From: Slackia heliotrinireducens
GTDB lineage: Bacteria; Actinomycetota; Aquicultoria; DYIV01
Length of the DNA stretch: 42,046 nucleotides
Reading direction: 5' to 3'
Assembly (NCBI GenBank): GCA_020723435.1
Contig: DYIV01000006.1
Coordinates: 2,329-44,374 of the forward strand
Shown here: piece after piece, positions 1 to 42,046 of the stretch
Numbering within the stretch: the first letter of the stretch is position 1
Layout: each line of letters starts with the position of its first letter
Translations under genes and position numbers: made by a program
The notes under the pieces: model-generated
Database searches by the model: none
Told to the model about the DNA's origin: nothing
The model's input: the letters and a program-made list of their open reading frames with translations, nothing else

Positions 1-213
1 GGTTTCGAGATATCGATCAAGCAGCTCGTGGAGAAGATCGTGCAGCTCACGGGCTTCAAGGGCCAGATCCTCTGGGACGCCTCCAAGCCCGGCGGCCAGC
101 CCAGGCGCATGCTCGATACCTCCCGCGCCCGGCGGGAATTCGAGTTTGAGGCAAAGGTGCCGCTCGATGAGGGCCTGCGCCGCACAATCGAGTGGTTTGA
201 AGAGTCTCGCTAG
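1..213 (+). CDS. fcl: GDP-L-fucose synthase-like NAD-dependent epimerase, 3' fragment
   Basis: Frame open from base 1. C-terminus [42 protein letters not shown] is typical of Fcl/WcaG. Confidence 0.75.
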
Positions 214-356
214 TCCTACCGCACTAGGGCCGCAGTATGAACCTGGGCGAATCCCGACCAATGGCGGCGGTGAGCTGTCGGCCCCGGTACCTCGTATGAT
301 AGAATAACCTGTACTTCTTCCGCGCCCGGAAGTGGCGCGAGAAGGAAAGGACGCAA

Positions 357-2069
357 GTGGAGCTGCAGGACTACCTCAAGATAGTCAAGCGCCGCAAGTG
401 GGTCATCATCGAGGCATTCGTGGTGGTTCTGGTTGCGGCTGTCGTCGCATCCCTCTTCCAGACGCGCATCTATGAGTCGACCGCGACTCTGCTCGTGCGC
501 GAGCGCGATCTTGGCTCGACGCTCTTCGGCCAGATCATGCCGGAGTTGTCGATGCAGCCGGAACGCTCGCTCCAGACCCAGCTCGACCTGGTGAAGCTTC
601 GTCCGATCGCCGAGACGACGATCGAAGAGCTCAACCTCAAGATCACGCCCGATCAGCTTCTGCAGAAGGTCACCGTCGACGCTCGCCCGCAGAGCAACCT
701 TCTGACCATCAGCGTCCAAGATCCAGACCCCAAGGTCTCGCAGCGGCTCGCCAATACGCTCGCCGAGCAGTACATCGTCTGGCAGCGCGCCCTCAACACG
801 CAAGACATCGTCGCCGCGCGCGACGAGGTCAAGTCGAAGATGGCCGACACGGAGAAGAACCTCGTCGGAATCGCCAAGCGAATCGGCAAGGCGGGCGGGA
901 CGAGTCAGATGCCGGAGGACCTGCGAGCCCAGTGGGGCATGGCGACGCAGCTGTATTCGATGCTAGCTGAGAAGTACGAGCAGCTGCGAATCCTCTCCGC
1001 GACGAACAGCGGGGGCAGCGTCTTGGTGGCCCCGGCGATTCAGACTGATAGCCCGGTGAAGCCTAATATCCCGAGGAACGGGGCGCTGGGCGCCATCCTC
1101 GGTCTCGCTCTGGGCATTGGCTTCGCGTTCGTCTTCGAGCATCTCGACGACACGATCAAGTCGAAGGCCGACGTCGAGGAGGTCCTCGGCCTGCCGGTCA
1201 TGGGCCAAATCCCGGTCAACAAGACGGCGATCTCCAGCGGGGTGCGAGAGATCGTGGTCAACACAGATCGTTTCTCCGCGCCGGCGGAGGCCTTCCGTAT
1301 CTTGCGAAGCAATCTTCACTACTCGGGTGTCGACAACGCGCTGCGCACCTTCGCGATCACCAGCCCCGGGCCGGAAGAGGGCAAGACGACGGTCACGGCA
1401 AATCTCGCCGCGGCCTTTGCGACCGCCGGCAAGCGGACCCGCGTCCTCTGCTGCGACCTGCGCAAGCCGGTCGGCCATGACATCTTTCACGTGCCGGACC
1501 GCGAGGGCCTGACCGACGTGCTCTGCGACAATGTCCCGCTGGCGGACGTCATTCGCATCGAAAGAGCGAGCGGCGTTCAGGTCGTCACGAGCGGGCCGAT
1601 TCCACCCGATCCATCCGAGCTGCTTGGCTCGAAACGCATGCAGGAAGTGTTGCAGGAGGCGGGCGAGGATATCGACGTTCTACTGCTGGACACTCCGCCG
1701 ATCGGCGGTGTCAGCGACACGCTCGAGCTGGCGTCGAAGGTCGATGGCGTACTGCTGGTCGTCAACGCCAACACGACCCCGCGTGAGGCGGCAAGGCGTG
1801 CGCTGGAGACGCTCAGAGGCGTCGACGCGAACGTGATCGGTGTGGTTCTCAACGGCGTCGAGCTCGGTGGGACGTACGGCTACGGCTACGGATACTACGG
1901 CTACCGCCATTCTGATACCCCGGCGGCGGGGACGGCCGCCAGGGATACGACGGCTGCTGCGGGGCCGGATGCCGCCGCGGAGGCCTCGGTGGTTGCGGAG
2001 CCGGGCGGTAACGGAGAGGGCGCCTCGAGCGAAGAGCAGGCCGTCGAGAAGCAGGCGCCTCTCACCTAG
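357..2069 (+). CDS. Polysaccharide biosynthesis tyrosine autokinase (Wzz-like N-terminus fused to CpsD/CapB kinase)
   Basis: Two TM segments around an extracellular coiled coil, Walker A GPEEGKTT, LLLDTPP and C-terminal Tyr cluster GTYGYGYGYYGY. SD-like GGAAAGGA before GTG. Confidence 0.9.
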   Translation: MELQDYLKIVKRRKWVIIEAFVVVLVAAVVASLFQTRIYESTATLLVRERDLGSTLFGQIMPELSMQPERSLQTQLDLVKLRPIAETTIEELNLKITPDQLLQKVTVDARPQSNLLTISVQDPDPKVSQRLANTLAEQYIVWQRALNTQDIVAARDEVKSKMADTEKNLVGIAKRIGKAGGTSQMPEDLRAQWGMATQLYSMLAEKYEQLRILSATNSGGSVLVAPAIQTDSPVKPNIPRNGALGAILGLALGIGFAFVFEHLDDTIKSKADVEEVLGLPVMGQIPVNKTAISSGVREIVVNTDRFSAPAEAFRILRSNLHYSGVDNALRTFAITSPGPEEGKTTVTANLAAAFATAGKRTRVLCCDLRKPVGHDIFHVPDREGLTDVLCDNVPLADVIRIERASGVQVVTSGPIPPDPSELLGSKRMQEVLQEAGEDIDVLLLDTPPIGGVSDTLELASKVDGVLLVVNANTTPREAARRALETLRGVDANVIGVVLNGVELGGTYGYGYGYYGYRHSDTPAAGTAARDTTAAAGPDAAAEASVVAEPGGNGEGASSEEQAVEKQAPLT

Positions 2070-2130
2070 AGCGATCTTCCGCGGACTGCGAGCGTTCGGT
2101 GTGAACTTCAGGGCACAGACAGGAGGCGGC

Positions 2131-2715
2131 ATGGCCATGACCAAGGAGCAGCAGATACGGCTTCTGCAAATCGGCCTGCCCGCGCTCTGCGTACTGCTGG
2201 CTGTTCTACTGTTCGCCCCCATCTTTCCAGCAACCGGAGCAGGCCATGGTCGCATGGGCGGCGCGGCGGCAATCTACGGTTTCTTCGGCGGAGACCGCCA
2301 AGGCTGGGACAGTGAGGGATACCTGTCGGATCTGGTTACTCTTCCGGGCGCCGGTGAGCTGAAGCCGGGCGCCACGATAAGGGGAGCCGGCGCCCAGTCG
2401 CTGTGGGCCGCCGTTGCCCAGCAGATGAAGAAAGCCTCCGCCAAGGGTGGCAAGGACGCCAACGGCGAGGCCGTCGGTGGCGGTGGCGCAGCCGACGATC
2501 AGTCGCCCGGCGGCGAGTCCGGTTCGGGCGGAGGCGGCTCCGGCGCAGGCGGAGGATACACGGCCGCCGACGTCGTCAGCTACACGATCACGAGCGTAGT
2601 CAAGCACAGTTCGACGAGCGCCACGGTATATGGTACGGCGACGATGCGCGACGGAAACGTCGTCTCCGGGTCCGTTCACTGCGTGAAGGTCAACGGCCAG
2701 TGGCAGGTCGGCTGA
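2131..2715 (+). CDS. Hypothetical membrane-anchored/exported protein with Gly-rich linker
   Basis: AGGAGG at 2121 before ATG 2131. N-terminal hydrophobic helix, Gly-rich linker, small beta-rich C-terminal domain. Confidence 0.6.
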   Translation: MAMTKEQQIRLLQIGLPALCVLLAVLLFAPIFPATGAGHGRMGGAAAIYGFFGGDRQGWDSEGYLSDLVTLPGAGELKPGATIRGAGAQSLWAAVAQQMKKASAKGGKDANGEAVGGGGAADDQSPGGESGSGGGGSGAGGGYTAADVVSYTITSVVKHSSTSATVYGTATMRDGNVVSGSVHCVKVNGQWQVG

Positions 2716-2734
2716 TAGACGAGGTTTGCAGCGC

Positions 2735-4594
2735 ATGTTGGCTAGAGTCAGAGCAGCATTCATCGCAGTAACGCTTCTGGTGTGCTCGGCACTTGCGCTC
2801 CCCCAGGTCGCCTCGGCGGCAATCCCCGACATCGTCAACGACCCTCTGATCCGCGCGATGTTCCCCATCAACGAGCTGCGCGACATCACCGGCTACAACG
2901 GTCCCAGGACGTACCTATTCATCGGACAGAACTCCTACGAGCTGCGAACGACCGGCGGGTTCATCTCGCGTGTGGGGCTCGTGAAATTCGAGAACGGCAA
3001 CGTCCAATTCACGTGGCTGAAGTACACCTACGATCTCGACCATGAGTATGGCGACTACTTGGCACTCCATCCCGAACAGGGAGAGCTGCCGCCCTACCCG
3101 CTCGGTGTCCTCGGCACAGGCTTCTGGTATTTGCGCGACAGGAACTGGTATCCCGACTTCAAGGTGTCGGCACAAGACATGCAGACGCTCTTCTCCAAGG
3201 AAGCAACGGCCTGGAACGCAAGTGCGCCCGCGACCGAGACCATCCCGCTCAACCCGCCCTACTCCGTCGACGGTGTCATCGCCGTCGACGAAAGCGTCGG
3301 CTCCTACATCCTCGGCGCCACCGGACCGGTCACACTCGACGATCCCGGCGAGCCCTACGACGGCGCGATCCTCAACGCCGACAACTTCGGCCTCTACTGC
3401 CAGTGGTACGAGACGTCCGGCTTGGAGACGGGTGGCGGGCGCAAGTTCTTCCAGGCCGTCTCCGACGCGCTGCGCAACAAGATGGACAGTGCCGGTTCCG
3501 GCACGCAGTCAGCCATCGCCATGGCCTTCATCCGAGCACTGGCCGACCACCACATCCAGATGTACTCAAACAAGGCCGCCAACCAGGCCGCTCTGGAGAA
3601 GCTCGATTGGGCGGGGCGCGCGCTGCCCCTGGCCGGCGACTTCCTGCACATCAGCGATACCAACATCGGCGGCGTCGGCGGCAAGGGCAACAAGGTCAAC
3701 ATGTACATCCGCCGCTCGATCACCAAGGGCGTCACCCTGTACGGGAAGAACGGCTCGTCCAACGAGGCGAGCATGACCTACTACAACGCCGGCCTGCCGG
3801 GTTACTTCAACTACTTCACTGATCCGAATACCAACCCTCCCCTTGAGCCGGACTACTCGCGGCTGGAGGGCGCCTACTACCGTGGCTACACTCGCGCCTT
3901 CGTGCCCTCCAACGCGGAGCTCGACAGGGACCGATGTGTCTATGACCCAAACGGCTTCCTGCGCAACATCCTGGAGGGCTCGATGAGCCGCCGATGGTTC
4001 GGTTCGTGGAGTGGGTTCACCGGCGGAGGCCTGGCGCCGGGACAGACCCAGACGATCAGCTACCGCTACACCCTGCCGAGCGCGCTGCTGTCGGTATCCA
4101 ACGGCTACATCTACCGGCTCCAGGTGCAGAAGCAGGCCGGCACGAACGCCGATCAGTTCAGGCTCAACGTCTCGTCTCCGTACCTGTTCGTCAAAGGTGT
4201 CACCGGCGTCAGTCCCAACTACACCAATTGGCACTATGTGCGATACCTTGGCGATCTCCAGTACGACAAGCTTATCCAGGTCGTGCTGACCCCGGTCTAT
4301 CTGTCCAGGCCGGCGGCGACCGTGCGGGCGGGAAGGTACGCTTCGTTCCGTGGCTACATGTCGCCCTATCACGCGCGCTCCCCGGCGTACTTCGAGGTCT
4401 ACCGCAGGATCGGGCGCCGCTACGTGCGCGTCGCGGTCTTGAGGGCCTATGGGCTGAGCTACAACGCCTACAATCGCCGGCTGGCGGTGCGCTACCGCGT
4501 GCCGGCGCGAGGCTACTACAAGGTCCGGCTGCGCGCGCCCGGCAAGTATCGCGGCTCGTTCGTAACCGGCTACTACGCCTTCACCGCCCGGTAA
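2735..4594 (+). CDS. Secreted DUF4012-domain protein with Arg/Tyr-rich C-terminal domain
   Basis: Signal peptide ending ASA. QNSYELRTTGGFI, NWYPDF, VDGVIAVD and QKQAGT motifs match DUF4012, which is often found beside polysaccharide loci. Confidence 0.75.
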   Translation: MLARVRAAFIAVTLLVCSALALPQVASAAIPDIVNDPLIRAMFPINELRDITGYNGPRTYLFIGQNSYELRTTGGFISRVGLVKFENGNVQFTWLKYTYDLDHEYGDYLALHPEQGELPPYPLGVLGTGFWYLRDRNWYPDFKVSAQDMQTLFSKEATAWNASAPATETIPLNPPYSVDGVIAVDESVGSYILGATGPVTLDDPGEPYDGAILNADNFGLYCQWYETSGLETGGGRKFFQAVSDALRNKMDSAGSGTQSAIAMAFIRALADHHIQMYSNKAANQAALEKLDWAGRALPLAGDFLHISDTNIGGVGGKGNKVNMYIRRSITKGVTLYGKNGSSNEASMTYYNAGLPGYFNYFTDPNTNPPLEPDYSRLEGAYYRGYTRAFVPSNAELDRDRCVYDPNGFLRNILEGSMSRRWFGSWSGFTGGGLAPGQTQTISYRYTLPSALLSVSNGYIYRLQVQKQAGTNADQFRLNVSSPYLFVKGVTGVSPNYTNWHYVRYLGDLQYDKLIQVVLTPVYLSRPAATVRAGRYASFRGYMSPYHARSPAYFEVYRRIGRRYVRVAVLRAYGLSYNAYNRRLAVRYRVPARGYYKVRLRAPGKYRGSFVTGYYAFTAR

Positions 4595-4596
4595 CG

Positions 4597-4650
4597 TCCC
4601 CGGCGCGTTTCGCCACCGCCTCTTCCCCGGCGCATTCCGCCATCGCCTCT
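4597..4650. repeat. 27-bp tandem repeat, 2 copies (24/27 identical)
   Basis: tccccggcgcgtttcgccaccgcctct / tccccggcgcattccgccatcgcctct. Confidence 0.8.
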
Positions 4651-4791
4651 TCCATCGCACAATCGTCGTACAGATATCGCCGCGTACACCGATAACCTAG
4701 AGTGTGCCGCGCACATCGCGGCAGTGTGTCGTTGGGCTGCGAGTGCGCGGAGTGCTTGGAGTCGAACGAACGCGTGATGGAAAGGCCGCTC

Positions 4792-5694
4792 ATGCTCTAC
4801 GAACAGCGCAGGAGGAACCTATGGTTCTCGCGCCTCGTCGGTGTCGGATTCATCGCCGCGGTGGTCTTCATCCTATTCGCCGTCGTCACACTGGTCTTCG
4901 GCGGGGACGCTTTCTGGTTTGCCCTCTCGCTCGGCGTCCTCCTGGCCGTTATCGTCATAGGCTATTTGAAGACCGACCGATGGATACTGAGAAGATTCTT
5001 GCGCGAGACCGTGATGCCGCCGCGCAAGGTGCGCGATGCCCTCGAGGAGATGGCGATTGCAGCCGGCATACCGACACCGATCATCTACGTCATCGAGACG
5101 AGGACTCTCAACGCCTTCGCGCTGGGCAGAGAGCCGGCCTTTGGGGTTGTCGTCGTCACGAAGGGCCTCGTCGACACGCTTGACCAGGACGAGCTTCGGG
5201 CCGTCCTTGCCCATGAGATTGCGCACATACTCAACGGGGACAGTATGGCCGGTGGGCTCATGGCAATGATGGCCTACGCGGCCAACAGGATTCCGGCGAT
5301 CAGTATCCCGTTTCTGCGCCTGGCCGGCGTGGCCGCCGGGGCCGGTCAGTACACCGTTCTTCTGCCGGTTCTGGTGATCGTGGCGGTCTGCTGGATGCTT
5401 CCGCCGCTGGTGCGCCTCTCACAGATCCTCTTCGGTCGCAGCCGGGAGCTGCTCGCCGACAACACCGCGGTCCTGTTGACACGCGATCCGGAGGCCTTGA
5501 TCAGGGCGCTCGACAAGGTCGAGCGATACTCCAGCGTTGTGCTCAAGGCGGGTCTTTCCACATCGCACCTGTTTATCACCTCTCCGAGACCGTGGTGGAA
5601 CTCCGATCTGATCTCCACGCACCCGCCCATGGCCAAGCGCATCGAGCGCATTCGTCATACGACCGCCGTGCCGATCGCCGCGGACGTCATCTAG
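4792..5694 (+). CDS. M48 family (HtpX-like) zinc metalloprotease
   Basis: NAFA, AVLAHEIAH, RELLAD and STHPP motifs plus TM helices. Start chosen at MLYEQ, as in HtpX N-termini. Confidence 0.85.
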   Translation: MLYEQRRRNLWFSRLVGVGFIAAVVFILFAVVTLVFGGDAFWFALSLGVLLAVIVIGYLKTDRWILRRFLRETVMPPRKVRDALEEMAIAAGIPTPIIYVIETRTLNAFALGREPAFGVVVVTKGLVDTLDQDELRAVLAHEIAHILNGDSMAGGLMAMMAYAANRIPAISIPFLRLAGVAAGAGQYTVLLPVLVIVAVCWMLPPLVRLSQILFGRSRELLADNTAVLLTRDPEALIRALDKVERYSSVVLKAGLSTSHLFITSPRPWWNSDLISTHPPMAKRIERIRHTTAVPIAADVI

Positions 5695-5789
5695 CTCGCC
5701 GCCGCTGCTCGTCCAGCGCCGCCGCTCGCAGTCGCGCCACTCCTCCCCGTCGCGCCACCGCTCGCCCGCGCCGCTGAGCAGCCGATAGG

Positions 5790-5806
5790 TTGGCACTGTT
5801 GTTGCT
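5790..5806 (+). promoter_or_regulatory. Sigma54-type -24/-12 promoter
   Basis: TTGGCACTGTTGTTGCT, a near-consensus TGGCAC-N5-TTGCW with GG-N10-GC, intergenic and ahead of an operon. Confidence 0.65.
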
Positions 5807-5902
5807 CCTGTCTCTCGAAGGGTGGGTGGCTGCTACGCGCAGCTCATCGGCAACACAGCAGCCACCACCTCTGCATTGCCGGATGACAGGGGCGAGGCGC
5901 AA

Positions 5903-7282
5903 GTGAGAGTTCGAGCAATCCGGGCGGGCCGCGAAAGGGCACTCACAACAACGTCCTCAAGGGCGCTCATTCTCCTAGGTCTTTCCGTGGTGCTGCTCGT
6001 GCCGGCGTGGGCAAGGCCCGCGAGCTCCGAGCCGGCAACGACCGGCTCGGCCGCAATGCGGCCGGCGCGCGCACAGTCGGCCGTAACGGACGCCGACAGG
6101 GCCCGGTCGAAGGTCGCGTTCACGCACATGCGACTCTCCATCTGGCCGGAATACGACGACCCGCGCGTGCTCGTCATCATGGAACCCGTCCTAGACGATT
6201 CGGTCAGACTACCCACGAAGGTCTCCTTCCTCGTTCCCAGGGGCGCCAGCGTCAGCATGGCCTGCGAGGTGGCGCCGGGCGGCGCGCACAGCTGCCGTCC
6301 TAAGGAAATCACGCGCCGCGGCGCCTGGGATGAGATCGGCTACATGGTCCTCACAGAGCGGAGACTGTTTCTCGAGTATCACTACGATCCCGACCTCGGT
6401 TCGCCAAACAGGCGACTCGATTTCAACTACTTGTCCACCGCCGTGATTGGACGTCTCGACGTCGAGGTCCAGCAACCTGTCGGCGCGACCGGATTCACGA
6501 TGACCCCGCGGCCGCAGGCTACGGTGAAGACCCCCGGCGGATTCGTGTATCACCAGTATGGGTTCGGCGAGGTTCGCCCGGGCAAGGCGGTGTCTGTGGC
6601 GATCGGCTACGCGAAGGCCGATCGGGAGGCCGCGGCTCCTGCCACGGCGGCTGGTCGCGCGGTCGGGGAGCCTCGCGCCGCGGAGCAGCCTCGGGCGACT
6701 TCCGGGACCGGAAGGGGTTTGGACGTCGCCGTCGGGTTGTTCGGTCTCGCGGGCCTCATCGGCGCCGTCGCGTACCTGTTGCTCTTGGGAGCCACGACCG
6801 CGCCCGAGGCACCCGACAAGACGCCGGAGGGGAAGCGGGTGTCAGGGCCGGGAGCTCACGCAGGCAGTGCGCCGGGGGCAGGAGCCGAAGCGAGCGGTAG
6901 GGCGGCGGCCGAAGCGGGATCCAAGGCGGGCAACGGGGCAGGGAATGAAGTGGGGGCCGGGGATGGCGAGGGGGCTCGTGAGGGGGCTGGCGAGAGAGTC
7001 GGCGATGGAGCTGGCGAGGGAGCGGTCCTATGCAGCAACTGCGGTGCCGGACTTGGGCTGGCCGATACCGAGTGTCCTCGTTGCGGCATGTCACAAGAAT
7101 TGGTCTGTGTCAGATGTGGCGCCCGGTGCGGGCGCGACAACGAGTTCTGCCCCGAGTGTGGCGCGGAACTTGCTATCCTGGCCAGACAGCGGAACATCAC
7201 GTTGGTTGACGCCAACGACCTGGCGGAAAGGATGAGAGCGCATGGCGAAGGCGGAGAAGAAGCCGGTCGGGAAGAAGGGTAA
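5903..7282 (+). CDS. Membrane protein with extracellular domain and C-terminal double zinc ribbon
   Basis: Signal/TM segment, SIWPEYDDPRVLVI domain, second TM, GEGA-rich linker, four CxxC pairs (CSNC, CPRC, CVRC, CPEC). Start uncertain. Confidence 0.7.
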   Translation: MRVRAIRAGRERALTTTSSRALILLGLSVVLLVPAWARPASSEPATTGSAAMRPARAQSAVTDADRARSKVAFTHMRLSIWPEYDDPRVLVIMEPVLDDSVRLPTKVSFLVPRGASVSMACEVAPGGAHSCRPKEITRRGAWDEIGYMVLTERRLFLEYHYDPDLGSPNRRLDFNYLSTAVIGRLDVEVQQPVGATGFTMTPRPQATVKTPGGFVYHQYGFGEVRPGKAVSVAIGYAKADREAAAPATAAGRAVGEPRAAEQPRATSGTGRGLDVAVGLFGLAGLIGAVAYLLLLGATTAPEAPDKTPEGKRVSGPGAHAGSAPGAGAEASGRAAAEAGSKAGNGAGNEVGAGDGEGAREGAGERVGDGAGEGAVLCSNCGAGLGLADTECPRCGMSQELVCVRCGARCGRDNEFCPECGAELAILARQRNITLVDANDLAERMRAHGEGGEEAGREEG

Positions 7283-7874
7283 GAAGCGGCCGAACGGTCT
7301 GCGAGAACGGAAGCGGGAGGAGTTCGAGCGAGAGGGCGCCGGGTCGCCTGCCCGGTCGTGGATGATCGCGGCGGCAATCGGATTCTCGCTCATGGCGATT
7401 GTGGGATTCGCAATGGTCAGGGCCGGCTCGCAGTCCGAGCCGGAGCGCGCGGCCGTCACGGGATCCCAAGACTATACGGCCTCGGGCAACGTCGAGATGA
7501 CCGACGTCAAGGCGAAGGTCGCCGGAGGCAAGGTGGTCTTCCCACTGCCCGTGCTCAAGGAGAAGAAGCTGCTCTACTTCAAATACCAGAAGGACGGCGT
7601 CGACGTTCCATTGATGGCCATGCTCACGCCCTCCGGTCGCGTCTTCACGGGCAGCTCGATGTGCGAGCCGTGCCGGTCTGATAGATTTCACACCGAGCCC
7701 GACGGAACGCTGACCTGCAATGCGTGCGGGACGAAGTGGGACCTCGAGACGCTCAAGGGTATCTCGGGTGGGTGCCCGAACTATCCGCCACAGGAGATGA
7801 AGAACGAAGTCCGCGGCGGGCAGATCGTGCTCAAGGAAGGCGACGTTCGCGGATGGCAGCCCAGACCCGTGTAG
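7242..7874 (+). CDS. DUF2318-like (predicted Fe-S) membrane-anchored protein
   Basis: One TM helix, then CEPC..LTCNACGTKW..GISGGC Cys pattern; lies directly before a MacB-type ABC transporter. Confidence 0.75.
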   Translation: MAKAEKKPVGKKGKKRPNGLRERKREEFEREGAGSPARSWMIAAAIGFSLMAIVGFAMVRAGSQSEPERAAVTGSQDYTASGNVEMTDVKAKVAGGKVVFPLPVLKEKKLLYFKYQKDGVDVPLMAMLTPSGRVFTGSSMCEPCRSDRFHTEPDGTLTCNACGTKWDLETLKGISGGCPNYPPQEMKNEVRGGQIVLKEGDVRGWQPRPV

Positions 7875-7884
7875 GGAATCGGGG

Positions 7885-9039
7885 ATGAGAATCCTAGCGA
7901 TCGCTCTCAACAACCTTAGACGACGCAAGGGCCGGACGCTCTTCCAGGCGCTCGGCCTTCTCATCGGCATTGCCGCGGTGGTGACGCTCGTCGCGGTCAC
8001 GACGGCGATGCGCGCCGACCTTGAGAAGAAGATCGACGAGTTCGGATCCAACCTCGTCATCGTCCCCAAGGCAAACGACCTTTCGCTGTCCTACGGCGGC
8101 ATCACCCTTCCCAACACGGCGGGCGCGAAGTACCTGCGAGAGAAGGATGCCGCGCTCATCCGCACCATCCCTGACGGCGAGAGCATCAACGTCGTGGCGC
8201 CCAAGCTGCTCGCTCCAGTAGAGGCCGACGCCAGACGTCTGCTCATGGTGGGAGTCTTGTTCCCGGAGGAGCTCAGGGCCAAGAAATGGTGGCGCCTGCG
8301 CGGCACGAAGCCGACGGCGCCGGATCAGGTGATCGTCGGCGCCAACGCCGGCTCGAAGCTCGGCGTGCGCCCCGGGAGCCCGATTGAAGTCAACGGCGAG
8401 AAGTTCCAGGTGGCGGCGCTGCTGCGCCCAACCGGATCGAGTGAGGACGATCTGATCTTCGCCGACCTGCACAGGACTCAGAACTTGCTCGGCGTGCCCG
8501 GCAAGGTGAGCATGATCGAGGTCTCCGCGTGGTGCTCGAGCTGTCCGATCGAGAGGATTGTCGCCCAGACCGCGTATGTTCTGCCCAGCGCCAAGGTGAC
8601 GGCGGTCAAGCAGGCGGCTGCGGCGCGCAAGACGACCGTCGACCTGGTCACGAAGTTCTCACTCGGCATCGCCGGCGCCGTGCTTGCCGTGGGGGCGCTG
8701 ATCGTCTTCACGACGATGATGGCATCGGTCAGCGAGCGTACGCGGGAGATCGGCGTCTTCAGGGCGATCGGTTTTCGCAAGAGGCACGTGATGAAGATAT
8801 TCTTCTTTGAGATACTCCTGCTGAGCCTGCTGGCAGGAGCCGCGGGTTTTGTTGTGGGCACGGGAGGGGCGCAGCTACTGGCGCCGCGCCTGGCGGGTGC
8901 GGCGGTCTCCGTCAGATGGGATCCGCTCGTCGCCGCGGGGGCGATTGTCCTGGCGCTCGTCATCGGCTTCGGGGCAAGTTGGTACCCGGCGCGTCGCGCG
9001 TCACAGCTGGACCCGGTCGAGGCGCTGAGGAGTCTGTAG
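7885..9039 (+). CDS. FtsX/MacB-family ABC transporter permease
   Basis: NLRRRKGRT N-terminus, large extracellular loop, SVSERTREIGVFRAIG and LDPVEALR. Confidence 0.9.
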   Translation: MRILAIALNNLRRRKGRTLFQALGLLIGIAAVVTLVAVTTAMRADLEKKIDEFGSNLVIVPKANDLSLSYGGITLPNTAGAKYLREKDAALIRTIPDGESINVVAPKLLAPVEADARRLLMVGVLFPEELRAKKWWRLRGTKPTAPDQVIVGANAGSKLGVRPGSPIEVNGEKFQVAALLRPTGSSEDDLIFADLHRTQNLLGVPGKVSMIEVSAWCSSCPIERIVAQTAYVLPSAKVTAVKQAAAARKTTVDLVTKFSLGIAGAVLAVGALIVFTTMMASVSERTREIGVFRAIGFRKRHVMKIFFFEILLLSLLAGAAGFVVGTGGAQLLAPRLAGAAVSVRWDPLVAAGAIVLALVIGFGASWYPARRASQLDPVEALRSL

Positions 9040-9765
9040 ATGGTTGATGTCGAGGACAGAGTTGGCTCGCTGCTCGAGCTGGTTCACATAACAAAGACGT
9101 ATCAGGGCCCGGAGGGCGGCGTGTCGGCGCTCGACGACGTGTCGATCGCCATAGAGGAAGGGGATTTCGCCGCCGTGATGGGGCCGTCCGGATCGGGCAA
9201 ATCGACCCTGCTGACGATCCTCGGAGCCATGAATCCGCCGACCAGCGGCAAGATGTACGTCGACGGGATCGACGTCTACGGCCTTTCGGTAGAGCGGCTC
9301 GCCGATTTTCGCAAGCGCTATCTCGGCTTCGTCTTTCAGCAGCACCAACTCATCCCATACCTGACGGCTGCCGAGAACGTGATGCTGCCACTGGTGATCT
9401 GCGAGTGCGACGGCTCCAAACGGGCAATGGCCGAGCGTGCGCTGGAGCGTGTCGGTCTGGCCGGCATGGGCGGGCGGCTGCCCAATCAGCTCTCAGGCGG
9501 AGAACAGGGCAGGGTGGCGATCGCCCGGGCCGTCGTCAACGAGCCTGTCATCGTCCTGGCCGACGAGCCGACCGGCGCGCTCGATTCTCAGACCGGCGAG
9601 GAGATCATGGCGCTGTTCAAGCAGCTCAATGATGACGGTCACACGATCGTCATGGTCACGCACAATCACGAGAACGCCGCGCACGCCAAGCGCATCGTCT
9701 GCTTGAAGGACGGCAGGCTGCCCGAGGCCGAAGAGGCAAGCCCCGGCGCGTATTGCATCAAGTAG
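9040..9765 (+). CDS. ABC transporter ATP-binding protein (LolD/MacB type)
   Basis: GPSGSGKST, LSGGEQ, LADEPTGALD, MVTH. Confidence 0.92.
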   Translation: MVDVEDRVGSLLELVHITKTYQGPEGGVSALDDVSIAIEEGDFAAVMGPSGSGKSTLLTILGAMNPPTSGKMYVDGIDVYGLSVERLADFRKRYLGFVFQQHQLIPYLTAAENVMLPLVICECDGSKRAMAERALERVGLAGMGGRLPNQLSGGEQGRVAIARAVVNEPVIVLADEPTGALDSQTGEEIMALFKQLNDDGHTIVMVTHNHENAAHAKRIVCLKDGRLPEAEEASPGAYCIK

Positions 9766-9845
9766 CGGCCTGCTGGAGCCCGACAGCCTTCCTTTCTGGT
9801 ATCTTAGTGACTCGAATCAGCCATCCCGCAAGCAGGAGGATACCA

Positions 9846-11144
9846 GTGCCCGATCTGGTCATCTCAAACGGCGCGGTGCTGCCGATCGACGGCAAAGGCA
9901 CCGTCATCCCAGACGGCTTCGTCGCGGTCGACGGGGATCGCATCAGCGAAGTCGGCTCCGGCAAGCCGCCCGCCGCCGACCGAACCATCGACGCGCGGGG
10001 CGGGATCATCATGCCCGGGCTGGTCAACGCGCATACCCATGCCTGCATGACCCTGTTCCGCGGCTTTGCCGACGACCTTCCCCTCATGACCTGGCTCAAC
10101 AACCACATCTTCCCGGCCGAGGCGACCTACATCACGCCCGAGGCGGTCTACTGGGGTCAGACCCTCGCCTGCGCGGAGATGATTCGCTCCGGCACGACCT
10201 GCTACTGCGACATGTACTACTTTGAGGACGAGGGCGCCCGTGCCAGCCGAGACGCCGGCGTGCGCGCGGTCCTGGGTGAGGCGCTCATCGACTTTCCCGG
10301 GCCGGACCAGCGAGACGTGACCGAGCGACTCGAGAGAAACGAGCAGCTCTGCAAGGAGTGGGCGGACGATCCGCTCATCTACGCCTCGGTGCAGCCCCAC
10401 GCGCCCTACACCTGCTCCGCCGAGGTCATCAGCCGGGCCAAAGAGATCGCCGATCGCTATGACGTCGCCTTCAAGATCCATCTGTCGGAGACCGCCGGCG
10501 AGGTCGAGCAGATACAGGCCGAGCACGGCGTGACACCCGTCGGGCTTCTTGCCAAGCTGGGCGTGCTCGACTCGCGCGTACTCTGTGCCCACGCGGTCCA
10601 CCTCACCGATGCCGACATCCGGCTGCTTGCCGAGTCCGGCGCGGGTGTCGTCCACTGTCCCGAGTCGAACATGAAGCTCGCCGCCGGAGTCGCGCCTGTC
10701 TCGAAGCTGCTCCTTGCCGGCGTCACGGTCGGCCTCGGCACCGACGGCTGCGCCTCGAACAACAACCTCAACATGCTTGGCGAGATGACCACGGCCGCGC
10801 TGCTGCACAAGGTGGCAAACAGCGACCCGACCGTCATGGACGCGCGAACGGTCGTGGCCATGGCGACGCGCGGTTCCGCGCGGGGGCTCGGCCTCGGCGC
10901 CGAGATCGGCACGCTCGAGGCAGGCAAGAGAGCCGACGTCATCGTCATCGACACCGACTCGCCCAACATGGTGCCGCTCTACAACGAGTTCTCACATCTG
11001 GTCTATGCGACGAACGGCAACGAAGTGCGCACGGTGGTCATCGGCGGCAAGACGGTGATGGAGGACTTCGAGATGCTGACGATCGACGTGGAGAGGACCT
11101 CGGCTGAAGTGCGTGCCATCGCGCGGAAGGTCGGGGGCGTCTAG
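9846..11144 (+). CDS. mtaD: Amidohydrolase, MTA/SAH deaminase-like
   Basis: PGLVNAHTH, HAPYT, IHLSET, HCPESNMKLA, GTDGCASNN. AGGAGGA SD before GTG 9846. Confidence 0.75.
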   Translation: MPDLVISNGAVLPIDGKGTVIPDGFVAVDGDRISEVGSGKPPAADRTIDARGGIIMPGLVNAHTHACMTLFRGFADDLPLMTWLNNHIFPAEATYITPEAVYWGQTLACAEMIRSGTTCYCDMYYFEDEGARASRDAGVRAVLGEALIDFPGPDQRDVTERLERNEQLCKEWADDPLIYASVQPHAPYTCSAEVISRAKEIADRYDVAFKIHLSETAGEVEQIQAEHGVTPVGLLAKLGVLDSRVLCAHAVHLTDADIRLLAESGAGVVHCPESNMKLAAGVAPVSKLLLAGVTVGLGTDGCASNNNLNMLGEMTTAALLHKVANSDPTVMDARTVVAMATRGSARGLGLGAEIGTLEAGKRADVIVIDTDSPNMVPLYNEFSHLVYATNGNEVRTVVIGGKTVMEDFEMLTIDVERTSAEVRAIARKVGGV

Positions 11145-11267
11145 GCCCGCCAGCCGCGCAGGCCCGCCGCCCGTGCAGCGCCGCCCGCCCGTCTGCTTGC
11201 CGAATCGATGCGCGGGGTACCATAGTCTACGGGAAGGGAACCGCCCACAAGTGAGGTGCGTCAGGTG

Positions 11268-11576
11268 ATGTTTGAAGCAATCAAGTACTTCTCCGTCTTC
11301 GCCTTCAATGCCGCCGACAAGATGGAAGAGACGGCTCACGAGTTCGCCGACAAGCGGCGCGAGCGCATGGAAGAATTCCGCAAGGAGCAGAAAGAGATGG
11401 CAGACAAGATGCGCGCCAAGTTCGACGAGCACCGGACGGAAGCGTCCGGCAAGATTCGCGACCAAGTCGAGCAGGTGTTGGGGGAGACCGGAGTCGCCAC
11501 CAAGCGCGAGGTCGACGAGCTGAAGTCGATGATCGGCGATCTGGCCAAGAAGGTAGGGAAGCTCTCCAAGAAGTAG
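11268..11576 (+). CDS. Phasin-like coiled-coil protein
   Basis: Charged helical protein with GVATKREVDEL motif, upstream of an ABC1 kinase. Confidence 0.6.
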   Translation: MFEAIKYFSVFAFNAADKMEETAHEFADKRRERMEEFRKEQKEMADKMRAKFDEHRTEASGKIRDQVEQVLGETGVATKREVDELKSMIGDLAKKVGKLSKK

Positions 11577-11584
11577 CGGGTCAA

Positions 11585-13234
11585 TTGGACAGAGCCCAGC
11601 GCAGGTGGCGCAACCGGCGAGTCCGGGTCTTCGCACGAGTCTTCGCCGGCATAATCTATGACTTCTGGCGCGAGGAGCGCATCGCCCGCAAACATGGCAG
11701 GAAGATCGCCCGCGCTCAGATGAGCGGGCGTCATCGAGAGCGCGCCGCCCACTTCAGAGAGACCGCCGTCCAGTTCGGCGGCGTCATCATCAAGCTCGGT
11801 CAATTCCTCTCCGCCCGCGCCGACGTCCTCCCAGAGGAGTACATCCAGGAGCTCAAGGCGCTGCAGGACGAAGTTCCGGCCGTGCCGTTTGAGGCGATCA
11901 AAGCGCAGATCGAATCGGAGTTCGGGCGGCCGCTTGAAGATATCTTCGTGGAGTTCGACCCCGAGCCCATCGCAGCCGCGTCGCTGGCCCAGGTCCACAA
12001 CGCGACCCTCGCCGATGGTGAACCCGTCGCCGTAAAGGTGCAGCGGCCGGGCCTGGAGGAGCTGGTCGACTTCGATCTGGCCGTCTTTCGCTATCTGATG
12101 GATGGTCTTGGAAGATACTCGAAGCTGGGCCGCCAGCTCGACCTGTCCGGCCTGGCCAGGGAGTTCTCCATAGTGCTCGGCGACGAGCTGGACTTTCATC
12201 GCGAGGGACACTACGCGGAGCGATTCAAGGCGAACTTCGACTTCAATCCGATCATCTACATACCCTCAGTGCATTGGGAGTACAGCACCGACAAGGTGCT
12301 GACTCTGGAGCACGTCGACGGGATCAAGATAAGCGACTACGCCGCGCTGGAGGCCGCCGGCATCAGCCGCAACGAGGTGGCGCGCGAGGTCGTGACGAGC
12401 TACCTTCAGATGGTGCTGGAAGACGGCTTCTTCCACGCCGATCCTCATCCAGGCAACATCTTCGTGAGACCGGGTCCGGTCATCGTCTACGTCGACTTCG
12501 GGATGGCGGGGGAGATCACGTCGCAGATGCGCGCCCACATCAAGGACGGCGTCGTTGCCGGGACGAAGCGCGACATGGACGGGGTCGTAACTCATTTGAT
12601 GGCGACCGGATTCGTGCGGCGCGGCGTCAACGTCAAGGCAATCAAGAACGCGATTCAGTGGCTGCTCGACAACTACGCGGGCATGACCGCCGACACGCTC
12701 GACTTCGACAGCCTCGAATCGATCCAGGAGGACCTGCGCACGATCATGTACGAGAACCCGTTCACCATTCCGACGCAGTTCGCCTTCCTTGCCAGAGCGG
12801 TCGGCACGCTGCTCGGGCTGACGCAAGGACTCGATCCCCATTTCGACTACGTCGCCGCCGCCACGCCCTACGTCGACAAGCTCGTCAAGGGTTCGGCGCC
12901 CGGCTACACGGAACTCGTCGTGGCCGAGGCGAAGGAGCTCGGCAAGACACTGCTTTCGCTGCCTCGCCAGACACAGGACGTTCTCACCCAGCTCGAGCGT
13001 GGGGAGCTCAAGGTCAGAGTCGATGCCCGGGACGTGGCTTCGTCTCTGGACGAGTCGAGGGTGGGCCGCTCGATTTCGAGCCTGGTCTGGGTGGTCGTCG
13101 CGCTGATCGGGGCCGCCGTCGCGCTGCGCATCTTCGGCTGGGCATGGGAGGCGGGCACGGCTGCGGTTCTGGCCCTGACCGTTTTGGTGTACGTCGTGTG
13201 GCGCTCGCGAAGCAGGCCCAAGCGGCCGTTCTAG
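11585..13234 (+). CDS. AarF/UbiB/ABC1 family kinase
   Basis: IKLGQFLSAR, AAASLAQVH, VAVKVQRP, FFHADPHPGN, DFGM and C-terminal TM helices. Confidence 0.92.
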   Translation: MDRAQRRWRNRRVRVFARVFAGIIYDFWREERIARKHGRKIARAQMSGRHRERAAHFRETAVQFGGVIIKLGQFLSARADVLPEEYIQELKALQDEVPAVPFEAIKAQIESEFGRPLEDIFVEFDPEPIAAASLAQVHNATLADGEPVAVKVQRPGLEELVDFDLAVFRYLMDGLGRYSKLGRQLDLSGLAREFSIVLGDELDFHREGHYAERFKANFDFNPIIYIPSVHWEYSTDKVLTLEHVDGIKISDYAALEAAGISRNEVAREVVTSYLQMVLEDGFFHADPHPGNIFVRPGPVIVYVDFGMAGEITSQMRAHIKDGVVAGTKRDMDGVVTHLMATGFVRRGVNVKAIKNAIQWLLDNYAGMTADTLDFDSLESIQEDLRTIMYENPFTIPTQFAFLARAVGTLLGLTQGLDPHFDYVAAATPYVDKLVKGSAPGYTELVVAEAKELGKTLLSLPRQTQDVLTQLERGELKVRVDARDVASSLDESRVGRSISSLVWVVVALIGAAVALRIFGWAWEAGTAAVLALTVLVYVVWRSRSRPKRPF

Positions 13235-13259
13235 CAGGCCTGGCGTATGCCTCTCGAAG

Positions 13260-14381
13260 CTATCTCAGCGCCACCTGTACCCTCAGATACCTCGCGATAT
13301 CGTCATTGGTGACGATGCCGGCGATGTGATGGTTGCGGTCGACGACGAGTAGCCGATCCGTCTCACGATCGTGCAGCCTGGTCAGCAGGTCGGTCACGTG
13401 ATTGTCCGCCTCGACAACCGCGCCGTGACCCAGAGGCTCCATCACCTGTGAGACGCGGATGGTGTCCCATTCCCCCTGGGGCACGTGGCGAATGTCGGAG
13501 AGGCTGATCACGCCGACCGGTTCCTCGTTTCGCGTGACCGGAAAGCCGCTGTGCTTGTGGACAAGGAAGTACTCGTCGACCGCCCGGCGCAGTGTCAGGT
13601 CGTCGGGCATCGTGACCGGATCGGGGGTCATCAAGTCACGGACGAGAACGCGTGACAGTGCCTGAGAGACGACGACCTGCTGGTAGCTGCCTCGCGCCGC
13701 CTGATCGAGGAACCATCCGATGAAGATGAACCATAGACCGTTGATGAGGTAGTTGGTCAGCACGAGGAAGAGCCCGCCGGCGATCAGAAGGACCGCCACC
13801 CCCCGGCCGAAGTCGGCCGCGATCTTCGTGGCTCGCTGGATGCTTCCCGTGAGCTTCCAGATCAAGGCGCGTAGAAGCCGTCCGCCGTCGAGTGGGAATC
13901 CGGGCACGAGGTTGAAGGCGGCGAGCAGGACGTTGATGAAGGCAAGGTAGGCGGCGACGCCGGTGATCGGGGCGCCGGCGCCGGCGACAGCGGCTACAAC
14001 GCCCACCGCACCGAAGAACACCCCCAAGAAGAGGCTGGCCGCCGGACCCGCGGCCGCCATCTTCAGCTCCACGTTCGGACTATCCGGCTCCTTGGCGATC
14101 GAGGAGACGCCGCCAAAGACGAAGAGCGTGATGAACCTGATAGGTATGCCGTTGCGCCTGGCGACGAGAGAATGGCTCATCTCGTGGAAGAGTATCGAAG
14201 CGAAGAAGAAGAACGTCGTGATCAGGCCCATCGTGATGTAGGTTGACTGGGGCAGTCCCTCGTACTGCTCGGGGAAGTAGAAGAACGAGAGGGTATATCC
14301 GACCAAGAAGAATATGATGACCCAGCTGAAGTGGAGACGGACTTCGATGCCGAATATCTTACCGAGTCGAATTGCTCCCAT
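13260..14381 (-). CDS. Site-2 protease (M50) with tandem CBS domains
   Basis: HEMSH, AAAGP, FNLVPGFPLDGGR and a C-terminal CBS pair. Confidence 0.92.
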   Translation of the reverse strand: MGAIRLGKIFGIEVRLHFSWVIIFFLVGYTLSFFYFPEQYEGLPQSTYITMGLITTFFFFASILFHEMSHSLVARRNGIPIRFITLFVFGGVSSIAKEPDSPNVELKMAAAGPAASLFLGVFFGAVGVVAAVAGAGAPITGVAAYLAFINVLLAAFNLVPGFPLDGGRLLRALIWKLTGSIQRATKIAADFGRGVAVLLIAGGLFLVLTNYLINGLWFIFIGWFLDQAARGSYQQVVVSQALSRVLVRDLMTPDPVTMPDDLTLRRAVDEYFLVHKHSGFPVTRNEEPVGVISLSDIRHVPQGEWDTIRVSQVMEPLGHGAVVEADNHVTDLLTRLHDRETDRLLVVDRNHHIAGIVTNDDIARYLRVQVALR

Positions 14382-14478
14382 GGCGACTCCCAGGTGAAAT
14401 GGCCGGTCGGTTGCCCTGCAACACTGGTAGTGCTACCCGCGCCCCTCGGCGCATAAACGAATACGGGAAGACTGGTCG

Positions 14479-15249
14479 ATGATACACGGGCTCATCAGCG
14501 ACGTGCACGCAAACCTCGAGGCCCTCCGGGCCGTCATGGCCGAGCTCGGCGATGTCGACGACATCTGGTTCTTGGGTGACGCGGTCGGATACGGACCCGA
14601 TCCCCAGGCATGCTTTGAGGAGGTATCGAAGTCGTGCTCGCGAACGATCGCGGGCAACCACGATCTGGGTGTGGCCGGTGTCATCGGGCTGGGAAGGTTC
14701 CGCTACGCGGCGGCCGTGGCGTGCCGCTACAGCATGCGGGAGCTGTCGGACGAGGCGAAACAAAGGATCGGGGCCCTGCCGCTGACACTTGAACTCGATG
14801 ACGGCGTGACGCTGACGCACGGCAGCCTGGTCGATCCCATCTGGCAGTACGTGATCAGTGCGGCGATAGCCGATCTCAGCTTCGAGGCCGCCGATTTCAG
14901 GGTCCTGTTCGTCGGGCACTCGCACTTCCCGGCCGTCTTCGTCAAGGAAGGGGAGGCCCCGTGCGTGCTGCTGGCTTTCGAGGAGGACAAACCGATCGAG
15001 CTGGGCGGAGAGGGCAAGCGCGGTACTGAGGACGAGCCCGGCGCTCGGGCCACGCGCTTTATCATCAATCCCGGGGCGGTCGGCCAGCCCAGGGATGGCG
15101 ATCCAAGAGCGGCCTACGCGATCTACGACGACGAGGCTCAGACTGTTACGCTGCGCCGGGTCGAGTATCCGATCGCCGAGACGCAGCGAAAGATGGCCGA
15201 CGCCATGCTGCCCGGCTCGCTGGCCGAGCGCCTGAGCTACGGTCTGTAG
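14479..15249 (+). CDS. Calcineurin-like metallophosphoesterase
   Basis: SDVHAN, LGDAVGYG, GNHD, THGS, GHSH, INPGAVGQPRDG. Confidence 0.9.
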   Translation: MIHGLISDVHANLEALRAVMAELGDVDDIWFLGDAVGYGPDPQACFEEVSKSCSRTIAGNHDLGVAGVIGLGRFRYAAAVACRYSMRELSDEAKQRIGALPLTLELDDGVTLTHGSLVDPIWQYVISAAIADLSFEAADFRVLFVGHSHFPAVFVKEGEAPCVLLAFEEDKPIELGGEGKRGTEDEPGARATRFIINPGAVGQPRDGDPRAAYAIYDDEAQTVTLRRVEYPIAETQRKMADAMLPGSLAERLSYGL

Positions 15250-15395
15250 CGTGGGTTTGAGGCTCGCAAAGGCGGCGAGCGGTTTATATCCTAGTAATTT
15301 GGTTAGCATTCCAGCCAACGCGGTATATAGAGGTTGGAACGGTTGGTGAGCAGCAACGAAGAGGTGACGTCTTTCCGAAGAAGATGTGCTACGGG

Positions 15396-15585
15396 ATGAC
15401 CGGAAGGCCTGGCGAAGCCGAGAAGGACGCTTTGGGAGATCGACTTTCCCACTGCATCCAGGCAGAAGCAATCCGGTTCAAGTGACGACCGTGGGCAAAC
15501 CCACCAGCGTGAGGTCTCCCACGGATAGACAGCCCATGTAGAGGGCCCGGATGCGGTGCGAAGGATTTGCCAGGTCTTTCGTTAT
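15396..15585 (+). ncRNA. Putative structured RNA (unassigned), sRNA or leader of the DUF166 gene
   Basis: Nested stems 15402-19/15563-80, 15451-59/15549-57, 15489-95/15518-24 and 15433-39/15445-51. Most non-Watson-Crick pairs are G-U on the + strand. Confidence 0.5.
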
Positions 15586-15596
15586 GGGGAGATACC

Positions 15597-16382
15597 ATGC
15601 GACTGCTCGTAATCACACACGCCGAATACGGCAAGCGAATCTTGGCCAACATCCGCGCGCACGCCCCCGAGAACTGGGTGGTCGAGGAGTGGCGCGCCCC
15701 ACGCGGGCTGCCGCCGGTCATCGACGATCCGGATGACTTCCTGCCTGACGCGATGCCGCACGTGGATCTCGTCCTGTCTCTGGCCGAGGATCCCGGGGTA
15801 GCGGAGCTGCTGCCGGATGTTGCGCGAGCCACCGGCGCACGGGCCGTCATCGCCGCCATCGACAACGAGTCGTGGCTTCCGGCGGGCCTTGCTGCGCAGA
15901 CGAAAGCGCGCCTCGACAAGATGGGCGTTGCCAGTGTCTATCCCAAGCCGCTGTGTACCCTCACCGACAAGACCTACGGGTTTCGCAAGAAGATCGAATA
16001 CGACAGCGAGCCGATCTCGGAGTTCGCGCGCCACTTCGGGAAGCCGGCCGTTCGCGTCTCTGTTGATGACGGCAAGGTGTCGGCGGTCGAGGTCGAACGG
16101 GACGCCTGCTGCGGGTGCGCGCGCTACGTCGCTGAGCGACTGCCCGGTGTCGCGGTCCGCGACGCCGAGTTCGAGGCCGGCATGCTCCATCATCACTACC
16201 CATGCCTGGCGACGATGGGTATCGATGAGGAGCTGGGCGACACGTTGATGCACGTCTCGGGACATCTGCTCAAGGATGAGATCGCGGAGCAGATCAGGCC
16301 CCACAAGCCGGCGGCGAGCAAGTTCCGACCTACTGACGACTTCGTGCCCGTCAGTGAAGAGAAGTCAGCCGGAGACGGGTAG
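15597..16382 (+). CDS. DUF166-domain protein
   Basis: IDDPDDFLP, PKPLCTL, FGKP, CCGCARYVA and HHHYPCLATM match DUF166. GGGGAG SD. Confidence 0.75.
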   Translation: MRLLVITHAEYGKRILANIRAHAPENWVVEEWRAPRGLPPVIDDPDDFLPDAMPHVDLVLSLAEDPGVAELLPDVARATGARAVIAAIDNESWLPAGLAAQTKARLDKMGVASVYPKPLCTLTDKTYGFRKKIEYDSEPISEFARHFGKPAVRVSVDDGKVSAVEVERDACCGCARYVAERLPGVAVRDAEFEAGMLHHHYPCLATMGIDEELGDTLMHVSGHLLKDEIAEQIRPHKPAASKFRPTDDFVPVSEEKSAGDG

Positions 16383-16407
16383 GGCCGCCAGCCACAGGCG
16401 GGGCGAG

Positions 16408-17997
16408 TTACTCGTTCGGGTGGCAGGTTCGGCACCAAGTCGTCGTAGGCACGACGTCGCGGCTTGCGTGACAGCTTCCAGTAGCGCCCACGCCTCCCGG
16501 CGCGATGTTGGAGCAGGTAGGATGGGCTCGGACGTCTTGCGGCTCGCCGTGGCAACTCCTGCAGTCACTTCCGTAGACGATGTGCACCTGGTCGTACTGT
16601 GCGTGGATGTCGGAGTGGCACGCGGCGCATCGTTTGTTCCAGGGACGGGCCATCTGAGAGACGGGCCCGCCCGCCCTGTGACAGGCGCTGCATCCCAGTC
16701 CCCCCGAACTTGCCTTCGCGTGTTCCTGCGTGAGCTCGAGATAGTGACAGTCCACGCACGCGGCCGAGGCGCCGCCGTCGGGTGAGATGAGCGTGCCCGT
16801 CTCGGTCCCGGCGTGGAGCGCGCCCGCGTCGCCGTGGCCGTCGTGGCAGCCCACGCAGCTCGTCTGCTTGGCGGCGATGGCGTCTCTGACTCGCTCGTCC
16901 GTGCTCGAATGGCAGGTAGAACAGGTCAGAGGCCGGCCGGAGTCATTGGTGTGGCGGTAGTGCTCGATCGTCAAGGTCATGACGTGGCACTCGTCGCATC
17001 CCTCGATGGATGTCCGATGATACGAAGAAGTCGGCGCCGAATGCGCGGCGGGCACGGGCGGGCTGTATCCGCCGTGGCAATACTGGCAGGTGATCGCCGG
17101 GTTGAACGCGAGCTCCTCCGGTCCATGGGGCCCGTACGTCGGAGAAGTCCAACCGCCGCCGACCGGACTGCCCGGGCCATGGCAGGCGTTGCAGTCGTCC
17201 GTGGGATGATTGGGGATGGGGTAGCCCGCATGGCAGTCGGCGCATCCCGTGGTGGTGTCCGGCATATCCGCGTAGATCTGGACCGTGAACGACCAGCTCA
17301 GCGTTGCCGTGCCTCCCGCCGTGTCCGTGGCGTTCGCGGTGACGAGCACGTCGTGACCGTTGGGGAGCGGTGAGGGAACGGAGCCGGCAAGGAGCATTGC
17401 CCCCGCGTCATATGTAGATGGGATCGCCGCTCCGTTGACCTTGATTTCACTGCTCGCGATTGGGCTGGCGCCGGTCAGGCGCACGGAAATCTGGGGCGAC
17501 AGCGTCCCGACCGTCGCTCCCAGGTCCGGTGATGGATTGGAGAGCTCGGGCGGCGTCGCGACGGTGAAAGACCATGAGTACGTCGACTGCTTTCGAGCGT
17601 AGTTGGCGACGGTCACGGCGACGGTGTGCGGCCCGCCCGTCAACGACGGAGCGCACGCGCATGTCAGGAGCGCACGCGTGTAGTCGATCGCCCAGTACTC
17701 GCCTTCATCGTCGGAGAGCAAGGTGCGGTACGGATAGGTGAGACGCGCTCTTGTCCAGTTTCCGTCGATGAGCATCTCGAAGCCGTTGGAGCGCACCTTG
17801 GCCGGATCGTAGATGGCCACGGAGACAACCGGGTTCGACACCGACGAGGCGGAGCCGGGCGAGGGTGTGGCCGCTGAGAAAGTGGCGGGTCCTGCCGCCG
17901 ACGCGGGCAAGGGCGAGGAGCTCACCAGCGCCGCGACCAGCGCCGCAAGACTGAAGATGAAGAGTACTCTGGACCGTTTGCCTCTCGCTCTGGACAC
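16408..17997 (-). CDS. Secreted multiheme cytochrome c (11 CxxCH + one CX13CH) with two N-terminal Ig-like repeats
   Basis: Signal peptide ending ASA, two beta-rich repeats ending WSFTV, 11 counted CxxCH motifs. Confidence 0.9.
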   Translation of the reverse strand: MSRARGKRSRVLFIFSLAALVAALVSSSPLPASAAGPATFSAATPSPGSASSVSNPVVSVAIYDPAKVRSNGFEMLIDGNWTRARLTYPYRTLLSDDEGEYWAIDYTRALLTCACAPSLTGGPHTVAVTVANYARKQSTYSWSFTVATPPELSNPSPDLGATVGTLSPQISVRLTGASPIASSEIKVNGAAIPSTYDAGAMLLAGSVPSPLPNGHDVLVTANATDTAGGTATLSWSFTVQIYADMPDTTTGCADCHAGYPIPNHPTDDCNACHGPGSPVGGGWTSPTYGPHGPEELAFNPAITCQYCHGGYSPPVPAAHSAPTSSYHRTSIEGCDECHVMTLTIEHYRHTNDSGRPLTCSTCHSSTDERVRDAIAAKQTSCVGCHDGHGDAGALHAGTETGTLISPDGGASAACVDCHYLELTQEHAKASSGGLGCSACHRAGGPVSQMARPWNKRCAACHSDIHAQYDQVHIVYGSDCRSCHGEPQDVRAHPTCSNIAPGGVGATGSCHASRDVVPTTTWCRTCHPNE

Positions 17998-18027
17998 AGT
18001 CTGCCCCCTGACTGTCCCGCGCGGTCC

Positions 18028-18056
18028 AGAATACTACTAGCGACGGTGGGACACAA
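18028..18056 (-). promoter_or_regulatory. Sigma70-type promoter for the 11-heme cytochrome
   Basis: TTGTGT-N17-TATTCT on the minus strand, ~30 bp before the GTG. Confidence 0.45.
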
Positions 18057-18073
18057 GACCAGAAAGGTCCCGT

Positions 18074-19012
18074 TTATCTGCGCTCCATCTTGTCCATGAG
18101 CGAGACGAAGACATCTTCGAGATTCGGCTCGACGATGCGCATCTCGCGCAGACCGACCCCCGAGGCTCCCATCGCCTCTTTGATCGTACGCTTGGCCTTT
18201 CGAGCGTCGTCGACGTTGGCGTGTACCATCGATCCGTAGAGGTAGGCCTCTTGTACGTCGTCGAGCCTGCCGATCGCCTCCAGCGCTCGCTCGCAGTCGT
18301 CGCAATCGACTTCGATGACGGTACTTGTCATCTGGTCGGCCTTGATCTGGGCAGGAGAGCCCAGAGCGATGATCTCGCCCTGGTAGATGAAGGCGAGACG
18401 GTGGCAGTGCTCCGCCTCGTCCATGTAGTGCGTCGTAACGAAGAGCGTGACTCCGCTGTCGGCCATCTCATAGAGCAGGTCCCAGAACTGGCGCCGAGAG
18501 ACGGGGTCGACGCCGCCCGTCGGCTCGTCGAGGAAGACCATCTTCGGCTCGTGGACGATGGAGCACCCGAGCGCGAGACGCTGCTTCCAGCCCACGGAGA
18601 GGTTTGCGGCCAGCTCGTTCTCGCGTCCGACCAGCCCTGCCATCTCAAGGATGTAGGTCCGCCGCTCGGCGAAGCGCTCCGGCGGCACCTCATAAACGCC
18701 GGCGTAGAAGTCGAGGTTCTCATCGACGGTGAGGTCCTCGTAGAGGCTGAACCGCTGCGACATGTAACCGATCCGCCTCTTGACCTCTTCCGGCTGCGTC
18801 CGGACGTTGTAGCCGAGCACGCTTGCGTTGCCGTCGGTCGGGTCGATGACACCGCACAGGATTCTGATTGTCGTCGACTTGCCAGAGCCGTTTGGGCCAA
18901 GGAAACCGAAGATCTCCCCGCTCTTGACCGTGAAGCTCACGTCGTCGACGGCGGTCAGGTCACCGAAGCGTTTGACCAGGTGGTCTACGACGACTGAGTT
19001 GGTTTCGCCCAT
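18074..19012 (-). CDS. ABC transporter ATP-binding protein (YbhF-like)
   Basis: GPNGSGKST, LSVGWKQRL, FLDEPTGGVDP. GAGGAGA SD before ATG 19012. Confidence 0.92.
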   Translation of the reverse strand: MGETNSVVVDHLVKRFGDLTAVDDVSFTVKSGEIFGFLGPNGSGKSTTIRILCGVIDPTDGNASVLGYNVRTQPEEVKRRIGYMSQRFSLYEDLTVDENLDFYAGVYEVPPERFAERRTYILEMAGLVGRENELAANLSVGWKQRLALGCSIVHEPKMVFLDEPTGGVDPVSRRQFWDLLYEMADSGVTLFVTTHYMDEAEHCHRLAFIYQGEIIALGSPAQIKADQMTSTVIEVDCDDCERALEAIGRLDDVQEAYLYGSMVHANVDDARKAKRTIKEAMGASGVGLREMRIVEPNLEDVFVSLMDKMERR

Positions 19013-19034
19013 GTCTCCTCGCTTTGTGCCAATG

Positions 19035-20168
19035 CTAGTCACTGAACTTCTTCTGGAACCTCGTCACGCTCGCGGTGAAGATCACCGCGCTGAATATCAC
19101 CAGCGCAACCATCTGCGGCCACAGCGTCTGCCATCCCGCGCCCTTCAGGAAGATGCCCCTGACGATGACGAGGAAGTACTTGAGCGGCACCGCGTAGGAC
19201 ACGATCTGTATGATCTTCGGCATATTCTCAACGGGGAAGACGAAGCCGGAGATGAGCATGGCCGGGAAGATGGCGAACATCGTCGTCAGCATCGCCTGCT
19301 GCCGCGTCTTGGAGATGGTCGAAATGAGCAGCCCCTGTCCCAGAGAGGCGAAGACGTAGAGCAGGCACGTGAAGTACAAGAACGCGATGCTTCCGCGGAA
19401 GGGTACGCCGAACCAGAAGACGCCGACCACCAGAATGAGCGTGATCTGCACGAACGCCACGATCGTATAGGGAATGAGCTTGCCCAGAATCAGCTCCCCC
19501 CGCCGGATGGGCGTGACGATGAGCTGCTCCAGCGTCCCCTGGTCGCGCTCGCGCACGATCGCCTCGCTGGTCAGAGATATCGTCGACAGGGTCAGGATGA
19601 ATGCGATCAGGCCCGGGACCATGAAGTTGACGCTCTTCATGCTCGGGTTGAAGAGTACTCGGACCCGCGGATCGACCGTCGGCGGGCGCGCGCCGAGGTT
19701 GGTCAGCGTGCGCAGCTTGGCCTGGGCGATGCCGTTCGACTGCCGGCCGATAATCAGCGTTGCGTAGTTGCGCGCGACACTCGACGCGTTCGACTCCGTG
19801 CCGTCGACGATGATCTGTACCACCGCGGTTCGGCCCGCCGCGATGTCGTCCGCGTAGCCGTTGGGAACGGTCAGCGCGATGATCGCATCCCCGGCGTCGA
19901 GCAGCTTCGTCACCTGGGCCATATTGTCCGGATAGTAGTTGACGTCGAAGTAGCCGGCGTTGGAGAAGCTCGCTACGAGCCGACGTGACTCAGCCGACTT
20001 GTCGTGGTCGATCCCCGCCATCGACAAGTGCTTCACATCTGTCGAGACGACGTAGCCGAAGAGCATCAGCTGGACGATGGGCAACACGATCAGCATGGGC
20101 AGCATCCCGCGGTCGCGCCGAAGCTGGAGAAACTCCTTCTTGATGATCCTAGACAGCCGCTGCCACAT
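19035..20168 (-). CDS. ABC-2 type permease (YbhR-like)
   Basis: KKEFLQLRRD, RERDQGTLEQLIVTP, SGFVFPVENMP. Confidence 0.9.
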   Translation of the reverse strand: MWQRLSRIIKKEFLQLRRDRGMLPMLIVLPIVQLMLFGYVVSTDVKHLSMAGIDHDKSAESRRLVASFSNAGYFDVNYYPDNMAQVTKLLDAGDAIIALTVPNGYADDIAAGRTAVVQIIVDGTESNASSVARNYATLIIGRQSNGIAQAKLRTLTNLGARPPTVDPRVRVLFNPSMKSVNFMVPGLIAFILTLSTISLTSEAIVRERDQGTLEQLIVTPIRRGELILGKLIPYTIVAFVQITLILVVGVFWFGVPFRGSIAFLYFTCLLYVFASLGQGLLISTISKTRQQAMLTTMFAIFPAMLISGFVFPVENMPKIIQIVSYAVPLKYFLVIVRGIFLKGAGWQTLWPQMVALVIFSAVIFTASVTRFQKKFSD

Positions 20169-20174
20169 GAGGCA

Positions 20175-21305
20175 TCACATCTTTTTCTTGAACATCAGCG
20201 CCGACGCGACGATGGTCAGGGTCGAGTAGATGACGAGCGCGAGGATGTTGGGCCACAGAATCGAGGGGCCCGTTCCCTTCAGAAAGACTCCGCGCAGGAT
20301 GGACAGGTAGTAACGCGCCGGCACGAGATAGGTCGCCCATTGCAGTACGACCGGCATGTTGCGAATGGGGAATACGAATCCCGACAGCATGAAGCCGGGA
20401 AGAAACGACAGGAATGTGGCCATCTGATTGGCCGTCTGCAGCGAGCTCGACATCGTGGAGATGATGAGACCCAGGCCCAGTGAGCCGAAGATGAACAGGG
20501 CGGATGCTATGGCCATCACGATGATGCTTCCCCGGAAGGGCACGCCAAAGAGGAATATGCCGACCAGGCTGACGAGGATGATGTCGATGATGGCTATTCC
20601 CAGGTAGGGGCCGATCTTGCCGATCATCAGCTCATAGCGTTTGACCGGAGAGGCGATGAGCTGCTCGATGGTCCCGTACTCCTTCTCTCTGACGACGGCC
20701 ATCGCCGTCTGCACGATGGCGATGTTCATCATGATGATCGCGATCAGTCCGGGCAGCAGGAAGTTGACCGACTTCATGTCGGGGTTGTACCAGACACGCA
20801 GGCGAGGCTCGATCGGTTGGATGCCCTCAGCGGCGACAAGGCCGCGCCGCTCGAACGCCTCCGCCACGACCTTGCCCGACCAGAACTGCGCGATCGCCGC
20901 GGAGTAGCCGGCCGCGGTCTGGGCGGTATTCGGATCCGAGCCGTCGATGAGGACCTGCACCGGAGCCTTGCCCCCCTTGGCGATCTTCTTGGCGAAGCCG
21001 GCCGGGACTCTGATGATCACCTTGTCGGCGCCCTCCGTGAGCACATCGTCGATCTGTTTCTCGGTCGAGAGGGTTCTGTCGATCGCGAAGTATCCGGATG
21101 CCGAGAAGGACTGGACCAGCTGGCGGCTCGTCGTCGTCTTGTCCTGGTCGAGGACGGCGGTGGGGATGTTGGTGATGTCGTAGTTCAGAGCGTAGGAGAA
21201 TAGGATGAGCTGGATGAGCGGCATGCCGAAGACGCTCATGATGATTCTGGGATCGCGAAAGATGTGGACGAACTCCTTGCGGCCTATGGCGAAGATGCGG
21301 CTCAC
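20175..21305 (-). CDS. ABC-2 type permease (YbhS-like)
   Basis: KEFVHIFRDP, WYNPD, REKEYGTIEQLIASP. Confidence 0.9.
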   Translation of the reverse strand: MSRIFAIGRKEFVHIFRDPRIIMSVFGMPLIQLILFSYALNYDITNIPTAVLDQDKTTTSRQLVQSFSASGYFAIDRTLSTEKQIDDVLTEGADKVIIRVPAGFAKKIAKGGKAPVQVLIDGSDPNTAQTAAGYSAAIAQFWSGKVVAEAFERRGLVAAEGIQPIEPRLRVWYNPDMKSVNFLLPGLIAIIMMNIAIVQTAMAVVREKEYGTIEQLIASPVKRYELMIGKIGPYLGIAIIDIILVSLVGIFLFGVPFRGSIIVMAIASALFIFGSLGLGLIISTMSSSLQTANQMATFLSFLPGFMLSGFVFPIRNMPVVLQWATYLVPARYYLSILRGVFLKGTGPSILWPNILALVIYSTLTIVASALMFKKKM

Positions 21306-21368
21306 TGCAGCTCCCGCCCCGTCTTCAGAGTGAAGCTGCGGCTCACTGTGGCTCCCGCCTCGTCTTCA
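21291..21368. repeat. 37-bp direct repeat (period 41, 33/37 identical) duplicating a stop/start junction
   Basis: 21291-21327 vs 21332-21368. Confidence 0.8.
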
Positions 21369-22281
21369 ACAGGTCGATGAACGCGCTCTCCATCGACACC
21401 CTGGCCGGGTTGATCGCCTCGATGCGAATGCCGTTCTTCTTCAGGAAGTCCTCAAGCTCGGGGAGGGCCTTGGCGGGACTGTCCACGCGCACCTGCAGCA
21501 GCTCGCCGTACATGTCGACACTGCTGACCAGGTCGTTCTTCTGAAGCATCGCCATCGCTGGACGCAACGGGTCGGCCTTGATCTCGACGAGGCCACCCTC
21601 CAGCCGCGCCTTGATTCTGGAAGGCGTGTCCTCGAGGATGATCTTGCCGTTCTCCATGAACGCGACAGAGCTGCAGCGCTCCGCCTCATCCATGTAGGGC
21701 GTTGCGATGAACATCGTGACCCCGCGCGCGTGGAGGTCGGAGAGGATTCGCCAGAAGTCGCGGCGTGAGACGGGATCGACGCCGGTCGTCGGTTCGTCGA
21801 GGAACAGGATGTCAGGCTCGTGGATGAGCGTGCACGCCAGCGCGAGCTTCTGCTTCATGCCGCCGGAGAGGTTCTCCGCGCGCAACTGTGTGAACTTCTG
21901 CAGCCGGCTGAAGGCGAGCAGCTGCTCGGTGCGCTCTCGCTTCTTTGCCGCGGTCACGCCGAAGAGGTCGGCGAAGAAGTTGAGGTTCTCCATGACCGTC
22001 AAGTCGCGGTAGAGGGTGAACTCCTCCGGCATGTAGCCGACGCGAGGCTTGATCGCCTCAGACTGGGTGACGATGCTGTAGCCGGCGACATGGGCATCCC
22101 CGCTCGTGGGCTCGAGGATGGTGGCGAGCATCCTGATCGTCGTGCTCTTGCCGGCGCCGTCTGGTCCGATCAGGCCGTAGATCTTGCCCTTGGGCACCCT
22201 GAGCGACAGCGAGTTGACCGCGACGGTGTCGCCAAAGACCTTGCGCAGGTCGGTTGCCTCTATCGCGTAGTCGTTGGTCAT
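21343..22281 (-). CDS. ABC transporter ATP-binding protein (YbhF-like)
   Basis: GPDGAGKST, LSGGMKQKL, LDEPTTGVDP. Confidence 0.92.
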   Translation of the reverse strand: MTNDYAIEATDLRKVFGDTVAVNSLSLRVPKGKIYGLIGPDGAGKSTTIRMLATILEPTSGDAHVAGYSIVTQSEAIKPRVGYMPEEFTLYRDLTVMENLNFFADLFGVTAAKKRERTEQLLAFSRLQKFTQLRAENLSGGMKQKLALACTLIHEPDILFLDEPTTGVDPVSRRDFWRILSDLHARGVTMFIATPYMDEAERCSSVAFMENGKIILEDTPSRIKARLEGGLVEIKADPLRPAMAMLQKNDLVSSVDMYGELLQVRVDSPAKALPELEDFLKKNGIRIEAINPARVSMESAFIDLLKTRREPQ

Positions 22282-22325
22282 GCCGCTCGCTCGCGGCAGG
22301 TTGAGAACGACATCCTCCCTCTCTT

Positions 22326-23096
22326 CTACTCGAAGGCCACGTCAGCGGGCATGCCGGGCTTGAGCTTCTGCCCCAGATTGACCAGCGTCACGGTCGTACG
22401 AAACACCTGCTTGACGCGCTGCTCTTTCGTCTCGATGTTGCCCGGCGTGAACTCGGCCTGGGACGCGATGCGCGTGACCTTGCCGTCGAAGGCCTCACCG
22501 GGATACGAATCGACGCCGACCTTCGCCGCCTGGCCGATCTTGACCAGCCCCAGCTGGGCCTCTGGAACGAAGACGTCGACGTGCACCGTGCGCAGGTCGC
22601 CTACAACTGCCACGATCGTGCCGGGCGTGGCGTTCTCGCCCGCGCTCACCGGCACCGACAAGACGATGCCCGCCTGCGGCGACTTGATGGCCGCGTAGGA
22701 TAGCTGAACCGCCGCCATCTGGTAGGCGACGTTTGCCTGGCGAAGCTGTGCCTTGGCCGCCGCGATGTCTGCGTTCGTTCCGTCGTCTCGAGTCGCCTTC
22801 AGGGCGGCGCGGGCGGCGGAGATGCCGGCCTTGGCCTGTTTCACCTGGTCGGCGAGGAGCGCGTAGTCGAGACGGACCAGGGTCTGACCCTTCTTGACCC
22901 GGTCTCCCTCGCTGACGGCGACCGAGGTGATGCGTGCCGCGGTCTGGGCGCTCACCTCGATCTCGGTCGCCTCAATCGTCCCCGAAGCCGCGAGCCCGCC
23001 GTTCTGGGCCTCCTGTTGGGACAAGACGTAGTACGCGATGCCGCCGACCGCTGCGACGACCACGACGAGTATGATGAATCGAAACGCCTTCTTCAT
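22326..23096 (-). CDS. HlyD-family membrane fusion protein (YbhG-like)
   Basis: TM anchor, ASGTIEA, EGDRVKKGQ, AEFTP, LKPGMPAD. Confidence 0.9.
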   Translation of the reverse strand: MKKAFRFIILVVVVAAVGGIAYYVLSQQEAQNGGLAASGTIEATEIEVSAQTAARITSVAVSEGDRVKKGQTLVRLDYALLADQVKQAKAGISAARAALKATRDDGTNADIAAAKAQLRQANVAYQMAAVQLSYAAIKSPQAGIVLSVPVSAGENATPGTIVAVVGDLRTVHVDVFVPEAQLGLVKIGQAAKVGVDSYPGEAFDGKVTRIASQAEFTPGNIETKEQRVKQVFRTTVTLVNLGQKLKPGMPADVAFE

Positions 23097-23104
23097 GGGG
23101 CCTC

Positions 23105-24475
23105 CTAGCGTATGCTGATCCGTGCATCCGCGGGCATCCCGTCCTTCAGGATGCCGTCGGGATTGTCGACGAGAAGCGTCACCGCTTGGACATTGGAGAA
23201 GTACATCCGCTCCGTGGCCGTGTTGGACGGAGCGAACTCGACGGTCGATCCGATCAGATCGACACGTCCCGGAAGGGATCGATTCGAAAACGTGTCGATG
23301 CTGACCTCGGCCTCCTGGCCGAGTCGAACCATCCTCACTTCGTCCGGCGGCAGGTACAGAAACAGTTTCGCGCTGCCGGCTCGGGAGATCGTCACCAAGG
23401 GCTGGTTTGAGAAGGCAAGCTCGCCCGCCTGCGCCGTGACGTCAACGACCACTCCGGCGCCCGGCGCGCGAACGAGAGCCTTCGCAAGCTCGGTCGCGCT
23501 GGCCGCGACGGCGGTGCGGGCCAGGCTCACGTTGACCCGCGCGAGCTTGTGAGCGGCTGCCAGGCGTCTGCGTCCCTTGTCAATCTGTTCCTGCGCGTCG
23601 TCGAGCTTGGCCTCGGCCGCCTTGAGCTTGGCCGCGGCCGTTTCAAGGGCCGCGAATCCCGCCTCGAGCTGCGCCCGTCCCCTCGCCAGCTCTGCCTCGG
23701 CGGCCGCCAGCTGCTCTTTGAGCTCGGCCGGGTTCGGGAGTTTCGGGATCTTCGGCGCCGGAGCCGGGACAGGCGTGCCGCTTGTCGGCGGCGAGGGCAT
23801 CGGAGGAATCGGCGGCAGCGGCGGAGTCTTCATCTTCGACAGCTGGGCCTTCTGGGCAGCGAGCTCTCGCTCGCCTTCGGATATCTGCGCCAGGCCTTCG
23901 TTGAGCTGGGCGCGTCCTTCATCGAGTTGGTCCTTGCCCTCGGCTATCTGCTCCCGGGCCTGGTCGAGTTCCCGCTGCTTCTGCTCCAGCTCTGCGATTC
24001 TCTTCTCCACGATGAGTACGTTGGCTCTGGCTTGGGAAAGGACGGCCCTATTCCGCTTCAGCGCCAGTCGCAGGAGCCGATCGTCGATCCTGGCCAGCGG
24101 CGCACCCGCCTTGACCGTCTCACCTTCCGTGACGAAGAGCCGTGTGACGATTCCGGTCGGCGTGATCGGATTCGTCGCGATCTGTGAAGGAATGCGGGTC
24201 GAGCCCGAGCCTGAGGCCAGTGCGGTCGCCTCGACTCGCGCATCGACGCGAGCCGTCACCGCGAAACCGTCGAGGAGATTCCGTTGCTTCGCGAAGCTGT
24301 TCATTGGGACGACGACGGGCGGGGCCGTGATGCGTGGCGTAGTCACCGTCCACTGCTCGGTGTCGACGACGCCCGACGCGTAGACGGTCCCGAGCGGCGC
24401 CGGGCTCATCGCCGACGTGACGGTCGCCTGGAACAAGAACAAGACAGTGAGGCCGATAAGGAGGTCCCTTCTCAC
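23105..24475 (-). CDS. HlyD-family membrane fusion protein with long coiled coil and Pro-rich insert
   Basis: EGETVKAG, EFAP, LKDGMPADA. GTG 24475 follows GAAGGGAG. Confidence 0.8.
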   Translation of the reverse strand: MRRDLLIGLTVLFLFQATVTSAMSPAPLGTVYASGVVDTEQWTVTTPRITAPPVVVPMNSFAKQRNLLDGFAVTARVDARVEATALASGSGSTRIPSQIATNPITPTGIVTRLFVTEGETVKAGAPLARIDDRLLRLALKRNRAVLSQARANVLIVEKRIAELEQKQRELDQAREQIAEGKDQLDEGRAQLNEGLAQISEGERELAAQKAQLSKMKTPPLPPIPPMPSPPTSGTPVPAPAPKIPKLPNPAELKEQLAAAEAELARGRAQLEAGFAALETAAAKLKAAEAKLDDAQEQIDKGRRRLAAAHKLARVNVSLARTAVAASATELAKALVRAPGAGVVVDVTAQAGELAFSNQPLVTISRAGSAKLFLYLPPDEVRMVRLGQEAEVSIDTFSNRSLPGRVDLIGSTVEFAPSNTATERMYFSNVQAVTLLVDNPDGILKDGMPADARISIR

Positions 24476-24488
24476 CCAGGCTCCCTTC

Positions 24489-25136
24489 TCATCTCGGCTC
24501 ACTCCGCACAAGGAGGCCGCCAAGCGCCAGATCGGCGATCTGGTCGCGCACGTCGTCGATTCTGTAGGGCTCCTGGAAGCGTATGGTCAGGATGTGGAAG
24601 TGAAGGATCATGCCGAGGACGGCGCGCACGGCGACGTCCGGGTCGACGTCGCGGCGAAACTCGCCGGCCGCCACGCCTTCTCTGACAATCCCCTCCAGCA
24701 CGTCCAGGTACTCGGATCGAAACCTCTTCAGCCGTCTCATCGTCTTGGGTGGGGGCTTACCCCTCTCGGGCATTATGAACTCGACGAGCTCCCGGCCGGC
24801 CGCGAGCCACCCCATCAGGGCGCTGACAAGCGAGCGCAATCGATCGGCGGCCGGCAGGTCGGCCGAGGCCAGCTCACCGGCCTGCTCGATGAAGCGGTCG
24901 AGGTGAGCGTCGACGACGAGCAGGCCCAGATCCTCCTTGCTCGGCGTGTGGTAGTAGAGCGTCGCCTTGCCGATCCGCGCCGCGTCGGCGATGTCTTGCA
25001 TCGTCACGCTCGAGTAGCCTTTCGTTGCGAAAAGGTCGGACGCGGCTGCGACAATCTGTCGCTCGGTCTGGCGACTGCGCCTCTGGCAAAGCTTCTTCTT
25101 CAGGTCCCGCACCTCGCTAGGGTTTCGAGCTCGCAC
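24489..25136 (-). CDS. TetR/AcrR family regulator
   Basis: AASDLFATKGY..TMQDIADAARIGKATLYYH..SKEDL HTH. Start must lie downstream of the promoter (25136 or 25112). Confidence 0.9.
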   Translation of the reverse strand: MRARNPSEVRDLKKKLCQRRSRQTERQIVAAASDLFATKGYSSVTMQDIADAARIGKATLYYHTPSKEDLGLLVVDAHLDRFIEQAGELASADLPAADRLRSLVSALMGWLAAGRELVEFIMPERGKPPPKTMRRLKRFRSEYLDVLEGIVREGVAAGEFRRDVDPDVAVRAVLGMILHFHILTIRFQEPYRIDDVRDQIADLALGGLLVRSEPR

Positions 25137-25145
25137 CTCGCTATG

Positions 25146-25232
25146 TTTCGACCCGGCGGTCGAAAAGAGTGGTGAGATCACTATAGGCCGCTCACTGCTG
25201 GTGTCAAGACTTTTCGACCGGTCGGTCGAAAA
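25146..25232 (-). promoter_or_regulatory. Sigma70 promoter flanked by two TetR-type operators
   Basis: TTTCGACC-N4-GGTCGAAA at 25146-65 and 25212-31; TTGACA(25207-02)-N16-TATAGT(25185-80). Confidence 0.75.
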
Positions 25233-25351
25233 ACCAACACGGAGGCACGCGCCCGCATCGATGCGCTGGGCGAGGTTCGACGCTCCAGCCCCGGGTGCGC
25301 TAAACTACGCAGCGACATGCCCCAACCCCGCACCGGCAGAGGTGATACATC

Positions 25352-27268
25352 TTGGCAGACGAAATCGGCGTAGCTCTTCCCGACGGCTCGTGGCTGCAGG
25401 TCCCTGACGGCGTCACCGTTGCCGACGTCGCCGCCGCGATCGGTCCGCGCCTCGCCGCCGACGCCATCGCCGGTAAGATAGAGGGCCAGCTCGTTGATAT
25501 GAGCGCACCCGTCATCGACGGCGCGCGCATCGAGATCGTCACGCCGAAGTCGGCCGAGGCGCTGGAGATCCTGCGTCACAGCGCGTCCCACGTCATGGCA
25601 GAAGCGGTGGGGCAGCTCTTCAACAACGTCAAGTTCGGCATCGGCCCGGCCGTCGAGAACGGCTTCTACTACGACTTCGATCTGGAGCGCACGCTCACGC
25701 CCGAGGACCTCGAGGCGATCGAGTCGAAGATGCGCGAGATCATCTCCGCCGACTCACCATTCACCTGCCGTCAAGTAACGATTGACGAGGCGCGCGAGGC
25801 ATTCGCCGGCCAGCCCTACAAGCTCGACCTGCTCGAGGAGATGACCGACGAGCAGGTCGGCGTCTACACACAAGGTGGCTTCACGGACCTGTGCCGCGGG
25901 CCGCACGTCCCGTCGACCGGCAAGATCAAGGCGGTCAAGCTGACCAGCGTCGCCGGCGCGTACTGGCGCGGCAACGAGAAGAATCCCATGCTCCAGCGCA
26001 TCTACGGCACCGCCTTCTTCGCGGAGAAGGACCTGGCGGCCCATCTGGAGATGCTTGAAGAGGCGGCGAAGCGAGATCATCGCAAGATCGGCAAAGACCT
26101 CGATCTGTTCAGCTTTCACGACGTCGTCGGCTCCGGTCTGGTCATATATCACCCCAACGGGGCGATGCTGAGGCAGCAGCTCGCCGACTTCATGCTCGAG
26201 CAGCTCAACCGGCGTGGCTACCTGCAGGTCATCACGCCGCACCTATACAAGGCCGATGTCTGGAAGATATCGGGCCACTACGATTTCTACCGCGAACACA
26301 TGTACTTCTTCGAAGTCGAGGGTGCCGAGTACGGCGTCAAGCCGATGAACTGCCCCGGCCACGTTCTCGTCTACGCCAACGAGACCCGCTCCTACCGCGA
26401 CCTGCCGCTTCGCTACGCGGAGATGGGCACGGTCTATCGTCACGAAATGAGCGGCGTCGTGCACGGGCTCATGCGCGCACGCGGCTTCACCCAGGACGAC
26501 GCACACATCTTCTGCCGTCCCGACCAGCTCAAGGATGAAATCAAGATGTGCCTGGAGGAGGCCCTCTTCGTCATGGAGACTTTCAACTTCGGATGGTCGA
26601 TGGAGGTCTCGACCAAGCCGGAGAAGTCGATCGGAGAGGAAGAGAGCTGGGCGCACGCCACCGAGGCGCTGATGGAAGCGGCCCGGGACATGGGCCTGGA
26701 GTTCGACATCAACGAGGGCGAGGGCGCCTTCTACGGCCCCAAGATCGACGTCAAGCTGAAGGACGCCATCGGCCGCACCTGGCAGTGCGCCACGATCCAG
26801 GTCGACTTCAACTTCCCGGAGCGGTTCGACCTGGAGTACATGAGCGCCGACAATCGTCACGAACGGCCCTACATGATCCATCGCGCGATCTTCGGTTCAA
26901 TGGAGCGCTTCATCGGCGTGCTGGTCGAGCACTACGCCGGCGCCTTCCCGACCTGGCTCGCGCCAGTGCAGGCCGTGCTCATTCCCATCGCCGACCGCCA
27001 TCTGGACTACTGCAATGAAGTGAGTGAGAAGCTGCGAGCCGCCGGAATCCGTTTCGAGATCTACGACGAGAAAGAGACGGTGGGGGCGAAGATCAGGAAA
27101 GGGCAGCTCCAGAAGGTGCCCTACATGCTCGTGGTGGGGGACAAGGAGATAGAGGCGGGCGCTGTCGCCGTGCGTCTGCGTGATGGCACCGACAAGGGGC
27201 CGGTTCCGCTGGGGCGGTTCATCGACGAGACGTCGCTTGAGATTGCCGCCCGGCGCGGCCGCGACTAG
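25352..27268 (+). CDS. thrS: Threonine--tRNA ligase
   Basis: TGS domain, LRHSASH, DLCRGPHV, GAYWRG, KPMNCPGH, FTQDDAHIF, GAFYGPKID. Confidence 0.97.
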   Translation: MADEIGVALPDGSWLQVPDGVTVADVAAAIGPRLAADAIAGKIEGQLVDMSAPVIDGARIEIVTPKSAEALEILRHSASHVMAEAVGQLFNNVKFGIGPAVENGFYYDFDLERTLTPEDLEAIESKMREIISADSPFTCRQVTIDEAREAFAGQPYKLDLLEEMTDEQVGVYTQGGFTDLCRGPHVPSTGKIKAVKLTSVAGAYWRGNEKNPMLQRIYGTAFFAEKDLAAHLEMLEEAAKRDHRKIGKDLDLFSFHDVVGSGLVIYHPNGAMLRQQLADFMLEQLNRRGYLQVITPHLYKADVWKISGHYDFYREHMYFFEVEGAEYGVKPMNCPGHVLVYANETRSYRDLPLRYAEMGTVYRHEMSGVVHGLMRARGFTQDDAHIFCRPDQLKDEIKMCLEEALFVMETFNFGWSMEVSTKPEKSIGEEESWAHATEALMEAARDMGLEFDINEGEGAFYGPKIDVKLKDAIGRTWQCATIQVDFNFPERFDLEYMSADNRHERPYMIHRAIFGSMERFIGVLVEHYAGAFPTWLAPVQAVLIPIADRHLDYCNEVSEKLRAAGIRFEIYDEKETVGAKIRKGQLQKVPYMLVVGDKEIEAGAVAVRLRDGTDKGPVPLGRFIDETSLEIAARRGRD

Positions 27269-27293
27269 CCGATCCGCAAGACGTCAGACACCA

Positions 27294-28025
27294 CTATCCC
27301 GAATCGGTCATCTCCGACGGCTTGACCTGCAATCGCTTGAGCAGGCTGATGCAGGCGACCGCCAGTCCGATCGCCGCCAGCATCCGGTAGAACTGGATCG
27401 GCAGGCCCAAGATCACGGTTGGTGCGGGGTATCCGCTCGTTATCGCTCCCGCGAGCACACCGTACGTGGCCAGGCAGATCGCCGCTGTGAGAGTATCTCG
27501 CGCGCACTCGCGCATGTTGAGCGCCTGGCACCTGCGCGACAGCATGTAGAAGCCGTACCCACCAAGCAGCGCTCCCGGAAGCCCGATGAGGAGCCGGATC
27601 GCGCGCTCCACCGCCGATATCTCCAGAGCCGACGCGCCTTCCGCGTACAAAGAGAGAAGCCCGGCCGCCAGCCCAATCAGTCCGAAGACTCCAAGCGTGA
27701 TCACCGATCGATAGATTCTCGGATCCCGAATCGAGATCGCCAGGCCGAACTGGAGCAGAAGGATGAAGGATGCTGCCAGCAGGGTCAGCCGGATCGCGCC
27801 CAGGGCGCTGCCCGGGGTGGCTTCCACGCCGGGCAGTCGAAGGCCGACGTCGACTACGTCTGACAGACCGTGTACAAAAGCGAACATGCTCAGCAGACGC
27901 AGGTGTGCGGCAACGCCCAGCCGCGCGGTGCGTTCACCGTAGAGCCAGAGGGACACGCCCGTTACGAGCCACGCTCCTCCATACACGGCGTAGACAACAA
28001 GCAAGCCGACCTCGCGGAAACTCAC
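27294..28025 (-). CDS. Stand-alone multi-pass membrane protein resembling a sensor input domain
   Basis: About 7 TM helices with FAFVHGLSD and GLPIQFYR motifs like N-terminal domains of membrane sensor kinases; no output domain. GTGA overlap with the upstream regulator. Confidence 0.6.
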   Translation of the reverse strand: MSFREVGLLVVYAVYGGAWLVTGVSLWLYGERTARLGVAAHLRLLSMFAFVHGLSDVVDVGLRLPGVEATPGSALGAIRLTLLAASFILLLQFGLAISIRDPRIYRSVITLGVFGLIGLAAGLLSLYAEGASALEISAVERAIRLLIGLPGALLGGYGFYMLSRRCQALNMRECARDTLTAAICLATYGVLAGAITSGYPAPTVILGLPIQFYRMLAAIGLAVACISLLKRLQVKPSEMTDSG

Positions 28026-29506
28026 GGTAGCGCTCCTTTCCCTGCCGCCTTTTCAGGCAGGATGTCGAGTTCCGTCAAAAGCATACCATCACTGTCCGAT
28101 ATACGCTGGGCGACGCTGTCGAGTATCTCCGAGACGAACGCCTCTCCAAGACGAGACTTGGCCGATCGGACGACGAGAGAAACATAGTTCTTGGCCTGAT
28201 TCTCGACAGTCTCCTGACTGCCGGCGAATCGACTGGCCACGCTGCGACGGTCGCTGGGATGCCAGAAGTCGGGAAGCGTGGCTTCTGCGGCGGCGAATGA
28301 AACATCTTCGTAGATCAGCGTCACGGTCTTCTCTCCGGCGATAACCTCCACGGATTCCGCAAAAAGGCGCAGACAGTTGGCGATAGCGGTAACAAGGCGC
28401 CGCTTCTTCTCATCCGACCTGACGATCCAGCCGATCGCCCACAGAGGGTAGAGCGTCAGCAGCAGAGAGTGCGAATCGGAGCCCAGCTGCCGCAGCAGAT
28501 CCCGCAACGTGCGGACCCCGTCTATCTCGGCGAGGACTCGCCGCTCGTCTTCGGTCAGATCTATGCCGACGGTCTCGTACTCGTAGCCGGGACGCGTGTC
28601 GAGCACCGCTCCGACCTCCATCGGAATCTGGCTGCGGGCGGCCTCCGGCGGTACGAGGCGGCATCCGCGGAGTATGACCGCCATGTGACCGTCGACCTTT
28701 TCGACCTGATCGTCGGGGACCTCAACGTGCGAGAAGGCGAAGCGGCGATCGGTGGCGGCAAAGGTCTCGCGCAGCGCGACGTCGGTCTTGACACCGGGGA
28801 CCGAAACGAGCCCGGTGAGCGTGCCTTCCTCGAACTGGAATCCAACCTTGCGGTCGTCGGCGAACCCCCACAGTACGCCGGAGCGACGGGCGGCGACGAC
28901 GTTGCGCAGCGTCTCATAGAGCGGGCATTCGTATTGCGGATCGGGCGCACCCGCCGGGACGGCGGTCAACGTGCCCGCCGACGATGCTTGGAGTAGGGCT
29001 GTCACGTGACGTATCTCCGCGTCCAAGAGCGCTCGACGGCGATCGAGCACGAGCACGAGCGACGCATCTCCGGAAACCCGGGCGTCTTCGAGCGTTCTCT
29101 CGAGCAACGATAGCGCCTGCTGCAGCGACGTCAGCCTGGCCAGAATGCGGGAGGTGGCGACGCTCGGCTCGAGCCGGTCGCTGTAGTACAAGGCGATATC
29201 GAAGCTCTGCATGGACTCCGGCAGCTCGCCCAAGGCCACCTCCACCTCAGTGAAGAATTCCCGGCGTCCCTCATCGGTGATCGAGTAGACCGTTCTCTCC
29301 GGCTTTCCTCCGTGCCGCTCGGAGTGTCGGGAGACGAAACCGGCACGGGCGAGACGGTTCAGCGCGTAGTAGACGGACGCCCGTCCCATCTTCACCCAGA
29401 CGCTCATGTATGGACCGCCGAGTTGATCCACCAGTTCGTATCCGTGCATCGGTTCTCGAATGAGCATCCCGAGCAGCATGAGATCGGTCTTTGAAATGCC
29501 CTTCAC
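28022..29506 (-). CDS. PadR-family regulator fused to a DUF4388 (PATAN)-like domain
   Basis: PMHGYEL..SVYYALNRL..YSITDEGR (PadR); LYETLRNVVAARRSGVL..FQFEEG and LTEDERRVLAEIDGVRTL (DUF4388-like). Confidence 0.75.
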   Translation of the reverse strand: MKGISKTDLMLLGMLIREPMHGYELVDQLGGPYMSVWVKMGRASVYYALNRLARAGFVSRHSERHGGKPERTVYSITDEGRREFFTEVEVALGELPESMQSFDIALYYSDRLEPSVATSRILARLTSLQQALSLLERTLEDARVSGDASLVLVLDRRRALLDAEIRHVTALLQASSAGTLTAVPAGAPDPQYECPLYETLRNVVAARRSGVLWGFADDRKVGFQFEEGTLTGLVSVPGVKTDVALRETFAATDRRFAFSHVEVPDDQVEKVDGHMAVILRGCRLVPPEAARSQIPMEVGAVLDTRPGYEYETVGIDLTEDERRVLAEIDGVRTLRDLLRQLGSDSHSLLLTLYPLWAIGWIVRSDEKKRRLVTAIANCLRLFAESVEVIAGEKTVTLIYEDVSFAAAEATLPDFWHPSDRRSVASRFAGSQETVENQAKNYVSLVVRSAKSRLGEAFVSEILDSVAQRISDSDGMLLTELDILPEKAAGKGALP

Positions 29507-29733
29507 GGAGCCCCCGCCTCGACGTATGAGTCCAGATCGAATGGTACCGCTTTTGGCGGATGCCTGCCAGTATAATCACACGTTATTCCATCACGGACTA
29601 ATCCTGCCACTCACAGTGATCGAGGGAAAAGCCTGACGTGGTACCCGTTCCGACATCGCGGCGATGGTCGCGCGACCTCTGCTGCACCAGGCGGGCTAGG
29701 CCTGCTGCCTGCGGAAAGAGCGCCTGGAGAGCG

Positions 29734-29752
29734 GAGTGTTAAGAGAGTGTTA
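29734..29752 (+). promoter_or_regulatory. 11-bp-period direct repeat (OmpR/PhoB-type box candidate)
   Basis: GAGTGTTA at 29734 and 29745, ~30 bp upstream of the -35. Confidence 0.4.
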
Positions 29753-29783
29753 GGAAACCTTCACAGAAAGACAAGAAAAGGGG

Positions 29784-29812
29784 TTGCAGGCTCGTCCAAA
29801 GTGGACTAAGCT
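29784..29812 (+). promoter_or_regulatory. Sigma70-type promoter of the cytochrome cluster with an overlapping dyad
   Basis: TTGCAG-N17-TAAGCT; the spacer contains GTCCA-AAG-TGGAC. Confidence 0.55.
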
Positions 29813-29820
29813 GAGATAGA

Positions 29821-29965
29821 CCTCAGAGGCGTGGTGGCCCGGATGTTGCTCTTAGGTACGGAGGAAGCAATCGGCATGGGAGTCTCATCGTGAAAGCAGG
29901 AACAAGGCTGAACGGGCTCCCCGCAAACGACACAGTCCGGATTGTGGGCTCTTCACTGCCTCAGG
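29821..29965 (+). ncRNA. Putative multi-branched 5' leader RNA
   Basis: Closing stem 29821-40/29946-65; inner stems 29846-50/29866-70, 29878-85/29914-21 and 29931-36/29941-46. Confidence 0.4.
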
Positions 29966-30102
29966 ACGCCCCCCTTTTAAGGAAATACCTGACATGAAAC
30001 GTCAAGATACCTCCCCCCGGCAAGGTCACATCGCCGCTGCCCACTTGTGCAGGGGCGTGGATTGACACGTTGGCAACCGAGAAGAAAGGAGGTGCATACA
30101 TA

Positions 30103-31692
30103 ATGAGGTTGCTCAAAGAAAGTAGGAGTGCAATGGTGCTGTTTGTGGCCGCTGTTCTCGTTTTCGTTCTGGGCCTGGCGACGACGGCACTTGCCGTAGC
30201 GCCACAGACGTACAACGAGGCCGATCCGGCTTTCGGCCGCTCAGCATGGACCTATAAGGACCTCCAGGATACGGATGCGAAGTACGAAGGTAGCTACGCC
30301 GTCTTCGACGACACGTCTACCGCGATGTACAACAATCCGCACGGTGGTTACGACACCGGCACGAACCAGTGCAAGGTGTGCCATGCGGTCCACCGCGCCA
30401 ACGGCGCGTACTATCTCTTGCGTGCCGATTCGCAGGACGACGCATGCTCCTACTGCCACATCGGAGGTTCCGCTCACTCGGACAAGGTTGTCTACGACGC
30501 GAACCCGGATGGCATCTATACGACGAACGGCCATACGATAGGTGCTCAGACGCAGATCCCGGATTCGTCGGAGAGCCAGGAGGCCACCGCGGTCACCCTG
30601 TCGACGACGGACGCCAACGGCGATCCGCTTGAAGAGACCATCCACGTTCGTAGTTACGAGACGGCCAAGAACGAGATGTACAGGTTCGGTCGTCACCACA
30701 GCCAGAGCCCGGTATCTACGGGACGCAGTGGCTATGCCAAGATCGGACCGCTGGCTCTTCGTTGCATGAACTGCCACCAGCCGCACAACGCGACGGAGTT
30801 GGTCTGGAAGCCGCGTGACTTCACGCCGTTCACCAGCGCCAACTACAGCACGGCCACCGACGGCGCCTTCAGGACATCGAGCTACAAGCTCCTGCGGCGT
30901 TATCCGTCCGCGTCCACCTACGGCTCGATCAACAGCTACGGCTACTGGGATGACGTGCAGGCCATCAAGGTCATCGAAGACAGCGCGACTGCCGGGCTGA
31001 ACTTCAGCCAGGAGATGTCCGCCGAGTCGACCTACACGGAGAACGGCGTTACGCGGCGTCAGCCGCTGTGGATTGCCCAGGATATCCACAAGCCCGATCC
31101 GGATTCGGAGAGTGGCATCTATCGCTACCCGAACAAGGTCAACAACATGGCGTTGTCATGGTGGTGTGCTGACTGTCACAACCTGAACGTTGGTGGCTGG
31201 GAGCCGCTGACCGACCCCGAGCTCGGCTTCAAGGCTCACACCGAGCGGACCCACCCGGCACCGTACTACGGCGCCTACACGGGTCCCGGCCAGTGCTACA
31301 GCTGCCACCGCAACGACCTGTCGCCGCAGATGGGCCTGACGGCTGCCACCAACCCGGATCGTTCCTCGGGTTACGCCGCGGGTCACACTGTCGGCGGTGT
31401 TGTCAGCGCGACGGCTATCACGGGATCGTCCCGGAACGGGTGCACCCAGTGCCACTACGGAACCGGCGACTACTATCGTGAGCGCGTGAATGGCGGCGGC
31501 GTACCTGTCGTCGAGTCCGACTTCCCGCACTCCGGCGGTACTGAGGATATCAAGATGCTGGGTAACTACAGCGCGTCGGTCGCAAGCGCAACCGCGAGCT
31601 ACGCGCCGACCTACAGCCAGACCACCGTCACCGAGAATAATCTCGATGCAGTGTGCCTGCGCTGTCATCCCGGCGTCGGTATCCACATCTAG
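30103..31692 (+). CDS. Secreted heptaheme cytochrome c with OmcS-like motif order (candidate major subunit)
   Basis: AAAGGAGGTG SD and signal peptide ending ALA. CKVCH, CSYCH, CMNCH, CADCH, CYSCH, CTQCH, CLRCH. Confidence 0.9.
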   Translation: MRLLKESRSAMVLFVAAVLVFVLGLATTALAVAPQTYNEADPAFGRSAWTYKDLQDTDAKYEGSYAVFDDTSTAMYNNPHGGYDTGTNQCKVCHAVHRANGAYYLLRADSQDDACSYCHIGGSAHSDKVVYDANPDGIYTTNGHTIGAQTQIPDSSESQEATAVTLSTTDANGDPLEETIHVRSYETAKNEMYRFGRHHSQSPVSTGRSGYAKIGPLALRCMNCHQPHNATELVWKPRDFTPFTSANYSTATDGAFRTSSYKLLRRYPSASTYGSINSYGYWDDVQAIKVIEDSATAGLNFSQEMSAESTYTENGVTRRQPLWIAQDIHKPDPDSESGIYRYPNKVNNMALSWWCADCHNLNVGGWEPLTDPELGFKAHTERTHPAPYYGAYTGPGQCYSCHRNDLSPQMGLTAATNPDRSSGYAAGHTVGGVVSATAITGSSRNGCTQCHYGTGDYYRERVNGGGVPVVESDFPHSGGTEDIKMLGNYSASVASATASYAPTYSQTTVTENNLDAVCLRCHPGVGIHI

Positions 31693-31745
31693 TCGCGAGT
31701 TAGAGGAGCGAAGAGCTTATCGACTCGCACTGAGAGCATGAGAGG

Positions 31746-31779
31746 TGAGCCCCCGCCCTAGGGCGGGGGCTCATTCTTG
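31746..31779 (+). terminator. Strong hairpin / intrinsic terminator
   Basis: Perfect 28-bp palindrome TGAGCCCCCGCCCTAGGGCGGGGGCTCA followed by TTCTT. Confidence 0.8.
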
Positions 31780-31864
31780 GAAGGTCGCCGGCCGGTTGCG
31801 CCTGTCGGCCGCATCGGTAGGCGCATCGGCGAGTTGACCGACGAATGGGCCGATCCACCAAGAT

Positions 31865-31881
31865 CTGGCATATGGGTTGCT
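31865..31881 (+). promoter_or_regulatory. Sigma54-type -24/-12 promoter
   Basis: CTGGCATATGGGTTGCT (GG-N10-GC), ~65 bp before GTG 31947. Confidence 0.6.
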
Positions 31882-31946
31882 ATATATCTGTACTGGGCAG
31901 ATGGGTACCTCAACCGGAAGAAAGCTAGCGAAGGGAGGCGAACCGG

Positions 31947-32666
31947 GTGGCCAGCACGGGGCAATCGCCTGAGTTCGTCGATCATGCTCGGGCCGTGACT
32001 CACGTCACAACCGGCTACGCTGAAGCGGAGTCGCGCGCCGAGCCCCATAAGGCACGGCTGCTGTTTCGAGCTCTTCTGGTCACCGCGCTTCTCGCCCTAA
32101 GCCTCGCCGTCGTCGTCAATTGGCTCGCCGTTCCCTGGGACTGGGGTTCCGGACAATTACGCGTCTCCGTTCCGGCGCCCGACGGACGCGTGCCGCCTCC
32201 GGGCATCAAGACGGCCGTCAACGAGCTACCGGGCGCGATTCCCGGGTTCGAGAACATCACGAGGCAGGCAGTTCCCGGCCAGGGTGGCCGTGCCGTCGAG
32301 GCGCTGTATGTGACTCTGAACATGAACCTCGAGATCCAAGTGCCGATAGCCGTCTACGTACGGGCCGAGGGGTTCCCCTCCGGCGCCCTCGCCCGGCGGC
32401 GGGCGACTGAGATCGCGGGACCCTTCCCGGTTGGCGCCTCAAGCGTTCGGGTCGGGAAGACGGCCGTCGGCAGGGCGGGTTACAGCTCCGATCGAGGCGC
32501 CTACACCATTACGTGGACCCGAGGTCAACACGTCTTCTTCGTCAAGAGCACGTTTCGCGACAAGGCCCCGGCACAAAAGCGAGATTTCCTCAGAGTTCAG
32601 GCTCGTCCGGTGGCAGACGCCATCGAGGCGTATCAGCGCTCCGGCAAACGGAGCATCAAGCTCTAG
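31947..32666 (+). CDS. Membrane-anchored hypothetical protein
   Basis: GGGAGG SD, single TM, extracellular domain. Confidence 0.7.
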   Translation: MASTGQSPEFVDHARAVTHVTTGYAEAESRAEPHKARLLFRALLVTALLALSLAVVVNWLAVPWDWGSGQLRVSVPAPDGRVPPPGIKTAVNELPGAIPGFENITRQAVPGQGGRAVEALYVTLNMNLEIQVPIAVYVRAEGFPSGALARRRATEIAGPFPVGASSVRVGKTAVGRAGYSSDRGAYTITWTRGQHVFFVKSTFRDKAPAQKRDFLRVQARPVADAIEAYQRSGKRSIKL

Positions 32667-32690
32667 GGCGAGAAGCCCAAAGGAGTAATC

Positions 32691-33716
32691 GTGCCGCAAA
32701 CCGGCGACAAGAATCGCCTGCGCAGCAGAATGGATCGCTACAGGCTCGACACGGAGCGGGTTTGGTACCTTGCCCTGTCTGTAGTCTGCTTTGTGCTGAT
32801 CGTGGCCGGCGCCGTATCCGCAGCCGCGGTGAGCCCGCGTTTCTGCGCGGCGTGTCATGACCGCGAGACGGACGCCCTGACAAAGTCGGCCCACAAGACC
32901 ATCGCGTGCGATCGATGTCACACGGCGCCGAGCCTGGCGGGGGTGGTCGACAGCAGGCTCGCGGTGGTCGGCATGATACCGGCCCAGCTCGTCGCCGGCA
33001 GCGGCCCCGCGCCGACGGTCATCGACAACGACCGTTGCGTGGCGTGTCACAAAGAGGTGCTCACGGCCACGACCACGTCGAAGGGGCTGCGCATGAACCA
33101 CCGCGCGCTGTATGAGAAGAAGTGGTCATGCACGCGCTGTCACCCGCGAACGGCGCATCCGTCCTCACGAGCTCCCGTTCTCGGCTACTCGATGGACGTC
33201 TGCATGGAGTGCCATACGCCTACGACGGCGGATCTGACCGCCTGCGACATGTGCCACGTCGGCAAGTACCCCTCGGTTCGGCAGCAGGCGGGCGCGACGA
33301 CACCGTGGGGCATCACGCACGGCCCCAACTGGCGCAAGACGCACGGCATGGGCAACTTGAACACCTGCGCCGCCTGCCACCAGGATGGGTACTGCGCCAC
33401 ATGCCACAAGATAGACATGCCGCACCCGGCGAACTTCCCGTCCGAGCACGGGAAGGTCGTCCTCAGCCGGGAGAGCGGAACGGAGGACTGCTTCGTTTGT
33501 CACAAGCGAACGACGTGTGACAATTGCCACGGCATCGAAATGCCGCATCCTACCGGATTCATAAAGACGCACTCCAAGACCGTTGGACGCATGGGCCAGG
33601 CGGTTTGCGAGCGATGTCACGCCGAATCATCCTGCCTGGACTGCCATGCGACCCACATCCATCCCGGGCTGCTGCCCGAAGTCATAAAGAAGCTACGAGC
33701 GAGGCCGGCCACATGA
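32691..33716 (+). CDS. Membrane-anchored dodecaheme cytochrome c with NapC/NirT-like N-terminus
   Basis: TM helix then FCAACH..SAH..CDRCH; 12 CxxCH counted; MPHP repeats. Confidence 0.88.
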   Translation: MPQTGDKNRLRSRMDRYRLDTERVWYLALSVVCFVLIVAGAVSAAAVSPRFCAACHDRETDALTKSAHKTIACDRCHTAPSLAGVVDSRLAVVGMIPAQLVAGSGPAPTVIDNDRCVACHKEVLTATTTSKGLRMNHRALYEKKWSCTRCHPRTAHPSSRAPVLGYSMDVCMECHTPTTADLTACDMCHVGKYPSVRQQAGATTPWGITHGPNWRKTHGMGNLNTCAACHQDGYCATCHKIDMPHPANFPSEHGKVVLSRESGTEDCFVCHKRTTCDNCHGIEMPHPTGFIKTHSKTVGRMGQAVCERCHAESSCLDCHATHIHPGLLPEVIKKLRARPAT

Positions 33717-34933
33717 GGCTGCAAGACTACATAAACTCGGCTCGCACCTGGCTCACCGGCGGCGATCCGGCACGCAATCTCATCACGATTCTGGTGATCG
33801 TACTGGTGGTCACCGCAGTCATCGCCGGCGTCGTCTACTTCGTTCACGTCACGACGCCGAAAGGACGGATCGAAGCGCTGTTGCGCAGCAGGGCGCAGGA
33901 GCAGGCCCGCGGTCCGGCATGGCTCGTGAGGCTACTGGCGATACTGCTCTTCATCCTGGCCTTCGCGGGCATCGGCTATTACATGGACAGACCGGAAGGA
34001 TGCAACCAGTGCCATGGGAATGCCTGGTCGAAATCGCTGTCCAGATCGCCTCACAAGGATGTCTCCTGCATGGACTGTCACGGCTCGCGGGGGATAACCG
34101 GGCCGGCGCGCGATCTGGTGGCGTACGCTCGGTGGGTAACCGTCTACACGGCCGCCCGCGAGGTCGTCAAGCCTCGAGGCGTGGGCATCTACGAGGGCGC
34201 GTGCCTCGATTGCCACCCTGAGGTCCGCACCTCGACTCGCGTCCGAAACGGAATCCGCGTGCGACACAAGGACTTCCTGGTCAGCGGCGTTACCTGCGCC
34301 GATTGCCACAACATGACGTCCCATCCCGACGAGGTTGCCGAACCGACCAAGCCAAGCATGAGCGGGTGTCTGATCTGTCACAACGGCGATCGCGCGTCGG
34401 CCGAGTGCGAGACGTGCCACGTTCGGGATCCCGCGCTGCAGTCGGTGCCTCGCGGGTTCGCCAAGGTCCATATGAGCTCCGAGCAGCAGAAAGGGGCCTG
34501 CTTCAAATGCCACAACCCGGCGCCCTGCACGGCCTGCCACGGACTGCGCATGCCGCATCCCCCTAACTGGGTGGCAAAGGGCGGCGTCGATCAGAGAAAC
34601 AGGCACGCCCGGGAAGCCTTCGTCGACCGGCAGGTCTGCTGGCGCTGCCACTACAAGGGAACGGACGTGTTTTCAGCCAACCCGGACGCGTGCAAGCCCT
34701 GCCACGAACCCGGCATGGACACAAAGATGCACGGAGGCTCGGTGTGGATACAGGAGCACGGGCCGGAGGCAACGGGTAAGAGGACAGGAGTCTTCGCGGC
34801 CTGCTTCGACTGCCATTCAGCGACGCTGTGCGATCAGTGTCATCCGGCGTCGTACCGGAAGCTGTACAAGCCGAGAACGGGTCCGGACCAGTACCAGCGG
34901 GCCGTGCCGCTCGACCCGAGTCTGGTCCCGTAG
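33713..34933 (+). CDS. Membrane-anchored dodecaheme cytochrome c (two N-terminal TMs), paralog of the upstream gene
   Basis: ATGA overlap at 33713-16; 12 CxxCH counted; CNQCH..SPH..CMDCH NapC-like start. Confidence 0.88.
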   Translation: MRLQDYINSARTWLTGGDPARNLITILVIVLVVTAVIAGVVYFVHVTTPKGRIEALLRSRAQEQARGPAWLVRLLAILLFILAFAGIGYYMDRPEGCNQCHGNAWSKSLSRSPHKDVSCMDCHGSRGITGPARDLVAYARWVTVYTAAREVVKPRGVGIYEGACLDCHPEVRTSTRVRNGIRVRHKDFLVSGVTCADCHNMTSHPDEVAEPTKPSMSGCLICHNGDRASAECETCHVRDPALQSVPRGFAKVHMSSEQQKGACFKCHNPAPCTACHGLRMPHPPNWVAKGGVDQRNRHAREAFVDRQVCWRCHYKGTDVFSANPDACKPCHEPGMDTKMHGGSVWIQEHGPEATGKRTGVFAACFDCHSATLCDQCHPASYRKLYKPRTGPDQYQRAVPLDPSLVP

Positions 34934-34954
34934 TTCGCGGAAGAAGGAGAGAAG

Positions 34955-35356
34955 ATGCGCAAGGTCATTACAGCACTGATAGTTGTCGCCCTGCTGGCGG
35001 CGGTCACCATCGTGGCGCTGTTGTTCAGCTCTCGGGGGCCAACGTCGACGCAAGTGATCAAGGACGCCAAGACGATACCGAAGAGCGCCATGGCGTTCGT
35101 CCGCAATCCATACAAAGACGACTACGGGATGAGCCGCGTATCGGGTTACGTGCAGAACCGGTCCGGCACGAAGATCGTGAACGCGCGCCTGGACATTCAG
35201 CTATCCGATTCGGCCGGCAACAAGAAGGAGCTCATCAAGTATCAGGTCAAGGACATACGTCCGTACTCCAGAAAGAGCTTCGACGCCAACGCGGGGCCCC
35301 TCGGCGGGGCTCGACGCGCCGACGTGAAGATAGTTGAGATCGAGGTGGCCAAGTGA
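34955..35356 (+). CDS. Membrane-anchored FxLYD-like domain protein
   Basis: TM helix then VSGYVQN..IQLSDSAGN pattern. AAGGAG SD. Confidence 0.6.
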   Translation: MRKVITALIVVALLAAVTIVALLFSSRGPTSTQVIKDAKTIPKSAMAFVRNPYKDDYGMSRVSGYVQNRSGTKIVNARLDIQLSDSAGNKKELIKYQVKDIRPYSRKSFDANAGPLGGARRADVKIVEIEVAK

Positions 35357-35946
35357 TGGTCCGTACTCGCCAACGTCCAGGCAGCGCAGACCGAAGCGGC
35401 CACACGTGGCTTCTCGTGCGGCGCCTACTGGCGGCGGCCGTGGTGATCGTGCTCGCGGCGGGTTGGGCCGCGTTGCCCGGCTGCGCCGGGGACTCCCGTC
35501 AGGTGACCATCGTCAAGCCGGGGCAGGAGAAGCGCGCGGGCTTGACTCCGCTGGAGCGAGGCCGGATTCGAGGAGAGGTGCTGCAGGTGGTCAGACCCGC
35601 CATCAAGGCGTGGCGGGCGGGCGATATCACGGCGATGAAGCGGTACTTCTCCGCCGAGCTGGTGACCTACAACGCCAAGGTCAAAGCGGACTACGCGCGT
35701 GAGGGCAAGGTCCGGGTGCGCGCTCACACCAATGTCGGCATGGACGTTGTCGAGTTGACGCCCGACGGCCGCGAGGCCTCGGTTCAGTACACCTTCAGGA
35801 ATCGGTCCTACTTCGCCGCGAAGAGCACGAGGCGCGCTCTGACGAAGCCCACCGACGAGGATGGCGAGATAGACATGATCCTGAAGCGCACCAACGAGGG
35901 TTGGACCATAACGCGCATGTTCAGTGGTAGGGATGAGCTGCTGTGA
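35356..35946 (+). CDS. Hypothetical exported protein / possible lipoprotein
   Basis: Hydrophobic signal ending LPGC; coupled to the upstream stop codon. Confidence 0.6.
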   Translation: MVRTRQRPGSADRSGHTWLLVRRLLAAAVVIVLAAGWAALPGCAGDSRQVTIVKPGQEKRAGLTPLERGRIRGEVLQVVRPAIKAWRAGDITAMKRYFSAELVTYNAKVKADYAREGKVRVRAHTNVGMDVVELTPDGREASVQYTFRNRSYFAAKSTRRALTKPTDEDGEIDMILKRTNEGWTITRMFSGRDELL

Positions 35947-35957
35947 TCGTAGGTAAC

Positions 35958-35974
35958 TTGGCATTTGTATTGCT
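35958..35974 (+). promoter_or_regulatory. Sigma54-type -24/-12 promoter
   Basis: TTGGCATTTGTATTGCT (GG-N10-GC) in the gap before the TPR gene. Confidence 0.6.
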
Positions 35975-36049
35975 CCATTCAGTGTGTTGCGGGACAACGC
36001 GGCACCGATCCGATTTGGAAGTCTCAAGAGCCCAGGGGGTTGTCCGTTG

Positions 36050-36766
36050 ATGCTGGAAAAAGCCGTTCCATATCTGAAGGTCGCCATCGTTCTTCTCGTC
36101 GTGGCGTTGCTCGTGCTGGCAGCCGGTCTCGTTCGCTACGTGCTGCTGGGAGGTTCGGGGGCCGGCGCGCCCAGATCCGAGCTGGAGCGGGCGGTCTTCG
36201 CCGCTGAGGAGGCGGTTCGGGCCAATCCACAGGACGCCGGGGCGCGGGTGAAGCTCGCTGCGGCCTATCTGGAGCAGAATAGCGTCAGCTCGGCTATCGA
36301 GCAGGCTGAGTTCGCCATCAGGCTCGCGCCGAAGGATCCTAGCGGCTACTACGTGCTGGGCCTGGCTCAGTCCGAGTCCGGCGATCTGAAGGCCGCCGCC
36401 GGCAACCTGACGAAGTCCGCGAGGCTCAAGGGCCAGCTCGGCGACTTCTACGCGGACGTATACGCCGCGCTTGCCACCGTTCAGGAGAAGGATGGCGATC
36501 TGAAGGGCGCCATCAAGACGATGGGCAAGGCCCTCGACCAGGCGCCGGAGAACGCGGTCTATCTCACGACTCGCGGCCGCATGCACGAAGACGCGCGCGA
36601 GTGGGTGTGGGCGCTTGATGACTACCTTTCAGCGCTTCAGTACGTGCCGGACTACGAGCCTGCCGGCGATGCCTACAACCGCCTGGCTCGCGAGCATCCG
36701 GAGGCGCTCGAGAAGCTCAAAGAGATGGAGAAGGCAAGCCAGAAAGCCCAGACGAAGAGCAAGTAG
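36050..36766 (+). CDS. Membrane-anchored TPR protein
   Basis: TM helix, then 34-aa periodic repeats (ARVKLAAAY, GYYVLGLAQ, VYAALATVQ, YLTTRGRMH). Confidence 0.85.
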   Translation: MLEKAVPYLKVAIVLLVVALLVLAAGLVRYVLLGGSGAGAPRSELERAVFAAEEAVRANPQDAGARVKLAAAYLEQNSVSSAIEQAEFAIRLAPKDPSGYYVLGLAQSESGDLKAAAGNLTKSARLKGQLGDFYADVYAALATVQEKDGDLKGAIKTMGKALDQAPENAVYLTTRGRMHEDAREWVWALDDYLSALQYVPDYEPAGDAYNRLAREHPEALEKLKEMEKASQKAQTKSK

Positions 36767-36780
36767 CTTAGGAGGTCACC

Positions 36781-38235
36781 TTGTCACCAAGCAGCGAAGC
36801 AACCAGACGCACGGCGGTCAGATATCTGGCTGTCGCCATCGCCCTTCTCCTTTTAGTTCTGATTCTGGGCATCTTCTACTATCTGCTCACGCGCCCGCCC
36901 GAGCTCAAGGAGAGCGGGGCCAAGGATCGCAACTTCCTCTTTTCGATATACGGTTTCCAAGGCGACTTGTTACGTAGACCGACCGGGGTCGGCCTGGACG
37001 CAAAGGGCAACATCTACGTTGCCGACACCGGCAAGAAGCGCATCGTCATCTTCGATCGGGAGGGCAACTACGTCGCGACCTACGGCGAATTCGGCAAGAA
37101 GCCGCTGGAGCTGTGGGATCCGATAGACGTCGCCGTCGCGGCGGACGGACGAAGCTATGTGCTCGACAAGACTCAGAAGAAGATTGTCGTCTACGACTCG
37201 GCTCGCCGGCCGATTCACGTCATCACCTTTCCTGAGGCGCCGCTGTCGGTCGAAGTCTCCGGCGACAAGCTGTTCGTTACGACGGTCAGCGGCGTGCTCA
37301 TCGGCGACCTGAGAGGCAATCTGCTGACCGGCTACATCGCCCGGGGCAAGAAGACCGGGCAGTTCGACCTTCCCGGCGCGCTGGCGGTGGGCAAGGACGG
37401 AACCCTCTACGTCGCCGACTCTCTCAACTATAGGGTCCAGGCGATCGGGACGAACGGGAAGCCCAAGTGGGCCTATGGCAAGCCGTTGCCGCCCAAAACG
37501 GCGGTGATGTATCGAGGTGGCGACCGCAAGTTCGGCCTGCCGGCCAGCATCGCGCAGGACGACAACGGAAACCTCTACGTCGTCGACGGCCTCAACAGCG
37601 AAATCGTCGTTCTCGATTCGGATGGCGAGTTCATCGAGAAGATGGGCACGCAAGGGCACGGCGACGGCGAATTCTACTATCCGGAAGGTATCACCTATGG
37701 CGACGGTCGCCTCGTCGTGGCCGACAAGTTCAACGACCGTGTGGAGGTCTTCTCGGTACCGATCCTCGGCGGTCCGCGCTACACGGCGTATCTGCCGCTC
37801 GCACTGCTGTTGCTCCTGCTGCCGCTGCTGCTCTTCCTGCTGCGGCGCCGGGTGCGCTACGTGGCGACGTCGGCCTTTGTCGGCATGCTTGCCGCCGACG
37901 AGAACGCGGAACTCGTCGCCGACGCACTGAAGAAGGTCAACGTCTCGCCGGCGCTGGCGGAGCGCGCGAGCGGGCTGGAGAACGTCGAGCTGTCCTGGCT
38001 CAGCCGAGACATACCCTCCGATCGCGTGAGCGATCTTGTTGAGCAGTATCGCCTCGAGCAGGAAGACGCCGAGGCTCTGGCCGTGGCGCTCGGGCTGGGC
38101 GGCAGGAAGGTCCTGCTGACCGAGACCGAGGACGTCAGGCAGGCCGCCGTCGACCTGGAGGTTCCGACGCTGAGTTACGAGGAACTGATCGACACCCTGC
38201 GGTCGCCCGAAACCGAAGGCGAGGCGGCGGGATGA
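36781..38235 (+). CDS. NHL-repeat beta-propeller protein with second TM and degenerate PIN-like C-terminus
   Basis: Repeats PxG..D..GNIYVADT, GQFDLPG, GEFYYPEGI, VADKFNDRV; Leu-rich TM followed by RRR. Confidence 0.85.
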   Translation: MSPSSEATRRTAVRYLAVAIALLLLVLILGIFYYLLTRPPELKESGAKDRNFLFSIYGFQGDLLRRPTGVGLDAKGNIYVADTGKKRIVIFDREGNYVATYGEFGKKPLELWDPIDVAVAADGRSYVLDKTQKKIVVYDSARRPIHVITFPEAPLSVEVSGDKLFVTTVSGVLIGDLRGNLLTGYIARGKKTGQFDLPGALAVGKDGTLYVADSLNYRVQAIGTNGKPKWAYGKPLPPKTAVMYRGGDRKFGLPASIAQDDNGNLYVVDGLNSEIVVLDSDGEFIEKMGTQGHGDGEFYYPEGITYGDGRLVVADKFNDRVEVFSVPILGGPRYTAYLPLALLLLLLPLLLFLLRRRVRYVATSAFVGMLAADENAELVADALKKVNVSPALAERASGLENVELSWLSRDIPSDRVSDLVEQYRLEQEDAEALAVALGLGGRKVLLTETEDVRQAAVDLEVPTLSYEELIDTLRSPETEGEAAG

Positions 38236-38777
38236 GAAAGACGCCGAAGACTCTCGCCGTGGCGATAGTCGTCTCGACCCTGGGCATCCTGGCGCTGGTC
38301 GCCGGATGCTCGGGGTCGCGCGTTCCCGATCCGGAAGGGATCCCCGAGCAGACGCGCAGCGCGTCGGTCTTCTTCTCAACCGGCCGCTCGCTGTTCGAGG
38401 AGAGACGGCTCGTGGACGCGAAGGATGTGTACGGCCAGACGCTCGCGGAGCTTCTGGAGGCGCACCCGGTCACCAATCCCGATGTCGCCATCGTCCAGCC
38501 TGCGGCCAAGGTTCGCTCGGTCAAGCTGGACCGCGGGGTGCTCACCATCGACTGGGACAGAGACGTTCTGAAGTTCGAGGCGGAGCCGAAGGAGAAAGTG
38601 TTGGCGCTCGCCGCGATCCTCAGGACATTCGGCCAGTTTCCAGAGGTGAAGAAGGTTCGCTTCACAGTGGAAGGTAAGACAGACGGCAAACTCGATGGTT
38701 CGGACGTACAAGTCTTCTGGGGTCGAGTCAGCCTGCGCGGTCAGCCCTGGGACGTGCTGCGGCCCTCGACAAAGTAG
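38232..38777 (+). CDS. GerMN-domain lipoprotein
   Basis: Lipobox VAGC; AILRTFGQFPEVKKVRFTVEG is typical of GerMN. Confidence 0.8.
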   Translation: MRKTPKTLAVAIVVSTLGILALVAGCSGSRVPDPEGIPEQTRSASVFFSTGRSLFEERRLVDAKDVYGQTLAELLEAHPVTNPDVAIVQPAAKVRSVKLDRGVLTIDWDRDVLKFEAEPKEKVLALAAILRTFGQFPEVKKVRFTVEGKTDGKLDGSDVQVFWGRVSLRGQPWDVLRPSTK

Positions 38778-38790
38778 CCGTGGCCGTTCA

Positions 38791-40296
38791 GTGAGGACGA
38801 GGACCCCTCGGCTGCGGCGGCCGACGTGTTGTGCCGCGCTCGGTCTGATCTTCGCGGTCGTCATCTCATGGTGCGCGGCGGCTGTCGCCTCGGCGGCACC
38901 GCCTTCCGTCGTCGACGAGTCCGCTCCGGCCTACGGCCGGTCGGCATGGACCTACAAGGACATCCGCGACATCTCGTTCAAGTACGAAGGCGGCTACGCG
39001 CGCTTCGACGACACGTCGACGGCCACGTACGAGACCGATCCCCACGGCGGCTATGACACGGCGACGAACCAGTGCAAGGTCTGCCACGCTGTTCATCGCG
39101 CAGGCGGCTCCTACTCGTTGATGCGCGCCGACTCCGAAAGCGACGCCTGCGTCTACTGCCACGTCGGCGGCTCGGCGCACTCCGCCAAGACCGTCTACGA
39201 CGCCAACCCCGGTGGGATGAACACCTCGGTGGGGCACGCGATCGGCTCCACCGCTGTCGTCCCAGACTCCTCGGTCGAAGAGACCCTCGACGTGCTGGAA
39301 GTTCCGAGCGTGGACGCCTCGGGCAATCCTGCGACCGAGACGGTCTACGCCAGACGAGCCGATCCTTCCCAGAACCGCATATTCCGCCTCAGCCGGCGCC
39401 ATTCGCAGGGTCCTCCCGGCGATCTCTCCAGCGGCTACCTTCGAGTGGGGCCGACGGCGCTAACGTGCCTGTCCTGTCACCAGCCGCACAACTCTCCCGA
39501 CATCTCCTGGCGGCCGATGTCCTTCCCGGGCGACGCCACTCGGACGGCGTCCGGCTACAAGCTGCTTCGAGCCAGTCCCTCCGGCTCGATATGGGGTCCC
39601 GACGACATGCCCTACGGCGGCGGGGGTCCCTCTACGGTCTCCTACACGACTGACGGGATGAAGGGCCTGAAGGCCTATGCCGACTTCGCGACCACCGGAT
39701 ATGTGAACGCGCCCAACGTCATCCGCTCGCCGGAGACGACGCTCACGCCCGAGACCCACGGTCCCGGCAAGACGATCTGGACATCTCCCGACTGGGGCCA
39801 CAGCGAGACCTCGACGCCGGGCCCGGCCAGGGACCCCGCGGCCGTCAATCAGTACGCGCTGTCGGTGTGGTGTGCCGACTGCCACAATCTCGCCGTCGGG
39901 TACTGGCGCGAGGGAGAGATCGCCGATTTGGCCGAGCCGGCGCACGAGACATCCAGGACGCACCCCGCGCCGTTCGTGGGTGCCAACAATGGTCCGGGGC
40001 AGTGCTACAGTTGCCACCGGGCCGGGCTCAGTCCCGAGCCTGCCGACGCCGCGTATGATTCGGGCAGCGTCCAGTGCGAGAAGTGCCACTACGGAACGGG
40101 GTCCTACGCCGTCGACCCCGAGCGGACCTCTGCGTCAGGCGCCGACTTTCCACATTCGGCCGAGACGAGCGGGACGAAGATGCTCGGCGCTTGGGCGATT
40201 GGCGCTTCCGGCTCAGTCGAGCCCACGCAGATCACCCAGTCGAACCTCGATCTGGTCTGCTTGCGCTGCCACAAGCAGGGGAGCAAGACGCACTAG
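38791..40296 (+). CDS. Secreted heptaheme cytochrome c, paralog of 30103..31692
   Basis: 7 CxxCH; shares GRSAWTYKD, PHGGYDTxTNQCKVCHAVHRA, GPGQCYSCHR, DFPHS and NLDxVCLRCH with the first copy. Start uncertain. Confidence 0.88.
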   Translation: MRTRTPRLRRPTCCAALGLIFAVVISWCAAAVASAAPPSVVDESAPAYGRSAWTYKDIRDISFKYEGGYARFDDTSTATYETDPHGGYDTATNQCKVCHAVHRAGGSYSLMRADSESDACVYCHVGGSAHSAKTVYDANPGGMNTSVGHAIGSTAVVPDSSVEETLDVLEVPSVDASGNPATETVYARRADPSQNRIFRLSRRHSQGPPGDLSSGYLRVGPTALTCLSCHQPHNSPDISWRPMSFPGDATRTASGYKLLRASPSGSIWGPDDMPYGGGGPSTVSYTTDGMKGLKAYADFATTGYVNAPNVIRSPETTLTPETHGPGKTIWTSPDWGHSETSTPGPARDPAAVNQYALSVWCADCHNLAVGYWREGEIADLAEPAHETSRTHPAPFVGANNGPGQCYSCHRAGLSPEPADAAYDSGSVQCEKCHYGTGSYAVDPERTSASGADFPHSAETSGTKMLGAWAIGASGSVEPTQITQSNLDLVCLRCHKQGSKTH

Positions 40297-40319
40297 CAAA
40301 AACCCTACCGGTTTGCTAG
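40293..40319 (+). terminator. Hairpin at the end of the cytochrome cluster
   Basis: CTAGCAAA...TTTGCTAG inverted repeat overlapping the stop codon. Confidence 0.4.
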
Positions 40320-40390
40320 GATAACCGCTATACTCCACCCACCCTGTAGGAATTGAAATGCCGTGTTGAACGACACGCCATCGTAGCGAG

Positions 40391-41353
40391 GTGACCGACG
40401 TGCAGATGCCCAAGACCGGAATGACATGCGCTTGTGCCTTCACGGACGCGATCGATATGGTCGGCCGGACCCCGGTCGTGAGAATCAACAACCTCAATCC
40501 CAACCGCAAGGTGACGATGTGGGCCAAGCTCGAGGGCTACAATCCGATGGGGGCCGTCAAGGACCGCATCGCCAGGTTCATGATCGAGGGGGCCGAGGCC
40601 AGCGGCGCGCTGACGAAGGACAAGATCATCATGGAGCCGACCAGCGGCAACACCGGCATCGGCCTGGCCTTTGTCGCCGCCCTGAAGGGCTACAGGATCA
40701 CCATAGTCATGCCGGACTCCATGAGCATCGAGCGTCGCCAGATACTTGCCGCGTTCGGCGCCGAGATGGTTCTGACGCCGGGCAAGGACGGGATGAACGG
40801 GGCGATCGAGAAGGCCGAGGAGATGAGCGCAGATTCCCGGTACTACATGCCGCACCAGTTCGAGAATCCCGACAACGTTCGCGCTCACTATGACGGCACG
40901 GGCGCGGAGATCCTCGATCAGGTGGGACATGTCGACTGTTTCGTCGCGGGGATGGGCACGGGCGGCACGCTCATGGGCTGCTCCCGGCGCCTGCGCGAGG
41001 AGAATGAGAAGGTCAAGATCGTCGGCGTCGAGCCGTACTTCGGAAAGCCGATTCAGGGCCTGAAGAATATGGATGAGGGATACACCCCGCCCATCTTCGA
41101 TCTGGACACGCTCGATGAGAAAGTGAACTACACTCCCGAGGAGGCCTGTGAAGCGGCGCGCGAGCTGGCGCGAGCGGAGAGTCTCTTCGTGGGGATGTCG
41201 GCGGGGGCCGCCATGGCCGCCGCGATCGATCAGGCCAAGCAGATGGACTCGGGCACGCTCGTCGTCATCTTCCCTGACCGGGGCGAGAAGTATCTGAGCA
41301 CGCCGGTCTTCAAGTGCGACCAATGCGTCGAGCGTCCGTGCGAGAAGGCCTAG
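40391..41353 (+). CDS. PLP-dependent cysteine synthase (CysK/CysM family)
   Basis: AKLEGYNPMGAVKDR, EPTSGNTGIGLA, GMGTGGT, PDRGEKYLS. Confidence 0.9.
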   Translation: MTDVQMPKTGMTCACAFTDAIDMVGRTPVVRINNLNPNRKVTMWAKLEGYNPMGAVKDRIARFMIEGAEASGALTKDKIIMEPTSGNTGIGLAFVAALKGYRITIVMPDSMSIERRQILAAFGAEMVLTPGKDGMNGAIEKAEEMSADSRYYMPHQFENPDNVRAHYDGTGAEILDQVGHVDCFVAGMGTGGTLMGCSRRLREENEKVKIVGVEPYFGKPIQGLKNMDEGYTPPIFDLDTLDEKVNYTPEEACEAARELARAESLFVGMSAGAAMAAAIDQAKQMDSGTLVVIFPDRGEKYLSTPVFKCDQCVERPCEKA

Positions 41354-41366
41354 CCTCCGCGCGGGA

Positions 41367-41720
41367 TCACGCCGCCTCTTCGTCGGCCATCTCTTCCGGC
41401 GTCATGGCCGGCGCCTGCTCATAGCAGGCCGTCTCCTCCGCTTCGGCCGCGGCCTCAAGGACGGGCCGCCGAAACGTCACGACGCAGTACTCGACCCGAA
41501 CCGACTGCGCGCCCATCAGCCGAGCGAAGAACCCCGGCGAGGTGACCGTTCCCACTCTGTCGATCCTGTGGAACTCCCAGCCCTCGGCCGCCTGCTCGTT
41601 GGCGAGTGTCTCCAGGTAGTGCGCGGCCTTCTCTTTTCGGTGTTCCTTGTTCACGCGCACCGTCTGCGGCATCTGCACCATTTTGTATTCGTACTGGACC
41701 CAGCCGTAGTCATACTCCAT
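41367..41720 (-). CDS. DUF4177-like small protein
   Basis: YEYKMV..LANEQAAEGWEF..VTFRRP. AAGGAG SD. Confidence 0.7.
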   Translation of the reverse strand: MEYDYGWVQYEYKMVQMPQTVRVNKEHRKEKAAHYLETLANEQAAEGWEFHRIDRVGTVTSPGFFARLMGAQSVRVEYCVVTFRRPVLEAAAEAEETACYEQAPAMTPEEMADEEAA

Positions 41721-41818
41721 CGCCGCTCCTTTCCGTCGGGCTCAGGCGCGTCGGCGTTCGTAAGATACTGTATTCCCGGATACGAGATTCGGGCTCGACC
41801 GGGCAGCGAAGGCGCCGA

Positions 41819-41848
41819 TAGACAACCCGCGCTGCCGTTGTGTATACT
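41819..41848 (+). promoter_or_regulatory. Sigma70-type promoter of the infC operon
   Basis: TAGACA-N18-TATACT. Confidence 0.6.
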
Positions 41849-41860
41849 TGGCCGCGTTGG

Positions 41861-41965
41861 ACATATAGGAAAGCAGGGCGCAGTCCCTCACCTGTCGACG
41901 CCAAGTGAGCAGTTGACAGGTCGATTTCCCAGGAATGGGTAGCTGGCTGCGCTGCCCGTTTTTTT
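41861..41965 (+). ncRNA. L20-leader-like attenuator with intrinsic terminator
   Basis: Small hairpin AGGG/CCCT, then CTCACCTG..GTTGACAGGT stem as in Firmicute infC leaders. Terminator GGGTAGC/GCTGCCC + T7; antiterminator 41878-85/41945-52. Confidence 0.7.
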
Positions 41966-42020
41966 GTGCCCTAGGATGGGCCGAACGGGTGGGCTATCAG
42001 ACAACGGAGGTGGGTTCTCC

Positions 42021-42046
42021 ACGAGCACCGAGGCACGAATTAACGA
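42021..42046 (+). CDS. infC: Translation initiation factor IF-3, 5' fragment
   Basis: GGAGGTG SD, then ACG AGC ACC GAG GCA CGA ATT AAC = (M)STEARIN, like actinobacterial IF3 N-termini; preceded by an L20-like leader. Only 8 codons are visible. Confidence 0.65.

What the first reader, a model, noticed from the sequence alone, without database searches (positions are those of the whole stretch)
30103..40296. Candidate OmcS-like cytochrome nanowire / extracellular electron transfer system in a monoderm-type bacterium
Seen: ten co-oriented genes with 38 CxxCH motifs. Two secreted heptahemes bracket two membrane dodecahemes and TPR, NHL-propeller, GerMN, FxLYD-like and two unknown exported proteins. 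The heptahemes follow the order PH..CxxCHxxH - LL - CxxCH - GH - CxxCHxPH - Y(K/R)LL - SxWCxxCH - HP. Known (from memory): Geobacter OmcS has this motif order, polymerises into conductive filaments, and is encoded near a paralog (OmcT) and NHL/TPR companion genes. Inference: this is a complete quinol-to-filament pathway in which cell-wall-type proteins (GerMN, FxLYD) stand in for outer-membrane parts, since no beta-barrel is recognisable. Whether it has been described in this lineage cannot be checked here.
Basis: partly seen in the sequence, partly recalled or inferred. Interest (0 to 1): 0.9.

Follow-up and report, generated by a model that had tools for sequence, protein, structure and literature searches.

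The report
Conserved actinobacterial multiheme electron-export gene cluster
Ten neighbouring genes of an uncultured subsurface actinobacterium carry 38 haem-binding sites plus conserved wall-side helper proteins, most likely a route for respiratory electrons to leave a cell that has no outer membrane; whether its seven-haem proteins form OmcS-like wires could not be tested.

Summary
Ten co-oriented genes (30103-40296) carry 7+12+12+7 = 38 CxxCH motifs, alongside TPR, NHL, GerMN and FxLYD proteins and two proteins of unknown family. The gene set is conserved: 7 of 12 related loci and 4 of 4 further same-class loci hold it. The usual order is TPR-NHL-GerMN-heptahaem | hairpin | g2-dodecahaem-dodecahaem. 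The genome has no Omp85, 32 ORFs with three or more CxxCH, haem-attachment genes and a futalosine-pathway menaquinone gene. An extracellular electron-transfer conduit of a monoderm cell is therefore well supported. The "OmcS-like" label is not supported. The proteins have seven haems, not six. Neither phmmer nor a 98-sequence profile finds OmcS among solved structures at E<=10. Fold similarity and polymerisation stay untested, because structure prediction failed and was then closed, and complex prediction never ran. One point favours an abundant structural subunit: the heptahaem gene g1 has a strong ribosome-binding site and a terminator-like hairpin behind it, and that hairpin recurs in 13 of 14 related loci. 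MHC-rich uncultured Actinobacteria were already proposed as iron reducers. This specific module was not found in my literature searches.

The parts
30103..31692 (+). g1, a secreted heptahaem c-type cytochrome (529 aa) with a Sec-type signal peptide and a strong RBS (AAGGAGG 10 bases upstream)
   Evidence: 7 CxxCH. PF09699 Paired_CXXCH_1 scores 40.7 bits against a cut-off of 20.6. Non-motif His H80, H97, H144, H228, H379, H384 and H476 are conserved in >=98% of 98 sequences, and H199 in 90%.
31747..31772 (+). GC-rich stem-loop followed by ATTCTTGG, a terminator-like element just after g1
   Evidence: Sequence. Flagged by the terminator scan. Folding energy -32 kcal/mol against -22.7 +/- 3.1 for 25 random 200-nt windows, none as strong. 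A comparable hairpin follows the heptahaem gene in 9 of 10 and 4 of 4 related loci.
31947..32666 (+). g2, a membrane-anchored protein of unknown family (239 aa) with one N-terminal TM segment and a roughly 170-aa outside domain
   Evidence: No Pfam or NCBIfam hit. TM-like segment 36-65. Conserved directly after the heptahaem gene. Alignment A3. Its profile finds nothing in the PDB at E<=10.
32691..33716 (+). g3, a membrane-anchored dodecahaem cytochrome (341 aa) with an N-terminal NapC/NirT/NrfH-like tetrahaem module and 8 further haems
   Evidence: 12 CxxCH. TIGR03153 NrfH covers model positions 6-138 of 138 at E 1.4e-8, but at 34.9 bits it is far under the 134.2 cut-off. Among the 104 homologues listed, many carry a precomputed PF03264 hit, one is named NapC/NirT family cytochrome c by its source, and five are named nitrate/TMAO reductase-like tetrahaem cytochrome c subunit.
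33713..34933 (+). g4, a second dodecahaem (406 aa from ATG 33713) with two N-terminal TM segments; paralogue of g3
   Evidence: 12 CxxCH. 27% identity to g3, E 2e-23. NrfH model 8-138 of 138 at E 9.6e-9, sub-threshold. TM-like segments 18-49 and 65-92.
34955..35356 (+). g5, an N-terminally anchored FxLYD-domain protein (133 aa)
   Evidence: NF038353 scores 27.9 bits against a cut-off of 23. TM-like segment 1-29.
35353..35946 (+). g6, a probable lipoprotein (197 aa) with a conserved Cys after the signal sequence and a weak NTF2/SnoaL-like signal
   Evidence: SnoaL_2 at 18.8 bits and Tim44 at 14.9 bits, both under their cut-offs. Alignment A2 places a Cys at the end of the signal sequence in 5 of 6 rows.
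35984..36766 (+). g7, a membrane-anchored TPR protein (260 aa)
   Evidence: TPR_17, TPR_2, TPR_14 and TPR_11 all pass their cut-offs. A weak, sub-threshold likeness to the CcmH/CycH TPR domain (PF23914, 25.3 bits against 42) also appears. TM-like segment 22-60.
36781..38235 (+). g8, an NHL beta-propeller between two TM segments, followed by a conserved cytoplasmic tail of about 125 aa with no known family
   Evidence: PF01436 scores 87.1 bits. TM-like segments 9-40 and 333-359. The tail alone gives no Pfam hit. Homologues align over the full length.
38232..38777 (+). g9, a GerMN-domain lipoprotein (181 aa, LVAGC lipobox)
   Evidence: PF10646 scores 51.1 bits against a cut-off of 23. N-terminus.
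38791..40296 (+). g10, the second secreted heptahaem and a paralogue of g1 (ORF opens at 38695; probable start GTG 38791)
   Evidence: 7 CxxCH. 44% identity to g1. Alternative start. Longer end branch than g1 (1.66 against 0.34) in a poorly resolved 13-row tree from which one row was dropped.
27294..29506 (-). Divergent pair: a PadR-like regulator with a long C-terminal extension (28022-29506) and a 243-aa membrane protein (27294-28025); candidate local regulator
   Evidence: PF03551 PadR scores 55.4 bits. Both genes lie beside the cluster in L002 and L011, 2 of the 12 loci L001-L012 searched.
16408..17997 (-). A secreted 11-haem cytochrome with a non-haem N-terminal part of about 230 aa; possibly part of the same system
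   Evidence: 11 CxxCH. Sequence. Homologues lie next to the heptahaem gene in L007 and L003.

Best explanation
This is a dedicated extracellular electron-transfer (EET) module of a monoderm, uncultured actinobacterium. Two membrane-anchored dodecahaems (g3, g4) each begin with a NapC/NirT/NrfH-type tetrahaem module. They take electrons from the menaquinol pool at the outer face of the membrane and pass them along their 12-haem chains. Secreted heptahaems (g1, made in excess from its own transcript, and g10) carry the electrons through and beyond the cell wall to insoluble or high-molecular-weight acceptors such as Fe(III) minerals. The TPR protein, the NHL propeller (which also has a cytoplasmic tail), the GerMN lipoprotein, the FxLYD protein, g2 and g6 all face outward. 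I take them to be the scaffold or assembly platform that positions or matures the heptahaem in the wall. Shown: gene content, haem counts, family assignments, predicted topology, conservation of the gene set, and genome context. Inferred: quinol oxidation, the direction of electron flow, the role of the accessory proteins, and the form the heptahaems take in the wall (single molecules, short stacks or long polymers). I put polymerisation at about 0.25-0.3.
For: 38 CxxCH sit in four genes, with no catalytic-type haem motif (CxxCK, CxxxCH or CxxxxCH) found. The seven haems of the heptahaem family can all be bis-His: beyond the seven motif His, seven further His are >=98% conserved. g3 and g4 align over the whole NrfH model including the anchor helix, and many g3 homologues carry PF03264. 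Every gene product has a signal peptide, a lipobox or an N-terminal anchor. The gene set is conserved in 7 of 12 related loci and in 4 of 4 further same-class loci. The best NHL match lies within 6 kb of a heptahaem match in 7 of 8 genomes. The same genome has further TPR-NHL-cytochrome-dodecahaem modules on contigs C149 and C131, and 32 ORFs with >=3 CxxCH. Four Cytochrom_C_asm matches pass the cut-off. MqnA-family PF02621 scores 246.7 bits, and a MenA-like match scores 101.2 bits, just under its cut-off. No Omp85 was found. g1 has a strong RBS and a terminator-like hairpin that recurs in 13 of 14 related loci. Relatives of g1 exist in which its first five-haem part is fused to 14-35-haem chains. 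Literature, passages read: MHC-rich deep-branching Actinobacteria are predicted iron reducers (PMC5520028). A Coriobacteriales MAG with 37 MHCs was abundant on an anode (PMC7399161). A cultured Anaerosomatales isolate with 17 MHCs is an obligate Fe(III) reducer, while a second isolate with 18 does not use Fe(III) (PMC9686372).
Against: There is no experiment and no expression data for this lineage. The NrfH and NapC matches are far below the curated cut-offs, so quinol oxidation is only a superfamily-level inference. No hematite-binding motif is present in g1 or g10. Nothing fixes the direction of electron flow. The accessory proteins have no demonstrated function in any cytochrome system. The family is patchy even within its class: 14 of 48 genomes, or 10 of 31 high-quality ones. 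No structural model could be obtained, so haem-chain geometry is unknown.
Confidence: 0.55

Rival explanations
1. g1, with or without g10, polymerises head to tail into a conductive cytochrome filament like OmcS or OmcE. TPR-NHL-GerMN is the monoderm counterpart of the propeller and barrel assembly machinery of Geobacter.
For: g1 is monocistronic, with a strong RBS and a conserved terminator-like hairpin, as expected for a major structural subunit. It has no cell-wall anchor or sorting motif at its C-terminus. Mature g1 and g10 have about 71 and 67 residues per haem, against 407/6 = 68 for OmcS residues 26-432 (PMC6584659). There are several paralogues per genome. Beta-propeller proteins accompany filament and outer-surface cytochromes in diderms: OmcE clusters always hold two beta-propeller lipoproteins (PMC13712944), and NHL propellers sit beside outer cytochromes of D. 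ferrophilus (PMC5815863). The best PDB match of the paired-CxxCH region, though not significant, is 7tfs_A (E 0.22 and 0.44). That chain is a 232-residue tetrahaem which I recall to be the OmcE filament entry.
Against: There are seven haems, not six. No sequence or profile match to OmcS was found at E<=10. Two weak hexahaem relatives also find nothing in the PDB. The His count (7 motif His, 7 conserved at >=98% and H199 at 90%, so 14-15 for 7 haems) neither requires nor excludes a ligand from a neighbouring subunit. Relatives reach 14-35 haems by fusion, which is an alternative way to gain length. No structural or oligomer model was obtained.
Confidence: 0.25
2. The same conduit runs inward. 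It takes electrons up from Fe(II), reduced minerals, cathodes or partner cells into the quinone pool, giving lithotrophic electron uptake.
For: Multihaem conduits are reversible in principle. NHL-propeller plus cytochrome clusters were linked to electron uptake in D. ferrophilus (PMC5815863, passages). The relatives all come from uncultured MAGs.
Against: Nothing in the cluster indicates direction. Cultured actinobacterial relatives with MHCs are described as Fe(III) reducers (PMC9686372). A related MAG was enriched on an anode (PMC7399161).
Confidence: 0.12
3. The cluster encodes a respiratory system for a soluble or wall-permeant substrate (for example nitrogen or sulfur oxyanions, or humics), with the heptahaems acting as ordinary electron carriers or reductases outside the membrane.
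For: NrfH/NapC-type anchors normally feed soluble reductases. Weak sub-threshold hits to NrfB, NrfH and DmsE models occur in g1 and g10.
Against: No catalytic subunit (NrfA, molybdopterin or other) lies in the cluster. No CxxCK or other special haem motif is present. 24 haems in the anchors plus 14 in the secreted proteins is far more than a soluble reductase chain needs.
Confidence: 0.05

Closest known systems
Geobacter sulfurreducens OmcS nanowire and its osc (omcS-companion) operon
   Same: A secreted multihaem with about 70 residues per haem, paralogues nearby, and a set of non-cytochrome companion genes proposed to act in folding, secretion and morphology (PMC13194489, passages). All-His ligation is possible in both.
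   Different: OmcS has six haems and a neighbour-donated His (PMC6584659), whereas this protein has seven. No sequence or profile similarity was detected. The host here lacks Omp85, so no outer-membrane porin step can exist. The primary paper on the osc operon (Shen et al. 2025) is not held, so its gene-by-gene content was not compared.
OmcE nanowire gene cluster of Desulfuromonadia
   Same: The minimal cluster holds two multihaem cytochromes, two beta-propeller lipoproteins and the secreted filament subunit (PMC13712944, passages). That parallels the two dodecahaems, the NHL propeller with the GerMN lipoprotein, and the heptahaem here.
   Different: OmcE is a tetrahaem of 232 residues, and its cluster always holds a large beta-barrel protein. 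No barrel is present here. The similarity to 7tfs_A is not significant (E 0.22 and 0.44).
Multihaem EET chains of Gram-positive bacteria (Thermincola potens OcwA and others; Carboxydothermus ferrireducens quinol-oxidising multihaems)
   Same: The logic is the same: a membrane quinol-oxidising multihaem hands electrons to wall and surface multihaems in a monoderm envelope (as summarised in PMC9686372, passages).
   Different: No solved structure of those proteins appears in the PDB searches with g1 or its profile. The TPR-NHL-GerMN-FxLYD accessory set is not mentioned in the passages I read. Direct sequence comparison with CwcA or the other Thermincola proteins was not done.
NHL-propeller plus outer cytochrome clusters of Desulfovibrio ferrophilus IS5
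   Same: NHL-repeat beta-propellers are co-expressed with extracellular multihaem cytochromes and are proposed to stabilise the complex (PMC5815863, passages).
   Different: That host is a diderm, and the system was linked to electron uptake. Homology of its cytochromes to g1 was not tested.
MHC-rich uncultured Actinobacteria and Anaerosomatales isolates
   Same: Deep-branching, neutrophilic, subsurface Actinobacteria with many MHCs, predicted or shown to reduce Fe(III) (PMC5520028, PMC7399161, PMC9686372; passages).
   Different: In the passages I read, those papers do not describe this heptahaem family or the TPR-NHL-GerMN module. The 'OmcS homologue' of the Coriobacteriales MAG has six CxxCH and 28% identity to OmcS, so it is probably a different protein.

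Membership tests
OmcS family (hexahaem nanowire cytochrome) | Six CxxCH motifs | tested here: not met
   g1 and g10 have seven each. 97-100% of the 98 aligned family members keep the Cys and His of all seven motifs. OmcS has six (PMC6584659).
OmcS family (hexahaem nanowire cytochrome) | Detectable sequence homology to OmcS | tested here: not met
   phmmer with g1 gives 0 PDB hits at E<=10. The 98-sequence profile gives 13 hits at E<=10 and none is OmcS. The N-terminal piece gives 4 hits and none is OmcS.
OmcS family (hexahaem nanowire cytochrome) | OmcS-like fold with one linear haem chain that ends at opposite poles | not testable with these tools
The Atlas model of homologue P0065 has pLDDT 0.34 and is useless.
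OmcS family (hexahaem nanowire cytochrome) | Head-to-tail polymer with a His donated to a haem of the next subunit | not testable with these tools
   The complex job never ran. The His count is compatible with either case.
NapC/NirT/NrfH membrane quinol dehydrogenases (g3, g4) | N-terminal anchor helix followed by a tetrahaem module that matches the family model | tested here: inconclusive
   TIGR03153 is covered almost end to end (6-138 and 8-138 of 138) at E about 1e-8, but at 35 bits against a cut-off of 134. PF03264 gives E 0.022 in g4. PF03264 is precomputed in many g3 homologues.
NapC/NirT/NrfH membrane quinol dehydrogenases (g3, g4) | Oxidises menaquinol | not testable with these tools
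   Only context is available: menaquinone (futalosine-pathway) gene PF02621 at 246.7 bits in the genome.
Paired_CXXCH_1 (PF09699 / TIGR01905) cytochromes | Doubled CxxCH domain above the curated cut-off | tested here: met
   g1 scores 40.7 bits and g10 34.3 bits against 20.6. TIGR01905 scores 33.8 and 31.6 against 25.2.
NHL-repeat beta-propeller | NHL repeats above the cut-off | tested here: met
   PF01436 scores 87.1 bits with 4 stretches. PDB NHL domains match down to E 2.5e-36.
GerMN domain | PF10646 above the cut-off | tested here: met
   51.1 bits against 23.
FxLYD domain | NF038353 above the cut-off | tested here: met
   27.9 bits against 23.
Porin-cytochrome / outer-membrane conduits (Mtr, Pcc) | A beta-barrel partner and an outer membrane | tested here: not met
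   No barrel family appears in the ten proteins. No Omp85 was found in the 94%-complete genome, while 7 of 14 control genomes give a match.

The most novel reading that the evidence does not exclude
The heptahaem g1 is the subunit of a cytochrome nanowire of a new fold family, the first in a monoderm bacterium. It is assembled and anchored through the cell wall by a TPR / NHL-propeller / GerMN-lipoprotein platform. That platform would be the outer-membrane-free counterpart of the propeller-and-barrel machinery in OmcS and OmcE clusters. g10 would serve as a minor subunit (base or tip).
Probability: 0.22. Interest if true: 0.9.

Novelty: new variant of a known kind. Interest (0 to 1): 0.6.

Why it matters
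How cells without an outer membrane move respiratory electrons across a thick wall is known from only a few Firmicutes. For Actinomycetota it rests on genome counts of multihaem cytochromes. This cluster gives a defined, conserved and testable parts list for that step in a lineage of subsurface and groundwater actinobacteria: two quinol-side dodecahaems, one abundant secreted heptahaem, and six outward-facing helpers. It also shows that beta-propeller and TPR companions accompany secreted cytochromes even where no outer membrane exists. That bears on the open question of how cytochrome filaments and surface cytochromes are assembled. If the heptahaem polymerises, it would extend cytochrome nanowires to monoderm bacteria with a new subunit family.

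Tried and rejected

There is no verdict.

ESM Atlas: the search by features returned only generic doubled-CxxCH clusters. It was closed for g2. The stored model of homologue P0065 is too poor to use, at pLDDT 0.34.

Transitive route to OmcS through weak hexahaem relatives P0251 and P0212: no PDB hits.

Profile of g2 against the PDB: nothing at E<=10.

Rfam scan of 29400-32000: only a chance-level hit.

Sequencing runs: no RNA holder listed, so nothing can be said about expression.

Tree of heptahaems: poorly resolved, one row was dropped for my faulty extraction, and it was not used beyond branch lengths.

Shen et al. 2025 on the osc machinery is not held, and supplements are closed. Gene-level comparison with the OmcS companion genes therefore rests on a secondary summary.

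Hematite-binding motif: none in g1 or g10.

Literature searches for prior description found general MHC-in-Actinobacteria papers. No paper held 'Aquicultor' together with 'cytochrome'. No paper held three of Geothermincolia, Aquicultoria, multiheme and extracellular electron transfer. One meta-analysis held nanowire, multiheme and Coriobacteriia together.

Full report
OBSERVATION. The window holds ten co-oriented + strand ORFs from 30103 to 40296. Per ORF, CxxCH occurs 7, 0, 12, 12, 0, 0, 0, 0, 0 and 7 times, which sums to 38. Across the other frames and the rest of the 42-kb window there is one stray motif and one further cytochrome gene with 11 motifs on the - strand, so the clustering is not chance. 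Gene spacing is operon-like, with three 4-base overlaps and gaps of 14-37 bases. The exception is a 254-base gap after the first gene. NHL scores 87.1 bits, GerMN 51.1 bits, several TPR models pass, and FxLYD scores 27.9 bits against a cut-off of 23. g2 has no family hit, and g6 has only sub-threshold SnoaL/NTF2-like signals. The heptahaems g1 and g10 are paralogues, 44% identical over 502 aligned positions. The dodecahaems g3 and g4 are also paralogues, 27% identical with E 2e-23. The listed start of g10 overlaps g9, and GTG 38791 gives a normal signal peptide.

ANATOMY. Every product is predicted to face the outside of the membrane (read by eye using charge distribution).
- g1 and g10 have cleavable signal peptides and no C-terminal anchor.
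- g6 and g9 carry a lipobox-like Cys.
- g2, g3, g5 and g7 have one N-terminal anchor helix, and g4 has two.
- g8 has an NHL propeller between two helices and a conserved cytoplasmic tail of about 125 residues that matches no family.
- g3 and g4 start with a module that aligns to almost the whole NrfH model, anchor helix included. The score is only about 35 bits against a curated cut-off of 134. Many g3 homologues carry a precomputed NapC/NirT hit, or are named that way by their source.
- In an alignment of g1 with 97 relatives, all seven CxxCH motifs and seven further His (H80, H97, H144, H228, H379, H384, H476) are >=98% conserved, and H199 is 90% conserved. All seven haems can therefore be bis-His.
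- No CxxCK or other special haem motif occurs.

A TRANSCRIPTIONAL DETAIL. g1 has the best ribosome-binding site of the cluster. It is followed at 31747-31772 by a perfect GC-rich stem-loop with a T-rich tail. Its folding energy is -32 kcal/mol, and it exceeded all 25 random 200-nt windows of the window. The same test held in each of five related loci. A comparable hairpin follows the heptahaem gene in 9 of 10 loci and in 4 of 4 loci. No random control was run for those last four. After g10 there is no strong hairpin. I infer that g1 is transcribed on its own and in excess.

CONSERVATION. Relatives of g1 number 201 in the word-indexed search, with the best 120 listed. Among cluster representatives there are 319 at E<=1e-3 and 72 at E<=1e-30. 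All named ones come from uncultured MAGs labelled Actinomycetota, Thermoleophilia, Coriobacteriia, Rubrobacteridae and, in some rows, Firmicutes/Bacillota or Clostridiales. Twelve loci from nine assemblies were fetched, and seven of them hold most or all of the other cluster genes. L008 holds all ten. The other five are lone paralogues or sit at contig ends. Four further loci from same-class genomes all show one order: NrfH-like multihaems, TPR, NHL, GerMN, heptahaem, g2, dodecahaem, dodecahaem, g5 and g6 (present in L013 and L014, not matched in L015 and L016), and, except in L016, which ends at a contig end, a second TPR-NHL pair. The window is a permuted version of that order in which the heptahaem is duplicated: g1 leads and g10 keeps the place after GerMN. 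In 7 of 8 genomes the best NHL match lies within 6 kb of a heptahaem match. In a sample of 401 genomes of the phylum the heptahaem was found in 9, all of one class, and in none of the 372 genomes from other classes. Within that class it occurs in 14 of 48 genomes, or 10 of 31 high-quality ones. One same-class genome has its match at the same contig coordinates as locus L005, whose record is titled Candidatus Aquicultor primus. I take the class to be the one that holds Aquicultor, as a taxon-level inference only.

GENOME CONTEXT. The genome is 2.32 Mb in 151 contigs and 94% complete.
- It has 32 ORFs with three or more CxxCH.
- Four cytochrome-assembly matches pass the cut-off.
- A futalosine-pathway menaquinone gene scores 246.7 bits, and a MenA-like match sits just under its cut-off.
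- There is no Omp85, although 7 of 14 control genomes give a match.
- The genome holds two further modules of the same design. Contig C149 carries dodecahaems, a 14-haem protein, TPR, NHL, and two short hexahaems that share g1's N-terminal SPHG..CKVCHAVH and C-terminal LDxVCLxCH signatures. Contig C131 carries an NHL protein with 20-, 12- and 7-haem proteins.
- A divergent PadR-like gene and a 243-aa membrane protein upstream of g1 recur beside the cluster in 2 of the 12 loci L001-L012.
- Homologues of the window's 11-haem secreted cytochrome sit next to the heptahaem in two loci.

IS IT OmcS-LIKE? By sequence, no. phmmer with g1 finds nothing among 177,635 distinct PDB sequences at E<=10. The 98-sequence profile finds 13 weak hits, led by reaction-centre cytochromes at E 0.017, and OmcS is not among them. 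The N-terminal paired-CxxCH piece finds four weak hits, again without OmcS. The best non-significant hit of that piece is 7tfs_A (E 0.44; E 0.22 with the profile). That chain is a 232-residue tetrahaem, which I recall to be the OmcE filament. OmcS has six haems, residues 26-432, and twelve His ligands of which one comes from the neighbouring subunit (Filman 2019, PMC6584659, passages). The proteins here have seven haems. Fold similarity and polymerisation were the decisive tests and could not be run. The complex job never started. The Atlas model of a homologue is unusable.

MECHANISM. My best reading (confidence 0.55) is an outward electron-transfer conduit of a monoderm cell. Menaquinol is oxidised by the NapC/NirT/NrfH-like heads of g3 and g4. 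Electrons run along their 12-haem chains and pass to the secreted heptahaems, of which g1 is the abundant one. From there they move through the wall to insoluble acceptors. The outward-facing TPR, NHL, GerMN, FxLYD, g2 and g6 proteins form the platform that positions or matures the heptahaem. The NHL protein's cytoplasmic tail may couple this platform to the cell interior. Gene content, topology, conservation and context are shown. Quinol oxidation, direction of flow and the helper roles are inferred. Relatives in which g1's first five-haem part is fused to chains of 14-35 haems show that this module heads long haem wires. Length can thus come from fusion as well as from polymerisation. I rate polymerisation of g1 at about 0.25. 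It is favoured by the pilin-like expression signals, the lack of an anchor, the paralogues, and the parallel with propeller-containing OmcE and D. ferrophilus clusters (PMC13712944, PMC5815863; passages). It is not favoured by any sequence similarity. Inward electron uptake (0.12) and a soluble-substrate respiratory chain (0.05) are the other rivals.

COMPARISON AND NOVELTY. The general idea is in print. Deep-branching subsurface Actinobacteria rich in MHCs were predicted to reduce iron (PMC5520028, passages). A Coriobacteriales MAG with 37 MHCs and one six-haem 'OmcS homologue' was abundant on an anode (PMC7399161, passages). Of two Anaerosomatales isolates with 17-18 MHCs, one is an obligate Fe(III) reducer (PMC9686372, passages). 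In the passages returned by my term searches of these papers I saw no mention of this heptahaem family or of a TPR-NHL-GerMN-FxLYD module; 'NHL' occurs in none of the three. A survey of OmcS homologues does not mention Actinobacteria or Gram-positives: both terms have 0 occurrences in PMC10954620. My ten literature searches found no description of this module. Subscription papers, supplements and Shen et al. 2025 were not visible. I therefore file it as a new variant of a known kind, namely multihaem EET conduits of monoderm bacteria, with an open and more novel nanowire reading.

Noticed in passing
window 16408-17997 (-): A secreted 11-haem cytochrome (529 aa) has a non-haem N-terminal part of about 230 residues. 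Its homologues lie directly beside the heptahaem gene in L007 and L003, so it may belong to the same system although it sits 12 kb away here.
   Followed up: partly
own genome contigs C149 (about 1156-20842) and C131 (about 7494-14222): There are two further modules of the same design: TPR, NHL, secreted 6-7-haem cytochromes with the same N- and C-terminal signatures as g1, and NrfH-like dodecahaems. No GerMN match was found in them at the threshold used.
   Followed up: partly
window 27294-29506 (-): A PadR-like regulator has an unusually long C-terminal extension (494 aa) and is paired with a 243-aa multi-pass membrane protein of no known family. The pair is divergent from g1 and recurs beside the cluster in L002 and L011.
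   Followed up: partly
window 18074-24523 (-): Two HlyD-like adaptor proteins and a double ABC-2 transporter set (two ATPases, two permeases) lie next to the 11-haem cytochrome gene. Whether they are linked to cytochrome export is unknown.
   Followed up: no
L010 9305-11448: In one MAG a third heptahaem paralogue is split into two ORFs (395 and 319 aa, with 3 and 4 CxxCH). This is either a frameshifted copy or an assembly error.
   Followed up: no
proteins P0121, P0123, P0124, P0125, P0133, P0134: Relatives exist in which the first roughly 400 residues of the heptahaem (five haems) are followed by long haem-rich extensions, giving 14 to 35 CxxCH in total.
   Followed up: partly
window 357-4594 (+): A Wzz/GNVR chain-length-determinant protein fused to a ParA-like ATPase lies beside a DUF4012 protein. 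These are envelope polysaccharide genes with no evident link to the cluster.
   Followed up: no
window 35984-36766 (+): The TPR protein gives weak, sub-threshold matches to the TPR domains of the cytochrome c biogenesis proteins CcmH/CycH and NrfG. This is a lead for a role in handling apo- or holo-cytochrome.
   Followed up: no

Follow-up and report, generated by a model that had tools for sequence, protein, structure and literature searches.

The question raised by this locus is why a single-membrane actinobacterium should carry two diverged multihaem cytochrome genes, one at either end of the same gene cluster. The window analysed here is a 42,046-nt stretch of Slackia heliotrinireducens DNA (GCA_020723435.1, contig DYIV01000006.1, positions 2,329 to 44,374 of the forward strand). 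How electrons of single-membrane bacteria travel across the thick wall to minerals is poorly understood. To our knowledge, the cytochrome nanowires solved so far are all from Gram-negative bacteria and archaea, and we know of no minor subunit in a cytochrome filament. An earlier note on this DNA had compared the two genes, here designated cyt7, with OmcS of Geobacter sulfurreducens (GSU2504; 6EF8/6NEF), and had read copy 1 as an abundant structural subunit and copy 2 as a low-copy nucleator, cap or anchor.

Copy 1 (30103-31692, forward strand; the type 1 or head copy) encodes a secreted protein of 529 aa, with a signal peptide ending in ALA. Copy 2 (38791-40296, forward strand; type 2 or tail) has a GTG start and encodes a secreted protein of 501 aa. 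The two proteins are 44% identical (BLASTP, E 3e-131), and they are the only full-length cyt7 proteins in the 2.3-Mb assembly. The claim that both paralogues carry seven CxxCH motifs, against six in OmcS, was borne out by motif counts (residues 90, 115, 221, 355, 398, 447 and 518 in copy 1; 95, 120, 226, 361, 405, 429 and 490 in copy 2) and by the description of OmcS as a hexahaem protein in the accessible portions of PMC10954620 and PMC12954529. Each mature protein has exactly 14 Cys, none of them outside the motifs, and CYSCH, CxxCHYGTG, DFPHS and CLRCH are common to both. Like OmcS, cyt7 is a secreted multihaem protein, predicted to be mostly coil; each haem corresponds to about 70 aa in either copy and to 68 in OmcS (407 aa, six haems). 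A reading of cyt7 as an enzyme with a catalytic haem was rejected: all seven sites are CxxCH, and eight to nine conserved non-motif His are on hand.

There were 201 cyt7 homologues at E<=1e-3. Exactly seven CxxCH motifs were present in 93 of the best 120; a further 20 had more (8 to 25, mostly in longer proteins) and seven had fewer. Alignment A1 comprised 91 rows, 89 from the best 120 homologues plus both window copies, and the Cys and His residues of the seven motifs, 21 in total, were invariant in it (91/91 rows), so the extra motif is conserved in homologues. In a broadened family alignment and profile (A4, 53 rows), site 7 and H476 were again invariant. Site 6 was read as CxxCH in 41/53 rows and as CxxxCH in 6/53, and was absent or merged with site 5 in 6/53 (P0164, P0216, P0218, P0219, P0226 and P0237, each with six motifs); a deep clade counted as ‘six-CxxCH’ reads CxxxCH at this position. 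Site 6 (C447-H451 in copy 1, C429-H433 in copy 2) is most likely the extra haem site, judging from its loss in distant six-haem relatives and its CxxxCH form in the deep clade.

When A4 was compared with PDB sequences, OmcS (6ef8_A) came first, with E 1.4e-7 and 34 bits at a high composition bias (16.4). The match was one collinear stretch, profile 89-390 against OmcS 8-405, in which all six OmcS motifs were paired with cyt7 motifs: CKVCH..H97 with OmcS C9-H13..H16, WCADCH with WCANCH, and CYSCH with C328-H332. cyt7 therefore resembles OmcS in its collinear haem sites, with CxxCHxxH at site 1 and WCAxCH at site 4. The earlier note had called for an alignment to OmcS to locate the extra haem. 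In the profile alignment the last OmcS motif is paired with site 6, which would make site 7 the extra one, against the family pattern that favours site 6. The view that the C-terminal region departs from OmcS was half borne out: haem 5 aligns with OmcS haem 5, and of the final two sites only one is additional. OmcE-type tetrahaem nanowire cytochromes (7TFS) were the second-best profile match and nearly as good (E 2e-7). Unlike that of OmcS, however, the OmcE match was non-collinear, in three short motif-centred pieces, and OmcE was missing from the fold search lists. Reaction-centre cytochromes reached up to 1e-5. Narrower queries of the PDB (copy 1 alone, A1, A3, P0226 and P0237) did not find OmcS, the similarity being visible only with the broadened profile.

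Predicted haem-free monomers (AF2; pLDDT 78 for copy 1, 81.5 for copy 2) were compared with 48,161 chains by VIA-align. OmcS ranked first for both, at Z 4.8 on a scale on which unrelated best matches often reach Z 7-8, with rmsd 4.1 over 175 aligned residues at 24% identity for copy 1 and rmsd 4.4 over 189 at 21% for copy 2. The matches covered OmcS 9-407 and 1-407, respectively, and just two and four chains reached Z>=2. The two models are not independent, because the proteins are paralogous and have most alignment rows in common. The sole cytochrome besides OmcS in the wide VIA searches was a chain of the Mtr complex (6r2q_A; Z 2.9-3.0), and other folds are conceivable. Foldseek searches of the PDB with the two models were empty at E<=0.001, and VIA re-scoring of its list gave none at Z>=2. 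Pfam and NCBIfam returned generic multihaem families only, and the protein atlas only generic ‘doubled CXXCH’ clusters without structure. The collinear profile match and the fold ranking, each weak in itself, together support a distant relationship between cyt7 and OmcS. Because cyt7 has seven sites that are invariant in A1, we place it as a related seven-haem variant and not as a member of the OmcS family.

The two copies lie in different gene settings. Upstream of copy 1, the Shine-Dalgarno sequence AAAGGAGG (30085-30092, forward strand) ends ten nt 5' of the ATG at 30103, and a perfect 28-nt palindrome follows 54 nt past the stop codon (31746-31773, forward strand), where it would form a GC hairpin acting as a terminator or stabilising the mRNA. 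Both the perfect Shine-Dalgarno sequence and the palindrome had been noted before, and both were found again. Folding of 31725-31790 with RNAfold gave -35.1 kcal/mol (z -3.38), and one of 200 shuffles folded as well; the U-tract is weak (TTCTTGG). The promoter assigned earlier to copy 1 can be deduced only from the arrangement of the locus: the PadR-like gene is divergent, and the 596 nt that separate it from copy 1 (29507-30102) must, by gene orientation, hold the putative promoter. A scan of 29400-41500 for sigma-70-type promoters gave none near copy 1 and a single match at 33497-33524. Repeats in the copy 1 5' region were few, short and at chance level only, and no Rfam family was found in the window. 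The 3' hairpin, of a kind that recurs after homologues elsewhere (below), supports copy 1 as a self-contained transcription unit.

Copy 2, by contrast in setting, is the last gene of the accessory operon, as reported previously, and has no clear Shine-Dalgarno sequence: its start, which is the same in gene callers (P0089), lies 14 nt past the stop of the GerMN gene, with no GGAG-type sequence, whereas most other genes of the operon have one. A place at the end of the accessory operon does not by itself make a subunit minor, since in single-copy relatives the sole cyt7 gene sits in this tail position, after TPR-NHL-GerMN. Codon usage gave no further guide to abundance: CAI was 0.705 for copy 1 (61st percentile) and 0.708 for copy 2 (64th), and ribosomal genes were not distinct from background (reference median 0.676 against 0.688), so that CAI is uninformative here.

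The contrast in setting recurred in other genomes. Type 2 formed a clade of four rows (SH-aLRT 100), and all three members with visible context lie behind GerMN; copy 1 fell in a 23-row clade with support of 99. Both copies are present on one contig in at least three loci (the window, L014 and L021), and the pair is probably kept in three more genomes (L012/L037, P0002/P0082 and P0037/P0090). A 3' hairpin, defined as a perfect stem of >=10 bp within 150 nt of the stop codon, followed 21 of 38 non-type-2 cyt7 genes, one of four type-2 genes and 13 of 193 other mapped genes. Hairpins after head or single-copy homologues elsewhere were recurrent but unrelated in sequence, and some could simply be operon ends. 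The estimated 5' gap behind the GerMN gene was 17, 76 and 193 nt for type-2 genes, compared with 290-690 nt in seven of nine single-copy genes that follow accessory genes. The contrasting 5' gaps and 3' hairpins of head or single copies and tail copies support different expression regimes, and the phylogeny and gene order support an old, conserved head/tail pair. Diverged paralogues conserved as a pair in distinct gene settings are one mark of a major/minor filament system, of which unequal abundance and co-assembly of the two proteins would be another.

A redundant or decaying copy 2, with no role of its own, might have been suspected from its GTG start and its lack of a Shine-Dalgarno sequence and of its own terminator. 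The reading frame is intact, however, with seven of seven haem sites and all conserved His, and copy 2 has orthologues at 53-81% identity, in their own fully supported clade. Across genome pairs, orthologue identities were 53-80% for type 2 and 54-84% for type 1, with type 2 the higher in 9 of 15 pairs. Judged by these identities, tail copies evolve as slowly as head copies. We therefore rejected decay, to which we attach almost no probability.

Retention of both copies under comparable constraint would also be expected if they co-assembled at fixed stoichiometry, whether in a heterodimer or in a heteropolymer of alternating subunits, with the differences in Shine-Dalgarno sequence, hairpin and spacing having no effect at the protein level. 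The pair is indeed kept in the loci and genomes listed above. Yet of six head-copy loci in which >=1.9 kb can be seen beyond GerMN, three lack a tail copy, and many genomes are single-copy; type 2 is thus dispensable to type 1 or single-copy proteins. The conserved contrast in gene settings also speaks against co-assembly of this kind, which we regard as improbable.

Between the two cyt7 genes, which flank it at both ends, lies a gene module read throughout on the forward strand. First comes hyp239 (31947-32666), a single-pass membrane protein of 239 aa with no family match; in the approximately 22 related loci mapped, its gene is always between cyt7 (head or single) and mhcA. The genes mhcA (32691-33716) and mhcB (33713-34933; alternative start TTG 33524) encode membrane-anchored cytochromes with 12 CxxCH motifs each, the former with one TM segment and matches to Pfam multihaem families, the latter with two TM-like stretches. 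Both have an NrfH-like part, N-terminal in MhcA, with matches to TIGR03153 (NrfH) under the family cut-off (E 1.4e-8 for mhcA, 8.1e-9 for mhcB). Next are a 133-aa FxLYD-domain protein with an N-terminal TM segment (sm133, 34955-35356; NF038353, E 1.6e-6), conserved in the module, and a conserved membrane or lipoprotein-like protein of 197 aa (p197, 35353-35946), found on either strand, with a weak SnoaL_2 match under the cut-off. Three further conserved genes precede copy 2. They encode a 260-aa TPR protein anchored by a TM segment, which matches several TPR families (35984-36766; start uncertain, ATG 36050 possible), an NHL-repeat beta-propeller protein (36781-38235; PF01436, E 3.7e-25) that has an N-terminal and a second TM-like stretch (residues 10-28 and 333-351) and ends in a tail of about 130 aa, and a 181-aa GerMN-domain lipoprotein (38232-38777; PF10646 Germane, E 2.4e-13; lipobox LVAGC). 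All products of the module are predicted to be secreted or membrane-anchored.

The order cyt7, hyp239, mhcA, mhcB, sm133/p197, TPR, NHL, GerMN recurs across 45 related loci, titled as Coriobacteriia, Thermoleophilia and Actinomycetota MAGs; all are MAG records bar one ‘unidentified bacterium isolate’, with no cultured strain among them. Genes for cytochrome c assembly are present in the genome, along with 30 ORFs that have four or more CxxCH motifs. Secreted and membrane multihaem cytochromes are thus clustered with NHL and TPR genes in a monoderm, the combination by which Gram-positive extracellular-electron-transfer clusters are recognised; NHL and TPR genes stand alongside multihaem genes in Gram-positive Fe(III) reducers in the available text of PMC10376724. 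On balance, we favour the view that these genes form a conserved extracellular-electron-transfer module in monoderm Actinomycetota. MhcA and MhcB, with their NrfH-like heads, would take electrons from the quinol pool and pass them to secreted cyt7, and thence through or beyond the wall, if the direction of flow is as we suppose. The TPR, NHL-propeller, GerMN-lipoprotein and small proteins would serve as assembly or anchoring factors. cyt7 itself would be an OmcS core, with haem sites in the same order, enlarged by one haem and by a conserved arm of about 50 aa at the N-terminus. The pair may derive from an old tandem duplication of an ancestral TPR-NHL-GerMN-cyt7-hyp-mhcA-mhcB unit, the outer halves of which were later lost. 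Copy 1 would have retained an autonomous unit, with its long 5' region, strong Shine-Dalgarno sequence and 3' hairpin, and probably supplies the bulk of the extracellular component. Copy 2, now part of the accessory operon, is probably translated alongside the GerMN lipoprotein and made in amounts like those of the accessory proteins, and would have a separate, conserved role.

Whether cyt7 polymerises bears directly on what that role could be. In OmcS, His16 ligates haem 5 of the adjacent subunit, and H97, invariant in 53/53 A4 rows, aligns with His16. OmcS and OmcE filaments alike have a haem whose His ligand comes from the neighbouring subunit (PMC9473688). Type 1 could be imagined as a seven-haem OmcS-type wire through and beyond the actinobacterial wall, with H97 ligating the neighbour's haem 5, and type 2, made with GerMN, NHL and TPR, as a dedicated minor subunit by which the wire is seeded on, or anchored to, the membrane cytochromes; we consider this full scheme unlikely. 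We see a somewhat better, if still doubtful, prospect for two non-polymerising proteins, monomeric or small-oligomeric cytochromes of the wall or surface that are separately regulated and differ in partner or acceptor (e.g. soluble versus solid, or reductive versus oxidative flow). Both copies keep seven sites and all conserved His and diverge at like rates, as would two working cytochromes. Copy number ranges from one to four per genome across the family, with tandem head duplicates in L011, L013, L027 and L034, which resembles ordinary cytochrome family expansion, and among four Geobacter hexahaem paralogues OmcS alone is known to form a wire, according to the accessible part of PMC12977616. 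Against this reading stand the invariance of the His aligned with OmcS His16 and the finding that OmcS, which forms filaments, gave the best match by structure and by profile, and the only specific one. The conserved N-terminal arm has a low pLDDT in the copy 1 model (40-52 over residues 31-110), as segments that fold on a partner often do, although the missing haems could explain this too.

The likeness to OmcS may extend to gene organization. OmcS has the paralogues OmcT, GSU2501/OscC and OmcJ, several paralogues stand in or near one operon, and the consulted portions of the sources describe one paralogue tied to an accessory or companion gene block (PMC12977616, PMC13194489) and an NHL gene, GSU2505, adjoining omcS (PMC9070056). 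The cyt7 module also has conserved NHL and TPR genes, any homology of which to GSU2505 or the osc genes would be conjectural. Unlike OmcS, cyt7 has seven haems and the conserved arm, and belongs to a monoderm host with no outer membrane and no periplasmic Ppc-type donors, in which two membrane 12-haem cytochromes would act as donors. Its companions, a GerMN lipoprotein and FxLYD proteins, also differ from those at the omcS locus. In the parts available to us, the accounts of clusters in Dethiobacter alkaliphilus (PMC10376724) and Anaerosomatales (PMC9686372) offer a second comparison: these monoderms have secreted and membrane multihaem cytochromes, including quinol-oxidising ones, with NHL- and TPR-repeat proteins proposed as assembly helpers, whereas a seven-haem OmcS-like family, a 3' hairpin and a head/tail pair are not described in those parts. 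Our literature search found no paper on a seven-haem OmcS-like family, on a cytochrome filament in Actinobacteria or on the cyt7 pair.

A similar layout is known from major/minor operons of pili and fimbriae, in which a structural gene with a strong translation signal and a 3' hairpin lies beside an accessory operon with a diverged paralogue. The resemblance of the cyt7 pair to these systems would be one of gene layout by analogy, with no homology. The head/tail pair is nonetheless a concrete case for asking if cytochrome filaments use minor subunits. If the wire reading were true, no Gram-positive-type cell would have been known before to make a cytochrome nanowire, nor any such nanowire to have a base subunit like the minor pilins. 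Finding a relative of OmcS, one haem larger, in a tightly conserved NHL/TPR module would put OmcS-type machinery well beyond Desulfuromonadia, the module being spread among uncultured subsurface Actinomycetota and some Chloroflexota. It provides a defined gene set for expression, with H97, site 6 and H476 as testable residues.

Two genes on the reverse strand precede copy 1. The PadR-like regulator gene divergent from copy 1 (28022-29506; PF03551 PadR, E 6.3e-15) encodes 494 aa with a long C-terminal extension, and it accompanies the module in four loci (the window, L009, L048 and L049). Beyond it lies a gene for a multi-pass membrane protein of 243 aa (27294-28025), with three TM-like stretches and no Pfam or NCBIfam match, which also accompanies the module in L009, L048 and L049, there too as a neighbour of the PadR-like gene.

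The window encodes two members of a seven-haem cytochrome family, here called cyt7. Copy 1 (type 1, the head copy; 30103-31692, + strand) is a single open reading frame of 529 aa with an N-terminal signal peptide (…TTALA/VAP) and CxxCH motifs at residues 90, 115, 221, 355, 398, 447 and 518. Copy 2 (type 2, the tail copy; 38791-40296, + strand) probably starts at GTG 38791, 14 nt past the GerMN stop, a start also chosen by public gene calls; its motifs lie at residues 95, 120, 226, 361, 405, 429 and 490. The count of seven CxxCH motifs in each paralogue, made in the earlier note, is thus confirmed. Each mature protein contains exactly 14 cysteines, every one inside a CxxCH motif. The paralogues share 44% identity (E 3e-131), and no other full-length cyt7 copy occurs in the 2.3-Mb assembly.

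The translation and termination signals described previously were also found. Copy 1 has a Shine-Dalgarno sequence, AAAGGAGG, read at 30085-30092 (+ strand), which is the best in the operon, and is followed by a perfect 28-nt palindrome at 31746-31773 (RNAfold -35.1 kcal/mol, z -3.38); no Shine-Dalgarno sequence precedes GTG 38791 of copy 2. The hairpin behind copy 1 is no local accident. Perfect stems of 10 bp or more, counted up to 150 nt past the stop, follow 21 of 38 non-type-2 cyt7 genes; their sequences are unrelated, and RNAfold revealed several more near-perfect stems behind such genes. The same count gave 1/4 for type-2 genes and 13/193 for the remaining genes mapped in these loci. 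The estimated 5' gap is 528 nt for copy 1 and 290-690 nt in seven of nine single-copy genes that follow accessory genes; for type 2 it is 17, 76 and 193 nt. The pattern of hairpin, 5' gap and Shine-Dalgarno sequence supports a type 1 gene that would be an autonomous unit and a type 2 gene whose expression would be embedded in the operon, these features being proxies and no measure of abundance. The codon adaptation index did not discriminate between expression levels in this genome. The proposal that copy 1 is a major subunit and copy 2 a minor one is partly supported, in the contrast between an autonomous and an operon-embedded gene. A scan for promoter consensus near copy 1 found no match; a promoter of its own is deduced from the PadR-like gene, which diverges from it, and from the 596 nt between the two.

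A word-indexed search returned 201 cyt7 homologues at E<=1e-3. Among the best 120 of these, 93 have exactly seven CxxCH, 20 have more (8 to 25 motifs, mostly in longer proteins) and seven have fewer. In a 91-row alignment (A1; both window copies and 89 of the best 120, picked by length) the seven motifs show no variation in any of their 21 Cys and His, which answers the question of whether the extra motif is conserved in homologues; H80, H97, H144, H199, H228, H379, H384 and H476 (copy 1 numbering) are invariant or nearly so. Six CxxCH were counted in a deep clade (loci L038 and L040-L044). Its sixth site reads CxxxCH throughout (L038, L040, L041, L043, L044 and protein P0156), and therefore seven attachment sites are kept there too. 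An exhaustive HMMER search with A1 gave 766 proteins at E<=1e-3, falling to 285 at 1e-10 and to 95 at 1e-30. In some relatives (L031, L034 at 9920-12367, L035 and L037; P0075, P0042 and P0083) extra multihaem domains are joined to the seven-haem core, giving 11 to 25 CxxCH per protein. Several homologues from the same class (genomes G005, G008, G011, G012 and G035) have an in-frame TGA, sometimes TAA, within the match; pseudogenes, assembly errors or selenocysteine could each account for this. Head-copy homologues split into two or three frames (L019 9878-11622, L033, L036, L039) may reflect frameshifts or assembly errors.

Neither copy 1 alone, A1 nor a deep-clade profile (A3) matched OmcS, the hexahaem nanowire cytochrome of Geobacter, in PDB sequences, and Foldseek gave no match with either model. 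The AlphaFold models (pLDDT 78.1 for copy 1, 81.5 for copy 2) were each compared with 48,161 representative chains by VIA-align, and OmcS (6ef8_A) ranked first for both. Copy 1 aligned over 175 residues (Z 4.8, rmsd 4.1, 24% identity, model 90-525 with chain 9-407) and copy 2 over 189 (Z 4.8, rmsd 4.4, 21% identity, model 86-497 with chain 1-407), a Z of 4.8 being low in absolute terms and the two models mutually non-independent. Only two chains for copy 1 and four for copy 2 reached Z>=2 in all. A broadened 53-row profile (A4; the two window copies, 14 A1 rows, five deep-clade loci and 32 distant HMMER matches), searched against 177,635 PDB sequences, placed OmcS first at E 1.4e-7 in a single stretch (profile 89-390, OmcS 8-405), a score that carries a composition bias of 16.4. 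OmcE reached E 2e-7, yet in just three short pieces. The A4 alignment pairs CKVCH94..H97 with OmcS C9-H13..H16, haem 2 with CLNCH, CMNCH..H228 with CSSCH..H, WCADCH with WCANCH, CYSCH402 with C328-H332, and the sixth motif with C400-H404. This convergence of fold search and profile makes cyt7 a probable distant homologue of OmcS. Because the OmcS family is hexahaem and cyt7 has seven sites, we keep cyt7 out of that family and regard it as a new OmcS-like variant with seven haems, within a proposed electron-export module of a monoderm.

As the C-terminal OmcS motif is paired with site 6 at the end of the profile alignment, site 7 would be the added one. Both structural alignments extend almost to the C-terminus, stopping only a few residues short of it in cyt7 and OmcS alike, and both proteins end right after their last motif. 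Across A4, site 7, H476 and H97 are invariant in 53/53 rows; site 6 is CxxCH in 41/53 and CxxxCH in 6/53, and is absent or merged with site 5 in six distant six-haem rows. Judged from the alignment ends and this row pattern, the extra haem relative to OmcS seems fairly likely to be that of site 6. A conserved N-terminal arm of ~50 aa (residues 33-85) further distinguishes cyt7 from OmcS; it is modelled at low confidence in the copy 1 monomer.

H97, invariant in cyt7, aligns with OmcS His16, which we take to be the inter-subunit ligand, on haem 5. Ligation of haem by a His from the adjacent subunit is described for OmcS and OmcE filaments in the account of PMC9473688. H97 could equally be an internal ligand, since eight to nine conserved non-motif His serve the seven haems. 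The sole hint that copy 2 might be a nucleator, cap or anchor of a putative filament is that its gene is tightly coupled to that of the GerMN lipoprotein.

A quick IQ-TREE analysis of 43 cyt7 rows (44 collected, fragment L026_2 left out) grouped copy 2 with L014_19173, L021_18722 and L037_1 (SH-aLRT 100); all three type-2 rows with visible context sit after GerMN. Copy 1 belongs to a clade of 23 rows (support 99); where the context can be seen, members of this clade lie ahead of hyp239-mhcA. Additional type-2 proteins, at 53-81% identity, occur in protein collections, and two of these come from contigs equal in length to those of type-1 proteins. Deeper relatives (L017, L038, L041, L043, L044) have a single cyt7 between the accessory genes and hyp239-mhcA-mhcB, so the order in the window would be the remnant of a tandem duplication of the whole unit, followed by loss of the outer halves. 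Across six genomes, orthologue identity is 54-84% for type 1 and 53-80% for type 2, with type 2 higher in 9/15 pairs; this about equal conservation indicates that copy 2 is a maintained gene. Where at least 1.9 kb can be seen behind GerMN in a head-copy locus (six loci), a tail copy is present in three (the window, L014, L021) and missing from three (L019, L026, L028). The pair is frequent, not universal, and four loci have tandem head duplicates instead.

Pfam and NCBIfam scans, with simple motif and hydrophobicity scans, were used to annotate the module. It includes hyp239 (31947-32666), a single-pass protein without family; the membrane-anchored 12-haem cytochromes mhcA (32691-33716) and mhcB (33713-34933), which have NrfH-like parts; a small FxLYD protein; a 197-aa protein; a membrane TPR protein; the GerMN lipoprotein; and an NHL propeller protein with two TM segments (36781-38235). 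The second TM of the latter (residues 333-351) leaves a C-terminal tail of ~130 aa, without family match, across the membrane, and the protein could connect the assembly on the outside with the cytoplasm. The only sigma-70-like match within 29400-41500 (33497-33524) lies inside the mhcA 3' end, directly preceding an alternative TTG start of mhcB (33524). Upstream of copy 1, and divergent from it, are genes for a PadR-like regulator (494 aa) and a membrane protein (243 aa) (27294-29506, - strand); they accompany the module in four loci (window, L009, L048, L049) and are candidates for a dedicated sensor/regulator pair.

Fetching 45 related loci from named MAGs showed the same gene set again; these MAGs belong to Coriobacteriia, Thermoleophilia, other Actinomycetota, Candidatus Aquicultor and one Anaerolineae. 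Of 48 species genomes in the window's own class, 13 contain the family (E<=1e-30), with one to four copies each. Published accounts describe multihaem clusters with NHL and TPR genes in Gram-positive Fe(III) reducers (PMC10376724), multihaem-rich Anaerosomatales (PMC9686372) and an NHL gene adjoining omcS (PMC9070056). The window's 2.3-Mb genome has cytochrome c assembly genes and 30 stop-to-stop ORFs with at least four CxxCH (272 motifs), including clusters on contigs C100, C131 and C149; a frame of 687 aa on C92 contains both a cytochrome c assembly domain and a weak ResB-like match. A further multihaem cytochrome gene lies at 16408-17997 (- strand; 529 aa counted from the first start codon, with 11 CxxCH across the stop-to-stop frame), beside two pairs of ABC-2 permease and ATPase genes and two HlyD-like genes (18074-24523, - strand) and a TetR gene (24489-25181). 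ABC transporters are also described beside Dethiobacter multihaem clusters in PMC10376724.
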